Positions 1 to 64,000 of a stretch of DNA of 64,000 bases are shown in pieces; the stretch's first letter is position 1, and the number at the start of each line of letters is the position of its first letter. This DNA comes from an uncultured Bacillota bacterium. Its GTDB lineage: Bacteria > Sysuimicrobiota > Sysuimicrobiia > Sysuimicrobiales > Segetimicrobiaceae. A program made the translations under genes and the position numbers. The DNA is taken from assembly GCA_963804645.1 (NCBI GenBank), contig CAWDRG010000017.1, forward strand, positions 448,001 through 512,000. The letters run 5' to 3'. The notes beneath the pieces were generated by a model. It worked only from the letters and a program-made list of their open reading frames with translations. It did no database searches and was not told where the DNA came from.

Positions 1-1488
1 CAGGTCCACCGCGACACCGACCCGCTCCATGCGGGCGAGCACGTCGGCGAGCGGCAGCTCGACGTCGCGGTACAGCCGCTCCACCTCCCGGGCGCGCAGC
101 TGCTCCTCCATCACGTCCCGCAGCCGCACGATGAGATCGGCCTCCTCGGACGCCCGCTCCGCCCGCCCGGGGCCGAGCGCGAGCCGGTCCCCGGCCGCCG
201 CTTCCGGCGGACGCCACCCAAGATACTCCCACGCCGCGCTTTCCAGCGTGTGGGTCCGCTTCCCCGGATCGATCAGGTAGGAGGCCAACGCGACGTCGAA
301 CACGAACCCGCGCGGCCGGACGCCGGCCGCCTCCAGCCGATGCCGGTCCCGCTTGACGTCCTGGCTCAGCTTCGGCAGGTCCTCGCGCTCCAGCGCGGCG
401 ACCAGCGCCGGGGGCAGCGGGCCGGCCCCCTCGAGGTACCCGGCCTCGCCCGCGCGCACGGCGAGCGCGATCCCAGCCAATCGAGCGGCGCGCGCGCGAT
501 CGTCGTCCGCGACGGTCACGATTGCCAGCTGCGCCGCGTCCCGGAGAAACGGCGGCACGTCCTCGGCGGACAGCGTCCGGTAGTCACCGTGAATCTCCGC
601 GCGGGGCGCCGCGACGCCCAGCCGCTCGATCAGCGATTTGAACTCGAGCCGGGTGAACAGCGCGCGCAGCCGCGCCGCATCGAGCGGGCGGCGCCGCAGC
701 GCGTCCCACGAGACATCGAGCGGAACCTCCGTCTGAATCGTGGACAGGGCCTTGCTCTGGAGCACTTGATCGCGATGTTCCAGCAGGCGCTGGCGCAGGC
801 GCGCGTCCCGCAGGCCCTCGAGCCCCTCCAGGACCTGCTCCGCGGTTGCCCCGTCGGCGAGCAGCCGCGCGGCGGTTTTGTCGCCCACGCCCGGGACCCC
901 CGGAATGTTATCCGTGGCGTCTCCCTTGAGGCTCTTCAGATCCGGCACCTGGCGCGGCGTGACGCCGAGTTTCGCCCGCACGGCGTCCTCGTCGTACGCG
1001 ACCGTTTCGCTGATGCCGCGGCTGGTCACCATCACGCGCACGCGCGGGGAGACGAGCTGCAACGCGTCGAGGTCTCCCGTGACGATGACGACGTTGAGCC
1101 CGCGCGCTTCCGCGAGCCGGGCGAGCGTCCCGATGACGTCGTCGGCCTCGAAGCCCGCGACCTCGAAGATCGGGAGGTCGAACGCCTCCACGACCTCCTT
1201 CGCCAGCCCGATCTGCGGGCGCAGGTCGTCCGGCATCTTCGGCCGGGTCGCTTTGTACGCCGCGAACGCCTCATGGCGAAACGTCGGCCCGGGCTTGTCG
1301 AACGCCGCCGCCGCGTACTGGGGCGCCACGTCCTCCAAGACCTTCAGGAGCATCGTGGTAAAGCCATAGACGGCGTTGGTGGGCTGGCCGTCCTTGGTCG
1401 TAAAGTACGGCAGCGCGTAGAACGCGCGGTAGACGAGCCCGTTGGCGTCGAGCAGGAGCAGCGTTTCGGGGGTCGCGGTCTCCGCCAT
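1..1488 (-). CDS. polA: DNA polymerase I (5' part; runs off window start)
   Basis: Read manually from ATG at 1488: MAETATPETLLLLDANGLVYRAFYALP...TNAVYGF...FEADDVIGTL...GDATDNIPGVPGVGDKTA (5'-3' exonuclease), in frame to ...MERVGVAVDL at position 1. Confidence 0.95.
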   Translation of the reverse strand, partial: MAETATPETLLLLDANGLVYRAFYALPYFTTKDGQPTNAVYGFTTMLLKVLEDVAPQYAAAAFDKPGPTFRHEAFAAYKATRPKMPDDLRPQIGLAKEVVEAFDLPIFEVAGFEADDVIGTLARLAEARGLNVVIVTGDLDALQLVSPRVRVMVTSRGISETVAYDEDAVRAKLGVTPRQVPDLKSLKGDATDNIPGVPGVGDKTAARLLADGATAEQVLEGLEGLRDARLRQRLLEHRDQVLQSKALSTIQTEVPLDVSWDALRRRPLDAARLRALFTRLEFKSLIERLGVAAPRAEIHGDYRTLSAEDVPPFLRDAAQLAIVTVADDDRARAARLAGIALAVRAGEAGYLEGAGPLPPALVAALEREDLPKLSQDVKRDRHRLEAAGVRPRGFVFDVALASYLIDPGKRTHTLESAAWEYLGWRPPEAAAGDRLALGPGRAERASEEADLIVRLRDVMEEQLRAREVERLYRDVELPLADVLARMERVGVAVDL

Positions 1489-1542
1489 GCTGAACACCTT
1501 CCGCGCCCGGAGAGGCGTTCCTCCGGCGCGGGCGGCGCGCGC

Positions 1543-1571
1543 TTGAGCGCACCTGAGGAAGATGATACCAT
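1543..1571 (+). promoter_or_regulatory. sigma70-type promoter of tRNA-Leu
   Basis: TTGAGC-17 nt-TACCAT with extended -10 TG, about 20 nt upstream of the tRNA. Confidence 0.6.
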
Positions 1572-1590
1572 TAGGGTCGCCAACGACCGC

Positions 1591-1677
1591 GCCGGAGTGT
1601 CGGAACTGGCAGACGATCGCGACTCAAAATCGCGTGGGCTCACGCCCGTGGGGGTTCGAGTCCCTCCTCCGGCACCA
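1591..1677 (+). tRNA. tRNA-Leu(CAA)
   Basis: Acceptor stem GCCGGAG/CTCCGGC plus ACCA, anticodon arm CGCGA-CTCAAAA-TCGCG, long variable arm, GGTTCGAGTCC T-arm. Confidence 0.97.
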
Positions 1678-1683
1678 GACACC

Positions 1684-1703
1684 CCGCCGGCGCGCCCCGG
1701 CGG
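1684..1703. terminator. GC-rich hairpin between convergent tRNA-Leu and adk
   Basis: CCGCCGG-cgcgcc-CCGGCGG; no clear U-tract. Confidence 0.4.
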
Positions 1704-2414
1704 TTAGATCGCGGGAGCGGGACGGATCCCGATCGGCCGGACGCGTGCGCGGGAGTGCTGCCGCTGCTCCGGCGCCTCGATAAACCCGCAAATCTCCTCG
1801 TAGATCTGCTGAATCGGACGTTCCGCGTTCGCTTGAAGCAGGCGGCGGTCCGCGCGGTAGTACTCGACCATGGGGCCCGTGAGCTCCCGGAACACGCCGA
1901 TGCGGTGGCGAATGGTGTCGGCATCGTCGTCTTTGCGCTGCGCCAGGGGCGCGCCGTCCACATCGCAGCGGCCGCCGGCGCGCGGGGGCTGGTACTCCAG
2001 GTGGTAGGTCATCCCGCATCGCGAGCAGACGCGGCGCCCGGCAAGCCGCGTCAGCAGGACGTCATCCCGGATCGTGAACAGCACCGCCGCGTCGAGGCGC
2101 CGGCCCGCGCTCGCGAGCGAGGCGTCCAGTACCCGTGCCTGCTCGAGCGTCCGGGGGTATCCGTCCAAGATAAATCCGTCGCCGCAGTCTGGCTCGGCCA
2201 GGCGCGCGCGAACGATCTCGTCGACCAGGGCGTCGGGCACGAGGTCGCCCCGGCGCATGTATTCGGACGCGCGCTCGCCGAGCCCGGTCGCGTCGCGGAC
2301 GGCCTCGCGGAGCATGTCGCCTGTACAGATGTGCGGCAACCCGTGTCGAGCATGAAACAGCCCGGCCTGCGTACCCTTCCCGGCTCCCGGCGGCCCCGCA
2401 AACACGAAGTTCAC
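1704..2414 (-). CDS. adk: adenylate kinase
   Basis: GPPGAGKGTQA P-loop, TGDMLR, GFILDGYPRT, Zn-lid CSRC...CDVD; GTG start after GGGGAGG RBS. Confidence 0.95.
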   Translation of the reverse strand: MNFVFAGPPGAGKGTQAGLFHARHGLPHICTGDMLREAVRDATGLGERASEYMRRGDLVPDALVDEIVRARLAEPDCGDGFILDGYPRTLEQARVLDASLASAGRRLDAAVLFTIRDDVLLTRLAGRRVCSRCGMTYHLEYQPPRAGGRCDVDGAPLAQRKDDDADTIRHRIGVFRELTGPMVEYYRADRRLLQANAERPIQQIYEEICGFIEAPEQRQHSRARVRPIGIRPAPAI

Positions 2415-2594
2415 GTCACGACCTCCCCGAACGTGGCGTTGCGCGTGCCTGCGATCGTGAAGGGAGCGAGGAGAGTGCGAATCCACGATCTTCACACCGC
2501 ATTAACGTATACCCAGTTGGGGGGCGTTTCGTAACGAATGTCACGCACGCGACCGCACGGCATCGGCGCCGCGTCCGACCGTCTCCCGGCCGTG

Positions 2595-3752
2595 CTACCT
2601 GACGAAAAGCTCTCGAGGAAATTCGGTCAGCGGCTCGCATCCCCCGGGGGTCACGAGGACGGTTTCGCTCACGCCGACGCAGCCGACCCCGTAGTCGCGG
2701 AGGGCGGGAGGCATGTGAAAGACCATGCCCGGCTCCAGGCTGGTCGCGTCCCCCTTCCGGAGGCTGATGATGTGCCCCTCGTTCCAACCGGGCGGAAAGG
2801 CAAATCCCGCGGAATAGCCAGTGCGCTTTCGGAACGACTCGTACACGCCCGCCTCGACCATCACGGTCTGACACGCGCGGTCGACATCTTCGGCGGCCGC
2901 CCCGGGCCGCATCGAGGCGATCGCACGTTCGAGTCCTTCTCGGCACAGGCCGAACATGCGGCGCGTGTCGGCAGTGGGCTCGCCCAGGCTGACCGCGCGC
3001 ATCAGCGGCGCGATGTACCGGCCGCAGCACGCCGTCATCTCGAGCAGCACGGTGTCGTGCGGCTCAAGACGCCGCCGCTCGAACGTGGTATGCGGAACGC
3101 CGGCGCGGTAGCCGGACGTCACGATCGGATCGATCGGAAAGTACTCGGATCCGGCCCGGACCATCGCCGCCATCGCCGCGGCCGCGACGTCGTTCTCGGT
3201 GGCGCCGACGGCGCAGGCGTCGATCGCCGCGCGCATGCCGAGGGCGGTCCACGCGGCCGCCTGCCGCATGCGCGCCACCTCGCGGTCGGATTTCACCCGG
3301 CGCAGCCGCTCGACCGCGCCCGAGCCATCCGCGAGGTCGAAGCCTGCGAGCAGCTGACCGAGGCGGCGGCGGTTCGCCGCGTGCATCGCGGGCGCCGTCT
3401 CCTCGAGGGCGACGCCGCGCCGGTTCGCCGCACGGCGCGTCACTTCGTCGGCCAGCCGCTCCAGGGGATCCTCGTGATCGTCGTAGGTGACCACTTCGGT
3501 CCCCGCGGCGTAGAGCGCGGCGAGGTACGACTCCAGATACCGGACGAACAAGGTGGGCGACCCGCGGCGCGGGACGAGCAGCACCTGGAACGTCCGGCCG
3601 GCATACGTCTGATACCCGGTCAGGTAGAACACGCTCTCTTGCGCGAAGGCGAGAAACAGGTCCACCCCTCGACGCTCCAGCTCGGCCTGCAGCCGAGCGA
3701 GGCGGCCGGCGAACTCCTCCGGCGGAAACACGGGCGTGTGTGGAATCTGCAT
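2595..3752 (-). CDS. M24 (pita-bread) hydrolase, ectoine hydrolase EutD/creatinase-like
   Basis: Creatinase_N (YLTGY) plus M24 domain; RTGYSAG..FPPGWNEG..SLRKGD..LEPGMVFHMPP; metal-ligand positions replaced. Confidence 0.8.
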   Translation of the reverse strand: MQIPHTPVFPPEEFAGRLARLQAELERRGVDLFLAFAQESVFYLTGYQTYAGRTFQVLLVPRRGSPTLFVRYLESYLAALYAAGTEVVTYDDHEDPLERLADEVTRRAANRRGVALEETAPAMHAANRRRLGQLLAGFDLADGSGAVERLRRVKSDREVARMRQAAAWTALGMRAAIDACAVGATENDVAAAAMAAMVRAGSEYFPIDPIVTSGYRAGVPHTTFERRRLEPHDTVLLEMTACCGRYIAPLMRAVSLGEPTADTRRMFGLCREGLERAIASMRPGAAAEDVDRACQTVMVEAGVYESFRKRTGYSAGFAFPPGWNEGHIISLRKGDATSLEPGMVFHMPPALRDYGVGCVGVSETVLVTPGGCEPLTEFPRELFVR

Positions 3753-3795
3753 GCGTGCGTCGCTCCCTTCCGGCTCGCGGCCGATCTCGACCGCG

Positions 3796-4650
3796 CTACT
3801 CCCGGGCCCCGGCGAGCGCGCCGCGCGGCCGCCACCGGAGCAGCCGCCGCTCCACCACGCCGAGGACGATGTCCATGACGACCACGATCAGCAGGAGCGC
3901 CACGATCGCCGCCATCGTCACGCTCACGTTGAGTTCGTTGGCGGCCTCGTTCACGAGATATCCGAGCCCGAGGTTCGCGGCGATGAACTCCCCGGTCACG
4001 GCCCCGACGAGCGCCTCCGGCACGGCGATCCGGAGCCCGGTCATCAGGTACGGCACGGTGCTCGGCAGCGCGATCTTCCAGACCACATCCGCCCGGCGAG
4101 CGCCCATCACGCGGACCACGTGGACGAGCTGCGGGCTCACCTGGTACAGCCCCGCCGCCATGTTCATGAAGACCACAAAGAACACGAACAGCGCCGCGAG
4201 CACGACCTTCGGCGCCAGCCCCAGGCCGAACCACATCACGAACAGCGGCGCGAGCGCGATCTTTGGGACCGAGTAGACCGCGATCAGAAACGGCCTGAGG
4301 ACGCGCTGGAGGGTCTCTTCAAACGCGACGACGAGCGCCACCGCGACGCCGAACACCGCCCCGATCGCGTAGCCGCTCAGGACCTCCGTGACGGTCTGCA
4401 CGAGGTTCGGCCACAGGCGGCCGGACACCACGAGCCCCCAGAACGCGCGCGCCACGCCGCCCGGATCACCGACGTACTGCCGCTCGCCGAACCGCCCGGC
4501 AGCCACCGCCCACCCGCCGAGCGCGAGGACCAGCACGAGGGCCCGGCCCACCGCAACCGCGGCACCCCACGCCACCTCGTGCCGCCGCGCCCGGCGCCAC
4601 ACCTCAAGGTGCAGGCGCTGCTCGCGCGACACCGGCGCCGGCCCGCTCAC
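3796..4650 (-). CDS. NitT/TauT-family ABC transporter permease
   Basis: YSVPKIALAPLFVMWFGLG, ALVGAVTGEFIAANLGLGYL. Confidence 0.9.
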   Translation of the reverse strand: MSGPAPVSREQRLHLEVWRRARRHEVAWGAAVAVGRALVLVLALGGWAVAAGRFGERQYVGDPGGVARAFWGLVVSGRLWPNLVQTVTEVLSGYAIGAVFGVAVALVVAFEETLQRVLRPFLIAVYSVPKIALAPLFVMWFGLGLAPKVVLAALFVFFVVFMNMAAGLYQVSPQLVHVVRVMGARRADVVWKIALPSTVPYLMTGLRIAVPEALVGAVTGEFIAANLGLGYLVNEAANELNVSVTMAAIVALLLIVVVMDIVLGVVERRLLRWRPRGALAGARE

Positions 4651-4663
4651 GCGGCGGAGCCCG

Positions 4664-6382
4664 TCACTCGACGTGCTCCGCGGCGGACGCCGCCCGCACC
4701 GGCGGCGCGGAGAGCCGACGTTCCTCGTCGGGATCGCGCTCGATCGACCGCATCGAGACGCGGCCCCGCTCGTACAGCACCGTCCGGACCCACGCGGGAT
4801 CCTGCGCAGGGAAATCGTCCCGGTAGTGTGCCGCCCGGCTTTCGGTTCGCGCGAGCGCGCTCGCCGCGATGGCCGCGCCGACCTCGCACAGATCCGCGAG
4901 CTCGATCGCGGCGACCAGATCGCCGACCGTCTCCTGGGGCAGCGCGGCGGCCTCCGCCCGGATCTCGGCGAGGTCCCGCTGCGCGACGCGAAGGCCCTCG
5001 GCGGTCCGCACGATGCCGATGCCGAGCCACATGCGGTCCCGCAGGCGCGCCAGCAGGGCGTCCATCGCGGGCGACGCGTCGGTCGCCTCGCCGCGGACGG
5101 CCGCGATCCGGCGCGCCCACCGGTCGGCGGCGCGCTCGTCGATCCGCCCCGCGGGGCGCCCGCGCTCGCCGGCGGCCGCGATGCCGGCCCGATGCCCCAT
5201 CACCTGCGTCTCGGGCACCGCGTTGCTGTTGAGGCGGTTGCCGCCGTGGGTCCCGCCGGCGTTCTCGCCGGCCGCGTACAGGCCCGGCGTCGCGCTCAGG
5301 CCCGCATCGTCGGTGAGCACCCCGCCCATGAAAAAGTGCGCCTCCGGCGCAATCACGAGCGGGATTTCCCGGTAGTTGATGCCGCGCGGCTCGAGCCGTT
5401 CGATCACTTTCGTGTTCTCGAGGCGGAACTGCTCGTCGGAGACCTGGGAGACGTCGAGCAGCACCCCACCGTCCACGCTCAGGCCGGCGCGGATCTGGTC
5501 GAAGATGCCGCGCGCCGACACATCGCGGGTGGCGGTCTCTTTCTTGACCGGATCGTACGCCTCCATAAACCGCTCGCCGCGGCTGTTGTAGAGACGGGCG
5601 CCCGACACGAACGTCGACGGCTGGATCGGGACGCGGCTGTTCCGGAACGGCCGGATGAGGCGCCAGGGGTAGAACTGGATGAACTCCATGTCGCGCAGCG
5701 GCGCGCCGGCCCGGACGGCGAGCGCGTAGCCGCCGCCGGTCACGTCCACGGGGTTGCTCGTCACGCTGAACAAGCGGCCCGCGCCGCCCGCGGCGAGGAC
5801 GACGGCCCGCGCGCGGATCAGGCACCCCCCGATGCGGTCCCGCCGCACGCCGATCGCCCCAACCACGCGGCCGTCGTCGAGCAGCAGCTCGACGATCAGG
5901 GTGTTCTCGAGCGGGTGCACCCCGGAGGCGAGCGCGGCCTCGCGCAGCGGCAGGGTCATGTCGGTGCCGCGATAGTGAATCGGCGCGAGCACGCGCGGGT
6001 GCCGGTGATCCCCGCTCGGGGACAGATAGTACTGGCCGTCGCGCACCCGGAACTGGGCCCCGAGCGCCATCAACTCTTTGAGCCGCGCGGGCGCCTCGTC
6101 GGCGAGCGCCCGCACGAGCGGCCGCTCGTTCACCCACCCGCCGCCGGCGATGGTGTCGGCGTAGTGCTGCGCGGCATCGTCTTCGGGGTCGAACTCCGCG
6201 GACGCCGCCGCGTAGCCCCCGGTGGTGTTGGCGGACGAGCCGCTCTGGCCGAGCTTGCGCTTCACCGCGATAATCACGTCCGCGCCTGCCTGCCGCGCGC
6301 TGAGGGCGGCCCGGAGCGCGGCGAGCCCGCCGCCGACGATGAGGACGTCGGTCTCGAACGTCTCGAACGTCTCGAACGTCAC
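4664..6382 (-). CDS. FAD-dependent oxidoreductase, NadB/SdhA/FrdA flavoprotein family
   Basis: DVLIVGGGLA, DMEFIQFYP, AHFFMGG, GLYAAGE, HGGNRL, RTESRAAHYR. Confidence 0.85.
   Translation of the reverse strand: MTFETFETFETDVLIVGGGLAALRAALSARQAGADVIIAVKRKLGQSGSSANTTGGYAAASAEFDPEDDAAQHYADTIAGGGWVNERPLVRALADEAPARLKELMALGAQFRVRDGQYYLSPSGDHRHPRVLAPIHYRGTDMTLPLREAALASGVHPLENTLIVELLLDDGRVVGAIGVRRDRIGGCLIRARAVVLAAGGAGRLFSVTSNPVDVTGGGYALAVRAGAPLRDMEFIQFYPWRLIRPFRNSRVPIQPSTFVSGARLYNSRGERFMEAYDPVKKETATRDVSARGIFDQIRAGLSVDGGVLLDVSQVSDEQFRLENTKVIERLEPRGINYREIPLVIAPEAHFFMGGVLTDDAGLSATPGLYAAGENAGGTHGGNRLNSNAVPETQVMGHRAGIAAAGERGRPAGRIDERAADRWARRIAAVRGEATDASPAMDALLARLRDRMWLGIGIVRTAEGLRVAQRDLAEIRAEAAALPQETVGDLVAAIELADLCEVGAAIAASALARTESRAAHYRDDFPAQDPAWVRTVLYERGRVSMRSIERDPDEERRLSAPPVRAASAAEHVE
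6351..6380. repeat. 9-bp tandem repeat (GTCTCGAAC x3.3) encoding TFE-TFE-TFE-T
   Basis: Exact copies at 6351, 6360 and 6369. Confidence 0.9.
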
Positions 6383-6407
6383 GGGCGCGGCGCCCGCTCG
6401 ACCGGCG

Positions 6408-7568
6408 TCACGGACGCTCGCCCACCACGTGCAGCACCCGCGGGAACTGCGTCAGGACGTCGCATCCCCCCTCCGTCACGAGCACCGTCTCGCTCCAGCC
6501 CAATCCGTAGCGGCGCGGCACGCGCAGCGCGGGCGGCATGTGAAACACCATCCCGGGGACGAGCGGCGTCGGGTCGTCGCGCCGCAGGCTGACGATGTGC
6601 CCTTCCCCCCAGTCCGGCGCGTAGCCGACCCCCACCGAATACCCGGTGCGCTTCCGGAAGTACGGCTCGTAGCCCGCGTCCTCGAGGACCGTCCGGCACG
6701 CCGCGTCGACGTCTCCGCTCGTCGCTCCGGGCCGGATCGCCGCGATCGCCGCGTCGAGCGACGCGATGATCGTCGCGGCCATCGCGTGCACCTCGCCGCG
6801 GACGGGCGCGATCGCGGCGCTGCGCATCAGCGGGCCGAAGTAGCGGCGCAGGCAGCCGCCCAGCTCGACGAGCACCGTATCCCCTGCCTCGAGCCGTCGG
6901 TGTCCGAACGTCAAATGGGCGACACCGGAGCGCCACCCCGACGTGACGATCGGGTCGCCCGCGAAGAAGTCGGACCCGGCGCCCAGCATCGCGCCGTAGG
7001 CCGCCGCGGCGACATCGTCCTCGGTCACCCCGGCCCGAATCGCGCCGAGGGCCGCGGCCATGCCCGCCTCGGTGACGCGGCACGCGCGCCGGATCAGCGC
7101 CACCTCGGACGCCGACTTGATCCGCCGCCCCGCCTCGACCATGCCGGACGCGTCGACGACGGCGCCGAGCCCGGCCCGCAGCCGGTCGACCGCCCCCGCG
7201 GCGACGAACCCGCCTTCCAGCTCGATGCCGACCGGGGCCCCGAGCCACCCGCGCCGGCGGAGCAGGCCGGTGAGCCGCTCGCCGGGGTCCTCCGCGTCGC
7301 CGAACGTCTCGAACTGATCGATCCAGCACGTCGTCTCGGCGACCGTGCGCTCCATCTCCCGGATCAACAGGACGACGGCGTCGGGACGCACGACCAAGGT
7401 CTGGAAGCTGCTGAACCCGATCGTCTCGTACCCGGTCAGGTAGCAGACGTTCTCGGGCGCGAACACCAGCAGGGTCTCGATCGCGCGGCGCGCCATGCGC
7501 GAGCGCAGCGCGTCCAATCTGGTCTGGTACTCGCCGACCGTGAAGGCCGGCACCCACTCACTCGTCAT
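6408..7568 (-). CDS. second EutD/creatinase-like M24 hydrolase
   Basis: YLTGY, ELGGCLRRYFGPLMR, RTGYSVG.GYAPDWGEG, LVPGMVFHMPP; clear paralog of 2595-3752. Confidence 0.8.
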   Translation of the reverse strand: MTSEWVPAFTVGEYQTRLDALRSRMARRAIETLLVFAPENVCYLTGYETIGFSSFQTLVVRPDAVVLLIREMERTVAETTCWIDQFETFGDAEDPGERLTGLLRRRGWLGAPVGIELEGGFVAAGAVDRLRAGLGAVVDASGMVEAGRRIKSASEVALIRRACRVTEAGMAAALGAIRAGVTEDDVAAAAYGAMLGAGSDFFAGDPIVTSGWRSGVAHLTFGHRRLEAGDTVLVELGGCLRRYFGPLMRSAAIAPVRGEVHAMAATIIASLDAAIAAIRPGATSGDVDAACRTVLEDAGYEPYFRKRTGYSVGVGYAPDWGEGHIVSLRRDDPTPLVPGMVFHMPPALRVPRRYGLGWSETVLVTEGGCDVLTQFPRVLHVVGERP

Positions 7569-7590
7569 CGACGCCTCCTGGCGGAACGGC

Positions 7591-8466
7591 TCACCCGAGC
7601 GGGCTGCGCTCGCGGGGCGTCCAGCGCACCCACGCCCGCTCGACCGCCGACACCCCCGCGTTCATCAGGGTCACCACGATCAGCAGCCCGAAGATCGCGG
7701 CGAACACGTCGGCCGTCCGGTAGCGCGAACTCGCCGCGCTGATGAGGTAGCCGACACCGCGGTTGCTGCTGATGAACTCGCCGACGACGGCGCCGATCAG
7801 CGCGGCCGGCACGGTGATCCGGAGCGCGACGACGATGAACGGCGTCGCGCTCGGCAGCACGACCTTCCGAAAGACCGCGACCGGGCCGGCGCCCATCACC
7901 CGCACGACCTGGACCAGCCCGGGCGGCGCGGTCGCGAGGCCCGCGAGCGTGTTGAAGAACACGATGAAAAACACGAACACCGCGGCGAGCAGGATCTTCG
8001 GCAGGAGGCCGATGCCGAACCACAGGATCATGAGCGGCGCGAGCGCGATCTTGGGCGTCGCGTACGCGAGCAGGAGCAGCGGGCGCAGGACCGGCTCGCC
8101 ACCCGGGATCAGCCACGTGACGACCGCGGCCAGCAGGCCCGTGGACGCGCCCAGCGCGTATCCCGCCAGGGTCTCGGTGAGCGTGTACCGCAGATTGAAC
8201 CACAGGGTGCCGTCCCGGGCGATGCGGCCAAACGCCGAGGCGACGCTGACGGGATCGCTCAAAAACAGGTGGTCGACGAGCCGCCCCGAGGCGCCCCACC
8301 ACGCGGCGAGCAGCGCCGCGAGCAGCAGCACCTGCCAGGTCGCGACCGCGGCCGTCAGCCTCCGGTCCCGCCGGACGGCGTCGGCCGCCTCGCGCGCGAG
8401 AATCGCCTGTTCGCGCGGGTCGGCGCGGTCCGGGGCCGCGGGGCCCAGCGCCCGGCCGTTACTCAC
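7591..8466 (-). CDS. NitT/TauT-family ABC transporter permease
   Basis: YATPKIALAPLMILWFGIG, ALIGAVVGEFISSNRGVGYL; GTG start overlapping the ATPase gene end. Confidence 0.9.
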   Translation of the reverse strand: MSNGRALGPAAPDRADPREQAILAREAADAVRRDRRLTAAVATWQVLLLAALLAAWWGASGRLVDHLFLSDPVSVASAFGRIARDGTLWFNLRYTLTETLAGYALGASTGLLAAVVTWLIPGGEPVLRPLLLLAYATPKIALAPLMILWFGIGLLPKILLAAVFVFFIVFFNTLAGLATAPPGLVQVVRVMGAGPVAVFRKVVLPSATPFIVVALRITVPAALIGAVVGEFISSNRGVGYLISAASSRYRTADVFAAIFGLLIVVTLMNAGVSAVERAWVRWTPRERSPLG

Positions 8467-9337
8467 CGTCCGCCTCCCGCCCGCTGGCGATCTCGGCGCG
8501 CAGATCCGCCCAGATGGCGTCGTAGACCGGGGCAAACCCCGGGGCTTCGTGGATGTGAAAGACGTCCCGCGGCCGGGGAATCGCGACCTCGCGGACCTCC
8601 TTGATCGTCCCCGGGGCGCGCGTGAAGATGCCGATGCGGTCCGACAGCGCGATCGCCTCGACCAGATCGTGCGTCACGAAGACGACTGTGCGCCCGCTGC
8701 CCTGCCACAACCGCAGCAGCTCGTCCTGCAGCACGAGGCGCGTCTGTGCATCGAGCGGCCCGAACGGCTCGTCCATCAGGATCACGTTGACGCTGTCGTC
8801 GACGAGCGTGCGGACGATCGACACCCGCTTGCGCATGCCCCCGGACAGCTCGTGGGGATAGTGGTGTTCGAAGCCCCGCAGGCCGACCCGGTCGAGATAG
8901 GCGAGCGCCCGCGCCGTCCGCTCGGCGCGCCCGACGCCCTTGAGCTCGAGCGCGATCTCGACGTTCCCGAGCGTCGTGCGCCACGGCAGCAGGTTGTCGT
9001 CCTGCGTGATGTACCCGCCGCGGGTGTTGACGCCGCGAATCGGCTGCCCGTCCTGCAGCACCGCCCCGTCCGTCGGCGCCGTCAGGCCCGCGAACATGTT
9101 CAGCACGGTCGACTTGCCGCACCCCGACGGCCCGATCAGCGTCAGGAACTCGCCCCGCCGCACGGTCAGGTTCACGGCGCGCACCGCCGTCATCGCCCGG
9201 CGGCTGCGTCGGGTGCGCGAGACGAACACCTTGTAGACGTCGCGGGCCTCCAGGGCGACCGGCCCATCCGCCGACACCGCGCGCGCCTGTGGTCCTACCG
9301 TCGCCGCCGAAGGCTCCTCAGCGGCGCGGAGCCCCAT
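8459..9337 (-). CDS. NitT/TauT-family ABC transporter ATP-binding protein
   Basis: GPSGCGKST, LSGGMRKR, ILMDEPF, FVTHD. Confidence 0.93.
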   Translation of the reverse strand: MGLRAAEEPSAATVGPQARAVSADGPVALEARDVYKVFVSRTRRSRRAMTAVRAVNLTVRRGEFLTLIGPSGCGKSTVLNMFAGLTAPTDGAVLQDGQPIRGVNTRGGYITQDDNLLPWRTTLGNVEIALELKGVGRAERTARALAYLDRVGLRGFEHHYPHELSGGMRKRVSIVRTLVDDSVNVILMDEPFGPLDAQTRLVLQDELLRLWQGSGRTVVFVTHDLVEAIALSDRIGIFTRAPGTIKEVREVAIPRPRDVFHIHEAPGFAPVYDAIWADLRAEIASGREADGE

Positions 9338-10220
9338 CGAGCCGCTCGCGCAGAAGACGCATGATGACCTGCCACTCGTTGTACCCGGTCCGGCGCGGCG
9401 CGGTGGCGGCCTGCCCGCGGGCCCAGATGACCTTCCGGCCGAGCTGCTCCGCCGCGGCGAAGTCGACGCTGCCCGGAGGCGAGCACAGGTCGATGATCAC
9501 GACGTCGTCGGCCGTGCGGGCGAGCAGTTCGCGCGTCAGCACCAACCCGGATGAGGAGCTGACGATCAGCGGAAACCGGTCGATCGTCCCGGGAAGCTCC
9601 GACAGCGGGAGCGCGGTCATCCCCATCGCCCACGCGCGCGCGAGCTGGGAGGGATTGCGGGCCGCGAGCGTCACCCGGGCCTGCAGCCCGAGAAACGCCT
9701 GGGCGACGCTGAGACCGACGCGGCCGAGCCCGAGACAGAGCATCGGCAGGCCGAGGATCGTCTCCTCGGTGTTCTCGATCGCCACCTTCACCGCGCCCTC
9801 GGCGGTCGGCACGGCGTGCAGAATCGCGAGCGGATCGTCGTCCCCGTATCCGACCGGAGTCACCGGGGTGCCCTTCGCCCACGCTTCGATCTGCGGGTTC
9901 GCCCGCCCCATGAACATCAAGGCGCCCGGGGCGGCGCCGCGCAGCACTTCGGTCGTGGTAAACAGTTTCTCCTTTGCGAACGGGGCATACAGGCTGTGGT
10001 CCGTGCCGAGTCCGGGGATCGGGGCCGAGATCAACCTGGCGCCCGCGACGGCCTGCGCCAGCGAGGGCGACGCGGGCGCACCCGCCGCCTGGTCGGCCCC
10101 GGGCGCGGTCCCGTAGTGCTGCACCGACGCGCCCGACGCGCGCGCCTGGCGCATGTGCTCGAGCGCCCGCCGGTCGCCCCCGACGACCGCGACCGTCCAC
10201 CCCGACAGATCCACCGCCAT
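9318..10220 (-). CDS. dipicolinate synthase subunit A (DpaA/SpoVFA)-like NAD(P)-binding protein
   Basis: AVVGGDRR N-terminus, AVPTAEGAV, GLGRVG Rossmann motif, IIDLCSPPGSVDF, all resembling SpoVFA. Confidence 0.75.
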   Translation of the reverse strand: MAVDLSGWTVAVVGGDRRALEHMRQARASGASVQHYGTAPGADQAAGAPASPSLAQAVAGARLISAPIPGLGTDHSLYAPFAKEKLFTTTEVLRGAAPGALMFMGRANPQIEAWAKGTPVTPVGYGDDDPLAILHAVPTAEGAVKVAIENTEETILGLPMLCLGLGRVGLSVAQAFLGLQARVTLAARNPSQLARAWAMGMTALPLSELPGTIDRFPLIVSSSSGLVLTRELLARTADDVVIIDLCSPPGSVDFAAAEQLGRKVIWARGQAATAPRRTGYNEWQVIMRLLRERLDGAPRR

Positions 10221-10292
10221 CCTGTCCCTCCCTCTGACGCGGCGGCAGCGGGATCCCGGAGGCTGCCGGCCGCCCCGCGGGCTAGGCGCCCG

Positions 10293-11321
10293 CTACTTGA
10301 CGAAGCTGTTGGTCCACAGGACGCCCTCGGCGGTCGACGCCGCGACGGGCTGCCCGATCGTCTTGAAGATGTCGAGGTACCGCTGGACGCCCGCCTGCGA
10401 GAATCTCCCGTCGGGACTGATCGCCGGGAGGGTTGCGTCGAGTCCGACCGCGAGGCTGGCGGCCGGGGTATCGGGGAAGTACTTCTGTCCGAGAATCTGC
10501 AGCGCCTCGGTTTTGTTCGCGCGAATCCACGCCGTGGCCGCGGTCACCGAACGGGCGAACGCGGTCAGCGCCGGCCCGTTCTGCCGCGCGTACGCGGCCG
10601 AGGTGAAGAACCCGTCGTAGGTCGTGTTCGTGAATTCCGGCACGTCCCCCGCCGTGTCGCGGATGATGATCTGGCCCACGCCCTCCTGCTCCAGCGTCTG
10701 CGGGAGCGGCGGCGAGAGCAGGAACGCGTCGATCCGGCCGGCCCGCAGCGCGGCCGCCAGCCCGGCGACCCCGCCGACCTGCACCAGATTCGCGTCACGA
10801 TCGGGGTTGAGACCCGCTTTGATCAGGAAGTACCGCGCAAACACGTCCGTCGGCGCGCCGGGTGCCGTGATTCCGATGTTCAAGCCCTTGAGCGCCGCGT
10901 ACCGCCTCGGCAGCGACGAGAAGCGGCTGACGCCGGTCTTCTGGATGACGCTGTTTCGAACGATGAGGTCGAGCGTCACGCGCGTGACCAGGTTGTAGAA
11001 CAAGATCAGCTGCTTCCCCTGTGCCTGCACGTTGGCGATGCCCAGCGGGTCGAGATCGGACAGCTGGGCGTCGCCCGACAGCACCGTCGCCGGCCCGAGC
11101 GCTCCGCTGTTGATCTCCTGGAAGCTAAAATCGACCCCGTTTTGGGCGAAGAAGCCCTTCTCCTGCGCGATGAAAATCGGCGCGATGTACAGGACCCGAA
11201 ACCCCGTCTGCTTGATCTTGAATCGGGGCGCCTGCGCCAGACCGGTCGCGGGCGCGAAGGCCACCGACAGCAGCACCAGCAGCGCGAGTACCGTCCGGAT
11301 CGTTCGGCTCGAGGCTCGCAT
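10293..11321 (-). CDS. NitT/TauT (NMT1/THI5-like) ABC substrate-binding protein
   Basis: Signal peptide, YIAPIFIAQEKGFF, LKGLNIGITAPG. Confidence 0.9.
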   Translation of the reverse strand: MRASSRTIRTVLALLVLLSVAFAPATGLAQAPRFKIKQTGFRVLYIAPIFIAQEKGFFAQNGVDFSFQEINSGALGPATVLSGDAQLSDLDPLGIANVQAQGKQLILFYNLVTRVTLDLIVRNSVIQKTGVSRFSSLPRRYAALKGLNIGITAPGAPTDVFARYFLIKAGLNPDRDANLVQVGGVAGLAAALRAGRIDAFLLSPPLPQTLEQEGVGQIIIRDTAGDVPEFTNTTYDGFFTSAAYARQNGPALTAFARSVTAATAWIRANKTEALQILGQKYFPDTPAASLAVGLDATLPAISPDGRFSQAGVQRYLDIFKTIGQPVAASTAEGVLWTNSFVK

Positions 11322-11451
11322 CGTCCCTCCTCGTGATTCCGCGCGCGCGAAACCGCGCGCGCCGTGCGGGATGTGGGAGGATCAGTACGCCGCCCGCGCA
11401 GCGCATTCCTTCACGGCGCGGCCGCACGGTCGCGATCCGGTGCGCTCGTGC

Positions 11452-12276
11452 CTACTCGGGAAGGTCCTCGGTCGGAGTCGAGATTGCCCGGTACGCATCG
11501 GGGCGCCGGTCTCGAAACAGCGGGAATCGCTGGCGGGCTCGGATCACGTCCTGCCGGTCGATCACCGCGGTGATGATCTGCTCTTCGGTGCCGCTCGCCT
11601 GCACCAGGATCTTCCCGTCCGGGCCGATCACCATGCTCTTGCCGGACATCCGCCACCCGCCCTCCTGGCCGACGTGGTTGCACGCGGCCAGAAACACGCC
11701 GTTCTCCAATGCCCGGGTCGTGAGAAAGTTCTCCCACGGATCGCCGATCGGCGTCGCGTACGGGGCGAGAATGAGCTCCGCCCCATTCAGCGCGAGGCAC
11801 CGGCACGATTCGGGGAAGAGATTGTCGTAGCACGTCGACACGCCGGCCCGCCACTCGCCGATGCGGAACGTCGGGAACGACGACCCGCCCCGGAAGTAGA
11901 TCTTCTCGAGGCTGAGCAGCGCCGCCGGATGTACCTTGCGGTACTTGCCCGCCACCGCGCCCTCCGGGTCAATCAACATCGCGGTGTCGTAGTAGAGACC
12001 CGGCGCGGCCATCTCGAAGATGGTCGACAGGATCCACAGGCGGTGGCGGCGCGCCAGCGCCTTGATGCGCGTTTGCGTGACGCCGTCGTCGGGCTCCGCG
12101 TAGTCCATGTACTTCGCGTCCCGGTATTGCGGGAAGTACTCGTGGTTGAAAAACTCCGGCAGCACGATGAGCTCCGCCCCGTCGGCGGCGGCGTGATCGA
12201 CGAACGCGGCGGCACGCTCGACGTTCGCGTCCCGGGCGGCCCTCTGGCTGGTCATCTGCACGAGCGCGATCCGCAT
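11452..12276 (-). CDS. carbon-nitrogen hydrolase (nitrilase/amidase superfamily)
   Basis: Catalytic triad E (LPEFF), K (YRKVHP), C (STCYD); RDRRPDAY tail. Confidence 0.92.
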   Translation of the reverse strand: MRIALVQMTSQRAARDANVERAAAFVDHAAADGAELIVLPEFFNHEYFPQYRDAKYMDYAEPDDGVTQTRIKALARRHRLWILSTIFEMAAPGLYYDTAMLIDPEGAVAGKYRKVHPAALLSLEKIYFRGGSSFPTFRIGEWRAGVSTCYDNLFPESCRCLALNGAELILAPYATPIGDPWENFLTTRALENGVFLAACNHVGQEGGWRMSGKSMVIGPDGKILVQASGTEEQIITAVIDRQDVIRARQRFPLFRDRRPDAYRAISTPTEDLPE

Positions 12277-12312
12277 GAACGCCGTCCGATCTCCGACGGT
12301 CCGCTCGGCCGG

Positions 12313-12555
12313 TCAGCCGTGGGCCGCGGCGAGCGCCGCCCGCACGCCCGAGATCGTCACGTGCGACCGGACGAGTTCGACCCCGTCCAGCGTGAGCACC
12401 GGAATCACCGTCCCGTAGCGCGCGACCAGCTCGGGGTCGCGGGTGATATCGATGTGCTCGATTTCGTAGCCGAACTCGGGCTGCAGGTGGTCGGCGACCC
12501 GCTGCGCTTTCTCACATAAACAGCAGTCGGGTTTCCCGTAGATCCGCAGCGTCAC
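12313..12555 (-). CDS. glutaredoxin-like protein (DUF836)
   Basis: MTLRIYGKPDCCLCEKA...DITRDPELVARYGTVIPVL; GTG start overlapping the DUF881 stop. Confidence 0.85.
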   Translation of the reverse strand: MTLRIYGKPDCCLCEKAQRVADHLQPEFGYEIEHIDITRDPELVARYGTVIPVLTLDGVELVRSHVTISGVRAALAAAHG

Positions 12556-13277
12556 GGCGCCACCGCGCGCGCGAAGTGCATCGCCGGCAGCTCGCGCGCC
12601 GCCGGCACGGTCACGCTCGGGCGCGACGTCACCGTGATCCGCAGCCCGAGGCCGCGGAGTCCATCCACGACGCCGCCGCGGATGCTCATGGCCCCGGTCA
12701 GGGCCTCGGGGTCGCCGATCGCCACGATGTCGTACGGGGCCGCCAGCCGCTGCCCCCCCGCGATGATCGTGCCCCCGACCTGGCTCAGGCCGGTGGTCGC
12801 GACGACGCGGTACCCGCTCACCGCGATCGCCTCGGCGCCGGCCGCCCACAGCTCGTTGGCAATGCTGGCCACGTCGACGTACTGGACGACCGCGGGTGCC
12901 GCGCCCCCGGCCGGCGTCGACCCGTCGTCGACGGTGACGCGCACGCCGGGCCCGGTAAGGGCGACCGCCCCAGCCGCGATCCGGAGCCGCTCCAGCTCCT
13001 CCGCGAGCGCGCGATCCGAACTGCGCCGCTGCGTCGCCGCGGTCTCGAACGCGGTCAGCCGCGTGGTCAGCGACGCGACCTGCGCTTCAAGGCCCCGCCG
13101 CGCCTCGCGCTCCTGCCCGAGCATCGTGGCGAGCGCGTACACGTTGCGCGTGGGGACGCCTTCCTGGCCCGACAGCGCCCGTCCCGCCCGCAGCTGCACG
13201 ACGACGAGAAACCCAAGCGCCATCAAGACCACGGCGAAGAGCACCTGCCGCCAGGCCGTGCTACTCCTCCCAGACAT
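12552..13277 (-). CDS. DUF881 family protein
   Basis: N-terminal TM, coiled coil, GPGVRVTVDD, NELWAAGAEAIAV, PYDIVAIGDP. Confidence 0.88.
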   Translation of the reverse strand: MSGRSSTAWRQVLFAVVLMALGFLVVVQLRAGRALSGQEGVPTRNVYALATMLGQEREARRGLEAQVASLTTRLTAFETAATQRRSSDRALAEELERLRIAAGAVALTGPGVRVTVDDGSTPAGGAAPAVVQYVDVASIANELWAAGAEAIAVSGYRVVATTGLSQVGGTIIAGGQRLAAPYDIVAIGDPEALTGAMSIRGGVVDGLRGLGLRITVTSRPSVTVPAARELPAMHFARAVAP

Positions 13278-16200
13278 TCCCCTCGCCGAAGAGCTGCTCG
13301 AGCTCCTGTTGCAGATCCTCGTCGTCGCGCAACCGGGACTGCACCGGGATGACGTGCTCGCCGTCGTCCGTGACGACGTGCGCGCAGACCTGCCGTTCGC
13401 CCGGGTGCGCCGCGAGGTACTCGCAGAGCTGCTCGATCTCCTCCCGCGTGGTCACGCGCACCCGCAGCACGCGCCGCCCGGCATGGGCCGCCTCGGCGGG
13501 TTCAGGCGGTGCGGGCCGCACCGCCGTCGCGGTCGCCGCCGTGCGCGCGGCGCCGCCTCCGTTGCCGTTGGACGCGCCGGCGCGCCCGGGCCCCCGGGCG
13601 GCGCGGGGCGCCCGCGGGGGCACCTCGAGATGCGCCGCCTCCTCCGGTGTCGCCGGGAGCGGGATCACCTCGTCGCAGAGCAGCTTCACGCCCTGCTCCT
13701 CGATGTCGAGCCTGCCCCGCAGCAGTACCACGGTGTCCCGCTTGAGCGCCAACCCATGCTGCTCGTACGCCCGGGGAAACACCAGGACCTCCACGCTGCC
13801 CGTGAGATCTTCCAGCGTCAGGAACGCCATCGCCGAGCCGGCCCGCGTGATGCTGCGCTTCACCGAGCCGACCAGCCCGCCGACGAGGACGTCCTGGCGA
13901 TCTCGGAGCTCCGCGAGCTGTCCGATCGTGGCGGTGACCTTCGCGTCGAGCACCGGCTGCCACCGGCGAAGCGGGTGGTCGGAGATGTAGAGGCCCAGCA
14001 TCTCCCGCTCCATCGTGAGGCGCTCCTCGGAGCTGAACTCCTGTGCCGTCGCATCGGGGCCGGCCGCGAGCGGCACCGCGCTCCCGAGGTCGAACAGACC
14101 GGTCTGCCCCTGCGACCGCGCGCGCTGGCTCCGCTGGGCCTGCTCGACGGTCTCGTCGAGCGTCTGCAGCATCTGCGCGCGCGTCGTCCCGAGCGAATCG
14201 CAGGCCCCCGCCTTCACCAGGCTGGCGAGCACCCGCTGGTTGACCTGGCGGGTGTCCACCCGGGCGCACAGGTCCGCGAGGCTCGAGAACGGCCCGCCCG
14301 ACTCCCGTGCCGCGATGATCACCTCCACCGCGCCCACCCCGACGTTCCGGATCGCGGCGAGCCCGAACCGAATCGCCCCGCCGACCACGGTGAACGATGC
14401 GTGGCTCTCATTCACGTCGGGGGGCAGGATCTCGAGCCCCATCCGCTGGCACTCGGCGACGGCCTGCGCGATCCGCTCCATGTCGCCGGCGGTACTGCTC
14501 AGGACCGCGGTCATGTACTCGGCCGAGTAATGCGCCTTGAGGTAGGCGGTGTAGTAGGCGATCAGCCCGTAGCAGGCGGCGTGCGCGCGGTTGAAGCCGT
14601 ACCGTGCGAACGGCTCGAACTGTTCGAAGATCTGGTCGACGATCTTGGCCGGCACGCGGTTCTTGCGCGCGCCCTCGACGAACTTCTCGCGCTGCGCGAG
14701 CAGGCGGTCCTTGATCTTCTTGCGGATCGCGTAGCACAGGACGTCGGCCTCGGCCATCGTGTAGCCCGCGACCGCCTGCGCGACCGTCATGATGTCTTCC
14801 TGGTACACCATCACCCCGTAGGTCTCTTTGAGCACCGGCTCGAGCAGGGGGTGGAGATACGTCACCGGCTCCTGGCCGTGCTTGCGCCGGATGTACGCGG
14901 GAATGTTCGCCATCGGTCCCGGCCGGAAGAGCGCCACCATGGCCATCACGTCTTCGATCCGGTCGGGCTTGAGCTCCCGCAGCCAGCGCGTCATCCCCCG
15001 GCCCTCCAGCTGGAAGATGCCGGTGGTGTCGCCGGACCCCAGAAGCGCATAGGTCGGCTGATCGTCGAGCGGCAGGCGCTGGAGGTCAATCTCCGCTCCC
15101 CGCGTCTCGCGGATCATCTTGATCGCCTGGTCGAGGATGGTCAAGTTCGTGAGGCCGAGAAAGTCCATCTTCAAGAGGCCGAGGCGGGCTACGCTGTTCA
15201 TGTCGTACTGCGTCATCAACAGATCGCCCTTGGTGGCCCGCTGCAGCGGCACCTGGTCGGTCAGGGGGTCGCGCGAGATGATCACGCCCGCGGCGTGGGT
15301 GCTGGCGTGCCGGGCCACGCCCTCGAGCTTCTGCGCCATGTCGAGGAGCTGGCGGATCTGCGGGCTGGCCTCGGCGGCCCCCCGGAGCTCGGGCTCGGCG
15401 GCGAGCGCGTCCTTCAGCGTCACGTTCGCGCCGGGCACGAGTTTCGCGATGCGGTCGACGTCGCCGTACGGCAGGCTCATCACCCGCCCGACATCGCGGA
15501 TCGCCGCACGCGCCCCCATCGTCCCGAACGTGATGATCTGCGCCACCCGGTCCGCGCCGTACTTGTCGACCACGTACTTGATGACCTCGTCGCGCCGGCT
15601 GTCCATGAAGTCCACGTCGATATCCGGCATCGTGTACCGCTCGAGGTTCAGGAACCGGTCGAACGGGAGACGATACGCGATCGGATCGACATCGGTCACC
15701 CCGCACGAGTACAACACAAGGCTGCCGGCCGCCGACCCGCGGACCGTGGTCAGGATGCCGCTGCGCCGCGCGAAGTTGACGAAGTCCTGCACGATCAGAA
15801 AGTAGGCCGCGTAGCCCGTCTTCGTGATCACGCCGAGCTCGTACTCGAGCCGCTCGCGGCGCGCCGGCGTCATCTCCCCGTAGATCCGGACGATTCCCCG
15901 TTCGCAGAGCCCTCGAAGATAGGAATCCGGCGTCTCCCCCTTGGGGACGTCGACGTGCGGCAACTTGATCGTATCGGTGTCGAGCGTGACGGTGCACCGC
16001 TCGGCGATCACCAGCGTGTTGCGGAGCGCCTCGGGCAGATCGGGGAAGCGTGCCGCCATCTCTTCGGGGCTCTTCAGGTAGAAATCCGGCGTGTCGTTCA
16101 TCCGGGGCTTATCGTGCTGGTCGAGGGTCATCCCCATCTGGATGCACATCAGGGCGTCCTGCGCGTCGGCCTCGTCCCGGGTCACGTAGTGGACGTCGTT

Positions 16201-16815
16201 CGTTGCCACCAGCGGCAGCCCGAGCTCCTTCGCCAGCCGCACGACCCCCGCGGCTACGGTGCGCTGGTCGGGGAGCCCGTGATTCTGGACCTCGAGGTAG
16301 AAGTTCTCGGGGCCGAGGATGTCGCGGTAGGCGACGGCGAGCTCGCGGGCCGCCTTCCAATCGTCCCGGAGAATGGCCCGTGGGATCTCGCCCTGCAGGC
16401 ACCCCGACAAGCCGATCAGCCCCTTCGCGTGCCGGCTGAGGAGCTCCCGGTCGATCCGCGGCTTGTAGTAAAAGCCGTCCAGATGCGCGGCGGTCGTCAG
16501 CTTGAGCAGGTTGCGGTAGCCGTCGTCGCTGGCGGCCAAGAGCACGAGGTGAAACGACGACGCGTCGAGCTTCGGGTCGCGATCGGTCATGCGCCGGGCC
16601 GCGACGTAGGCCTCCATGCCGATGATCGGGCGGATGCCGTGCGCCTTTGCGCTCTCGTAGAACTCCACGGCGCCGTACATCACGCCGTGGTCGGTGATCG
16701 CGAGCGCCGGAATCCCGAGCGCGGCGGCTCGCTGCATCAGGGGGTCGATTCGACTCTCGCCGTCGAGGAGCGAATACTCAGTGTGCAGGTGGCAGTGTGC
16801 GAACTCAGCGGGCAT
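13261..16815 (-). CDS. dnaE: DNA polymerase III alpha subunit
   Basis: HLHTEYSLLDG PHP domain, RGSAAGS, PDIDVDF, YGFNRAHA, OB fold; no intein. Confidence 0.97.
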   Translation of the reverse strand: MPAEFAHCHLHTEYSLLDGESRIDPLMQRAAALGIPALAITDHGVMYGAVEFYESAKAHGIRPIIGMEAYVAARRMTDRDPKLDASSFHLVLLAASDDGYRNLLKLTTAAHLDGFYYKPRIDRELLSRHAKGLIGLSGCLQGEIPRAILRDDWKAARELAVAYRDILGPENFYLEVQNHGLPDQRTVAAGVVRLAKELGLPLVATNDVHYVTRDEADAQDALMCIQMGMTLDQHDKPRMNDTPDFYLKSPEEMAARFPDLPEALRNTLVIAERCTVTLDTDTIKLPHVDVPKGETPDSYLRGLCERGIVRIYGEMTPARRERLEYELGVITKTGYAAYFLIVQDFVNFARRSGILTTVRGSAAGSLVLYSCGVTDVDPIAYRLPFDRFLNLERYTMPDIDVDFMDSRRDEVIKYVVDKYGADRVAQIITFGTMGARAAIRDVGRVMSLPYGDVDRIAKLVPGANVTLKDALAAEPELRGAAEASPQIRQLLDMAQKLEGVARHASTHAAGVIISRDPLTDQVPLQRATKGDLLMTQYDMNSVARLGLLKMDFLGLTNLTILDQAIKMIRETRGAEIDLQRLPLDDQPTYALLGSGDTTGIFQLEGRGMTRWLRELKPDRIEDVMAMVALFRPGPMANIPAYIRRKHGQEPVTYLHPLLEPVLKETYGVMVYQEDIMTVAQAVAGYTMAEADVLCYAIRKKIKDRLLAQREKFVEGARKNRVPAKIVDQIFEQFEPFARYGFNRAHAACYGLIAYYTAYLKAHYSAEYMTAVLSSTAGDMERIAQAVAECQRMGLEILPPDVNESHASFTVVGGAIRFGLAAIRNVGVGAVEVIIAARESGGPFSSLADLCARVDTRQVNQRVLASLVKAGACDSLGTTRAQMLQTLDETVEQAQRSQRARSQGQTGLFDLGSAVPLAAGPDATAQEFSSEERLTMEREMLGLYISDHPLRRWQPVLDAKVTATIGQLAELRDRQDVLVGGLVGSVKRSITRAGSAMAFLTLEDLTGSVEVLVFPRAYEQHGLALKRDTVVLLRGRLDIEEQGVKLLCDEVIPLPATPEEAAHLEVPPRAPRAARGPGRAGASNGNGGGAARTAATATAVRPAPPEPAEAAHAGRRVLRVRVTTREEIEQLCEYLAAHPGERQVCAHVVTDDGEHVIPVQSRLRDDEDLQQELEQLFGEGNVWEE

Positions 16816-16847
16816 CCAGCGTCTCCTGGCAGTGGACAACTGCTCTC

Positions 16848-16869
16848 ATTGTACCAGAACTGGTGTACG
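16848..16869 (-). promoter_or_regulatory. dnaE promoter (extended -10) with LexA-box-like site
   Basis: Sense strand CGTAC-ACCA-GTTCT-gg-TACAAT. Confidence 0.55.
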
Positions 16870-16904
16870 GTTTCCTGCTCGGGGCGCTCGGCTCGACCGG
16901 CAAC

Positions 16905-17195
16905 TCACCGATCGTGGTGGCGCTCCTCGATCAGCACCGTTAGCGCGCGGCCGCGCCGGTCCTTGGGACGTGGACGGTCCCAAAACTCCCGGGACAGGGC
17001 GCGCTCGGCTGGCCGTGCCAATCCCGCCCGACATAGGAACGCCACGCGGGCTTCGTGCCGGGCTGGCACGCCGACGGGGCAGAGACGGGCCACCGGCACG
17101 TTGCGGTCTGTCACGATCGTCTCCTCGCCCGCCTTGGCCGCGTCCACGTACTCGCTCAAACGGGCCTTCCGCGCGGCGATCGATGCGCGCCTCAC
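16905..17195 (-). CDS. Phd/YefM-family antitoxin (orphan)
   Basis: ASIAARKARLSEYVDAAKAGEETIVTDRNVPVARL matches the Phd pattern; no toxin ORF follows. Confidence 0.8.
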   Translation of the reverse strand: MRRASIAARKARLSEYVDAAKAGEETIVTDRNVPVARLCPVGVPARHEARVAFLCRAGLARPAERALSREFWDRPRPKDRRGRALTVLIEERHHDR

Positions 17196-17283
17196 CGGAT
17201 CACCCCCGGGGGAAACTCGAGACCACTATAGTCGCACCGCATGCCTTCGGCAAGCGGTGCTGACGACTCTCAGCCGCCGAGGT

Positions 17284-18744
17284 TCACCCGCCGCCTGCGC
17301 CGATGCGTTCCCGGAGCAGCCGATTGACGACCGCCGGGTTCGCCCGTCCGCGCGTCTGCTTCATCACTTGCCCGACGAGGAACTGCACCGCCCGGTCCTT
17401 GCCGGCACGCAGGTCCCCGACGGGTCCCGGGTGGTCCGCGATCACCTGGTCCACCAGCCGCAGGAGCTCCGCCTCGTCGCTGATCTGCACGAGCCCGCGC
17501 GCCTGCACGATCTCTTCGGCGCTCTTCCCGCTCTTGAGCATTTCCTCCAGCACTTCCTTGGCCGACGGCCCGTTCAGCGTCCCCCGTTCGAGCAGGGCCA
17601 GGAGCCCGGCCAGGGCGGTCGGTGTCAGCGCCACCCCGTCGATCTCGACGCCCTGGGCGTTGAGATAGGCGGCGAGGTCGCCCACGATCCAGTTCGCGGC
17701 GATCTTGGGGTGCGGAAACCGCCGCACGGTCTCCTCAAAAAACTCGGCCATCGGGCGAGTCTCCACCAAGAGACCCGCGTCGTGCTCCGGGAGGCCGTAC
17801 GCCTCGACGTACCGGCGGCGGCGGGCATCCGGCATCTCCGGCAGGTCCGTGCGCACGCGAGCGATCCAGGAGTCGTCGACCTGCACCGGCAGGAGGTCGG
17901 GCTCGGGGAAATAGCGGTAGTCGTGCGCCTCCTCTTTCTCCCGGGACGCGAACGTGATCCCGCGGTCCTCGTCCCAGTGCCGCGTCTGCTGCACCACCGC
18001 CTCCCCGCGCGCCAGCAGGTCCCGCTGGCGCGCCTCTTCCGTGCGCAGCGCCCGCTCGACCGCGCGCAGCGAGTTCATGTTCTTGATCTCCGTGCGCGTC
18101 CCGTACGGCTCGCCGGGTCGGCGGAGCGACAGGTTGGCGTCGCAGCGGAGCGTCCCTTCCTCCATCCGCCCCGTCGTCACGCCGGCGTACTGTAAGATGG
18201 TGCGCAGGCGCGTCAGGAAGTCCCTCGCCTCTTCGGGCGAGCGCAGATCGGGATCGGTCACGACCTCCATCAGCGGGGTGCCGCTGCGGTTGTAGTCCAC
18301 GAGGCTGTGCCCCACGGCGTGCACGAGCTTGCCGGTATCCTCCTCGAGGTGCACGCGGCGGATGCCGACCCGGCGTGGTCTGCCGCCGAGCGCGAGTTCG
18401 AGCGCACCGTGGGTCGCGAGCGGCGGGTGCCCCGCGTACTCGTACTGCGAAATCTGGTAGTTCTTCGGGATGTCGGGATAGTAGTAGTTCTTGCGGTGGA
18501 ACTGGCTCTCGGGATGCACCCGGCAGCCGAGGACGACCGCCGTCCGGAGTCCGAGGTCGACGGCACGCCGGTTCAGGACCGGCAGCGACCCGGGCAGCCC
18601 GAGGCACACCGGGCACGTCAGCGTGTTCGGCGGCGCGCCGAACGCGACGGCGCAGCCGCAGAACATCTTGCTCGCGGTGCTCAGTTGGACGTGCACTTCG
18701 AGCCCGATCACCGTTTCGTACACGGCGACGCCGGAGGGGCTCAT
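17284..18744 (-). CDS. gatB: Asp-tRNA(Asn)/Glu-tRNA(Gln) amidotransferase subunit B
   Basis: [37 protein letters not shown]. Confidence 0.97.
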
Positions 18745-20236
18745 GCGGGGAGACTCCCGCCGGCCGTCGAGGCCAGCGGCGGCCGGCGCGCGTGGAACTC
18801 GGTCGCCTGCTCGAGCGCGTACGCGACGTCGAGCACCGTGGCCTCGTCGAACGCGCGGCCCGCGATCTGCAGGCCGACCGGGAGCCCGCCCGCGAATCCG
18901 CAGGGCACCGACACCCCGGGCAGGCCCGCGAGGTTTAGGGGGACCGTGAACACATCGGCCAGGTACATCTGCAGGGGGTCCTCGACGCGCTCGCCGAGGC
19001 GAAACGCCGGCGTCGGAGCCACCGGCCCTACGAGCACGTCCGCGGTCCCGAGCGCGGCCTCAAACTCGCGCCGGACGAGCGCGCGCACCCGCTGCGCCCG
19101 GACGTAGAACGCGTCGTAGTAGCCGGCGGAGAGCGCGTAGGTGCCGAGCATGATGCGCCGCTTGACCTCCGCGCCGAACCCCTCGCGGCGGGTCCGCGCG
19201 TACAGGGTCATCAGGTCGTCCGCGTGCGCGGTGCGGTGCCCGTACAGCACCCCGGCGTACCGGGCGAGGTTGCTGCTCGCCTCCGCGGGCGCGACGATGT
19301 AGTACGCTGGGAGCGCGTAGGACGCGTGCGGCAGCGAGACCTCGACGCGCGTGGCGCCCAGGCGCTCGAGCGTCCGGATCGCCTCCCGCACCGCGCTCGC
19401 CACCTCCGGATCGACGCCGTCCTCCAAGAACTCCCGGACCACCCCGAGGCGCAGCCCCCGGACGCGTCCCGCGAGCCGGTCCACGTAGGGCGGCACGTCC
19501 ATCTCCGCGGACGTAGAGTCGAGGGGATCCCGGCCGGCGACGACCTGCAGCAGCAGCGCGGCGTCGCGCACAGTCCGCGCAAACGGGCCGATCTGGTCGA
19601 GCGACGACGCGAACGCGATCAAGCCGTACCGGGAGACGCGCCCGTACGTCGGCTTGAGGCCGACCACTCCGCAGAAGGACGCGGGTTCGCGGATGCTCCC
19701 GCCGGTATCGCTGCCGAGCGCGAGCGTCGCCTCTCCCGCCGCCACCGCCGCCGCGGACCCGCCGCTGCTCCCCCCGGCACCCGGTCGAGGTCCCACGGAT
19801 TGCGGGTCGGGCCGAACGCGGAGTTCTCGGTGCTGCTGCCCATCGCGAACTCGTCGCAGTTGGTCTTGCCGAGCACGATGGCGCCCGCCTCGCGCAGCAG
19901 CCGCACGACCGTCGCGTCGTAGGGCGGGCGGAAGCCGTCGAGCATACGCGAGCCCGCGGTCGTCGGGATCCCGCGCGTGCACAGGTTGTCCTTGAGCGCC
20001 ACGGGGATGCCGGCGAGCACCGGCGCGCCGTCGCGCCCGGCGATCGGGTCCCAGCGCGCGGCCTCGCGGAGCGCGGCCTCGGCATCCAGGTGCAGGTAGG
20101 CGTGCACCCGGGGCTCCACGGCCGCGATCCGGTCGAGCACGGCGCGGACGGCATCCGTGGGCCGGGCCTCGCCGCGGCGGTAGCGGGCGCGGAGGTCCGA
20201 GGCGGACAGGTCGGCGAGCGAGGCCTCCGGCGCCAT
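18741..20236 (-). CDS. gatA: amidotransferase subunit A (one indel at ~19770-19775)
   Basis: [34 protein letters not shown]; split at a G6 run that needs G7. Confidence 0.95.
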
Positions 20237-20240
20237 GCGG

Positions 20241-20558
20241 CTACTCCGTCTCGATCACGGGCGGGACCACGAAATACCCGTCCTCGACCGCGGGCGCGTT
20301 CGCGAGCACATCCTCGCGCGCGAGCGACGGCACGACCTCGTCGTCGCGCAGGACGCCGGCCGCCGGGCCCGCGTGCGCGGCATCCGGCTCGGCGGACAGA
20401 TCCAGCGCGGCGACTCGCTGAAACGACTCGAGGATGCCGCCGAGCTGCACCCGGAACAGCGCGCGCTCGTCGTCGGTCAGCTCCAAGCGGCTGAGGCGCG
20501 CCACGCGTGCCACGGTCGCGTCATCGATCCCGGCTACGGGCGGCCGCTCGTCGGACAC
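20241..20558 (-). CDS. gatC: amidotransferase subunit C
   Basis: VARLSRLEL...LRDDEV...LANAP...GYFVVPPVI; upstream of gatA. Confidence 0.93.
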
Positions 20559-20709
20559 GCCAGTCCCTCCCGAAGTGATGATCCCTGGCCCGGCGACCGG
20601 TCACCCGGCCGTCTCCCCCAGGAGAACCCGTGGCCGGGGCCGCCCGGTGTCCGGACGGCCCCACGCCACGACGTCCGTGCGCCGCTCACGCCCGCGCCGG
20701 GCGCCCGGC

Positions 20710-22486
20710 CTACTGCTTGTAAATCGTGTAGTAGTACTGCCCCGGGAAGATCGGATTGTAGTACCATCCGTGCACCCACGACCGCATCGCGACGAACGTC
20801 GTGGGCTGCACCAGGAACAGGTACGGCAGATCGTTGTACGCGATCATCGAGATCTGCTTGTACAGCACCTTCCGCTTCGCGGGATCCGCGGTCCCGACCG
20901 CCTGCGCGATCAGCGCGTCGGCCTGGGGATTGCGGTAGCCGCCGCGCGCGGGGAAGTACCCGTCCGAGGCCAGGAACGGCTGTGCGAAGTCGTGCGGGTC
21001 CGGGTAGTCGGCGAACCACCCGAGAAACACCATCGGCACCTGGTGGGCGAACGTGATCTGGTTCAGCGCGGCCGACGGCAGCGGCCGGAAGCTGACCTGG
21101 AACTTGGGGTTGAGTGCCGCGAGGGTGTCACGCACGATCTCCACGCCGACCTGGCGTGCTGCGTTGCCGGCCGTGTACGGAATCGTGAACTTAAACCCGG
21201 TGTCCCAGAGCTTCCCGCCGAGCGCTTCCTTGAACTCCGCGGCCGCCTTCTCGGGATCATGGCTGTACGTCGGGACCGTCGGATCGTAGCCCAGCAGGCC
21301 CTGCACGATCGGCCCGTGTGCGAGGATCCCGTGGCCGGAATACGCGGAGCTCAGGTTCTGGCCGTAGTCGAACGCGTACGCGAACCCGCGCCGCACGTGG
21401 ATGTCGGCGAAGAAATCGGTGGGGATCCCCTGCCCGTCGAGCTTGCCGCTGCCGACGTCCGGGTTGCCGTTCGTGTTGATCTGATAGTTGAACACCACGA
21501 CCTGCACGGCGATCTGCGGCAGGCCGTCTTGGATCACGACGCCGGGCAGGCTCTTGAGCTGGGACTCCTGGTTCGGCGATGGCGAGGACCAGGTCGGCGT
21601 CCCCCTGCTGCAGCTGCAGGCTCCGGGTCGTAAACTCGGGGACCGACCGGTCGATGACGCGCTGAAGCGCGGCCGGCTTCCGCCAGTAGTGATCGTTCCG
21701 GACGAGGACCACTTGATTGTTCTGCTGGTCCCACTGATCCAGCATGAACGGTCCGGTGCCGTCCATGTGGGTCGTCTGGTAGCGGTCCCCGGTCTTCGGG
21801 TTGTTGTACTGCTGCCAGGTCCCGGCACCGCCGTCCCAGTCCCCGTGTGAGGCGGCCCACTTCCGCGGCATTACCACGCCCCACTGCGCGACGATCGACA
21901 GAAACGGCGCGAACGGCTGCTTGAGGCGGAAGACGACCGAGTCCCCGTCCGCGGACACCGCGCGGGCGACCTGGTCGAACGTCACCTGGATCTTCCCCTG
22001 GCTGTCCCGGGTGCTCCCGACGCCGAGCAGCGGGCTGAGCAGCAGCCACGCGGGGCCGCCGGACTGGTCCTGCAGCAGGAATCGCCGGAGCGAGTAGACG
22101 ACATCGTCGACCGTCATCACCGACCCGTCGTGGAACCGCACGCCCGTGCGGATCGGGAACCGGTAGGTGAGCCCGTCCTTGCTGATGAGGCCGTTTTGGA
22201 CCGTCGGCACCTGGGTGGCGAGCATCGGCGAGAACTGATCGATCGAGGAGCCGCTGTAGATGATCAGCGACTCGTACACGTTCGGCCAGATCACCTCGGC
22301 CGAGTAGATGTCATACCCGAGCGCGGGGTCGAGCGTCACCACGTTCCCGAACTGCAGCTCGACGAGCGTACCGGGGTTCTTGACGGGCTCGCCGGCGCCC
22401 CGGCCGGGGAGCGCGGCGAGCATCGCGACCAGCACCGCGGCGGTGACCGCCGCCGCGCCACGAACGGCCCACGAGGCGCTACGCAT
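20710..22486 (-). CDS. family 5 (Opp/Dpp-like) substrate-binding protein (indel at ~21580)
   Basis: TLDPALGYD, GTGPF, VRRGFAYAFDY, GWFADYPDP; two frames join near DADLVLA/PNQESQL. Confidence 0.88.
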
Positions 22487-23514
22487 CGTCTCCTCCTGTG
22501 CTGCGGGATTCGACTCGCCTCGAAGCTTCGGCCCGCGACGCCCGGAGCCCTGCGCACGGCCCTCAGCGGCTCGCCCTGCTGGTGCGGGTCGAAGATGTCG
22601 CGGAACGCGTCGCCGAGCAGGTTCCAGCCCAGGACGAACAGGAAGATCGCCGCCCCGGGCACGACGAGCGAGTACCAGAACTTGAAGGGGTCGCCGGCGG
22701 TGCCCAGGATCCAGTTGCGGGACAGACTGACGAGCTGGCCCCAGTCCGCGTATCCCGGGGGCGCCCCGAGCCCGAGAAACGACAGCGCCGCGAAGGTGAT
22801 CACCACCCCGCCCATGTCGAGGGAGGCGAGGATCAAAATCGGGTAGATCGTGTTCGGGATGACGTGGCGGCCGATGATCCGGAGGTCCCGGTCGCCGAGC
22901 GCCTGCGCCGCCTGCACGAATTCCATGTCCCGCACGCGCAGGAACTCCGCCCGCAGGAGGCGCGTGTACGTCGGCCACTGCACCGCGGCGATCGCGATCA
23001 CGGCGTTGCGCACGCTCTGGCCGAGCACCGCCACGATCACGACCGCGAGGATCAGGCCGGGGAACGCGAGGAAGATGTCGGTCACCCGCATCACCGCTTC
23101 GTCGAGCCATCCCCCGTAGTAGCCGCTCACGCTGCCGAGCACGAGCGCGATGCCCACGCCGATCGCACCCACCGTGAGCGCCACCAGAAACGCGGTGCGC
23201 GCGCCCCAGATCACCCCGTAGAACAAGTCGAACTGCCCCTCCGTCGTGCCGAACGGGTGGCCGGGCCCCGGGGGGCGCGGGTCGCTCGCGTAGCCGTCGT
23301 GGGGAATCATGTACGCGTCGCGCTCGGTGGGGTGGGCGAGGTACGGGGCCGCGAGCGCAATCAGCACGAAGAACGCGACGATCGCGAGGCCGAGCACCGA
23401 CAGCGGGCTGCGGCGAAAGCGCCGCAGGGTCCGGTGCCACCCCGACTCGGCGGGCTTGGCCGGCACCGTGGCGGGCGCGCCGAGCGCCTGCGGCCGGGCG
23501 CGGACGGCGGTCAT
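22336..23514 (-). CDS. Opp/Dpp ABC permease C (true stop probably TGA at ~22563)
   Basis: HPFGT, FVQAAQALG, ALSFLGLG, NLLGDAFRDIFDP; the read-through tail overlaps the next gene. Confidence 0.88.
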   Translation of the reverse strand: MTAVRARPQALGAPATVPAKPAESGWHRTLRRFRRSPLSVLGLAIVAFFVLIALAAPYLAHPTERDAYMIPHDGYASDPRPPGPGHPFGTTEGQFDLFYGVIWGARTAFLVALTVGAIGVGIALVLGSVSGYYGGWLDEAVMRVTDIFLAFPGLILAVVIVAVLGQSVRNAVIAIAAVQWPTYTRLLRAEFLRVRDMEFVQAAQALGDRDLRIIGRHVIPNTIYPILILASLDMGGVVITFAALSFLGLGAPPGYADWGQLVSLSRNWILGTAGDPFKFWYSLVVPGAAIFLFVLGWNLLGDAFRDIFDPHQQGEPLRAVRRAPGVAGRSFEASRIPQHRRRRCVAPRGPFVARRRSPPRCWSRCSPRSPAGAPASPSRTPVRSSSCSSGTW

Positions 23515-24536
23515 TTGAGCCGGATCCTCGGGTCGACGATGGCGTACAGCACGTCGGCGCACAGGTTCGCGAGCACGAGCATCGCAGCGAAGACGAGCGC
23601 GAACCCGGTGACGGCCGGGATATCGAGCTGCTGGCTTGCCGCCGCGCCCCAGCGGCCGATGCCCGGCCAGTTGAACACGGTCTCGGTGATGACGACCCCG
23701 GAGAGCAGCCCGACGAACAACAGGCTCGCGAGCGTGATCACCGGGATCAGCGCGTTCCGGCGCGCGTGCTTATCCACGACGACCGTGTTTGACAGGCCTT
23801 TTGCATGCGCCGTCCGCACATAGTCGGTCCCCAGCGTCTCCAGCATCGACGACCGCGTGATCCGGACGAGCACCGCGGTCAAGAAGTACGTCAGCGTCGC
23901 GACCGGCAGCACGAGGTGGCGCAGCGCGTCCCAAAAAATCCACCACCGGCCGTTCAGCAGGCTGTCGACGGTCATGAGGCCGGTGTACGCGTGAAACCCC
24001 GGGCCCCGCACGTACAGATCCGCGTCGAGGCCGAGGCGCCCGGGCGGAAACCACCCGAAATGGCCGTAGAAAATCATCAGCAGCAGGAGGCCGCCCACGA
24101 ACGTCGGCATCGACGCGCCGCCGATTGCGGCGAGGCGGCTGACATGGTCAACCACCTGGTCCTTCCGGACCGCGGAGAGCGTGCCGAGCCAGATCCCGAG
24201 CACGAGAATGCACGCGAACGCGTACAGCGCGAGTTCGAGCGTCGCCGGGAAGAAGCCGCGGATCGCGTCGACGACGGGCTCGCGGGCGGTCTGCGACCAG
24301 CCGAGGTCGCCGTGCGAGACCTGCTTCACCCACTCCCAGTACTGCACGTAGACGGGCTGGTCGAGATGGTACTTCCGGATGATGTCCGGGAGGGCGTCGA
24401 GCTGCTTCGGGTCCGTGATGTAGAGGCTGGCGCGCATCGTCGGCGTCAGCAGCTGGATGAGCGCAAAGATCAGCAGCGTCACCCCGATCGCCACGAACGG
24501 GAGCAGCGCCAGCCGTCGGACGATGAACGTGCTCAT
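23511..24536 (-). CDS. Opp/Dpp ABC permease B
   Basis: FFPATLELA, DYVRTAHAKGL, ETVFNWPGIG, DPRIR. Confidence 0.93.
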   Translation of the reverse strand: MSTFIVRRLALLPFVAIGVTLLIFALIQLLTPTMRASLYITDPKQLDALPDIIRKYHLDQPVYVQYWEWVKQVSHGDLGWSQTAREPVVDAIRGFFPATLELALYAFACILVLGIWLGTLSAVRKDQVVDHVSRLAAIGGASMPTFVGGLLLLMIFYGHFGWFPPGRLGLDADLYVRGPGFHAYTGLMTVDSLLNGRWWIFWDALRHLVLPVATLTYFLTAVLVRITRSSMLETLGTDYVRTAHAKGLSNTVVVDKHARRNALIPVITLASLLFVGLLSGVVITETVFNWPGIGRWGAAASQQLDIPAVTGFALVFAAMLVLANLCADVLYAIVDPRIRLK

Positions 24537-24585
24537 GGGAGCCGGTGGCCGGACCGCCCCGAGGCGGCCCGGCCGGACGTCCTCC

Positions 24586-26370
24586 CTACTGCTTCGACAT
24601 GGTGTAGAAGTCGAACCCGACGTTCGCCAACGACGGCAGGATCGCGTTGTAGTACCAGCCGCGCACCCAGGTGCGCATCACGACGAACTGCGTCGCCTGC
24701 GCGGCGTAGATGCCCGGCACGTCGTCGTAGACCAGCTTCGTCAACTGGCGGTAGATCGCCGCCCGCTTCGCGGGGTCCTGGGTCACGGCCCCCTGCTGCA
24801 CCAGCTGGTCCGCCTGCGGATCGGAGAACCCGTTCCGCTTCGGATAGTTCCCGTTGGACGCCATGAACGGCTGCGCGAAGTCGTCGGGGTCCGGATAGTC
24901 GGCCGCCCACCCGAGCGCGTACAGCGTCCCTTTGTGCTGGTTGGTCAGCTCGAGAAACGTCGACCACTGCAGGTTCCGGATGTCGATCCGAAACTTCGGG
25001 TTGAGCGACTCGACGACGTCCTTGACGATCTCCGCGCCGATCTGCCGTGCCGCGTTGCCGGTGTTGAAGGTTTCGGTGAAGTGGAACCCGGCGTCCCACA
25101 GCTTCCCGCCCCACGCCTCCTTGAACTCCGCGGCGGCCTTCTGCCGGTCGAACGTGTACTTCGGCGCCGCGGCGTCGTAGCCGAGCAGCCCCTGAATGAT
25201 CGGCCCACTCGGCTGGATCGCCTTGCCGTGGTAGGCGTCCTGGATGAACGTGTTGTAGTCGAACGCGTACGCGAACGCCCGCCGGACGTGCACGTCCGAG
25301 AAGAAGTCCGGCGGGATCCCGTTGCCGTCGAGCTTGCCGCTGCCGACGTCCGGATTCGCCGCGGCGTCGATCTTCTGGTTGAAGTGCAGGACCTGGACGA
25401 CGAGCGATGGGAACCCGTCCTGTACCGAGACCCCGTCCATGCCGGTGATCTGGCTCTGGTCGGGCCGGTCGACCGCGATGATGTCCGCGTCGCCGCGCTG
25501 GAGCTCCAGCTTCCGCGCCGCGAACTCCGACACGGTGCGGATGACGACGCGGTTGAGGCGCGCCGGGGCGCGCCAGTACCGGTCGTTGCGCGTCAGGATG
25601 ACCTCCTTACCCTGCCGGTCCCACTGGGTCAGCTGAAACGGCCCGGTGCCGTCCGTGTGGTCGAACTCATACCGGTCCTGGAGCTTGGGGTTGTTGTACC
25701 GCGCCCAGCTCGCCGCGGTCCCGTCCCAGTCGCCGTGCGCGGCGGCCCAGTGCTGGGGCAGGACGAACGACCACGCGGCGAGGATGCTGAGAAACGCGGC
25801 GTAGGGATGCTTGAGGTGGAACACGACGTTCTGACCCTGCACCGTCACCGCCCGGGCCGCGTCGGCGTAGGTCACGGCCAGGGTGCCCCGCTCCCTCGTG
25901 CTGTCGACCCCGAGCAGGGGGGTCAGCAGGAGCCAGGCCGGACCGCCGTCGGGGTCCTGCAGCATGAACCGCAGCATCGAGTAGCGGACGTCGGCGGGGG
26001 TCATCATCGAGCCGTCGTGAAAGCGCACGCCCTGGCGGATCGGGAACGTATAGGTCAGTCCGTCCTTGCTGATCAGGCCGTTGGAGGCACTCGGGACCGT
26101 GGTGGCCAGCCGCGGCACGTACCGGGACAGCACACTGCCGTCGTAGGTGATCAGCGTCTCGTAGATCCCTGGCCACAAGATGCCGTCGCTGGTCGTATCG
26201 TACGCGTAGGCGGGGTCGAGCGTCTGCGGGTCGCCGTACGTGAGGAGCACCATCGTATCGGGGTTGCTGACCGGTACCGCGGCTCCCCGGGCGCCGGATC
26301 CGAGCGTCACCACCGACAACACGACCACCATCGCGACAGCACACGCGCGCAGCATCACAACCGTCACCAC
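24586..26370 (-). CDS. family 5 substrate-binding protein
   Basis: TLDPAYAYD, GTGPF, GWAADYPDP; paralog of 20710-22486. Confidence 0.92.
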   Translation of the reverse strand: MVTVVMLRACAVAMVVVLSVVTLGSGARGAAVPVSNPDTMVLLTYGDPQTLDPAYAYDTTSDGILWPGIYETLITYDGSVLSRYVPRLATTVPSASNGLISKDGLTYTFPIRQGVRFHDGSMMTPADVRYSMLRFMLQDPDGGPAWLLLTPLLGVDSTRERGTLAVTYADAARAVTVQGQNVVFHLKHPYAAFLSILAAWSFVLPQHWAAAHGDWDGTAASWARYNNPKLQDRYEFDHTDGTGPFQLTQWDRQGKEVILTRNDRYWRAPARLNRVVIRTVSEFAARKLELQRGDADIIAVDRPDQSQITGMDGVSVQDGFPSLVVQVLHFNQKIDAAANPDVGSGKLDGNGIPPDFFSDVHVRRAFAYAFDYNTFIQDAYHGKAIQPSGPIIQGLLGYDAAAPKYTFDRQKAAAEFKEAWGGKLWDAGFHFTETFNTGNAARQIGAEIVKDVVESLNPKFRIDIRNLQWSTFLELTNQHKGTLYALGWAADYPDPDDFAQPFMASNGNYPKRNGFSDPQADQLVQQGAVTQDPAKRAAIYRQLTKLVYDDVPGIYAAQATQFVVMRTWVRGWYYNAILPSLANVGFDFYTMSKQ

Positions 26371-26522
26371 CCCTCACTCGATACGGGCGGCCGGACGTGC
26401 CGTCAAAAACAGCGGGCGCCGCCATCGGCGGTCGCCCAAACGCCCCCCACCCTAGGTTCGATGTCTAGTACGTCGATCTGGTGCGGTCGGTTCCCCAACC
26501 CGGCTGCAGAGGCGCGCGATCG

Positions 26523-27569
26523 CTACGAGGTCGCCGGGGCGCTCGCCGGCTCGCGGTACACGGCGGCCCGGCTGCGCTGCGTCTTGAACGGCCGCACGGG
26601 GCACGCGACCCAGTGGCCGTTGCCGATATCGACAAACTCCGGCTCGTCGATCCGGCAGCTCGGCTGCGCGTACAGGCACCGGGTGTGGAACCGGCACCCC
26701 GACGGCGGGTTCACCGGGCTGGGGACGTCGCCCGGGAGAATGATGCGTTCGCGCCGCATCTCCGGGTTCGGGATCGGCACGGCCGACAGCAGCGCCTCCG
26801 TGTACGGATGCTGGGGGTTCGCGAACAGCTCGTCGGCGTCCGCGAGCTCGACGATCTTGCCGAGGTACATGACGGCGATGCGGTCGCTGATGTGCTTCAC
26901 GACCGACAGATCGTGCGCGATGAACAGGTACGTGAGCCCGAACTCCTTCTGCAGCTCCTGCAGCAGGTTCAGCACCTGCGCCTGGATGCTGACGTCGAGC
27001 GCCGAGACGGGCTCGTCCGCAATGATCAGCTTGGGGTTCACCGCAAGCGCGCGAGCGATGCCGATGCGCTGGCGCTGCCCGCCGCTGAACTCGTGAGGAT
27101 AGCGGTTCGCGTGATACGGTGAGAGGCCGACAACCTCGAGCAGCTCCTGCACGCGCCGCACCTTCTCCTTGCCCCGCGCCAGGTTGTGGATCTCGAGCGG
27201 CTCCCCGATGATGTCGCCGACGGTCATCCGGGGGTTCAGCGACGAATACGGGTCCTGGAAGATGATCTGCATGTCGCGGCGAAGCCGCCGCAACTCTTCC
27301 TTCCCGAGCTTGAAGATATCGCGGCCTTCGAACAGCGCCTCACCGCCGGTCGCCTCCTGGAGCCGGAGGATCACCCGGCCGGTCGTCGTCTTGCCGCATC
27401 CGGACTCGCCCACGAGGCCGAGGGTCTCGCCCCTCCGGATATGGAAGGTGAGCCCGTCCACCGCGTGGACCGCGCCGACCTGCTTTTGGAAGATGAACCC
27501 CTTGGTCACCGGGTAGAGTTTCTGGAGATTCCGCACGTCCAGGAGTATCTCGCCGTTGGTAGTTCCCAT
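26523..27569 (-). CDS. oligopeptide/dipeptide ABC ATP-binding protein (OppF-like)
   Basis: [33 protein letters not shown]. Confidence 0.95.
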
Positions 27570-27599
27570 GTCCCCTCCCAGATGCTCAGCCTGTCGGAC

Positions 27600-28643
27600 C
27601 TACATGCCTTTGGTGCGGGCAACCGCCGCCAACCCGGCCGTTGCCGCCGCCTGCTTTTCTTTTTCCGTCGCCTTATCGGTGTAAAGGTAGCACCGGGCCG
27701 AGTGCCCGGGCTCGACCTCCACAATCGGCGGGTCGGCCTGCGCGCAGACCTCCATCGCGAACGGACAACGCGGCGTGAACGCGCACCCGGGCGGGAGATC
27801 GACCAGGCTGGGCGGCTGCCCCTCGATCGGGATCAGGCGCTCGCTGCGCTCGTACATCTTCGGCACCGAGTGCAGGAGGCCCCACGTATAGGGGTGCCTC
27901 GGGTCGGCGAACGTGCGTTTGATGTCGGTCTCTTCAATCGGCCGGCCGGCGTACATGACAACGACGTTGTCGCACAGCTCCGCGACGACGCCGAGGTTGT
28001 GCGTGATCATGACGATCGCGGTCCCGAACTCCCGCTGCAACTCGCGCATCAGTTCGAGGATCTGCGCCTGGATCGTCACGTCGAGCGCGGTCGTGGGCTC
28101 GTCCGCGAGCAGTACCGACGGGTTGCAGCTGAGGGCCATCGCGATCATCACGCGCTGCCTCATGCCGCCCGAGAACTGGTGGGGATAGTCCTTGACGCGC
28201 TGCCGGGCGGCCGGCATCTTGACGCGCTCGAGCATCTCGATCGCGCGCTCCCACGCCGCCTTCTTATCCAGCCGCTGGTGGAGAATGACCGCCTCGGCGA
28301 TCTGCTCGCCGATCGTCAGCACGGGATTGAGGGAGGTCATGGGTTCCTGGAAGATCATCGCGATGCGGTTGCCACGGATTTTCCGCATCTCCTCGTCCGA
28401 GAGCTTCAAGAGGTCGCGGCCCTCGAACATGATCTGCCCGTCCACGATCTTCCCGGGAGGCGTCGCAATCAGCCGCATGACCGACAGCGCATGCACGCTC
28501 TTGCCGCTGCCGGACTCGCCGACGATCCCGAGCGTCTCGCCCTTGTTGAGCTCATAGGTCATCCCGTCAACGGCCTTGACGACGCCCTCGTCGGTGTAGA
28601 AGTACGTCTTCAGGTTCCGGACGGACAGCAACGGCTCGGCCAC
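27600..28643 (-). CDS. oligopeptide/dipeptide ABC ATP-binding protein (OppD-like)
   Basis: [34 protein letters not shown]. Confidence 0.95.
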
Positions 28644-28710
28644 GCGGACCCTCCTCCCGTGACGAGCGGCCTCCGGGTTCCTCCGGTGGTCCGCCGTTCA
28701 CTCCCCTCGC

Positions 28711-28737
28711 ATTCCACAGGGTGTTCGCAAATCCTTT
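28711..28737 (-). promoter_or_regulatory. sigmaH-like promoter upstream of the oppD-like gene
   Basis: AAAGGATTT-11 nt-GTGGAAT matches the Bacillus SigH consensus RNAGGAWWW-N11/12-RNNGAAT. Confidence 0.55.
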
Positions 28738-28830
28738 CCGTGGTGCGTCCACGCCGGTGCGCGATCCCTCGAACATTCGGTGGCCGCCCGTCGATTCCCG
28801 CCGCGCGGGCCCAATTTCTTGCCGGGGAGG

Positions 28831-28869
28831 AGCCCGGGGCGGCCGCCATCCCCCGGCCGCCCCCGGGCT
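28831..28869 (-). terminator. strong hairpin after the hypothetical gene
   Basis: AGCCCGGGGCGGCCG...CGGCCGCCCCCGGGCT inverted repeat. Confidence 0.55.
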
Positions 28870-29423
28870 AGGGCAGGCCCTTGGCGTACTGCACCGCGTA
28901 GTCGTTGTAGGCCTGGCTCGGGCCGCCGCTCACGGTCGCCAGCTCCTGGCGGCCGTGATAAAGCACCGCGACCACCTCCGAGGCCTCCGGACTGTTGTGG
29001 AGGGCCAGTTGGACGATCAGCCGGCCCTCCGTGGCGAGGTACTGCCGGTTGTACGCGGCGCTGTGTTTCGGGTCGTAGTACTTTGACTGGAACCGCGCCG
29101 TGATGGTCCCCGACGCGGGGTCGTAGCGGACATCAGGCCGGCTGTCGTCTCCGGAGATGGTCAGCACCGCCCCCCGGGCCCGCAGCGCGGGGCTCAGCTG
29201 GGCGCCCTCCGGGACGTTCGGCGTGACGACCCCCTGCTTGCACGCCGTTGATCTGTCGAAACAGCAGCACCGCACCGGCCGCCACCACCACGGCCACCAC
29301 GGCGGCCACGATCCAGCGGGTGCGTGCGCGCTTTGACCGCGCCGCGGCGGCGGCGAGCCCCGCCCGCGACCGGCGGCCGCCGGGGCTCGAACTGTCGTTC
29401 CGTGCCGTCCGGTTCTTGGCCAT
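28868..29423 (-). CDS. hypothetical membrane-anchored protein (indel at G run ~29232)
   Basis: MAKNRTAR...WIVAAVVAVVVAAGAVLLF TM joins GVVTPNVPEG...YAKGLP in the adjacent frame. Confidence 0.7.
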
Positions 29424-29425
29424 GG

Positions 29426-30557
29426 CTACGTTGACCTCTGGCGGGGGTCCAGTGCGTCTCGGACCCCGTCGCCCAGGAAGATTGAAGGCCAGCACTGCGA
29501 GTACGATCATCCCCCCCGGTATCAGCAGCCACGGAAACTGTGTCAGCGCCTCGATGCTCTGCGCCTGCGCGAGCAGCAGTCCCCAACTGGTGCTGGGTTC
29601 CTGCACGCCGAGCCCGAGGAACGACAGGCCGCTCTCTCCCAGAATCACCCCGGGAATCGTCAGCGAGGCGGCTACGATCACATACGACATGGTAGTGGGC
29701 AACACATGCCGCACGATCACACTGAGGTCTCTGGCCCCGACGGCCCTGGCGGCGAGCACGAACTCCACCTCCCTGACCCCGAGCACGATCCCCCGGATGA
29801 CCCTCGCCAGCCCGCCCCACCCGATCAGGCTGAACACCGCCGAAATCATGAACAGCCTTGCCCCGCTTGACAGCGTGGGCGGCAGCACCGAGGCGAGCGT
29901 GAGGAGCAGGTAGAACGACGGAAATGCGGCGAGTACCTCGACGCTCCGCATGATGACATTGTCGGTCCACCCGCCGTAGTACCCGGCGACCCCCCCGAGC
30001 AGCATGCCGATCGGGATGGTGATCACCACCACGATCACCCCGATCAGCAGTGAGATCACGCTGCCGTACAGCGTGCGGGACAGCAGGTCGCGCCCGAATT
30101 GGTCGGTCCCGAGCAGAAACAAGCGCGCGGGCGAATCCACCCCGAGGAGATGTACGTCGCTCGGGATCAACCAGAGCAGCCGGTACGGAGCACCCCGCAC
30201 GAAGAAGCGGATGTCGTACGTCCGGCTCGTGTCCATGGCGTACTGCGGGACGGACAGGTCAACGACCTTGTAGGCGTAGACGAACGGCCGCAGATGGAAG
30301 CGGCCGTGAGCGTCGAAGAAGTGCACCCCAACCGGCTGCGCGTAGAACAGCGTGCGGTCGGAGTAGTCGAGCGCGTACGGCGCCAGGAACGGTGCGAGCA
30401 GCATCGCCGCGTAGAGACACACGAGCACGACGCCGCCCGCGACCGCGAGCCGGTAGCGCAGCAGCTGACGCCAGGCCAGCTGCAACGGGGTCCGCGCCGG
30501 GAGCGCCTCGCGGTCCCGCGCCGCCGCGCGCTGCGGGACCGCCGCGTCGTGGCTCAC
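29426..30557 (-). CDS. Opp/Dpp ABC permease C (extra base at ~29480)
   Basis: LGTDQFGRD, ESGLSFLGLG; corrected end AFNFLGDGVRDALDPRQRST*. Confidence 0.9.
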
Positions 30558-30578
30558 CGTCCCACCGCGCCCGCGCCG

Positions 30579-31553
30579 TTAGTCATAGCGGATCCTCGGA
30601 TCAACCGCGGCCAACATGATGTCGGCGGCCAGGTTGCCCAAGACCAACAGCACGCTGCCCATGAGCAGGCTCCCCATCACGAGAAACACGTCTTTCTGCA
30701 GCACCGCCTGGAGGACGAGACGCCCGAGGCCGGGATACCCGAGGACGTTCTCCACGAGCGCCGCGCCGGAGAGCAGCCCGCCGAGCTCGAATCCGAACAG
30801 CGTCACGAGCGGGTTGATCGCGTTCCGGAAGGCGTGCCGGAGGATCACCCGGCGCTCCGAGAGCCCTTTGGCGCGCGCCGTCCGCATGTAGTCGCTGCGC
30901 AGCACGTCGAGCATGTTCGTGCGCATGTACCGCATCAGCCCGCCGACTGAGAACACGCCGAGCGCGATCGTCGGCAGCACCAGGTGCTGCGCCTCGTCGA
31001 GGATCTTGCCCCACCACGGAAGTGAGTCGAAGTTCGCGCTCTGGAGGCCCTGGAGCGGCAGCGCGTGCGTCCAGAACGCGGCGTAGAGGAGCAGCAGCGC
31101 GCTGAAAAAGCTCGGGACCGAGATTGCCACGAACGCAGATATGTTGAGCGCCCCGTCGGTCACCGAGTACTGATGCACGGCCGAGTACATGCCGACCGGG
31201 ATCGCGATCCCCCACGCGGCCACAAGGGACGTCACTGAGAGCAGGAGCGTGTTGAGCGCCCGGCTGCCGATCAGGTACGTGACCGGCACATTGTACGCGA
31301 AGGAGTAGCCGAAGTTGAGGTGCAAAATGCTCCAGAGCCAGTGCAGGTACTGCACGAGCGGCGGCTTATCCATCCCGAATTCGGCGCGCAGCGCCGCGAT
31401 GCGCGCCGGGGTAATCTGCGGGTACTGCAGCACGAGCGACTGGAAGTAGTCGCTCGTGCCGGGCACGAGCTGGATCACCGCCCAGCTCACGAACGTGATG
31501 CCCAGCAGCAGCGGCCCCAACAGGAGCAGCCGGCGGACGATGTACCGGATCAT
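30579..31553 (-). CDS. Opp/Dpp ABC permease B
   Basis: DYMRTARAKGL, HAFRNA, YPGLG, DPRIRY. Confidence 0.93.
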   Translation of the reverse strand: MIRYIVRRLLLLGPLLLGITFVSWAVIQLVPGTSDYFQSLVLQYPQITPARIAALRAEFGMDKPPLVQYLHWLWSILHLNFGYSFAYNVPVTYLIGSRALNTLLLSVTSLVAAWGIAIPVGMYSAVHQYSVTDGALNISAFVAISVPSFFSALLLLYAAFWTHALPLQGLQSANFDSLPWWGKILDEAQHLVLPTIALGVFSVGGLMRYMRTNMLDVLRSDYMRTARAKGLSERRVILRHAFRNAINPLVTLFGFELGGLLSGAALVENVLGYPGLGRLVLQAVLQKDVFLVMGSLLMGSVLLVLGNLAADIMLAAVDPRIRYD

Positions 31554-31578
31554 CGGGTGAACGCGGTGCGGCGCACCG

Positions 31579-33311
31579 CTAGTGCTTGATGTAGATGGCC
31601 GGGAAGTTCCAGAACGCGCCGCCGAACGCCGTGAACTCGATGTTGCCGAACTGATTGCGGACCGCCACGTAGGCGTACGGGACCGCCGTGTAGATCAACG
31701 GCACCTGCTCCGCGGCGATCTCCTGCCACTGGTTGTAATAGTCGCGGCGCCGGTTCTGGTCGACGGTCGTCGCGGCCAGGTTGTAGTAGCGGTCGATCTG
31801 AGCCTCCCAGTCGGTCGCAGGCTTGGGCTCCTGCGGGTACCACATGTGCAGGTTCCCCGTGGAGAGCCAGACGTTCTGCCCGTCCGCCGGCTCGATCCCG
31901 CCGGTCAGCCCGAGGACGACCGCGTCCCACTTAAAGGAGCTCTCCAGCTTGGCCACCAGCGTGTTGAACGCCTCCGGGGCAAACGTCACCTGCATCCCGA
32001 GTGACCCGAGATCCTGGCGGATGATGTTGCCGATCGCGACCCGGTCGGGATTGTCGGCGTTGGTCGAGATCACGAACTGGACCGGGTGCCCGTCAGCGTC
32101 CCGCAGCGTCCCGTCCGCGCCCTTCTTGAACCCGGCCTCGGCCAGCACCTGGGCGGCCTTGTCGAGGTTGTACGGGTACTGCATGACGTGCGGGTCGAAG
32201 AAGAACTTGTCCGACGGGCTCTCGGGCCCGTACTCGGGGACGGCGTGGCCGGCAAAGACCTGGTTGATGATCGCCTGCCGGTCGACGGCGTACGAGACCG
32301 CCTGTCGGAACTTCTGGTTCTGAAACCACTTGAGCTTGTAGTCCGTCATCCCGGCGTGCGGATTCTGATTGAAGATCAGAAACTCCGAGCCGAAGCTCGG
32401 CCCGCCGTCGTACACGGTGTAGTTGCCTGCCTTCTCGCCGCGCTTGAGGTCCGCGTACTCGGCCGGCCGGAGGCCGTAGCTCGCGGTCTGCCCCCCTGGA
32501 ACAGGAGCCGCAGTGCGTTCTGGTTGGGCACGATTGCCAGCGAAATGTGGTCGATGTACGGCAGCCGCTGCCCGTGGGCGTCGACCTTCCAGTAGTGCGG
32601 GTTCCGGTCGTAGGTGATCCGCTGGGCCGCCTGGTAGTTGGTCATGATGTATGGACCGGTGCCGACGATGTCCTTCGTCGACGTGTTGATCCCCCACGTC
32701 TGGTTGAACTGCCCTGAATCGTACGCCGCTTCCAGCTTGTGCTGTGGGATCACCGTGGCGTTCCCGATCTCACGCAGGAAGGGGCCGAACGGCTCGACGG
32801 TGGTAAACTGCACCGTCCGCGCGTCGATCTTCTTGACCGCAATCGGCTTGCCGGCCACGGTGAGCACGTCAGAGGCGCTATTCGGAATCCGCTTGTCGTA
32901 GATCACCTTGAACGTGAACAGAATATCGTCCGCGGTCACTGGCGCGCCGTCATCCCACTGGAGGCCCTGGCGCAGCACGAACGTCCAGGTCCGCCCGTCC
33001 TTCGACACGGCCCAGGACTGCGCGAGCGCGGGCTCGATGTCGGTCGTCTTTCCGTTGGCTTCCACCAAGCCGTCGAAGACGTTCGCAAGCGGCCCGGTGG
33101 ACGTCGTCGAGTTGGCGAGGATCGGGTTAAACGTCGAGGGATCGGCCACCTGGGAGTCGAGGAACGTGCCCCCGAACGTGCCGATCTCCCCGCCCATCAC
33201 CTTGGGATCGGGCAGCCCCGGCAGGCTCGGATGCGGCGCGCCCGCCGCCCCGACACCCACGGGCAGCGACAGGCTCAAGGCGATCAGAACGGTCGTGCAC
33301 ACGGCTCGCAC
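31579..33311 (-). CDS. family 5 substrate-binding protein (indel at C6 run 32491-32496)
   Basis: DPSTFNP, PALAQSW, GTGPY, FRQAVSYAVDR, QVPLIY. Confidence 0.9.
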
Positions 33312-33577
33312 GGTCCGAATCCCTCCATCCAACTGCGCCGCAGGCGACCGGGCGCTCACCGAACTACGGGCGGGACATCCAATCGGTTCTGGCGTCCGGG
33401 GTATTCGCCCGCCCCGGCGGCGATTCCCGCCGGGGCGGCGAGCGCCGGACCGCCGGTCGACCGCGTCAAGTGCGGGGATGCCGGGACGCTGATCAGCGCG
33501 GCGTCCGGTCTCGACCGCCGCCTGACCGGTGCCTCGGGGCCCGGTCGCTAGTCACCCGCCAGACGCGAGGCCCCCCC

Positions 33578-33702
33578 TGTCTCCCCGGGGTTGCCGGAAC
33601 CGACCGCTGGGGTCCCGGGCACAGGACTGGGCCCGCGAGAGCACGAAAGCGGGCATACACCGCTGTGGTGGGGCGTCGGCGGCACCGCTCCCGGGGGGGA
33701 CA
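33578..33702. ncRNA. candidate structured RNA (unclassified)
   Basis: Nested stems TGTCTCCCCGGG/CCCGGGGGGGACA, TGCCG/CGGCA and CCGAC/GTCGG closing three small hairpins. Confidence 0.35.
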
Positions 33703-33707
33703 CCAGA

Positions 33708-34373
33708 GTGAGGGGCACTAGCGACGCGCGACACGCGCACCGCGGGATCGCAACGACCGCCGCGCGGGCGGAAGGCCGCCCGTCCGAAGCCGGGCACCGC
33801 GGGGCGTTCCGCACCCGCCCGCGAGGTCCGCGCGCGTGGCGCATCGCCGCGTGCGGCGCACTGTGCTCGCTGGCGCTGTCGGGGGTGGCCAGCGCGCAGG
33901 CGCCGCTCACGCAGCGCTACACCGATCCGAGGGGCCGGTTCACCATCATGTTTCCAGACGACTGGACCCTGGTCACCGAGCGCGCGGGCGACACGGAGGT
34001 GACCGCGTTCGCCCCCGACAACACGAAGACCCGCAGAACCATCCTCCAAACCGGCGGCGTGATCACCGTGGCCGTGGACGAGCTGCCGTCCGCGATGTCC
34101 GCCCGCACCTACGGCGAGCTGATTGGCCGCGGCATGGCGTCGACGTTCGGCACCATCGGATTCGCGCTGCTTCAAGAGGGCCCGGCCAGAGTCGCGGGCC
34201 AGGACGCGTATTTCCAGTACTTCACGACCGCCAACCTCTACCAGCTGCAGACGTACGTGACCGTGGGCCGGTCGCTGTTTGTCATCAACGGGTCCTGCCC
34301 GAACGATCCGGAGATCACCAAGCGCGACGTCCCCGAGTTCGTGCGGATCACCGACACCTTTCGGGCTCGCTAG
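33708..34373 (+). CDS. secreted protein, PsbP/DcrB-like fold (start uncertain)
   Basis: Signal peptide ending ASAQA, YTDPRGRFTIMFPDDW motif, VAGQDA; the only plus-strand CDS I can support. Confidence 0.65.
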   Translation: MRGTSDARHAHRGIATTAARAEGRPSEAGHRGAFRTRPRGPRAWRIAACGALCSLALSGVASAQAPLTQRYTDPRGRFTIMFPDDWTLVTERAGDTEVTAFAPDNTKTRRTILQTGGVITVAVDELPSAMSARTYGELIGRGMASTFGTIGFALLQEGPARVAGQDAYFQYFTTANLYQLQTYVTVGRSLFVINGSCPNDPEITKRDVPEFVRITDTFRAR

Positions 34374-34438
34374 CCGAGGTCTGCGCCCGCCGGCCGCGCG
34401 CTCCGCGCGTCCCGACCGCGGGAGCGGCCGCGGAAAGA

Positions 34439-36602
34439 CTACGCGGGGGCCGACGGCGCGATCCGCTCGAGCGGCGCGTAGCTGAGCGCAAGCCGCTTGG
34501 TCCCGACACCCTCAAACCGCACGGTGATGATGGCCTTCGGCCCGTCGCCGTCCACCTCGAGGACCCGGCCGGCTCCAAACGTCTTGTGCCGCACGGCATC
34601 GCCGACCGCGACCTCCGGCACGGGACGCTGGTCCGCCTCGGGCCAGTCGTCGGTCGCCGTGCGGGGCGTCTCGCCCCGGCTCACCACGCCCTCCGGCATC
34701 TCGGCGAGGAAGCGCGAGGGCAGGCTCGGGCGCGACGTGCCGTAGAGGGTGCGCTGGCGGGCGTAGGTCAGGAAGAGTCGCGCGCGCGCGCGGGTCATGC
34801 CGACGTAGCAGAGCCGTCGCTCCTCTTCCATGCCGCTCGGATCCTCCAGCGAGCGCATGTGCGGAAACAACCCTTCCTCGAGCCCGGCGAGCACCACGAC
34901 CGGAAACTCGAGCCCCTTCGCGCTGTGCAGCGTCATCAGCGTGACGCGATCCGCGCGGTCGTCGACCTGATCGGCATCGGTGACGAGCGCCAGATGCTGC
35001 AGCAGCATCTCGAGCGAGGCGTCGCCCGTCGTCTCCTCCACCTCCTGGGCGACCGCGGCGAGCTCGTCCAAGTTCTCCACGCGCGCGTACGCCTCGTCGG
35101 TGCGCTCCGCTTCGAGCGCGCGCCGGTAGCCGGTCAGCTCGAGCGCGCGGCCGAGCACCTCCCGGGCGGGGTGGTCGGCCGCGAAGGCCGCCAGCTGGTC
35201 CACGATCCCGACGTAGTCCTCGATCGCCTTCCGCGCCGGCCCGGCGACGCCCGCGTCCGCCGCGCGCCGCAGCGCGTCCCAGAACGAGATCCCCTCGGCG
35301 CGCGCCCAGGCGTCCAGCCGGCGCACGGTGGCGTCGCCGATGCCCCGCCGCGGCACGTTGAGCACGCGCCGGACGCTGGCTTCGTCCGCGGGATTGTACG
35401 CCGCCCGCAGGTACGCCAGCACGTCCTTGATCTCCGCGCGCTCGTAGAACCGCAGGCCTCCGACGATCCGGTAGGGCAGGCCGAGGCGGAGAAACATCTC
35501 CTCGAACTGCCGGGACTGCGCGTGCGTCCGGTACAGCACGGCCACATCGCCCGCGCGGCCCCCCGACGCGACGTAGCGCTTGACCGCCTCGCCGACGTAT
35601 CGCGCCTCGTCGTAGCCGTCCCACGCCTCGAACAGCGTGACCTCTTCCCCCTCCGGGTTCTCGGTCCACAGCGTCTTCGCGTGCCGGTGGGGGTTGTGCC
35701 GGATCACGGACGCGGCCGCGCGCAGGATCCGCTGCGTGGACCGATAGTTCTGCTCGAGGGTGACGACCTTCGCCTCCGGGTAGTCGCGCTCGAACTCAAG
35801 AATGTTGCGGACGTCGGCGCCGCGCCAGCGGTAGATCGCCTGATCGTCGTCGCCGACGACGCTCAGGTTCCGCCGGGTCCCGGCGAGCAGATTGACGAGC
35901 ACGTACTGGGAGTGGTTCGTGTCCTGGTACTCGTCGACCAAGACGTGGAGGAACCGCGCCTGGTACCGCGCGAGGACGTCGGGATGCTGCCGGAACAGCT
36001 CGACCGTGCGGACGAGCAGGTCGTCGAAGTCGAGCGCGTGGCACTCCTCGAGCCGGCGCTGGTACGCGGCGTACAGCCGCCCGATCACGGACTGCGCGGT
36101 GCGTCTCCGCACGCGCCGCGTACGCGACGTGGTCGATCAAGTCGTTCTTGGCCCGGCTGATCTCCGCGAGCACCGCCGCGGGCGGGTACTGGTGATCGTC
36201 GACGTTCTGGGCGCGGAGCACCTCCCGCATCAGCGCCCGCTGGTCGTCGCCGTCGTAAATGACAAACCGCGGGTCGAGCCCGAGGGCGGCGCCGGAGACG
36301 CGCAGGATCCGGCTCGCGATCGAGTGGAACGTGCCGATCCACAGCGCGCGGGCGACGCCGGGCCCGAGCAGATGCTCGAGCCGCTCCCGCATCTCCCCCG
36401 CCGCCTTGTTGGTAAACGTGACCGCCAGGATCTGGGACGGGGCGACGCCGCGGTCGTGGATGAGGCCGGCGATGCGGTAGGTCAGCACGCGCGTCTTCCC
36501 GGACCCGGCGCCGGCCAGCACGAGCAGCGGCCCATCCGGATGGCGCACGGCATCGAGCTGGGCGGGGTTCAACAGCGATTCGAGGTCGACGCTGGATGTC
36601 AT
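34439..36602 (-). CDS. pcrA: UvrD/PcrA ATP-dependent DNA helicase (indel at ~36100)
   Basis: AGAGSGKT, TFTNKAA, VDEYQD, GDDDQAIY, EERRLCYVGMTRA, C-terminal Tudor-like domain. Confidence 0.95.
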
Positions 36603-36733
36603 CACAGTGTGGTGGGACCGCTCCCGTGTCCTCAAAGATCGGGAGGCGCCGGCGCTCCCGTCACCGCGCCCTCAGGGGGTCCGCGGCGTGCTCCTCCGCT
36701 CACGCCGGCTCGCCGCGCGGGCCGGACGGACGG

Positions 36734-38350
36734 CTACTCCCACTCGATCGTGGCGGGCGGCTTGCTGCTGATGTCGTAGACGACGCGGCTGACGCCTTTG
36801 ACCTCGCCGGTGATCCGGTTGCTGATCGTCTCAAGCAGCTCCGCGGGCAGCCGGGCCCAATCGGCCGTCATCCCGTCCTCGCTCGTCACGGCCCGCACCG
36901 CGACGACGTGTCCGTACGTGCGGGCATCGCCGGCGACCCCGACGGTGTGCACCGGCAGCAGCACCGCGAACGCCTGCCAGACGTCACGGCCGAGGCCCGC
37001 GCGCCGGATCTCCCCGGTCACGATCGCGTCCGCCTCCCGAAGCGTCTCGAGACGATCCTCGGTCACCTCGCCGATGACCCGGATCGCGAGCCCCGGTCCC
37101 GGGAACGGATGGCGCCCGACCATCTCGTCGGGAAGCCCGAGCGTCCGCGCGACCACGCGCACCTCGTCCTTGAACAGCGTCCGGAACGGCTCGATCAGCC
37201 GAAACGGCATCACCTCGGGCAGACCGCCGACGTTGTGGTGCGTCTTGATCCGCGCCGCGGTGCGCGTGCCGCTCTCGATCACGTCGGGGTACAGCGTCCC
37301 CTGCACCAGGAACTCCGGCTTGCCGAGGCGCGCGGCCTCTTCCGCGAACACGCTGATGAACTCCTGGCCGATCAGGACACGCTTCCGCTCCGGATCGGTG
37401 ACGCCCCGCAGCCGGTCGAGAAACCGGCGCCGGGCGTCGACATGAATGAGCGACACGCCGAAGTGGTCGCGGAACACCTCGACGACGCGCTGCGCTTCGC
37501 CGAGCCGCAGCAGGCCGTGATCCACGAACACGCAGGTCAGCCGGTCGCCGATCGCTCGGAACACGAGGGCCGCGGCCGCGGTCGAGTCCACGCCCCCGCT
37601 CAGCGCACAGATCGCCCGCCCCGCGTCGACCCGGGTGCGGATCTCGCCGGCCGCCTGCTCGACAAACGAGGTCATCGTCCAGGACGGCGCGCAGCCGCAG
37701 ACGTTGTACACGAAGTTCCGCAGCACTTCCGTCCCCCACGGGGTGTGCGACACCTCGGGGTGGAACTGGAGACCGAAGAGGCCGCGGCGGCGGTCGGCCA
37801 CCGCGGCGTGCGGCGAGTGATCGGAGTGCGCGAGGCTCTCAAACCCGTCGGGCAGCCGGTGCACCGTGTCGCCGTGGCTCATCCAGCAGATCAGCCGGGG
37901 CTCCAGCCCGCGGAACAGTCCCTCGCTCCGGTCGGGCTCATCCACGAACAGCCGCGTCCGGCCGAACTCTTTCCGGGTCGCGGGGCCGGTCTCCCCGCCG
38001 AGCGTGTGCGCCATCAGTTGCATGCCGTAGCAGATGCCGAGCGTCGGCACGCCGGCGTCGAACAGCGCCGGGTCGCACTGGGGCGCGCCCGCGTCGTAGA
38101 CGCTCGCCGGCCCTCCGGAGAGGATGATCCCCTTCGGCTTGAGCGCGAGCAGCTCCGACAGCGGCGTGTCGAACGGCAGGATCAGGCTGTAGACGCGGAG
38201 TTCGCGGATCCGGCGCGCGATCAGCTGGCTGTACTGCGCGCCGAAGTCGAGCACCACGACCAAATCGTCGACCGGCGGGATCGCGTGCGCCTCGGCACGC
38301 TCCCGCGGCGTGGTCGCCGGGCGCTCCGCCCGCACCTGCGTCCGGGCCAT
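36734..38350 (-). CDS. guaA: GMP synthase (glutamine-hydrolysing)
   Basis: [41 protein letters not shown]. Confidence 0.97.
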
Positions 38351-39517
38351 CAGCGCCCCTGCCCGACGTGCTGGGCGATCTGCATCGTCTTCCCTTCCGT
38401 GACCAGAGACGGGGCGATGATCACCTCGGTCTGCTGCATCTCGCGGATCGTGCGGGCGCCGCACATCCCCATCGCGGTGCGGAGCGCCTCCATGAGGTTT
38501 TGAGACCCGTCGTCGACCCGGGCGGGGCCGTGCAGGATATCGCGCAGCGTGCCGGTCGTGCGCACGGCAATCCGCGTGCCCCGGGGCAGGGCCGCGTGCG
38601 GGGTCGCCATGCCCCAGTGGAACCCCCGCCCGGGCGCCTCCTCGGATCGCGCAAAGAGGGACCCCAGCATGACCGCGTCGGCGCCGCACGCGATCGACTT
38701 CGCGATCTCCCCGCCGACGCTGATCCCGCCGTCCGCGATGATCGGCACGTACCGTCCGGTCTGGCGGGCGTACTCGGAGCGCGCCGCCGCGACGTCCATG
38801 ATCGCGGTCGCCTGCGGGACACCGACACCGAGCACCTTCCGGCTGGTACACGCCGCCCCGGGCCCGACCCCCACGAACACGGCGGCGACCCCCGCCTCGC
38901 ACAACTGGAGGGCCGCCTCGTAGGACACGCAGTTGCCGGCCATCACGGGGATCCGGGTCGTCGCGGTGAGCTCGCGCAGCGACACGGTGCGCCCGCGCTC
39001 GCTGCGGTGGTGTTCCGTGATCACGGTCGACTGCACGAGCAGCAGCTCGGCGCCGGCGTCCGCCGCCAGCCGCCCCAGGCGGGCGGCCGCGCCCGGCGTC
39101 GTCGACACGACAGGCACTCCGCCGCCCTTGCGGATCTCCTCCACCCGCCGCCCGACCAACTCGTCCTTCACAGGTTCCCGGTAGACGTCCTGCATCACGC
39201 CGACGACCCGGTCCGGCGTCGCTTCGGCGAGCCGGTCCAGCACGTCCTGAGGGACGTTCGTATCGGGTTTGAATGCCCTCGAGGTTCAGGACGGCCATCC
39301 CGCCCAACTTGGAGAGCGCGATCGCGAAGCGGACGTCCACGACGCTGTCCATCGCGGACGCGATCACCGGGAGCGGAAACCGCCGGCCGGCGACCTCCCA
39401 CGAGAGATCCACGTCCTCCGGGTCGATCGTTCCCGACGCGGGCACGAGCGCGATCTCCTCGAATCCGTACGTCCGACGGGCCGGACGCCCCTTGCCGATA
39501 AACTCCACGCGGTTCAC
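38350..39517 (-). CDS. guaB: IMP dehydrogenase, GuaB3-type without CBS domains (extra base at ~39252)
   Basis: [44 protein letters not shown]. Confidence 0.88.
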
Positions 39518-39589
39518 CTCCTTGCTGCGATCTCGACGATCATCCGCGTTGCGCCGCCGCCGCTCCCTGGCGGGGGCGGCGGCGGTGAC

Positions 39590-40132
39590 TCACGTATACA
39601 CCTCCGGCTTCAACACACAGATAAACGGTAAATTCCGGTAAATCCCTCCGTAGTCCAGCCCGTAGCCGACGACGAACTTGTCGGGAATCTCAAACCCGCG
39701 GTAGTCGATCGCCACCTGGCGCCGGCGCCGCGTGACCTTGTCGAGCAGCGCGCACACGCGCAGGCTCGCCGGATACCGCGCCTTCAACGTCTCCAGCAGA
39801 TAGTCCATCGTAAAGCCGGTATCGATGATGTCGTCCACGATCAGCACGTGGCGGCCTTCGATGGTCTGGTCGAGGTCTTTGAGGATGCGGACGATCCCGC
39901 TGTTCTCCGTTCCCGCGCCGTACGCGCTCGTGGCGATGAAGTCGAGCATGCACGGAATGGTCACCTGACGGATCAGATCGGCGAGGAAGATTGACGCGCC
40001 CTTCAGGATGCCGACGAGGAGGGGGGTCTTGCCTTCGTACTCACCGCTGATCTGCCGACCGAGACCCGCGATCCGAGCCCGCAGCTCGTCCTCGCGGATC
40101 AACACCTCTGACACATCATCGAGCAACGCCAC
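39590..40132 (-). CDS. hpt: hypoxanthine phosphoribosyltransferase
   Basis: VGILKGA, VLIVDDIIDTG, FVVGYGLDY, RNLP. Confidence 0.96.
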   Translation of the reverse strand: MALLDDVSEVLIREDELRARIAGLGRQISGEYEGKTPLLVGILKGASIFLADLIRQVTIPCMLDFIATSAYGAGTENSGIVRILKDLDQTIEGRHVLIVDDIIDTGFTMDYLLETLKARYPASLRVCALLDKVTRRRRQVAIDYRGFEIPDKFVVGYGLDYGGIYRNLPFICVLKPEVYT

Positions 40133-40191
40133 GCGACGCGGGACCTCCGGGGGAACCCGGTCCGACCAAGGCCGTCCGGGTAATTAGACGC

Positions 40192-40220
40192 ATTATAGTA
40201 CTCACGTTCGCTAGTGTCAA
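40192..40220 (-). promoter_or_regulatory. consensus sigma70 promoter of hpt-guaB-guaA(-pcrA) with a LexA-box-like site in the spacer
   Basis: TTGACA-ctagCGAACgtgaGTAC-TATAAT, exact 17-nt spacer. Confidence 0.8.
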
Positions 40221-40403
40221 CGGGAACAGCACCGAGTCAACGGTGAGGAATAGGGCCCGACACGCAGGGCGTCCGGGAGCGGGTTGGGAACGCCGGAAAC
40301 AGCGTGATGGAGAGTGGGCTCGAAGCGATCGGCTTCGAGAGGGTGAAGAGCGCAGCGAGCACAGCGAGTGCGAGAGCCGGAGCAGCCACCAGCGCCCCGG
40401 TGT

Positions 40404-41740
40404 TTAGGAGGTATCGAAGCGGATTTGGATGGCGGGTCTCGACTCCTCGGGAAGCAGGTGATGGCGCAGGTCCTCGAGGAGCCGGCGGGCGATGTTTTTG
40501 AGACTGCCAAACAGTGCCAGCGGCGTTTTGCCGTGCCGCTGGGCCAGATGCTGAAGCAGACTCCCCGCTCCAGTAGTTGCAGCATCATGTGTGCGATCTG
40601 CAGGAGATAGTAGTAGGCCTTGATCAACTCCGGATCGGTGCTGTAGGGATGCTCCAAGTTCAGCTCGCTGTTTTTTTGGACATTGAATCCCGCCTCAATC
40701 GTCCAGCGACGTCGCCCCCCTTTCATCGCGATTTCCACGACCGTCTCCCGAGTCACCGGCAGGTTCGTCATCCACACGAACGTCGTCGTGGTGTCCTTGA
40801 CCGTCTCCTCGCACAACAAGGCGTTGAACCGGTACGGGCGCCGGTGCGCATCCTCCGCCGTCATCCCCGTCGCCCATCGGTACGCCTGCCGCGTGCCATT
40901 CGGCAGGGTCAGCCGCAGGACGTGCTCCGGGCACAACGCCAACACGGCCTGAAACTCGGTCCAAGCAGTCTGCGCGTTCCCCGCCTTGAACGTGAACACA
41001 TAGCTCCAGCCCTGGGCTTCGACCAACCGCACGGCCGGCGCACACGCATACAGCGCGTCACTCGTCACACACACGGCCGTCTGAGGATACGCCTGCCGCA
41101 GATCCGGGACCAGGCGGCGAAACGCGGCCAGCTCGCAGTCTTGCTTCCACGTCTCCGGGTCCCGGCCCACCGGAGATGGCCGATCGGCGTTCTCGATAAA
41201 CGCCGTCCCCATGGACAGCCCGAGGCCGCCGGGCCCGAGGAGTTTCGCCTCTTCGACCATGTGCAGATACACGTCGTGGGTCGCATGACGCCGCACCAAG
41301 CACTGGGGACAATGCGCCGTGCGAAAGTGGAGATGGCCCGTCCCGTCGATCGCGACCACCACGCGCCCCAGCAACCGCGCCGCATCCAGGACTTTCATCC
41401 GGAGGAGCCGCCGGATCATCTGCGTCCGCAGCGCCGCCAGCGGCGCGCTCCCCACATGCCCCAAGAAGTGATCCAACGTGTCGTGCACCGGCAAGGTCGC
41501 TTGCTGCGTGCCGGCGAGCCGATTGACATTGCCCAGCACCTGCGTCGTCGCATCGCGTAAGTCAAAGTCCAACTGGCGCCGGCTGCCCAGCTTGCAGCAG
41601 AACAGCAACACCCCCCACCAGGCCAGAAACTTCTTGTCGTACTCGATGAACGGCACATATCGGGTGTCCGGCAGCGCATCCAGCCACTGATTGAGCGCCG
41701 GCCAGAAGTGCTGGACCGTCCGCCGAAAGGCGGGGCTCAG
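40404..41740 (-). CDS. DDE transposase (indel at C run ~40563; start non-canonical)
   Basis: VAIDGT, TSDALY, RWTIEAGFNVQK; corrected C-terminus ...GSLKNIARRLLE...IQIRFDTS*. Confidence 0.85.
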
Positions 41741-42099
41741 CGTCCCGTGGATCGACCCGCCCGCTGCTTCCGGGCGCGGACGTGGCCCCGGATCCGCGCC
41801 AGCGCTAGCTCCGTGCTCTCCTGGATCACCTGGCGCAGCCGCTGGTATTCGTCGACCCATGCGCGAACCTCAGCCACCAGCTCGACCGGGACATAGGTGG
41901 TCTGGGTCTTGCCGTCGACCGAGCGCGTCAGGTAGTGCCCCACGTGGAGCGCCCCCTGCGCGCAGTGGCACCCCGGCCGGCCGCAGCGCCGCGCGATTTG
42001 CACCAAGCTCGCCGCCAGCACCGGCCCGCGGGCCTGTAATTGCTTGACCCGCGCGTCGAGCTGGCGACGCTGCAGCGTCGGGTGGTCCCGCATGCGCAT
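41737..42099 (-). CDS. small IS accessory protein (DUF6788-like)
   Basis: RRCGRPGCHC..G..H..HYLTRSVDGKTQTTYVP followed by a coiled coil. Confidence 0.75.
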   Translation of the reverse strand: MRMRDHPTLQRRQLDARVKQLQARGPVLAASLVQIARRCGRPGCHCAQGALHVGHYLTRSVDGKTQTTYVPVELVAEVRAWVDEYQRLRQVIQESTELALARIRGHVRARKQRAGRSTGR

Positions 42100-42415
42100 G
42101 GTTCATTCCCTTCGACACCATGCCCCTCGCCCCCACCTCGCGAGCCGTCGAGGATGCTGGTAAGCGATCCACTATTCAGTATTGACCCCGGATTCTCCTG
42201 CTGCGAAGAAAAAGATTTTGGCGAGGCACCGCCTGAGGAGGGCACCGTCGCGGGCGCGCGCTCCTACCCGCTTATCACGCGGGCGCGAGGTGCGACGAAT
42301 TCTTATTCTTCAGGGCTGGCACCGAGTCCGACGAGCCAAGATAAAGATAACGCCCGCCGCGCGATCACCGCGCGACGGGCCCGAACTTCGCTGCGTCGAG
42401 ACGTCGAAGCTGCCG

Positions 42416-42763
42416 CTAGTGCGCCGGGGAAGGTGGGGGAAGAACTGGAACGTTCCCGGGCGCCGGGTTCGCGGGTGGCGGATTCCCATACGAAGTGGGG
42501 GCAGCCTTCACGATCGTCCACCCTGTCCCGTCATACCGCACCAGGTCGCCGACCTGCACCACGTCGTAAAACGCCGCGGGCACGGTGAACGTATCGCTCG
42601 CAATCTGGAGCACGGACATGTCGTTGTCGCCGGTACCGCTGAACTTCGCCTGCACGACCCCGTACACGTACCCGCCGTTCGGCGTGCAGCCAGCACCAAA
42701 ATCGGCCGCCAGCGCCGACACGGCCAGCACGAACACGAGCACCGTCACTGTCCGAACCGACAT
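42416..42763 (-). CDS. small secreted hypothetical protein with Pro-rich tail
   Basis: GGAGG RBS, hydrophobic N-terminus, own sigma70 promoter. Confidence 0.7.
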   Translation of the reverse strand: MSVRTVTVLVFVLAVSALAADFGAGCTPNGGYVYGVVQAKFSGTGDNDMSVLQIASDTFTVPAAFYDVVQVGDLVRYDGTGWTIVKAAPTSYGNPPPANPAPGNVPVLPPPSPAH

Positions 42764-42793
42764 ACACCCACACCTCCACCGCTTCCTACTGTT

Positions 42794-42822
42794 AGTATAC
42801 CGACGCAGCCGGTTATTGGCAA
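42794..42822 (-). promoter_or_regulatory. sigma70 promoter
   Basis: TTGCCA-17 nt-TATACT. Confidence 0.7.
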
Positions 42823-42838
42823 CAGAGGGAGAGCGGCC

Positions 42839-44132
42839 GGTAGTGTCAAGTGTTTTGTGTAAATTCCCGTGAGAGAGAGCGCCTCGCCTGCCGGACATTC
42901 AGAGCCTGAACGATCGCATAGATAATCCGATCACAGCTGGCCACGTTCGTGAAGCACGTCATGGGGCGCGTGCGCCGGCGGACTTCGCGAAACACCCGTT
43001 CAATCGCGTTCGTCGTGCGCACCCGGCGCCAGTCCGCCTCGTTGACGGCATAGAAGCTGAGCAGAGCGTCCTCCTCGCGCGTCAGACAGGCGACCGCCGC
43101 GGGGGCGGTGGCCTGCCAGGCCTGGACCCACTGGCGCAGGAGGCGGCGCGCGGCGTGGGCGGTCGGCGCCTGATAGATTCGGCGCGCCATGCGCAGACAC
43201 GCGTCCCGGTCCTTGACCCGCAGCCGATTGGCCACGTTGCGGAGGACATGGACCCAGCACGCTTGGCGCGGGACGTCCGAATAGACCAAATCGAGGGCGG
43301 CATGGAGGCCCCGCTGGCCGTCCGTCGTAATCAGCTGCAACTGCTTCCCGACTAACCCGCGGCAGGCCAGCGTCGTGAGAAAGGCTTCCCAGGTGGTTTG
43401 GGTCTCGTAGCGGGCCAGCCGGAAGTCGATCAGGTCCCGCTGCCCGGTCGGCCGAATGCCGTAGGCCACGAGAATCAAGCGGCGCTTGCTCCCCGCGAGC
43501 CCTTTCACCCGGAGGCTGACGGCGTCGAGGAACAGATACTGATAGTGATCGTCCAGCGTCCGGTGGTGGAAGGCCGCCGCGGCTTGATCCAAGGCCCGGG
43601 TGATCGTCGAGACGGTCGTGGGGCTCACGACATCGTCGAGGAGCTTGGCGAGGACGGGCCCGACCTGGCGGGTGGAGAGGCCGCCGAGGAAGACCGCGCG
43701 GACGAGCGCGTTGACGTCACTGGTGCGGCGCTGATAGCGGCCGAGCACCGAGGGCTGGAACCCACTCTGGCGGGCCCGGGGAATATGGAGATCGGGGATG
43801 GTGCCCCACGTCGTCACCAAGCGGCGGCGGTAGACGCCATTCCGATACCCCTGCCGGTCCGGATTCCGAGTGTACCGGCCGGCATTCAGATGGTTGATCA
43901 ACTCGTCATGCATCCGGTTCTCCAGCAAGAGCTTGACCGTGCGGAGCGTCTCTCGGGAGACATCCCCCCACAGGGTCGCTTCATCCTTGACCTCCTTCCA
44001 GAGATCGGCTACGGTGAGATCGGTCAGTGGTCGCACACTGGCCATGGGCGTATCCCTCCTTATGGTTGGTCAGGTCGGGGTACGCCCTCTCTTTTCGGGC
44101 TCCTGCTTTTACACACAATACCGTACACTACC
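42839..44132 (-). mobile_element. IS256-family insertion sequence
   Basis: TIR GGTAGTGTcaaGTgTTtTGTGTAAA / GGTAGTGTacgGTaTTgTGTGTAAA; perfect 9-bp TSD AGAGCGGCC at 42830-42838 and 44133-44141. Confidence 0.95.
42846..44045 (-). CDS. IS256-family (mutator) transposase
   Basis: YRNG, GLSTR, YLFLDA, TDGQRGL, QACWVH, RTTNAIERVFREVRRR. Confidence 0.95.
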   Translation of the reverse strand: MASVRPLTDLTVADLWKEVKDEATLWGDVSRETLRTVKLLLENRMHDELINHLNAGRYTRNPDRQGYRNGVYRRRLVTTWGTIPDLHIPRARQSGFQPSVLGRYQRRTSDVNALVRAVFLGGLSTRQVGPVLAKLLDDVVSPTTVSTITRALDQAAAAFHHRTLDDHYQYLFLDAVSLRVKGLAGSKRRLILVAYGIRPTGQRDLIDFRLARYETQTTWEAFLTTLACRGLVGKQLQLITTDGQRGLHAALDLVYSDVPRQACWVHVLRNVANRLRVKDRDACLRMARRIYQAPTAHAARRLLRQWVQAWQATAPAAVACLTREEDALLSFYAVNEADWRRVRTTNAIERVFREVRRRTRPMTCFTNVASCDRIIYAIVQALNVRQARRSLSREFTQNT

Positions 44133-44160
44133 AGAGCGGCCTCGCGGCGGCGGGTGATGC

Positions 44161-44761
44161 CTAAGGGAGATGTGCCATCAGCCACGGGACCGTCGGAAGC
44201 AGCGCGTTGCGCAGCATCTCGAGGGTTCCCAGTGCCGCCACCGGCCCGCTGAGCGCCGACCCCGAGCTGTGGATCTCCCCGACGAGGCGTCCCTGACCGA
44301 CGTCGAAGATCTGGACCACCACGTCCGCGGTAATGAGTGCGGACCCGTTGCCGTCCTTCGCCCCTTGCGGCGGCTGCGTGCCCCCGCCCGCGGTGCCGAC
44401 GATGGGCAGCCACCCGACGACGAGCCGATCCGTCCCGGCCGCGCGACCGAGATCACCGAGCCTCGCAAACGACAGCACATCCTGGTTCTGCCAGCGCACC
44501 GCGGTCTCCGACCGCTCCATCATGGCGCGAGGCGCCACCGCGATGCCGTCGGCGCCGGCCGCGCTCGCGAGGAGCGTCGTGAGCTCGGCGGCCGCCGCGC
44601 GCGAGGGGACCACCGAGTTGATGTTCGCCTGCGGACCCGGCGCGTAAAATTCGACTACGCCCACCGAGACCGGCGCCGCGGCCGCGCCGGCAATCCATCC
44701 GGACCCCACGAGCCCCTGCGATGATCGTCGCACACGCGCCGATTCGCCACGCGATCCTCAT
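44161..44761 (-). CDS. secreted hypothetical protein, CsgG/HfaB-like (indel at G run ~44714)
   Basis: MRIAWRIG signal peptide joins VSVGVVEF...LGRAAGTDRLVVG...VQIFDVGQGRLV. Confidence 0.6.
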
Positions 44762-44935
44762 GCCCCGCCGCTCCGGTGTCATCTGTCTCACCCTCCCCGC
44801 GTCACCGCGGAACCCGCCTCAGGCTGCCCGTGCGGCACACCGTAGCACGGACGTGTCACGCCGAGGTCACCGCCTGGTCGCGATGACGTCCTCCCAAAAT
44901 GCACGCGTCGTTCGCGCCGCCCCGGACGTGCGCCC

Positions 44936-45667
44936 CTACGTGGAGGACAGGTCCGCCGCCCCTTCGATCTCCCGGAGCACCGCCTCGGCCGCACGCCGGG
45001 GATCTGACGCGTGGACGATCGGGCGCCCGACGACAAGCAGATCGGCGCCCGCCGCCACGGCGGCCCGCGGCGACAGCACCCGGCGCTGGTCGTCCTCCAC
45101 GGAGCCGGCCGGGCGAATGCCCGGGCACACCAGCAGAAAGTCCGGGCCGCATGCGGCCCGGACGGCGCGCACCTCGAGCGCCGAGGTGACCGCCCCGTCG
45201 AGACCCGCCGTCTTCGCGAGACGGGCGAGCCGGTCGACGACCTGCGCGGGATCGCCGTCGATGCCGGTCTCAGCAAGCGTCGCGTGGTCCATGCTCGTGA
45301 GCAGGGTCACGCCGAGCACGCGAAGCTGGGCGCCGGGCGCGGAGCGGGCCGCGGCGTCGGCCGCCTCCCGCGCCGCCCGCATCATCTCCGTGCCGCCGGA
45401 CGCGTGCACGGTGCAGAGGGCGATCCCCTGCCGCGCCGCCGCGCCCACCGCGGCGCCGACGACCGACGGGATATCGTGGAGCTTCGTGTCGAGGAATACC
45501 CGGCCGCGCCGCGCGACCGCCGCGACGGCGGCCGGGCCCGCGGCCGTAAACAGCTGGGACCCGATCTTGAACCACCGAACGGCCCCCGCGAGGCGGTCCG
45601 CCAGCGCTTCCGCCTCGGCCAGCGTGGGGACGTCGAGCGCGACGATCAGTCGGTCGCGCGGGTCCAT
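44936..45667 (-). CDS. pyrF: orotidine-5'-phosphate decarboxylase
   Basis: LIVALD, FLDTKLHDIP, VTLLTS, PGIRP, VVGRPI. Confidence 0.96.
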   Translation of the reverse strand: MDPRDRLIVALDVPTLAEAEALADRLAGAVRWFKIGSQLFTAAGPAAVAAVARRGRVFLDTKLHDIPSVVGAAVGAAARQGIALCTVHASGGTEMMRAAREAADAAARSAPGAQLRVLGVTLLTSMDHATLAETGIDGDPAQVVDRLARLAKTAGLDGAVTSALEVRAVRAACGPDFLLVCPGIRPAGSVEDDQRRVLSPRAAVAAGADLLVVGRPIVHASDPRRAAEAVLREIEGAADLSST

Positions 45668-45723
45668 GCACTCCCGTTCCCACGCTGCGGGTCTGGTCGC
45701 CGGAGGCCGCCGGGACCGAAGCA

Positions 45724-45755
45724 CGGCGGCTCCCCGGTTTCCCGGGGAGCCGCCG
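45724..45755 (-). terminator. 14-bp perfect hairpin after the porin gene
   Basis: CGGCGGCTCCCCGG-tttc-CCGGGGAGCCGCCG. Confidence 0.7.
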
Positions 45756-45775
45756 CCATGTCCGTGCCCGAGCGT

Positions 45776-47847
45776 TTAGAAGCTGTAGTCAATCTGCGCC
45801 CGGTAGAGCAGGATCTGCTGCACACCTGCCACCTGCTCCTGTCGGATCTTGAACGTGATGGCGGCGTTCTGCGAGAATCCGTAGATGATGCCGGCTTCGT
45901 ACGCGGCCTCACCCACGCCGGTGTAGTTGGCGTTCCCGGTATAAAGGTTCAGGTAGACGGTCCAGCTGGTGATCGGCGTGGCCCGCATGGAGAACAGGAA
46001 CCCTTCGGCGTCACCGGGATACAGGAAGTCGTTCTCGTTGACGTCGATTTCGGCTTCGCCGTACGGAGCGTAGAAGTTCTGCCCGTAGTAGGCGTAGCCC
46101 GAGGTCCGTCGTCCAGTTGTGGCCCCAACCCGTCATGCTGCCGAGGTCGAGGTGGAAGTTAACCTGGTACCCCTGGTCGCTCGTGCCGAAGACGGAGTCG
46201 TTCCACTGGGCGTACTCGCCGTCGAAGTTCAGGCCAGGAATGATCGCCCAGTCCACGTACCCGTCGAAGCCGTTGCCGGCCGAGGGGCACGCGATGCCTG
46301 CGCCGGCGAACGAGCCGCTCGTGACCGAGACGCAGTGGAACCCGTTCGATTGCAGCGCCGAGTTACCCAACCCGGGGTTGATCGAACCGCCGCCAGGGCC
46401 GTAGACGTGCCACTGTGCCGCGTTCCCGAACCCACCGGGCCCGGACGTGTTGTTGGACGCGGTAATCGTGTTGCCGACGTAGTCGATGCCGGCGCGCAGG
46501 CCGGGGATGATCTGGAAGTTGATGTTGGCTCCGTACGCATCCTCGCCGTAGATGTAGGCGCTGGACGGCGGGAGGGGCGTCTCCGGGTTCAAGGCGCTGC
46601 CCGTGTTGCCCTGGATGCGCAGGACGACGAACTCGAAGTGCATGTCGGCGGCCTCAGGAATGTTCGAGTTGATCCGCAGACCGTCGGCCATGTTGAAGCC
46701 GGCGCTCGCGGTCGAATCTTCCCAAGTGTCGCCGTTGTCGTTCATGATCAGACCGAACGGACCCCACTGAATCGGATAGCACGTGGTGCCGCACGGCGTG
46801 TTGTTGCCGTACCGGCCGAGACGGATCTCGAGCGGCAGGCCCCACGCGTTCCGCCAGTCCAGGAACGCGCTGTCAACCGAGCTGAACGACCCGTTGCCGT
46901 CCTGAATGCTCGCCGCCTGCGTGCCGAATGCCGGCGCGGCGACCGCGGTGCCGATGTTGCCGCTGTTGAAGAACTGGTAGCCGCCCGTCGTCAGGACGCC
47001 GATGACGTAGTGCAGATCCGGCTGGACGGACCCATCGAACCCGAGCTTGAACTCGTAGCGCGGCCGGTTCGTCACCGCGGAGATCGTCGAGCTGATCTGC
47101 GAGCTGCGCGGGTTGCCGTCAACGCCGAACGGGCTCGATGACCCGTTCTGCAGGTACTGCCCCGTGCCGGCGCCGGTCCCGCTGCTGCTCGCGTTGACGC
47201 CAATGATCGTCCCGCCAACGAGCGCGGGGTTCTGGGGGTTGGACGTCCCGGGGATCTGACCGGGACCGTAGTTGAACGGCACGCCGCCGACCTGGTTCGG
47301 GGTGCCGCCCGAGATGTTCTGGGGGGTCCCGGTCAGGTTCTGGCCGTTCGCGCTGCCGTAGGTGACCTGCCCGGCGTCTTCACGGAACCGGAGTGCCGCC
47401 GGTGACCCTCACGTTGTCGAGCCGCGCCTTGATCGCGTTGAGCTCTTCCTCAATCGCGGTCGTCCGCACGCCCAACGCGGCGAGCTCGGCCCGAAACTCG
47501 TTCACGAGCCGGGTAATCGTGTCGAAGTTCGCTGCCGTCATGGCCTTCAGCGCGTTGAAATCCGCGACGCTGGGCGCCGGAACGGGCGCGGGAATCTGGA
47601 TGCTCTCAATCCGCGCCAGCAGCCGTGCCACGACCATGGCCATTTCGTACCGCGTCATCGCCCGATCGCCCTTGAAGGTCCCATCCGGGTACCCTTCGAT
47701 CAAGCCCTTCGCCGCCAGTTCCGCGATCGCATCGTACGCCCAGTGGTTCGTGGGCACGTCCGCGAACGGCTGCGCGAAGGCAGGAGCGACAGTGGCGAAC
47801 ATGAACGCGGCGGCACACAATACCGCGATAGCCTTCATGGCTCGCAT
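45776..47847 (-). CDS. SLH-domain outer-membrane porin, OmpM-like (indels at ~46099 and ~47395)
   Basis: Signal peptide, FADVPTNHWAYDAI..GYPDGTFKG..TRYEMA SLH, coiled coil, beta-rich body, C-terminal YRAQIDYSF. Confidence 0.9.
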
Positions 47848-48077
47848 CTCATTCCCCCTTGCGTGTGATTCGGGGGACGGCAGGGACGGACCAGCCCGAG
47901 TGACCGTGTTTTCTCGCGCTTCCCGCAACCCCGCACGCTACCCCCGTGTGACACCTGTCCCGGGACCTCGCCCTGCGATGCCTCCCCCTCCCTCCGGGCA
48001 AGAGCTCCCGCTCGCGGCTCTGCGCCGCTCGAGCAGGTGGCAACTGGTTAGAAAGCCTCTGCAGATGATGACGTGTC

Positions 48078-48119
48078 ATGCTAGTCGACTACCTGTTCGA
48101 TTGTCAAGGAAATGTCACA
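48078..48119 (-). promoter_or_regulatory. sigma70 promoter of the porin overlapped by an 11-bp-period TGTCA direct repeat
   Basis: TTGACA-18 nt-TAGCAT; plus strand TGTCAA-GGAAA-TGTCAC. Confidence 0.6.
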
Positions 48120-48169
48120 GGTCAGACTTTCCCGATGATCGATCTACGACGCCCTTATCATGATCTCCT

Positions 48170-48653
48170 TCAACGGAATATCACAATCCGACGCCAGAAG
48201 TCACGAACTGATGTTCGTATGATAGATCCGGCGCAGGCTGCTACCCGCTCGGATGCCCGTCGCCCCGCTTCGCCCGCCAAATAGGCTTCGCCGAGCACGA
48301 TCGCCGCGTAATCGTCGTACGGTTCCGCGGGCGTCAACAGCGATCGCGGCAGCAGGCGCCTCCACCCTCTGGGGGGATGGTCAACGAAGTAGCGGGCCCG
48401 CGCTGCCAGCGTCGTGCCCGCCTCATTGACCGCGAGCACCGGCACGGAGAGACCGGCCAGCGCTTCCAGGGCGCCGCGGGCGCCGGTCCCCGCGCCGATC
48501 ACTACGCGCTCGACCCGGAACGCCGCCGTCCACTGCTGCGGCCACGGACGCAAGGTCGGCGAGCGGCACCACCCGGTGGGCCAAGATCTCGCCCGGCGCG
48601 CACGCGGCGATCCCGCACTTCTGGCGTCCCGGATCAACCGCCAGCACCCTCAC
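48170..48653 (-). CDS. YqgF/RuvX-like RNase H-fold protein (indel at ~48541; 3' end uncertain)
   Basis: VLAVDPGRQKCGIA, VIGAGTG, VNEAGTTLAARARYF, DDYAA. Confidence 0.85.
48204..48217. promoter_or_regulatory. Gram-positive-type LexA (SOS) box
   Basis: CGAAC-TGAT-GTTCG. Confidence 0.55.
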
Positions 48654-49570
48654 CGGAACGTCAGCTGCACCGGCCCGACCGTGTACGCGTCCTCGAGCGC
48701 CACCGCGTGGACTTCGACCACCGCCTTGCTCGCCTCGACGCGGTCGAGCACCTGAAGAAACACCGCGGGGTCGATCCGGACGTCCGGCGGCGCCGAGGCC
48801 AGCGCAAACGGCGGCGAGATGATCCCGCGCACTCGTGCCTGGGCGGCCACGGTCGAGCCGAGGGCCAGCATGGCGTCCTCGACCCTCGCGCGCGGCGCGC
48901 GCCCGTCGATCCGCGTGGTCGCGATCGACTCCCCCTGCCGAAAGATGAGCGCGTTCGGGAACACGAGCAGCGAGGCCCGTAGCGGCAGCCCGCGGACCGT
49001 GTTTTCCGTGGCGATCAGGCGGACGACCATCGGCTGCGCGCGCTCGGCGATGTCCCGGGAGACGCTGTCGACGGTCACCCCCGCCGGATAGACCTGCACC
49101 AGCACGCCGTCGGGACCGGGGGCCAGCCCCTGCTGCCGCGCCGCCTGCGCGGCCAGGTCGAGGAACGTCTGCACACGGCGGCGGATGTCGGCCAGCGGCG
49201 CCTGCCCGTCGATGACGGTGCGGAGGACTTCCTGATCGTTCTGATAGATGACGTCGCGGTACTGGAGCGCCTGGACCTGCGCCCGCTCCTGCGCGATCTG
49301 CGCTTCGAGCGCGTGCGTCTGCTGCTGCAGTTCCTGCAGGTGGAAGAGCGCCTGGCGGGCGTCGTTGCTCACGAGCAGCACCACGCCCAGCGTGACGACC
49401 GTGATCAGCATCCCGGTCATGACCGTGATCAGCTCGGCGGTATGGCGCGGCCGCAGCCCGAGCACCGACAGGCGGCGCCGCCCGATGCTGCGCCCCACCA
49501 GGTTGCCGATAAACGCGACGAGGCCGCTGACGAGGATCAGGACGGGAATCAGGATCGCGGCGACGGTCAC
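48650..49570 (-). CDS. DUF3084 domain protein
   Basis: GLVAFIGNLVGRSIGRRRLSVLGLRPRHTA. Confidence 0.85.
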   Translation of the reverse strand: MTVAAILIPVLILVSGLVAFIGNLVGRSIGRRRLSVLGLRPRHTAELITVMTGMLITVVTLGVVLLVSNDARQALFHLQELQQQTHALEAQIAQERAQVQALQYRDVIYQNDQEVLRTVIDGQAPLADIRRRVQTFLDLAAQAARQQGLAPGPDGVLVQVYPAGVTVDSVSRDIAERAQPMVVRLIATENTVRGLPLRASLLVFPNALIFRQGESIATTRIDGRAPRARVEDAMLALGSTVAAQARVRGIISPPFALASAPPDVRIDPAVFLQVLDRVEASKAVVEVHAVALEDAYTVGPVQLTFR

Positions 49571-50295
49571 GGCGCGGCGCCCTCCTGGCCGCGCGCGCGC
49601 CGCCGGCCCCAGAGGCGTCCGAGCAGGCGCACGTAGTTCACGATCTCCCCGCCGCCCAGCTTGCTGCTCCCGCCGGCGCGCTCCTCAAACCGGTACGGGA
49701 TCTCTTCGATCCTGGCACCGCGGTGCGCGACCAGGAGTTCGAGCAGGAGCTTGTAGCCGATGCCCTCAAACACGACGCCGTCAAACAGCGACCGGCGGCA
49801 CGCGAACAATCCGGACATCGGGTCCCGCACCCGAATCCCGAGGAGGGTGCGCGCCAGGCGCGTCGCCCCCCAACTGAGCGCGCGGCGCCACACGGGCCAC
49901 CTGGCGATGCTCCCGCCCGGAACATGACGGGACCCCACCGCGATGTCGGCGCCGCCGGCGATCGCGGCGAGCAGTGCCGGCACGACTTCCGGGGGATGCG
50001 ACAGATCGCTGTCCATGATCAGCAGCACGTCGCCCCGCGCACGCCGGGATCCATCCAGTACCGCGGACGCGAGTCCGGCCTTCCCGGGGCGGGTCAGCAC
50101 CACGACGGGCAGCACGTCACGTAGTTCGACGCCCACGGCGGCCGCCACCTCTCCGGTCCCGTCGGGCGACGAATCGTCGACCACCACGGCCTCGGCATCG
50201 AATCGCGGCCGCCCGATCACCGCGCCGAGCCGGCGCAGCAGCAGCGGCAGCGTGTCCCGCTCGTTGTACGTCGGCACGATCACGCTCACACGCAC
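49567..50295 (-). CDS. GT2 polyprenol-phosphate sugar synthase (Ppm1/DPM1-like)
   Basis: IVPTYNE, VDDSSPDGT, MDSDLSHPP, DPMSG. Confidence 0.9.
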   Translation of the reverse strand: MRVSVIVPTYNERDTLPLLLRRLGAVIGRPRFDAEAVVVDDSSPDGTGEVAAAVGVELRDVLPVVVLTRPGKAGLASAVLDGSRRARGDVLLIMDSDLSHPPEVVPALLAAIAGGADIAVGSRHVPGGSIARWPVWRRALSWGATRLARTLLGIRVRDPMSGLFACRRSLFDGVVFEGIGYKLLLELLVAHRGARIEEIPYRFEERAGGSSKLGGGEIVNYVRLLGRLWGRRRARGQEGAAP

Positions 50296-51924
50296 TCAGA
50301 CCGCCCCCGGCACGCGGCCTCCGAGGGCTTCTCACGCACGACGAGATCGCCCCGGGCCGCGACCTCCACGAGGGGCGGGTCGAGCGCCGGGCTGCTCGCA
50401 GCCGGTTCCGCGCCCGTCGTCACGAGAAACATCCGTCCCGGCGCGCAGAGACGCTCCCGCAGGGTGGCGGGATCGTTGATCCAGATCACCGGGTGATCGC
50501 TGTAATAGATCAGCGACGTCGGCATCCCGATGCGGTAGCCGATCACCTGATCACCGGGGCGGAGACGCCGTCCGAGCTCGACCGCGAGCGGTTTCATCGG
50601 CCGCTGCTGGTCGACCACGGGCGCGGTCACCGTGTAGAGCACCGCCACGAACAGCGCCATCGTAGCCGGCAGGGCGAGGAACGCCCGCATGTAGCGCCCC
50701 GCGCTGAACAGCACCGCGGTGACCGCCGGCCCGACGACCAGCACGACCAGCGGCGCGATCAGCGCGGGCCGTACCGCGGCGAACTCCCGCGGGTACCGCA
50801 CGGTGGCGAACGTGGCGACCGCGAGCGCGAGCAGCGCCACCACGCCGATTTGGAGGAAGAACGACGTCATCAGCGTGCGCCCCGAGCCGCCCGGCCCCTT
50901 CGAACAGAAACTCCTCCCAGAGCCGGCCGATGGCGATCGCGGCGACCGGAAAGATCGGAAACACGTCGTCGGGGAGCCTCCCCCCGATGGCGAGGGCGCC
51001 GGCGAACACCACCCCGCACCACAAGAGACAGAGCAGGCTGCCGTCCTGCCAGCGCCGCAGGTAGTGGTACACGATCGCGCCCGGGAAGAACGCGGCCCAC
51101 GGGACCGCTCCCAGCACCAGCACCGGGACATCGTACCAGATCGAGTCGACCCTCGGCCCGGCCGGGCGCATCCACGGGCCGGTGAACGCCGCGGCGAGGA
51201 ACGCCGTGCCGCCCCGGCTCACTTCCACCACGTACCACGGGGCCGCGATCGCCAGATACACCGCGGCGCCCCACCCCCACGGAATCTCGCGCCAGCGCCG
51301 CAGCGCCCGCCGGTAGGCGAGAAACGGCAGCAGCACGGCGGCGAGGAGCACCAAGGTCACCGGACCGCGCGTCAGCGTGGCGAGCGCGGCGAAGGCGAAG
51401 CTGGCAAGGTAGTCGCCGCGGCTCCGATCCCGGTACCCCCGGTAGAACGTGTACAGGGCGAGCAGCAGGAAGGTCACCTCGGCGGAGTCCAGCACGGCCA
51501 GGTGGGACATCAGCAGGTACTCGAGCGTCGTCGCCAGGATCAGGCCGCTGAGGATGCCCGTCCGCGGACCGAACCACTCCCACCCGAGCAGGCAGGTGAC
51601 GCCGACGCCGGCGACCCCGAACAGCGCCGCCCAGATGCGCGCCGTGAACTCCGTGAACCCGAACGCCCACCCCGTCGCGGCCTGCAGCCAGAGCCACAGC
51701 GGCGGCGGTCCGAACCACGGCCGGCCGTCGAGGTGCATCGTCATCGGGTCGCCGGTCGCCAGAATTTCCCGGCCGGCCTGCGCGTACCGGGACTCATCCA
51801 CGTCCCACAGGCTGCCGGCGCCGATCCGGAACGTGAAGAGCGCCGCGGCGAAGAGCAGCACCAGCCCGAGCAGGATGAGTTCGCGACGCCGCCCGAGCGG
51901 CGAGGCGCCGCTCAGTGCGCTCAC
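50286..51924 (-). CDS. ArnT/PMT-like GT-C membrane glycosyltransferase (indel at ~50880)
   Basis: LWDVDESRYAQAGRE, PPLWLW, FTARI, many TM helices, IAAPWY. Confidence 0.85.
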
Positions 51925-53007
51925 CTGGCGGCCCGCACCAGCAGGATCGCGCCGGCGCCGCCGACGAGCACGTCGGGGAGCCAGGCGGCCAGTACGGGCG
52001 GGAGGAGGGCGCCGTCCGAGGCGAGCTGCGCGGGAATGGCCACCAGGTAGTACGCGACGAGCACGAGGATGCTGAGCCCGAAGCCCATGCTCGGGCCGGA
52101 GCGGTGCGGGCGCATGCTGAGCGGCAGCGCGATCAGCGCGAAGATCATGCAGCTGACGGCGCTCGCGATCCGCGTGTTGAGCTCCCCCACGTAGGCCCGC
52201 ACGTCCGCGCCCTCGCGGCGCAGCCTGACGAGCTGATGCACCAGCGTGTTCATGCTCATGTCCGACGGTTGCTCCGGTGGCACGGTGAACTCCTGCGGCG
52301 ACCGCGGCACCGTCACGTCGAGCGTGCTGAACTGGGTCGTGATGATGCTGCCGGCCTGAAACACGTACACGTGCCCCTTGCGGAACGTCCACTCCACCCC
52401 GCGGAGATACGCGGCGTCCTGGGCTTCGATCATCTGGAGCGGCTGTCCCCCCGTCAGGTACACGACCGTGACCCCCTCGAGGGTACGCGTGCGCGGGTCG
52501 TACCGGTGCGCGGTGTACAGCGCGTTGCCGCCGCTGGTCGGCGCCTGGAAAAACACGTTCTCCACCGGCCGGAACGCCGGGCCGTGCGCCATCACGTCGT
52601 TGAACACGGCTGCGGTACTGGTCGTCGCTGAGGCTGACGACGCCCTCCGAGAAGATGAGCACGCCCACGGTCGCGATCGCGCCGGCGATGACGAGCGGGA
52701 CCGCGATCCGGTACAAACTGATGCCGGAGACCCGCAGCGCGGCGACCTCGTTGTGGTCGGTCAGACGCCCGATGCCGAGCACGGTGGCAAGCAGCACCCC
52801 CATCGGCACGCTGAACGCGATGAAGTAGGGGATCTTGTAGGCCATCAGCACGAGCGCCGTTTCGAGGGCCACCCCCTGCCCGATCACCAGCCGGACGAGG
52901 TAGAACAGCTGGTTCATGATGAGCAGCACGCTGAACAGCCCGAGGCTGAACGGAAAGAACGACCCGACCTCGGTCCACACCAGGCGGTCGAGCAGCGTGC
53001 CGATCAC
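51921..53007 (-). CDS. LptF/LptG family LPS export permease (indel at ~52611)
   Basis: LLDRLV, NEVAALRVSGISL, ALIALPL, LAAWLP. Confidence 0.9.
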
Positions 53008-53759
53008 AGCCGGAACCCCTCGCCGAGATACAGCCGGCGGGCCTCCGGGTTCTCGAGGAGCTCCTCCGGCTGACCGCTCAGCAGAATCCGGCCGTCGTGA
53101 ATGATCTCGGCCCGGTCGGTGATCGCCAGCGTATCCCGGACGTTGTGGTCGCTGATGATCACCCCGAGCCCGCGCTCGCGCAGGTACCGGACGGTGTTCT
53201 GCAGCTCCTGGACCGATCGCGGATCGATGCCCGTGAACGGCTCGTCGAGCAGCAGGAACGCGGGGTTGAGCGCGAGCGCCCGGGCGATTTCCACGCGCCG
53301 GCGCTCACCGCCGGACAGCGTCCACGCGCGGTGATCCGACAGAGGCGTCAGCTCGAACTCGTCCAGGAGCTCCGTCACCCGCTCCCGCTGCGCGTCCGCC
53401 GGCATTTCCCGCTGCTGCTCGAGACACAGCCGCACGTTCTCGCGGACCGTGAGGCGCCGGAAGATCGACGGCTCCTGCGCGAGGTAGCCGAGCCCGTGCC
53501 GGACGCGCTGGTCGACCGGCTCGTGGGTGACGTCGTGGCTGCCGATCCACACCTCGCCCGCGTCCGGTTTGACGAGGCCGACCACCATGTAAAAGGTCGT
53601 CGTCTTCCCGGCGCCGTTCGGACCGAGCAGGCCGACGATCTCGCGCGGACGGACCGAGACCGACACGTCGTTCACGACCGTCCGCTCCTGGTAGCGCTTG
53701 ACCAGCCCGCTGGCCCGGAGCATTCCCCGCGAGCGCTCCAGCGGGATCACAGAGCTCAT
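53004..53759 (-). CDS. lptB: LPS export ATP-binding protein
   Basis: GPNGAGKTTTFY, QEPSIFR, LSGGERRRVEIARAL, DHNVRDTL. Confidence 0.95.
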   Translation of the reverse strand: MSSVIPLERSRGMLRASGLVKRYQERTVVNDVSVSVRPREIVGLLGPNGAGKTTTFYMVVGLVKPDAGEVWIGSHDVTHEPVDQRVRHGLGYLAQEPSIFRRLTVRENVRLCLEQQREMPADAQRERVTELLDEFELTPLSDHRAWTLSGGERRRVEIARALALNPAFLLLDEPFTGIDPRSVQELQNTVRYLRERGLGVIISDHNVRDTLAITDRAEIIHDGRILLSGQPEELLENPEARRLYLGEGFRL

Positions 53760-54721
53760 GGAGGCGACGACGGCCCCTCCTCACGCGGGTACGCGACGAT
53801 CGTCACGCTCCCGTCGGCCTGCGCCCGGTTCTGCGCGAGATCCATCGTGATCGTGTCGGCGTGCACGACGTCGCGGTCCCTGGTGAGCATCGCGTGACCC
53901 GAGAGCACCGCCGTGTCCGCGCCGCCGGCGTAGGTCGCCCGGTCGGCGACCGCGTGCACGTGCTGGCCGGCCCGGTCGAGCACGACGTGGCCGGTCGCCG
54001 TGGCATCGCGCGTGCCGAGGTTCGCCGAGATCGCGTCCGCCTGGATGTGATCCCCGCCGCGGGTCAGGGAGGCGTGGCCGTCCACCTGGGCGAGGCGCGT
54101 CGTCCGATCGTACGTGACGGCGTCGCCGCTGAGCGCTTCGTCGGCCCGGGTCCCCACGACGTGGCCGGTCGCGGTCACGTCGTGGTGGTCCGCATCGTCG
54201 CGCATCTCAATCCGGTCGGCCGACAGCTGCGTCCATTCCCCCTCGTCAAGCACGCGGCCTTGGGCGTGCCCGTCCGCGACGAGATGCCGCGCATTCAGCT
54301 CGGCGGTCAGGTGGTCCGCCGACAATTCCTCGGTCGGGCTGGAGATCGTGCCGCCCTCGGGCAGGTCCGCGGTGCGCGTCGTGCCGGTATAGAGCACGAC
54401 CGGGGCCACGAGACGCCGGACCCCCTGCGTGACCACGACCTGGGGGCCGCGAAATGCATACTGCTCCGTCGCGGCGTCGTATTGGATCTCGGTCGCGCCG
54501 ACGACGTCCACCGGCTCCGACGCCGCCGCGGCGGGCGCCGCTCCCGGTGCCGGGGCGGACGTGGCCGGCCCCGGGCTCTGCGCGAACGCCGGCGCCGACG
54601 CCGCGAGGACCACACACGCCCAGCCCGCAAGCGCCGCGTACGCGGCCGCGGTCCGCCGCGGGCGCGGACAGGCGCCCCGGCAACGGCGTGGCGATCCCCG
54701 ATCGGGCCGGCGGATCGTCAC
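53756..54721 (-). CDS. LptA/OstA family protein (extended beta-jellyroll)
   Basis: Signal peptide, repeated ATGHV/ADRATY/LSGHA strands; lies between lptC and lptB. Confidence 0.8.
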   Translation of the reverse strand: MTIRRPDRGSPRRCRGACPRPRRTAAAYAALAGWACVVLAASAPAFAQSPGPATSAPAPGAAPAAAASEPVDVVGATEIQYDAATEQYAFRGPQVVVTQGVRRLVAPVVLYTGTTRTADLPEGGTISSPTEELSADHLTAELNARHLVADGHAQGRVLDEGEWTQLSADRIEMRDDADHHDVTATGHVVGTRADEALSGDAVTYDRTTRLAQVDGHASLTRGGDHIQADAISANLGTRDATATGHVVLDRAGQHVHAVADRATYAGGADTAVLSGHAMLTRDRDVVHADTITMDLAQNRAQADGSVTIVAYPREEGPSSPP

Positions 54722-54722
54722 C

Positions 54723-55367
54723 TCATCGCACCGTCATGTGCACGTGCCCAAAGAACCGGGTTTCGCCGAGGCGGGTGTTCGAGGTCATGCGGTCGGCGTA
54801 CATGATCACCCGCTCCTCAAGCACCCGCACGTTTCCGACGCCGGTCACCATCTCGGAGGCGGGCGAATAGCTCAGCTTGTCGGCAAAGATTTCGCGCCCG
54901 TTGGTGCCGACGCCGTGCACGTCGCCGGCCAGTTCGACGTTCTTACTCTGGGTGTCGTAGGCGCCCGACCCGCCGGTCACCGTCATCGACGACCCGTCCG
55001 TGTTGTAGAACACCGCGTGCACGTTCTTGAGATGGACCTGCGTGCCATTCCTCGCCAACGACAGGTCGTCCGCGACGATCTGCCACCGCTTGCGGCCGGA
55101 GGCGTCGCGGCTCACGAGATTCCCGGCTCGGATCTCGCCGGTCGCGAGCGTGTCGGCCGACGGCTGCGTGCCGGCCGCGGTCGAGGCGGTCTGCGGCGGG
55201 GCGGCCTGCCCGTGGGGGGACGCCACGGGGGCACGCTCGGCCGTGGGGGCCGGCGCGGACGGCAATCCCGCCGAGCTCGTCCCGCCGCGGGGCATGAGGC
55301 TCCACGCGAGCGCGGCCACCAGCACCGCGGGCACACTCCAGATCATGATCCGTCGCAACACTGTCAT
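54723..55367 (-). CDS. lptC: LPS export periplasmic protein LptC
   Basis: N-terminal TM, WQIVAD, GAYDT..VELAGDV, ADKLSY. Confidence 0.8.
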   Translation of the reverse strand: MTVLRRIMIWSVPAVLVAALAWSLMPRGGTSSAGLPSAPAPTAERAPVASPHGQAAPPQTASTAAGTQPSADTLATGEIRAGNLVSRDASGRKRWQIVADDLSLARNGTQVHLKNVHAVFYNTDGSSMTVTGGSGAYDTQSKNVELAGDVHGVGTNGREIFADKLSYSPASEMVTGVGNVRVLEERVIMYADRMTSNTRLGETRFFGHVHMTVR

Positions 55368-55443
55368 GGCAGGCTCCAAGGGCGTTCACCCATACATATC
55401 CACGGCGCGGCACCCGTGTCACCGCACCGAAGACTCCACCACC

Positions 55444-56637
55444 CTATCGTATCGCGCGCCCCGCCCGCCTGTCCAGCGCTCGGAGGACTTCCTCGGCCGC
55501 CCGCATCATCACGCCCGGCGGACCAAGGCGGCGACGCACCTCCCGAAGATCCTCGCGGAGCGCCGCCCCGCCTCCGTCGAGCAGCCGGCGCACCTCGTCC
55601 TGGATCCGCGGGCCGGTCACCGCGCCCTGGACCAGTTCCGGCACGGCCGCGCGCCCGAGCACGATGTTCGGCACCGACCATCCGTGGCGGCCGGCGTCGG
55701 GGGTGAGGACGAACCGCCGCGCGATCCACTCGGTCAGGGGCGAGATACGGTAGACGACGACCATCGGCACTCCGATACACGCCGCCTGCACCGGCGCCGT
55801 TCCCGACGCGACCACGATCGCGTCCGAGGCGGCCATCACATCCAGCGCGCGCCCCTCGACGATCCGGACCGGCACGCCGCACCGCGCGGTCACGGACTCG
55901 ACGACCGGCCCGAGGTGGGCGGAGGCAAGCGGGAGCACGCACCGCAGGCGGCGGTCGGCCGCGAGCGCACGCGCGGCCGCAAGCATCGGCGGGAGCAGGG
56001 TGCGCACCTCCTGCGTGCGGCTCCCGGGCAGCAGCCCGAGCAGCGTCCCGTGCCCCGCGTCCCATTCCGCCCGCAGCGCGTCGCGCGACACGGTCCCGTC
56101 CGGCGCGTCCACGGCCGGATGCCCGACGTACTCGACGTCGGCCCCCGCGTTCCGGTACGCGTCCGCCTCAAACGGCAGCACCGCGAGCAGCCGGACGGCC
56201 GCGCGGGCCATGCGCGCCGCGGAGTGGCCGCGGCGGCCGTACGTCTGGGGGGGCACGAAGTACACGATCGGCAGCCGCCCGGAAAATGTCCGGACGAGCT
56301 CGCGGTTCACGCCGGGAAAATCGATCAGGAGCAGCACGTCGGGCCGGACGCGCTCGATCAGCCGCACGAGCCGCCAAAATCGGGCGGCGAACACCGGGAG
56401 GCGCACGTACGCCTCCACGTACCCGATCACCCCCCAGCGCGTGCTGTCGATCAGCACGTCCGCGCCGGCGCGCGCCATCGCGGGGCCGCCCACGCCGAGG
56501 ACGGTCAGGTCCGGCCGCAGGCCGCGGAGCGCCGCGATCAGCCCGCCGCCCTGGTGGTCCCCCGACACCTCGCCGGCGACCGCGAGGATGCGCGCGGGCC
56601 CGGGACCGCCGGATTCCGGGGGACTCGACCCGCCCAC
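55444..56637 (-). CDS. lpxB: lipid-A-disaccharide synthase
   Basis: AGEVSGD, IDFPGVN, YVGHP, LLPGSR, SGTA, PELVQ. Confidence 0.93.
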   Translation of the reverse strand: MGGSSPPESGGPGPARILAVAGEVSGDHQGGGLIAALRGLRPDLTVLGVGGPAMARAGADVLIDSTRWGVIGYVEAYVRLPVFAARFWRLVRLIERVRPDVLLLIDFPGVNRELVRTFSGRLPIVYFVPPQTYGRRGHSAARMARAAVRLLAVLPFEADAYRNAGADVEYVGHPAVDAPDGTVSRDALRAEWDAGHGTLLGLLPGSRTQEVRTLLPPMLAAARALAADRRLRCVLPLASAHLGPVVESVTARCGVPVRIVEGRALDVMAASDAIVVASGTAPVQAACIGVPMVVVYRISPLTEWIARRFVLTPDAGRHGWSVPNIVLGRAAVPELVQGAVTGPRIQDEVRRLLDGGGAALREDLREVRRRLGPPGVMMRAAEEVLRALDRRAGRAIR

Positions 56638-56640
56638 CGC

Positions 56641-57483
56641 CTACCCGGCGCCCGGCATCTCCACCGCGGCGACCGCGATGCCCGCCGCGTCGGCCGCGGC
56701 GACGAGCGCGTCCCGGTCGAGCAAGATCGTGCGCCCAGCCTCGACGACGAGCGCCGTGCCGCGCGCCTCGGCGAGCGCGGCAACCGTGCCCGGCCCGATC
56801 ACCGGCAGATCGTACCGCGGATCCTGACGCGGCCGGCTGACCTTCACAATGACCACCCCGTCCGCGAGGCCGCCCGAGCGGCGGATCATCGCGTCGGTGC
56901 CCTCCGCCGCTTCGACGGCGACGACGACCCCGCGGCCCACGGCGACGGCCTGGCCGATGTCGAGGCCCGCGATCCCCCGCGCGATCCGGAGGCCGAGCGC
57001 CGCGTCCCGGGACTCGTCCGCGGTGAGCGCCCTCGCGCCGAGCGTTCCCACCGAGGGAACCAGGTCCTCGATATACCGGGTCTGGCTCGCCACCGCAAAC
57101 CCCGCCTCCTCGAGGACCGCCACCAACATCGAGAGGATGCTCGCGTCCCGCAAGTCGCCGAGCCCCGCGAGCCGGACCGCGGCCGCGGCGCCCTCGGCGT
57201 CGAAGCGCACGTCCCGCATCGCCGTCAGCTTGTCGACCTTGCCGGCGAGCACGATCTCACGCACGGCGTGGCGGCGGAGGGCGGCGATCATCGCGCCGAG
57301 CTCGCCGATCGACACGGCGTAGTACGCGTCCGCAATCTCACGGAGCGCAGGATCGCTGTCCACGGGGGACACGCAGATCACCGCCCGGCCCCGGCGGCGC
57401 GCGCCCTCGGCGATCTCAACAGGCAGCCGCCCTCCGGCGGCGATCAACCCGACTGGCTCGACCGGGGCGGCGTCCGCGATCAC
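56641..57483 (-). CDS. lpxI: UDP-2,3-diacylglucosamine pyrophosphatase
   Basis: GLIAAGGRLP, DIGQAVAV, AVEAAEGTDAMIRR, QDPRYDLPVIG. Confidence 0.92.
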   Translation of the reverse strand: MIADAAPVEPVGLIAAGGRLPVEIAEGARRRGRAVICVSPVDSDPALREIADAYYAVSIGELGAMIAALRRHAVREIVLAGKVDKLTAMRDVRFDAEGAAAAVRLAGLGDLRDASILSMLVAVLEEAGFAVASQTRYIEDLVPSVGTLGARALTADESRDAALGLRIARGIAGLDIGQAVAVGRGVVVAVEAAEGTDAMIRRSGGLADGVVIVKVSRPRQDPRYDLPVIGPGTVAALAEARGTALVVEAGRTILLDRDALVAAADAAGIAVAAVEMPGAG

Positions 57484-58298
57484 CGTGCAAACCCCGCGCC
57501 CCGCGCTCGGCTGGCACGAATGAACTCGACGAGGTGCGTGATCTCCGGGCTGGGCTCGATCTCCGCTTCGATGCGCGCCAGCGCGTGCGCGAGGTCGAGC
57601 CCGGACCGCACGAGCAGCCGATGCGCGCGCCGCAAACTCTCCCGGGTGCTGCGCGGGATGCCCGCGCGCTCGAGCCCAACGCGGTTCGTCGCCACGGTCC
57701 GGATCGGATTCCCGGACACCAGCATATACGGCAGCACGTCCTGCACCACCCGGCTGAAGCCGGCGATCATCGCGAGGCTGCCCACGTGCGCTCGCTGGAT
57801 GATCCCGACCATCCCCCCGAGCACGGCCCGGTCCTCGATCACGACGTGCCCGGCGATCTGGCACATGTTGGTGATGAGCACGCCGCGGCCGATCCGGCAG
57901 TTGTGGCCGGCGTGCGAGTACGCGAGCATCTCCGTGTCGTCCCCCACGACCGTCTCTGCCCCGTCCCCGGTCGCGCGGCTCAACGACACGTACTCCCGCA
58001 GAATCACGCGGTCGCCGATCCGAAGACGGCTGCGCTCGCCCGAGAAGTGGCGGTCCTGAGGCGGACCGCCGAGAATGGCGCCGGCCGAGACGCGGCAGTC
58101 GCGCCCCAACTCCGTGTCCTGCTCGAGCAGCACGTGGGGCCCGATCCACGTGCCGTCGCCGATCCGCACGCGCGGGTGGATCACCGAGTAGGCGTCGATC
58201 CGCACCCCCGCGCCGAGTTCGGCCGTCGGGTCCACGAGCGCCGTCGGATGGATCTCCACGCCGGCGGCACGGGGCGACGACCGCTCAGCCGCGCTCAC
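57480..58298 (-). CDS. lpxA: acyl-ACP--UDP-GlcNAc O-acyltransferase
   Basis: IHPTALVD hexapeptide repeats, GGPPQD, SHAGHNC, NRVGLER. Confidence 0.93.
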
Positions 58299-58806
58299 CC
58301 ACGGCCTCCTCGCGCTGCACCGGCGCCCCGCCGTCGGCCGGGTCCATCTCAGCCATGCTCATCAGCGAATACGTCAGCATCCCCTCGGCCACGACGACGC
58401 CGCCCACGCGTGAAATCGCGTGGGCCTTCCCGAAGCGGCCGCGCGTCCGCACCAGGACCGCCTCGGTGATCAATTGATCGCCCGGACGCACGGGCCGTCG
58501 GAACCGCACCCGGTCGATGCTGGCGAAGTACGGCACCCGCCCCTCGCTGCCCGGGGTCAGGGCCACGAGCACGCCCCCGACCTGGGCCATCGCTTCCACG
58601 ATCAGCACACCCGGCATCACGGGGTGCGACGGAAAGTGTCCCACGAAAAACGGCTCGTTGATCGACACGTTCTTCAGGCCGACGATCCGCTTGCCGGGGT
58701 CCACTTCGAGGATGCGGTCGACGAGGAGCAGCGGGTACCGGTGCGGCAGCTTCACCATGATCTGCAGGACGTCCATCGCGCCGAGCTTCCGATCGTCCAC
58801 GGTCAT
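58285..58806 (-). CDS. fabZ: 3-hydroxyacyl-ACP dehydratase
   Basis: [29 protein letters not shown]. Confidence 0.96.
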
Positions 58807-59645
58807 CCCCCCTGTTCGCCGAACCCGGCGCGCGGCGCAAGCGCGCGCGCGAGCGCCACGTGCAGCCGGTGGCCCCCGCGGACGACCACGACCCGTCCGC
58901 GGATCGGACGGCCGAGCAGCGCGAGATCCCCCACCAAGTCGAGCAGCTTGTGCCGCGCGGGCTCATTCGGGAACCGCGGCGGGTTGAGAAAGCCTCCCTC
59001 GCGGATCACCAGCGTGTTCTCGAGGCTGGCGCCGAGCGCCAGCCCTCGCGCGCGCAGCGCCTCCGCATCCCGCTCATACCCCCACGTTCGCGCCGGGGCG
59101 ATCGCTTCCTCGTACGCGGCCGGCCCCCCATCGTACGTGGCCGCCTGGTCCCCAAGACCCGCGGTCAGCGTGACGACGTACGCCGCGGAGAACTGCGGAG
59201 CGGGCAGCGCGACCGCCCAGGCGTCCCCGTCCGCCACCCAGACCGGCTCGCGCACCACGAACGGCCGGCGCGGCGCCCCGAGCACGCGCTCGCCGGCCCG
59301 GTGGAGCGCACGGACGATCGGCAGCGCGCTCCCGTCGAGCCCAGGGAACTCGGGGCCGTCAACGTCGACGGCGAGATTGTCCACGCCGAGCGAGACCGCG
59401 GCCGACAGCAGATGCTCGACGGTCGAGACGCCCTCGGCCCCCCCGAGCGTCACGCATCCGGCGGTCCCGGTCACGGAATCGAGCACCGCCGGAATCGGCG
59501 GGCCCGCCCGGTCGGTCCGGCGGAACACGATCCCCGCGCCGTCGGGCGCGGGCCGCAGGGTCGCCCTGACCGCGCGTCCCGTGTGGAGGCCGATCCCTTC
59601 AACTGTGACCGCGGACGCGATCGTGCCCTGACGCCCCGGCGTCAC
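58803..59645 (-). CDS. lpxC: UDP-3-O-acyl-GlcNAc deacetylase
   Basis: [35 protein letters not shown]. Confidence 0.95.
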
Positions 59646-59695
59646 CCCGCCACCGCATCCGGGGCCGCCGGTGGGCGTGAATCCGCGCGCCGCAT

Positions 59696-60709
59696 CTAGG
59701 AACGCCCCTCAAGCCGCGCGACCCGGCGCCGGAGCTCGGCAAGCTCCCGCATCAGCGCGGGCACCCGCCGCGCCGCGGCCTCGGCACGGCGCTGCTCCAT
59801 CCGCGGACGCGCCGGGCGCCCCGCCACCACGGCACCGGGCGGCACGCTGCGGGTCACCGCGGTATCGCCGAGCACGACCGCGTCGTCGCCGACGGTCAGG
59901 TGGTCCGCGACCCCGCTCATGCCCCCGATCAGCACCCGGTGACCGATCTGCGCGCTGCCGGCGATGAACACTGCGGCCGCCATCGCCACATCCTCGCCGA
60001 TCTGCACGTTGTGGCCGATGTGCACGTAGTTGTCGAGCTTCGTGCCCCGCCCGACGCGGGTGACCCCGAGCGTCGCCCGGTCCACCGCCGAGTTCGCGCC
60101 GATCTCGACGTCGTCCCCGAGGACGACCGTGCCGATCTGGGGAATCGCGACATGCCGTTTCCCGTCCTGGGCGTACCCAAACCCGTCGCTGCCGATCACG
60201 GTCCCGGTCTGGAGGACGACGCGGGCCCCGACCTGGCACCCGTGCCGGACTGTCACGTGGGGGTGCAGCACCGCATCGGGCCCGATGCGCACGCCGTCCT
60301 CGATCACGGCGTGCGCCTGCACCTGCGCGCGGTCTCCGATCTCCACGTCGTCCCCCACCACCACGTACGGGCCGAGGGAGACGCCGGCGCCGAGGCGGGC
60401 GCGCGCGCCGATCACAGCGGTCTCGTGCACCCCGGGCCGCGGGATCGCAGCCGGCGCGAGCGCGCGCAGGGCCAGCGCGAGCGCGAGCCTGGTGTTGCGG
60501 ACGCGGATGGCGGGCAGGCGTGTCTCGGGAGCGCCTTCGGGCAGGATCACCGCGGCGGCGGCCTCGATTCCGGACAGCAGGCGGGCATCCGACACGACGA
60601 CCACCGCGCCGGGGCCCGCCTCGTCGGGCGGCGCGACCGACGTGATCTCGACCGCGGGCTCGCCGACCGCCCGCCCGCCGACCGCCCGGGCCAGATCGTC
60701 GAGCCGCAT
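59696..60709 (-). CDS. lpxD: UDP-3-O-(3-hydroxyacyl)glucosamine N-acyltransferase
   Basis: IGSDGFGY, IPQIG, VEIGAN, DRAT, KLDNYVHIGHNV. Confidence 0.95.
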   Translation of the reverse strand: MRLDDLARAVGGRAVGEPAVEITSVAPPDEAGPGAVVVVSDARLLSGIEAAAAVILPEGAPETRLPAIRVRNTRLALALALRALAPAAIPRPGVHETAVIGARARLGAGVSLGPYVVVGDDVEIGDRAQVQAHAVIEDGVRIGPDAVLHPHVTVRHGCQVGARVVLQTGTVIGSDGFGYAQDGKRHVAIPQIGTVVLGDDVEIGANSAVDRATLGVTRVGRGTKLDNYVHIGHNVQIGEDVAMAAAVFIAGSAQIGHRVLIGGMSGVADHLTVGDDAVVLGDTAVTRSVPPGAVVAGRPARPRMEQRRAEAAARRVPALMRELAELRRRVARLEGRS

Positions 60710-60726
60710 CGCCGCCCCCCGGAACG

Positions 60727-61135
60727 CTACTTCGACAGCCGGTCGATGACCTGCTGGGTGATGTCCGTGCCGCCGACCTCGCGCCTGGCCCTTGACCAGC
60801 ACGATGCGCAGCCCGTCCTGGCGCGCCACCTGTCCCGCCGCGTCGTCCAGCTGGGCGTTGAGTTTGCCCTCGAGATCCACCTGCATCTGCTGCAGCTGCG
60901 TCGCCAGGCTCGCCCGGCGCGCGTTCAGTTCGGCCGGGCTGACCTGCCCCTGCAGGGCCGTGAGCTCGGCGACCATCTGCTTCTCCCGATCGTCGAGCTG
61001 CTTCTGATACTGCAGCCCGACGACGCTCTCGTTCAGCACGCGCTGCGTGTCCACGACGCCGATCGACGCTCCGCCGCACCCGCTGACGAGCCCCACGGCC
61101 GCCACGACCAGCAGCGCCCCCCAGAACCGCGACAT
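60727..61135 (-). CDS. OmpH/Skp family protein with lipobox (extra base at ~60780)
   Basis: LVSGC lipobox, IGVVDTQRVL; corrected end GGTDITQQVIDRLSK*. Confidence 0.85.
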
Positions 61136-61148
61136 CAGACCCCTCCCG

Positions 61149-62353
61149 CTACCGCTTGATTCGCGCGATCAGTTCGTCGGTGATATCCGTCACGTCGACC
61201 GTGCCAACCGCCCGTGTCAGGATGACATCATAGCCCTGTTCCTGGGCCAGCGCCGTGGCCTCCACCCGCACGTCCGCGAGAATGCTGTCCAGGAGGCGCC
61301 CGCGCTCGTCCTGGGCCTCCTGGAGCTGGGCCCGCAGGGACTGAGCCTCGGCCTGGGCTCCGGCGATCGCCTGCTGCTGCGCGCGCGCCACCTGCGCGCG
61401 CGCCCCCGCGACCAGCGCCTGCTCGCGCGTCGTGAGCACGGCTTTGATCTGCGTGTTCATCTGCGCGTTGAGCTGCGCCTGTTTGGCGGTGAGCTGGGCG
61501 TGGAAGGTCTTTTCCAGCTCGGCCTGCTTTTGCGCGAGCTGCTTCTGGCCCTCCGCGGTCAGCTGCGCTTCCAGGTCCTTGATCTGCTGCTCGTACGCGT
61601 CCTGCTGCTGCTTCTGGAAGTCGGCCAGCGCCTGCTGATTGGCCTTCTCGTGCGCGGCGGTCTTGGCGTCCCGCTCCGCCGTCAGCGCCTGGATCTGCTG
61701 CGCGACGGCCTGCTGCTGCGCGCGGTCGGCGCCCTGCACCGCCGTCTGCTTGAGCTGAAGGTTCAGCAGCGGCAGCCGGTACTGGTCCAGCATCTGCTCC
61801 TGATACTGGGCGGTGTCCTGGTTCAGGGACTGCTGCTTGTCGTCGACCGCCTTCTGCACTTGGGCCTGCAGCGCTTTCTGCTGTGTGTCAAACTCCGTCT
61901 GCTGCTGCCGCGTGCACCTGCGCCGCGTAGGCTTCGAGCTCCTTTTGGGACGCAGCGCGCAGTGCCGTGGCCGTCTGCGTGAACTGCTGCTCGAACTGCG
62001 GCCGCGCCGCCGCGAGCTCCTGCTGCGCCGTGGCCTGGAACGCGGGCTCGAGGTTGATCTGCGGCACCTGCAGCTGCGGCGCGATCGCGTTGAGCTGCCC
62101 CTCGAGGTCGGCGATGCGGCGGTCCAGCGCGTCTACGTCGCCCCAGCGCGGGTGGGCGCGGATGACCTTCTCGAAATCCACGACCACGACCTTGGGGCCC
62201 GCCGACGCGGTCGCACTGACCGTCGGGGACGTCGTCCCCTGACTCGCCGGTCGCGTGTCCCTGGCACCCCGCGAGCAGGAACACGAGCGGGAGACCCGCC
62301 CACGCCAGCCACCCGCGGCGCCGCCGGCGCGCGTCCCCGTGAGATGCGGCCAT
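61149..62353 (-). CDS. elongated OmpH/Skp-like lipoprotein (indels at ~61908 and ~62238)
   Basis: LLAGC lipobox, VVVDFEKVIRAHPRW, long Q/A coiled coil, GYDVIL..DITDELI. Confidence 0.8.
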
Positions 62354-62387
62354 CGTCACCCTGCGCACCGCGCCGCTCGCCCGCCGC

Positions 62388-62864
62388 TCACTTGGAGTTG
62401 AGGGCCTTGATCACTTGATCGGTCAGGTCCACGCCGCCGTACAGGACCGCGGTGCGGTCGAGCACGATGGAGACGCCCTGCTGCGTGGCGACTTTTTGGA
62501 TCGCCGCCCGAATGTCTTTGTCGAGGCCGCCGAGCAGCTCGGCGCGCTTGTTGAAGATCGTCTGATCGACCTGACGCTGCAGGTCCTGCTTCTGCGCCGG
62601 CGTCATCGTCTTCATTTTCGCCTGCGCGTCGGCGATCTGCGCCTGCGCAAAATCGCGCAGCGCGGACTCGGCCGCGGCCTTGTTCGGGTGCGCGTTGAGC
62701 GCCCGCGTCATGTCGACGAAGCCGATCGTGTTCGCCTGGCTTCCGAACGCCGGCGCCACCCCGCGCGTCGTCGCGACGTACCCGGCCCCTGCGAGCACGA
62801 CGATCACCGCGACTGCGATCCCGATCATCTTGGCGTTCCACGTGTTTGTGCCCCACCGCATCAT
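62388..62864 (-). CDS. OmpH/Skp family outer-membrane chaperone
   Basis: IGFVDMTRALNAHP, GVSIVLD..VLYGGVDLTDQV. Confidence 0.9.
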   Translation of the reverse strand: MMRWGTNTWNAKMIGIAVAVIVVLAGAGYVATTRGVAPAFGSQANTIGFVDMTRALNAHPNKAAAESALRDFAQAQIADAQAKMKTMTPAQKQDLQRQVDQTIFNKRAELLGGLDKDIRAAIQKVATQQGVSIVLDRTAVLYGGVDLTDQVIKALNSK

Positions 62865-62997
62865 GCGCTGTCTCCCTCCCCTATGTCTCGTGTGGCGTCA
62901 TCCGGTCCCCACCACACCGTCGTGCCGCTCCGCCCCTCGCCGTGCCGGACCGAGTGCCTGGCGCCGTCCCGCGCGCTGACCCGGGACGGGCCCCGCC

Positions 62998-64000
62998 TCA
63001 GAACGTCGTCCCGGTGGAGATCCACAACTGTCCGCCCTCCGTGCTGATCCCGTAGTCGATGCGGAACAACCCCAGGGGGGTATGGGCCGCGATCCCAACC
63101 CCATAGTCGACATTCAGGTTGGTGGGCAGGGTGCCGAAGGGCTCGGTATCGCCGGCGTCCGCAAACACGATCCCGGTGAGCCCCGCGACCGACTTCAGGA
63201 ACGGGATCGAGCTGATCGGGAACCGGTACTCGCCGGTGAACAGCGACTCGTTGTCGCCCTGGAACCGGCCGTACACGTACCCCCGGAGCGTGTTCTGCCC
63301 GCCGAGGTAGAACTGCTCCTGAATCGGCAGCGGACCGCTCGCCGCCCCCAGGCTCATGCGTCCCACCACCACCGCGTCGCCGGCCGGCCAGTACTTGACG
63401 TAGTCGAACAGGATCTTCTCGAACGTAAAGTCTCCCCCGAGCGCGCTCTGCGTGTTGATCGAGATCTCGCTCCCCGACGTCGGGTTGAGCGGGTCGTTCC
63501 GCGTGTCCTTCTGCGCGCCGAGCAGGATCGCGTTGACCGTGCCGGGCGTGAAGACAAAATTGCTCGGGATCGTCGAGCTCGTGACGACGAGGTTGGACGC
63601 GGAGCCGAACTGCGTCGCGATGGACTTGACCCCGTACTGCCAGTTCTCGCCCGCGCTCGGAGGCCCGAACGGCGCCGTCCACGTGACCTGGCCGCCCTGC
63701 TGATACTCCGTGTATTGAAACCCGCCGTACAGCCCGCCGAACTGATAGTCCGTCGGAATCGTGGTCAGGTTGAACGCCTGGAAATCGAACGCGGTGTTGC
63801 GTCCCATCCAATACGGCTCGTGGAACGAGACGTTGAACTCGCTGCCGTTGAGGGAGGTCGTGTCGTACGCGACGGAGAGGCTCTGCCCGTTGCCGCCGAA
63901 GTCGCTGTCGCCCACGGAGACGAGCCCCTCGATGCCGTTGGTCGTGCTGTAGCCGGCGCCGAAGCTCAGCGTGGACGTCTTCTGCTCGGTCACGGTGATC
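62998..64000 (-). CDS. bamA: BamA/Omp85 outer-membrane assembly factor (3' part)
   Basis: FYLGGQNTLRGY, FADAGD, TPLGLFRIDYG, terminal F. Confidence 0.93.
   Translation of the reverse strand, partial: ITVTEQKTSTLSFGAGYSTTNGIEGLVSVGDSDFGGNGQSLSVAYDTTSLNGSEFNVSFHEPYWMGRNTAFDFQAFNLTTIPTDYQFGGLYGGFQYTEYQQGGQVTWTAPFGPPSAGENWQYGVKSIATQFGSASNLVVTSSTIPSNFVFTPGTVNAILLGAQKDTRNDPLNPTSGSEISINTQSALGGDFTFEKILFDYVKYWPAGDAVVVGRMSLGAASGPLPIQEQFYLGGQNTLRGYVYGRFQGDNESLFTGEYRFPISSIPFLKSVAGLTGIVFADAGDTEPFGTLPTNLNVDYGVGIAAHTPLGLFRIDYGISTEGGQLWISTGTTF

Follow-up and report, generated by a model that had tools for sequence, protein, structure and literature searches.

A conserved importer, DpaA-like and flavoprotein gene cluster of uncultured soil bacteria, with a possible role in cyclic amidine or guanidine catabolism

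Which compound is taken up and degraded by a cluster that interleaves the genes of an importer with those of hydrolases and redox enzymes? The cluster lies in a 64,000-nucleotide stretch of DNA (the window) from the 96.8%-complete genome of a peat bacterium. The original prediction read it as a unit that imports a small cyclic nitrogen compound, changes its redox state, opens the ring, and deamidates the product. Here, we report that the gene content and synteny behind this interpretation are supported but that the linkage of the CN-hydrolase, the order of steps, and the definition of the core are not. Our leading reading, to which we give slightly less than even credence, is that the operon may import and catabolise a small, carboxylate-bearing, nitrogen-rich cyclic amidine or guanidine (an ectoine-like compound); the substrate is probably not ectoine itself.

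Gene layout and recurrence

As predicted, nine co-oriented genes of the named families occupy positions 2595 to 12276 on the minus strand, each with a strong Pfam match. Neighbouring genes overlap by up to 77 bases or are separated by up to 130.

11452..12276, minus strand, CN-hydrolase (nitrilase-superfamily amidase; CN_hydrolase, E 8e-58)
10293..11321, minus strand, exported NitT/TauT (NMT1-like) substrate-binding protein (NMT1_2, E 3.8e-25)
9318..10220, minus strand, DpaA-like NAD(P)-binding dehydrogenase (DpaA_N, E 4e-18, plus an NAD-binding domain)
8459..9337, minus strand, ABC transporter ATPase (ABC_tran, E 5e-29)
7591..8535, minus strand, ABC permease 1 (BPD_transp_1, E 1.8e-23)
6408..7568, minus strand, M24a, DoeA-type amidinohydrolase (Creatinase_N and Peptidase_M24)
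4664..6382, minus strand, stand-alone flavoprotein of NadB/TfrA/SdhA fold (FAD_binding_2 and Succ_DH_flav_C, E 2.4e-67)
3796..4650, minus strand, ABC permease 2 (BPD_transp_1, E 6.5e-33)
2595..3752, minus strand, M24b, second DoeA-type M24 hydrolase (Creatinase_N and Peptidase_M24)

The cluster is flanked downstream by housekeeping genes (adk and polA) and upstream by a Glrx-like gene, DUF881, dnaE, and gatB/gatA, which were also counted as housekeeping. Every window enzyme scored below the curated NCBIfam cut-off of its nearest named family, including DoeA, DpsA, NadB, and TfrA.

The importer is of the NitT/TauT ABC type, with a binding protein, an ATPase, and two different permeases. The binding protein has a signal-like N-terminal segment readable in the translation, and among solved structures it is closest to 3qsl (E 1e-22), then to NrtA and CmpA. 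The nearest NCBIfam models of the ATPase are taurine and nitrate ABC ATPases, and permease 1 is SsuC/TauC-like (all below cut-offs); permease 2 is a distinct paralogue (on locus L001, the two permease queries cross-match at only 46-51% identity). We know of no ligand of the cyclic amidine/guanidine class among NitT/TauT binding proteins.

Recurring co-localisation was found: related loci in both genomes and metagenomes repeat the gene order, and across the 51 orthologous loci compared the core is strongly syntenic. The ATPase gene lies directly downstream of the DpaA-like gene in 40/40 testable loci, the binding-protein gene lies directly upstream of it in 34/38, and the flavoprotein gene follows downstream in 11/13 (L002, counted as one of the two exceptions, also carries the gene, only further along the contig). 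A DoeA-type M24 was present in 8/9 loci with wide flanks. Carriers include metagenome-assembled genomes (MAGs) labelled Alphaproteobacteria/Hyphomicrobiales, Armatimonadetes, and Candidatus Geohabitans, as well as soil and peat contigs; no cultured carrier was found. Short contigs from peat metagenome runs span the junctions of the CN-hydrolase with the binding protein, the binding protein with DpaA, and DpaA with the ATPase, but are not independent confirmation, because one run may be the window's own source sample.

The set originally put forward for a synteny search (DpaA, two M24s, and the flavoprotein) is not the core; the invariant core is the importer, the DpaA-like protein, and the flavoprotein. 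In architecture D (L004 and L059), DpaA and the flavoprotein are present and M24 is absent from the locus; the core thus does not always come with ring opening. Redox change before ring opening, as first proposed, is unsupported. A search of the L004 genome (a MAG whose completeness is not established) with the M24b query found no DoeA-type M24. The commonest architecture has DHDPS-like and Ldh_2 accessory genes, with OCD once. A congener (G004; a 65%-complete, error-rich MAG) retains the locus at 86-88% nucleotide identity without the entire DpaA gene and with a CN-hydrolase remnant missing 536 bases; either both genes are dispensable, or this MAG is decaying or misassembled. A literature search found no publication on the cluster and no described pathway with the same gene combination, in line with the original prediction.

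Putative ring hydrolases and exchangeable amidases

Both M24 proteins resemble the ectoine hydrolase DoeA. It is the nearest solved structure of each (for M24a, 6twk, E 1.3e-43; for M24b, E 4e-40), and DoeA_2 is the nearest NCBIfam model (272.8 bits for M24a and 253 for M24b; cut-off, 575), with eutD at 189 bits for M24a (cut-off, 613). Both carry the metal-free, non-canonical ligand pattern of DoeA (E,P,Y,P,E in M24a) and its GY..G...P.W.EG motif. M24b, aligned to DoeA and prolidase 6xmr, has a variant PPGWNEG motif.

The cluster shares with ectoine catabolism by DoeA/EutD and DoeB/EutE (Halomonas, Ruegeria, and Sinorhizobium) the fold, ligand positions, and motifs of the M24s and the logic of a ring hydrolase followed by an amide hydrolase. 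A variant ectoine/5-hydroxyectoine cluster would assign hydrolysis of ectoine and hydroxyectoine to M24a and M24b and would have the CN-hydrolase or an M20 in place of EutE, the flavoprotein (whose aromatic residues could suit a cationic ring) in place of the diaminobutyrate transaminase, and the DpaA-like protein in place of EutC or the semialdehyde step. The absence of EutE noted originally was borne out, as a search of the genome (96.8% complete) detected no domain of the EutE/DoeB family (AstE_AspA). A precedent of sorts is found in the available text of PMC13188858 (2026), which describes clusters, themselves putative, in Thermodesulfobacteriota and Gram-positives that are co-directional and hold two eutD homologues and an M20-type amidohydrolase without eutE or ssd; however, these carry eutB, eutC, atf, thrA, adh, and TRAP, MFS, BCCT, or Ehu transporters, and that text does not mention DpaA-like genes, NadB-like flavoproteins, or NitT/TauT importers in any of them. 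We consider an ectoine variant unlikely. The M24 scores (166-285 bits overall) are under half of the DoeA and EutD cut-offs, and identity to annotated rhizobial DoeA is approximately 30%; a carrier genome (G045) has a separate true DoeA elsewhere (760 bits; cut-off, 613). The window cluster holds none of eutA, eutB, eutC, enuR, atf, and ssd, has the extra DpaA-like and flavoprotein genes, and uses an importer of another family than the known ectoine importers, as far as the available sources describe them. The carbamoylase-type M20 and the RutB- and AtzE-like partners also point to a carbamoyl rather than an acetyl group.

For the window CN-hydrolase, the nearest NCBIfam model is N-carbamoylputrescine amidase (166 bits; cut-off, 410) and, among solved structures, PH0642/3ivz, Nit2, CPA amidohydrolase, and DCase come closest. 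The Glu, Lys, and Cys of its readable LPEFF, YRKVH, and STCYD motifs are presumably the nitrilase triad, and the protein is a probable terminal deamidase or decarbamoylase, judged by these relatives. Its membership in the operon, part of the original prediction, is uncertain: the gene adjoins the cluster only in L015, L020, and L022 (the window's species), survives as the remnant in G004, and is absent from every other related locus. In congener G006, its orthologue (83% identity) adjoins a gene for a Creatininase-family ring hydrolase. Elsewhere, its position is filled by a carbamoylase-type M20, a RutB-like isochorismatase (nearest RutB/BiuH), or an AtzE-like amidase (in L001). The M20 of L006 passes the cut-offs of 'hydantoinase/carbamoylase family amidase' (260 versus 204) and NF009527 (496 versus 461); its counterparts in the other 10 loci of architecture B were matched by tblastn only. 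Because all other enzymes are below cut-off, the ureido side of our leading reading rests mostly on the names of nearest relatives.

This swapping recalls reductive pyrimidine/hydantoin utilisation, where a carbamoylase-type amidase likewise works alongside redox and ring-hydrolysing enzymes and where alternative decarbamoylases are known, a choice mirrored, by family name, in the M20 and the CN-hydrolase. Built from non-standard enzymes, a ureide or pyrimidine-carboxylate route (e.g., for orotate/dihydroorotate or allantoate-type ureides) would comprise ring redox by the flavoprotein and the DpaA-like protein, M24-catalysed cleavage of the ring or amidine, and then decarbamoylation. It would draw on partners nearest AllC, ErtE, RutB, BiuH, AtzE, and AguB, on an AllD-like Ldh_2 (below cut-off) in related loci, on a His/Arg carboxylate site kept beside new aromatic residues in the flavoprotein, and on a binding-protein family that includes pyrimidine-binding ThiY (a weak match, E 7e-4). 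We regard this route as distinctly improbable. No enzyme but the L006 M20 reaches a curated cut-off; ring hydrolysis would fall to a metal-free M24 instead of a dihydropyrimidinase or hydantoinase, and the redox enzymes belong to different families; and xanthine, uricase, allantoinase, and Pyd genes are absent from the window cluster. To our knowledge, the substrates of DoeA/creatinase-type M24s are amidines and guanidines rather than cyclic ureides or amides.

The flavoprotein and the DpaA-like protein

The flavoprotein scored 409 bits against TfrA (cut-off, 718) and 312 against nadB (cut-off, 452.75). The fold predicted for it stands: it shares with NadB, SdhA/FrdA, and TfrA the two-domain architecture, the FAD-binding motifs, and the His (AHF.MGG) and Arg (GNRL) retained in all 16 orthologues. 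The substrate-binding and catalytic residues are replaced; in 16/16 orthologues QFHPTG is QFYPWR (HPT to YPW(R)), the catalytic (proton-transfer) Arg is Phe (QPSTF motif), and the covalent-FAD His is absent, whereas the canonical motifs are intact in 2/2 paralogues encoded in the peat bacterium's genome. We take the roles of these residues from FrdA, SdhA, and NadB, not from a structure of the window protein. The cluster also lacks an Fe-S partner gene. At the sequence level, the canonical fumarate/aspartate catalytic residues are lost and the active site is remodelled.

The DpaA-like gene is set between transporter genes, and its product scored 211.5 bits against DpsA (E 1.6e-62; cut-off, 261) and 183.9 against spore_dpaA (cut-off, 319.65), with 3d4o (E 1e-32, full-length similarity) and 2rir as nearest solved structures. 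GxGxxG and PTAEG are invariant among 24 homologues.

Paired, the two enzymes could serve a pathway for cyclic imino acids or D-amino acids, of the hydroxyproline, pipecolate, or D-lysine type: the flavoprotein would make a ketimine and the DpaA-like protein would reduce it, while the hydrolases would do no more than free the imino acid from a peptide or N-acyl precursor. In the available text of PMC4113996, the breakdown of hydroxyproline and D-lysine passes through cyclic ketimines handled by DHDPS-like, Ldh_2, and OCD families; these pathways likewise join a flavoprotein to an NAD(P) reductase, and all three families are represented among the neighbours in related loci. L008 is flanked by Amidohydro_1 genes (nearest model, 'Xaa-Pro dipeptidase'; 282 bits; cut-off, 500), and on the A. 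fabrum pAt and Pantoea plasmids a DoeA-type M24 occurs with an M20, an MR/MLE enzyme, DHDPS, and a D-amino-acid transaminase. Such a pathway nonetheless seems quite doubtful, since the M24s, missing four of five canonical metal ligands, are unlikely to be prolidases; the flavoprotein has the NadB/SdhA fold, not that of DAAO; and DHDPS, Ldh_2, proline-racemase-family, and aldehyde dehydrogenase genes are absent from the window cluster. A literature search found no report of DpaA-like proteins as ketimine reductases ('dipicolinate synthase' was absent among the matches listed).

Bacillus DpaA works together with a flavoprotein, and dipicolinate synthesis or degradation by a DpaAB-like pair, joined in some loci by a DHDPS-like protein, would account for DpaA (SpoVFA) being the nearest family, for the shared full-length similarity and PTAEG and IDL.S.PG motifs, and for the DHDPS-family gene directly adjoining the DpaA or binding-protein gene in many loci. 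This is very improbable: the protein falls below both the DpsA and DpaA cut-offs and sits in an importer operon without sporulation context, DpaB (SpoVFB) was not found in the genome (best match, 20 bits; cut-off, 229), the flavoprotein is from a different superfamily, no DHDPS gene lies in the window cluster, and the M24s, amidases, and importer are left unexplained. Barely credible is an importer with unrelated enzyme genes lying between its own by chance, for although accessory genes differ among architectures and both DpaA and most of the CN-hydrolase are missing from G004, differently labelled MAGs and soil and peat contigs share the interleaved order (binding protein, DpaA, ATPase, permease, ..., flavoprotein, permease), and this synteny in genomes and metagenomes largely refutes chance grouping.

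Proposed pathway

From the gene families, conserved order, altered active sites, and amidase swapping, we infer a substrate and an order of steps for the catabolism of a cyclic amidine or guanidine. The exported NMT1-type binding protein, two permeases, and one ATPase would take up the compound. The two metal-free M24s would then hydrolyse the ring at a C-N (amidine) bond, giving an open-chain N-acyl or N-carbamoyl diamino or amino acid, from which a terminal amidase (the CN-hydrolase here; elsewhere a carbamoylase- or ArgE/DapE-type M20, RutB-like isochorismatase, or AtzE-like amidase) would strip the acyl or carbamoyl group, releasing NH3 (plus CO2) or an acid. The ring opening and deamidation of the original prediction fit the DoeA-type M24s and the exchange of amidase families.

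In the flavoprotein, the retained His/Arg pair would hold a carboxylate, and with the second-carboxylate and proton-transfer residues exchanged for Tyr, Trp, Phe, and Arg, the enzyme may act on a substrate with a non-acidic side chain, oxidising amine to imine at the carbon adjacent to its carboxylate. The DpaA-like NAD(P) enzyme, a relative of one handling the cyclic imine dihydrodipicolinate, would reduce or oxidise the resulting 2-imino or 2-oxo acid, possibly a cyclic ketimine. The operon itself is conserved yet patchily distributed among many uncultured soil bacteria.

Gene content and setting

Pfam singled out one coherent minus-strand set of genes in the window (2595 to 12276), given here in order of transcription.

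11452 to 12276, minus strand, C-N hydrolase (CN_hydrolase)
10293 to 11321, minus strand, NMT1-type binding protein
9318 to 10220, minus strand, DpaA_N/NAD-binding protein (DpaA-like protein)
8459 to 9337, minus strand, ABC ATPase
7591 to 8535, minus strand, permease 1 (BPD_transp_1)
6408 to 7568, minus strand, hydrolase M24a (Creatinase_N and Peptidase_M24)
4664 to 6382, minus strand, flavoprotein (FAD_binding_2 and Succ_DH_flav_C)
3796 to 4650, minus strand, permease 2 (BPD_transp_1)
2595 to 3752, minus strand, hydrolase M24b (Creatinase_N and Peptidase_M24)

Neighbouring genes overlapped by up to 77 bases or stood up to 130 bases apart, and the flanks were housekeeping genes (adk and polA; a Glrx-like gene, DUF881, dnaE, gatB, and gatA). 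From the Pfam set, the spacing, and the flanks, the original prediction described the gene content correctly in every item, for all nine genes and their coordinates. Because the G+C content of the window is ~72%, six-frame lists of open reading frames were crowded with spurious frames; one of 1853 codons (12634 to 18195, plus strand) was rejected as an artefact typical of high G+C, with no Pfam match and a position antisense to dnaE and gatB. Scans for promoters (0 promoter-like sites; 0.5 expected) and terminators (10 terminator-like sites, all within genes by their coordinates; 3.4 ± 2.3 expected) were uninformative at 72% G+C.

The NMT1-type binding protein, BPD_transp_1 permeases, and ABC ATPase are encoded together, as in NitT/TauT-family importers (Pfam). 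The nearest NCBIfam models (TauB, NtrCD, SsuC, and TauC) all scored under their equivalog cut-offs, and the nearest solved structures to the binding protein were an unannotated Bordetella protein, NrtA, and CmpA. NitT/TauT systems such as Tau, Ssu, and Nrt usually have one permease. The two permease genes here are distinct, with mutual cross-hits at ~46 to 51% identity, and transporter genes were interleaved with enzyme genes in nearly all loci compared.

Recurrence and gene order

Genomes (one per species) were scanned with the DpaA-like protein, which gave 14 loci, all in metagenome-assembled genomes (MAGs), 11 at 61 to 80% identity and 3 at 42 to 45%. Scanning metagenomes with an alignment of 24 sequences gave 46 further loci, and all loci were mapped by tblastn with the window's nine proteins and with 15 accessory ones. 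Before counting, we dropped the window's own locus and other genome-search loci (L015 to L019), contigs 98 to 100% identical to the window (L020, L022, and L056), L050 as a duplicate contig, two loci in which DpaA had no match (L064 and L065), and three paralogous loci (L012 to L014). This left 51 orthologous loci, which are not independent, since some are closely related to each other.

In 40/40 loci whose sequence extends 400 bases or more past the DpaA-like gene, the ATPase gene came directly after it; the binding-protein gene lay directly upstream in 34/38, its place being taken by a DHDPS-family gene in L023 and L024. Of the 13 loci that reach 6 kb or more downstream, 11 had the flavoprotein gene there (exceptions, L002 and L023), and a DoeA-type M24 gene (at least 38% identity) was present in 8 of the 9 with wide flanks. 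An aminotransferase in L002 and L023 was considered as a replacement for the flavoprotein and ruled out for L002, as orthologues of the flavoprotein (54%) and M24b (69%) lie ~10 kb further along the same contig.

Four gene orders were distinguished. Architecture A is that of the window (L001, L008, and L037, plus the contig L056 from the window's own species); L026 matches this order except for an isochorismatase ahead of M24a and a binding protein in the place of M24b. Architecture B, the commonest, has a divergent left arm (DHDPS-like, M24, M20, and Ldh_2, with GntR beyond Ldh_2 in L006 and L030) and, facing it, a right arm that runs from the binding protein through DpaA, ATPase, permease, flavoprotein, and permease to M20. 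The DHDPS and binding-protein genes stood back-to-back in 14 loci; among the 12 whose sequence extends 1 kb or more past DHDPS, M24 and M20 come next in 11 (exception, L049), and Ldh_2 follows in 9. The Ldh_2 and DHDPS partners gave non-specific matches to solved structures. Architecture C (L002 and L023) has a second transporter plus additional genes for DHDPS, isochorismatase, aminotransferase, and GntR. Architecture D (L004 and L059) consists of binding protein, DpaA, ATPase, two permeases, an ArgE-type M20, and flavoprotein, without M24; an isochorismatase follows the flavoprotein in L004, and the L059 contig begins in DpaA and ends in the flavoprotein. The M24b query found no DoeA-type M24 in the genome of L004, a MAG whose completeness is not known.

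From these architectures, the invariant core is importer, DpaA-like protein, and flavoprotein; M24 hydrolases and amidases are frequent and exchangeable. The synteny expected from the original prediction (DpaA-like protein, two M24 hydrolases, and flavoprotein) holds as recurrence in 51 loci and for the flavoprotein, but not in every architecture for the M24 genes, which are absent from architecture D.

Among 41 related genomes, the flavoprotein orthologue was present in two (the window's own and G004, a congener) and the DpaA-like protein in five (two at 61 to 62% identity and two at 40 to 42%). G004 keeps the whole locus from gatA to polA at 86 to 88% nucleotide identity (L088; G004:C6:216000-235900) and lacks 983 bases that are exactly the whole DpaA-like gene (window 9308 to 10290) and 536 bases inside the C-N hydrolase gene (window 11635 to 12170). 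As this MAG is 65% complete, with many frame breaks, even in dnaE, co-loss, decay, and misassembly are indistinguishable. None of the 15 joints listed, out of 68 in peat-metagenome contigs, matched either deletion. In two other genomes (G002 and the congener G006), synteny with the window stops just past the Glrx-like gene. Seven peat-metagenome runs from two studies contained 46 to 76% of the cluster's sampled words, and no RNA dataset was among the runs listed for the window; a depth spike of peat contigs at 8646 to 9439 was cross-mapping of conserved ABC ATPase sequence.

All 120 homologues listed for the DpaA-like protein, and all 120 for the flavoprotein, came from metagenomes or MAGs, none from a named isolate; one search returned 1186 metagenomic flavoprotein homologues at E ≤ 1e-50. 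In tblastn searches of 72,556 plasmids, the flavoprotein had no match at 1e-60, and the DpaA-like protein had relatives at 28 to 34% only, which belong to a different cluster containing a canonical M24, Octopine_DH, and amidohydrolases.

Active sites of the cluster enzymes

Every enzyme of the window's cluster scored under the curated cut-off of its nearest NCBIfam model. For the M24 hydrolases, these were DoeA_2 (NF038259; 273 bits for M24a and 253 for M24b, cut-off 575) and eutD (TIGR02993; 189 and 166 bits, cut-off 613), and the nearest solved structure for both was the ectoine hydrolase DoeA (E values of 1e-43 and 4e-40). Five positions that are D, D, H, E, and E in a prolidase-family structure (6xmr), which we take to be the M24 metal ligands, read E, P, Y, P, and E in M24b, the same replacements as in DoeA (6twk). 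This DoeA-type pattern was kept in all cluster M24 proteins, the second position being Ala rather than Pro in architecture B; DoeA's PDWGEG motif is kept in M24a, and M24b has PPGWNEG. On this pattern, the cluster M24 proteins are predicted to be DoeA-type enzymes and not peptidases. Annotated rhizobial DoeA is only about 30% identical to them, and one cluster-carrying MAG (G045) encodes a bona fide DoeA/EutD on another contig (G045:C3:472283-473449; 760 bits, cut-off 613). The ligand pattern, the low identity, and this separate true DoeA argue that they are relatives of ectoine hydrolase with putatively the same kind of chemistry, outside its orthologous group.

The main alternative is that the locus is a divergent ectoine/hydroxyectoine cluster, for which the closest published analogue is a set of putative two-eutD clusters (PMC13188858). 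The DoeA-type active sites are what such a cluster would carry. The deacetylase partner EutE/DoeB (AstE_AspA, PF04952) had no match in the 96.8%-complete genome, with a positive control in Escherichia coli, which agrees with the absence of this usual ectoine partner noted in the original prediction. We consider an ectoine cluster unlikely and favor a different nitrogenous substrate.

The same ligand pattern was seen in proteins of 38 to 40% identity on Agrobacterium fabrum pAt (L078, 4362 to 13735) and Pantoea plasmids (L079, Pantoea vagans, 4432 to 13346), where the metal-ligand-poor DoeA-type M24 is annotated as "Xaa-Pro peptidase." Its operon there also encodes an ABC importer for amino acids, an MR/MLE enzyme, and an M20; Pantoea has a DHDPS-family gene and a PLP aminotransferase in addition, and A. 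fabrum a D-amino-acid transaminase along with a 2-hydroxyacid reductase. This operon of cultured bacteria is similar to the left arm of architecture B and could serve as an experimental entry point.

The flavoprotein scored 312 bits against NadB (TIGR00551; cut-off 452.75) and 409 against TfrA (cut-off 718), and its nearest solved structures were mycobacterial SdhA, FrdA, and NadB. We aligned 16 cluster orthologues with two paralogues from the window's genome. Both paralogues carry canonical QFHPTG and (E)..RGEG/RGAG motifs, and all 16 orthologues carry QFYPWR and QPSTF, lacking the QFHPT motif of NadB, SdhA, FrdA, and TfrA and the proton-transfer Arg of the E..RGEG loop. AH(F/Y).MGG and GNRL are retained, the covalent-FAD His is absent (GSSxxT; the position reads GSSAN), and none of the nine cluster genes encodes the Fe-S protein sought for an SdhA/FrdA assignment. 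By analogy with FrdA, SdhA, and NadB, the lost His and Thr presumably hold the distal carboxylate, the lost Arg presumably transfers the proton, and the retained His and Arg presumably hold the proximal carboxylate. Given these roles, the loss of the canonical residues would rule out the flavoprotein as a typical fumarate reductase or aspartate oxidase. We infer that a carboxylate site beside a Tyr/Trp/Phe/Arg pocket, with Tyr238, Trp240, Arg241, and Phe258 in the window's translated protein, would fit an amino or imino acid whose side group is not acidic and may be cationic or planar. Complex prediction for the flavoprotein with the DpaA-like protein scored 0.00 and gave no verdict.

The DpaA-like protein scored 211.5 bits against DpsA (NF006162; cut-off 261) and 183.9 bits against TIGR02853 (cut-off 319.65). 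It aligns with DpaA over its full length, sharing PTAEG, IDL.S.PG, and GxGxxG; its nearest solved structure is Bacillus-type DpaA, and the ESM Atlas gave DpaA-family labels only. DpaB was not found in the genome, where the best TIGR02852 match (20.2 bits, cut-off 229) is on another contig.

A DpaA-like paralogue (34 to 42% identity) anchors a second conserved cluster (L012, L013, L014, L018, and L019; L066, Aminobacter sp. MSH1 pAM01; L067, a Phyllobacterium zundukense plasmid). Its conserved trio, in L012 to L014, L018, and L019, is a 40%-identical DpaA paralogue, a canonical M24 bearing the metal ligands, and an isochorismatase, beside Octopine_DH (octopine/nopaline-dehydrogenase family), MR/MLE, and amidohydrolase genes, of which short loci show part only. 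It also occurs in cultured bacteria, on Aminobacter, Shinella, and Phyllobacterium plasmids, whose copies add cytosine deaminase and RidA (in L066 only, also D-amino-acid dehydrogenase and malate synthase G). This second cluster looks uncharacterised.

The C-N hydrolase belongs to the nitrilase superfamily (Pfam CN_hydrolase, 196 bits; gathering score, 23.2), and Glu, Lys, and Cys motifs, which we take to be the superfamily's triad, are readable in its translation. It scored 166 bits against N-carbamoylputrescine amidase AguB (TIGR03381; cut-off 410.25), and its nearest solved structures were PH0642, Nit2, N-carbamoylputrescine amidohydrolase, and DCase. Its adjacency to the cluster is confined to the window's own species (L015, L020, and L022), apart from a remnant in G004. 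In the congener G006, the orthologue (83% identity; L087, G006:C190, 8499 to 10539) lies outside any such cluster, near a Creatininase-family gene, Opp-type permeases split by an IS110-family transposase, and an M20 fragment.

In other loci, different amide hydrolases accompany the cluster. The M20 of L006 (architecture B; sole copy scanned), with AllC and ErtE as named relatives, exceeded the cut-offs for "hydantoinase/carbamoylase family amidase" (260 versus 204) and NF009527 (496 versus 461), and an ArgE/DapE-type M20 is also among the cluster amide hydrolases (236, cut-off 217.6). Under cut-off were an isochorismatase-family protein nearest RutB/BiuH (L002, L004, L023, L026, and L046) and an amidase-signature protein nearest AtzE and GatA (L001). 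Amidohydro_1 proteins occur in L007 and L008; curated cut-offs back only the L006 M20 assignments, the other amidase assignments being nearest names. These hydrolases are unrelated, and terminal carbamoyl or amide groups are the targets of their closest named relatives; we read the swapping as probable non-orthologous displacement of one deamidation step.

Proposed pathway and significance

Alongside the observed families, gene order, motifs, and amidase swaps, we propose a five-step sequence, for which we infer the substrate, the step order, and a ureido intermediate. The ABC system would import the compound, the M24 hydrolases would hydrolytically open a cyclic amidine or guanidine, and the amidase would strip the resulting terminal carbamoyl or acyl group. 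The flavoprotein would then oxidise the position next to the carboxylate, and the DpaA-like enzyme would handle a 2-imino or 2-oxo acid, possibly a cyclic ketimine. This last step is suggested by DpaA's own substrate and by DHDPS, Ldh_2, and OCD neighbours, families with known ketimine roles (PMC4113996). As a whole, we hold the sequence tentatively, at slightly under an even chance.

Literature searches found no description of this gene combination, which the original prediction did not recognise as a described pathway. Within an otherwise known kind of system, a catabolic importer-plus-hydrolase operon, we rate two elements as new, the flavoprotein with its rebuilt active site and a relative of DpaA in a setting other than spore biology. 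The joint reading, which we judge evenly balanced between right and wrong, is that the core is an undescribed catabolic pathway for a widespread soil or peat nitrogen compound, carried almost only by uncultured bacteria; that the flavoprotein (QFYPWR/QPSTF) represents a new catalytic subfamily of the SdhA/NadB superfamily; and that relatives of DpaA act more generally than in making spore dipicolinate, oxidoreduction of cyclic imines/ketimines being one example.

The active-site evidence contradicts the automatic labels "dipicolinate synthase subunit A," "fumarate reductase (CoM/CoB) subunit A," "aspartate oxidase," and "Xaa-Pro peptidase." If the joint reading is true, a common but unseen route of organic nitrogen turnover in peat and soil would become testable, the well-studied SdhA/NadB flavoprotein superfamily would gain a new reaction type, DpaA-like proteins would have their first role outside sporulation, and the metal-free DoeA branch of M24 hydrolases would extend beyond ectoine.
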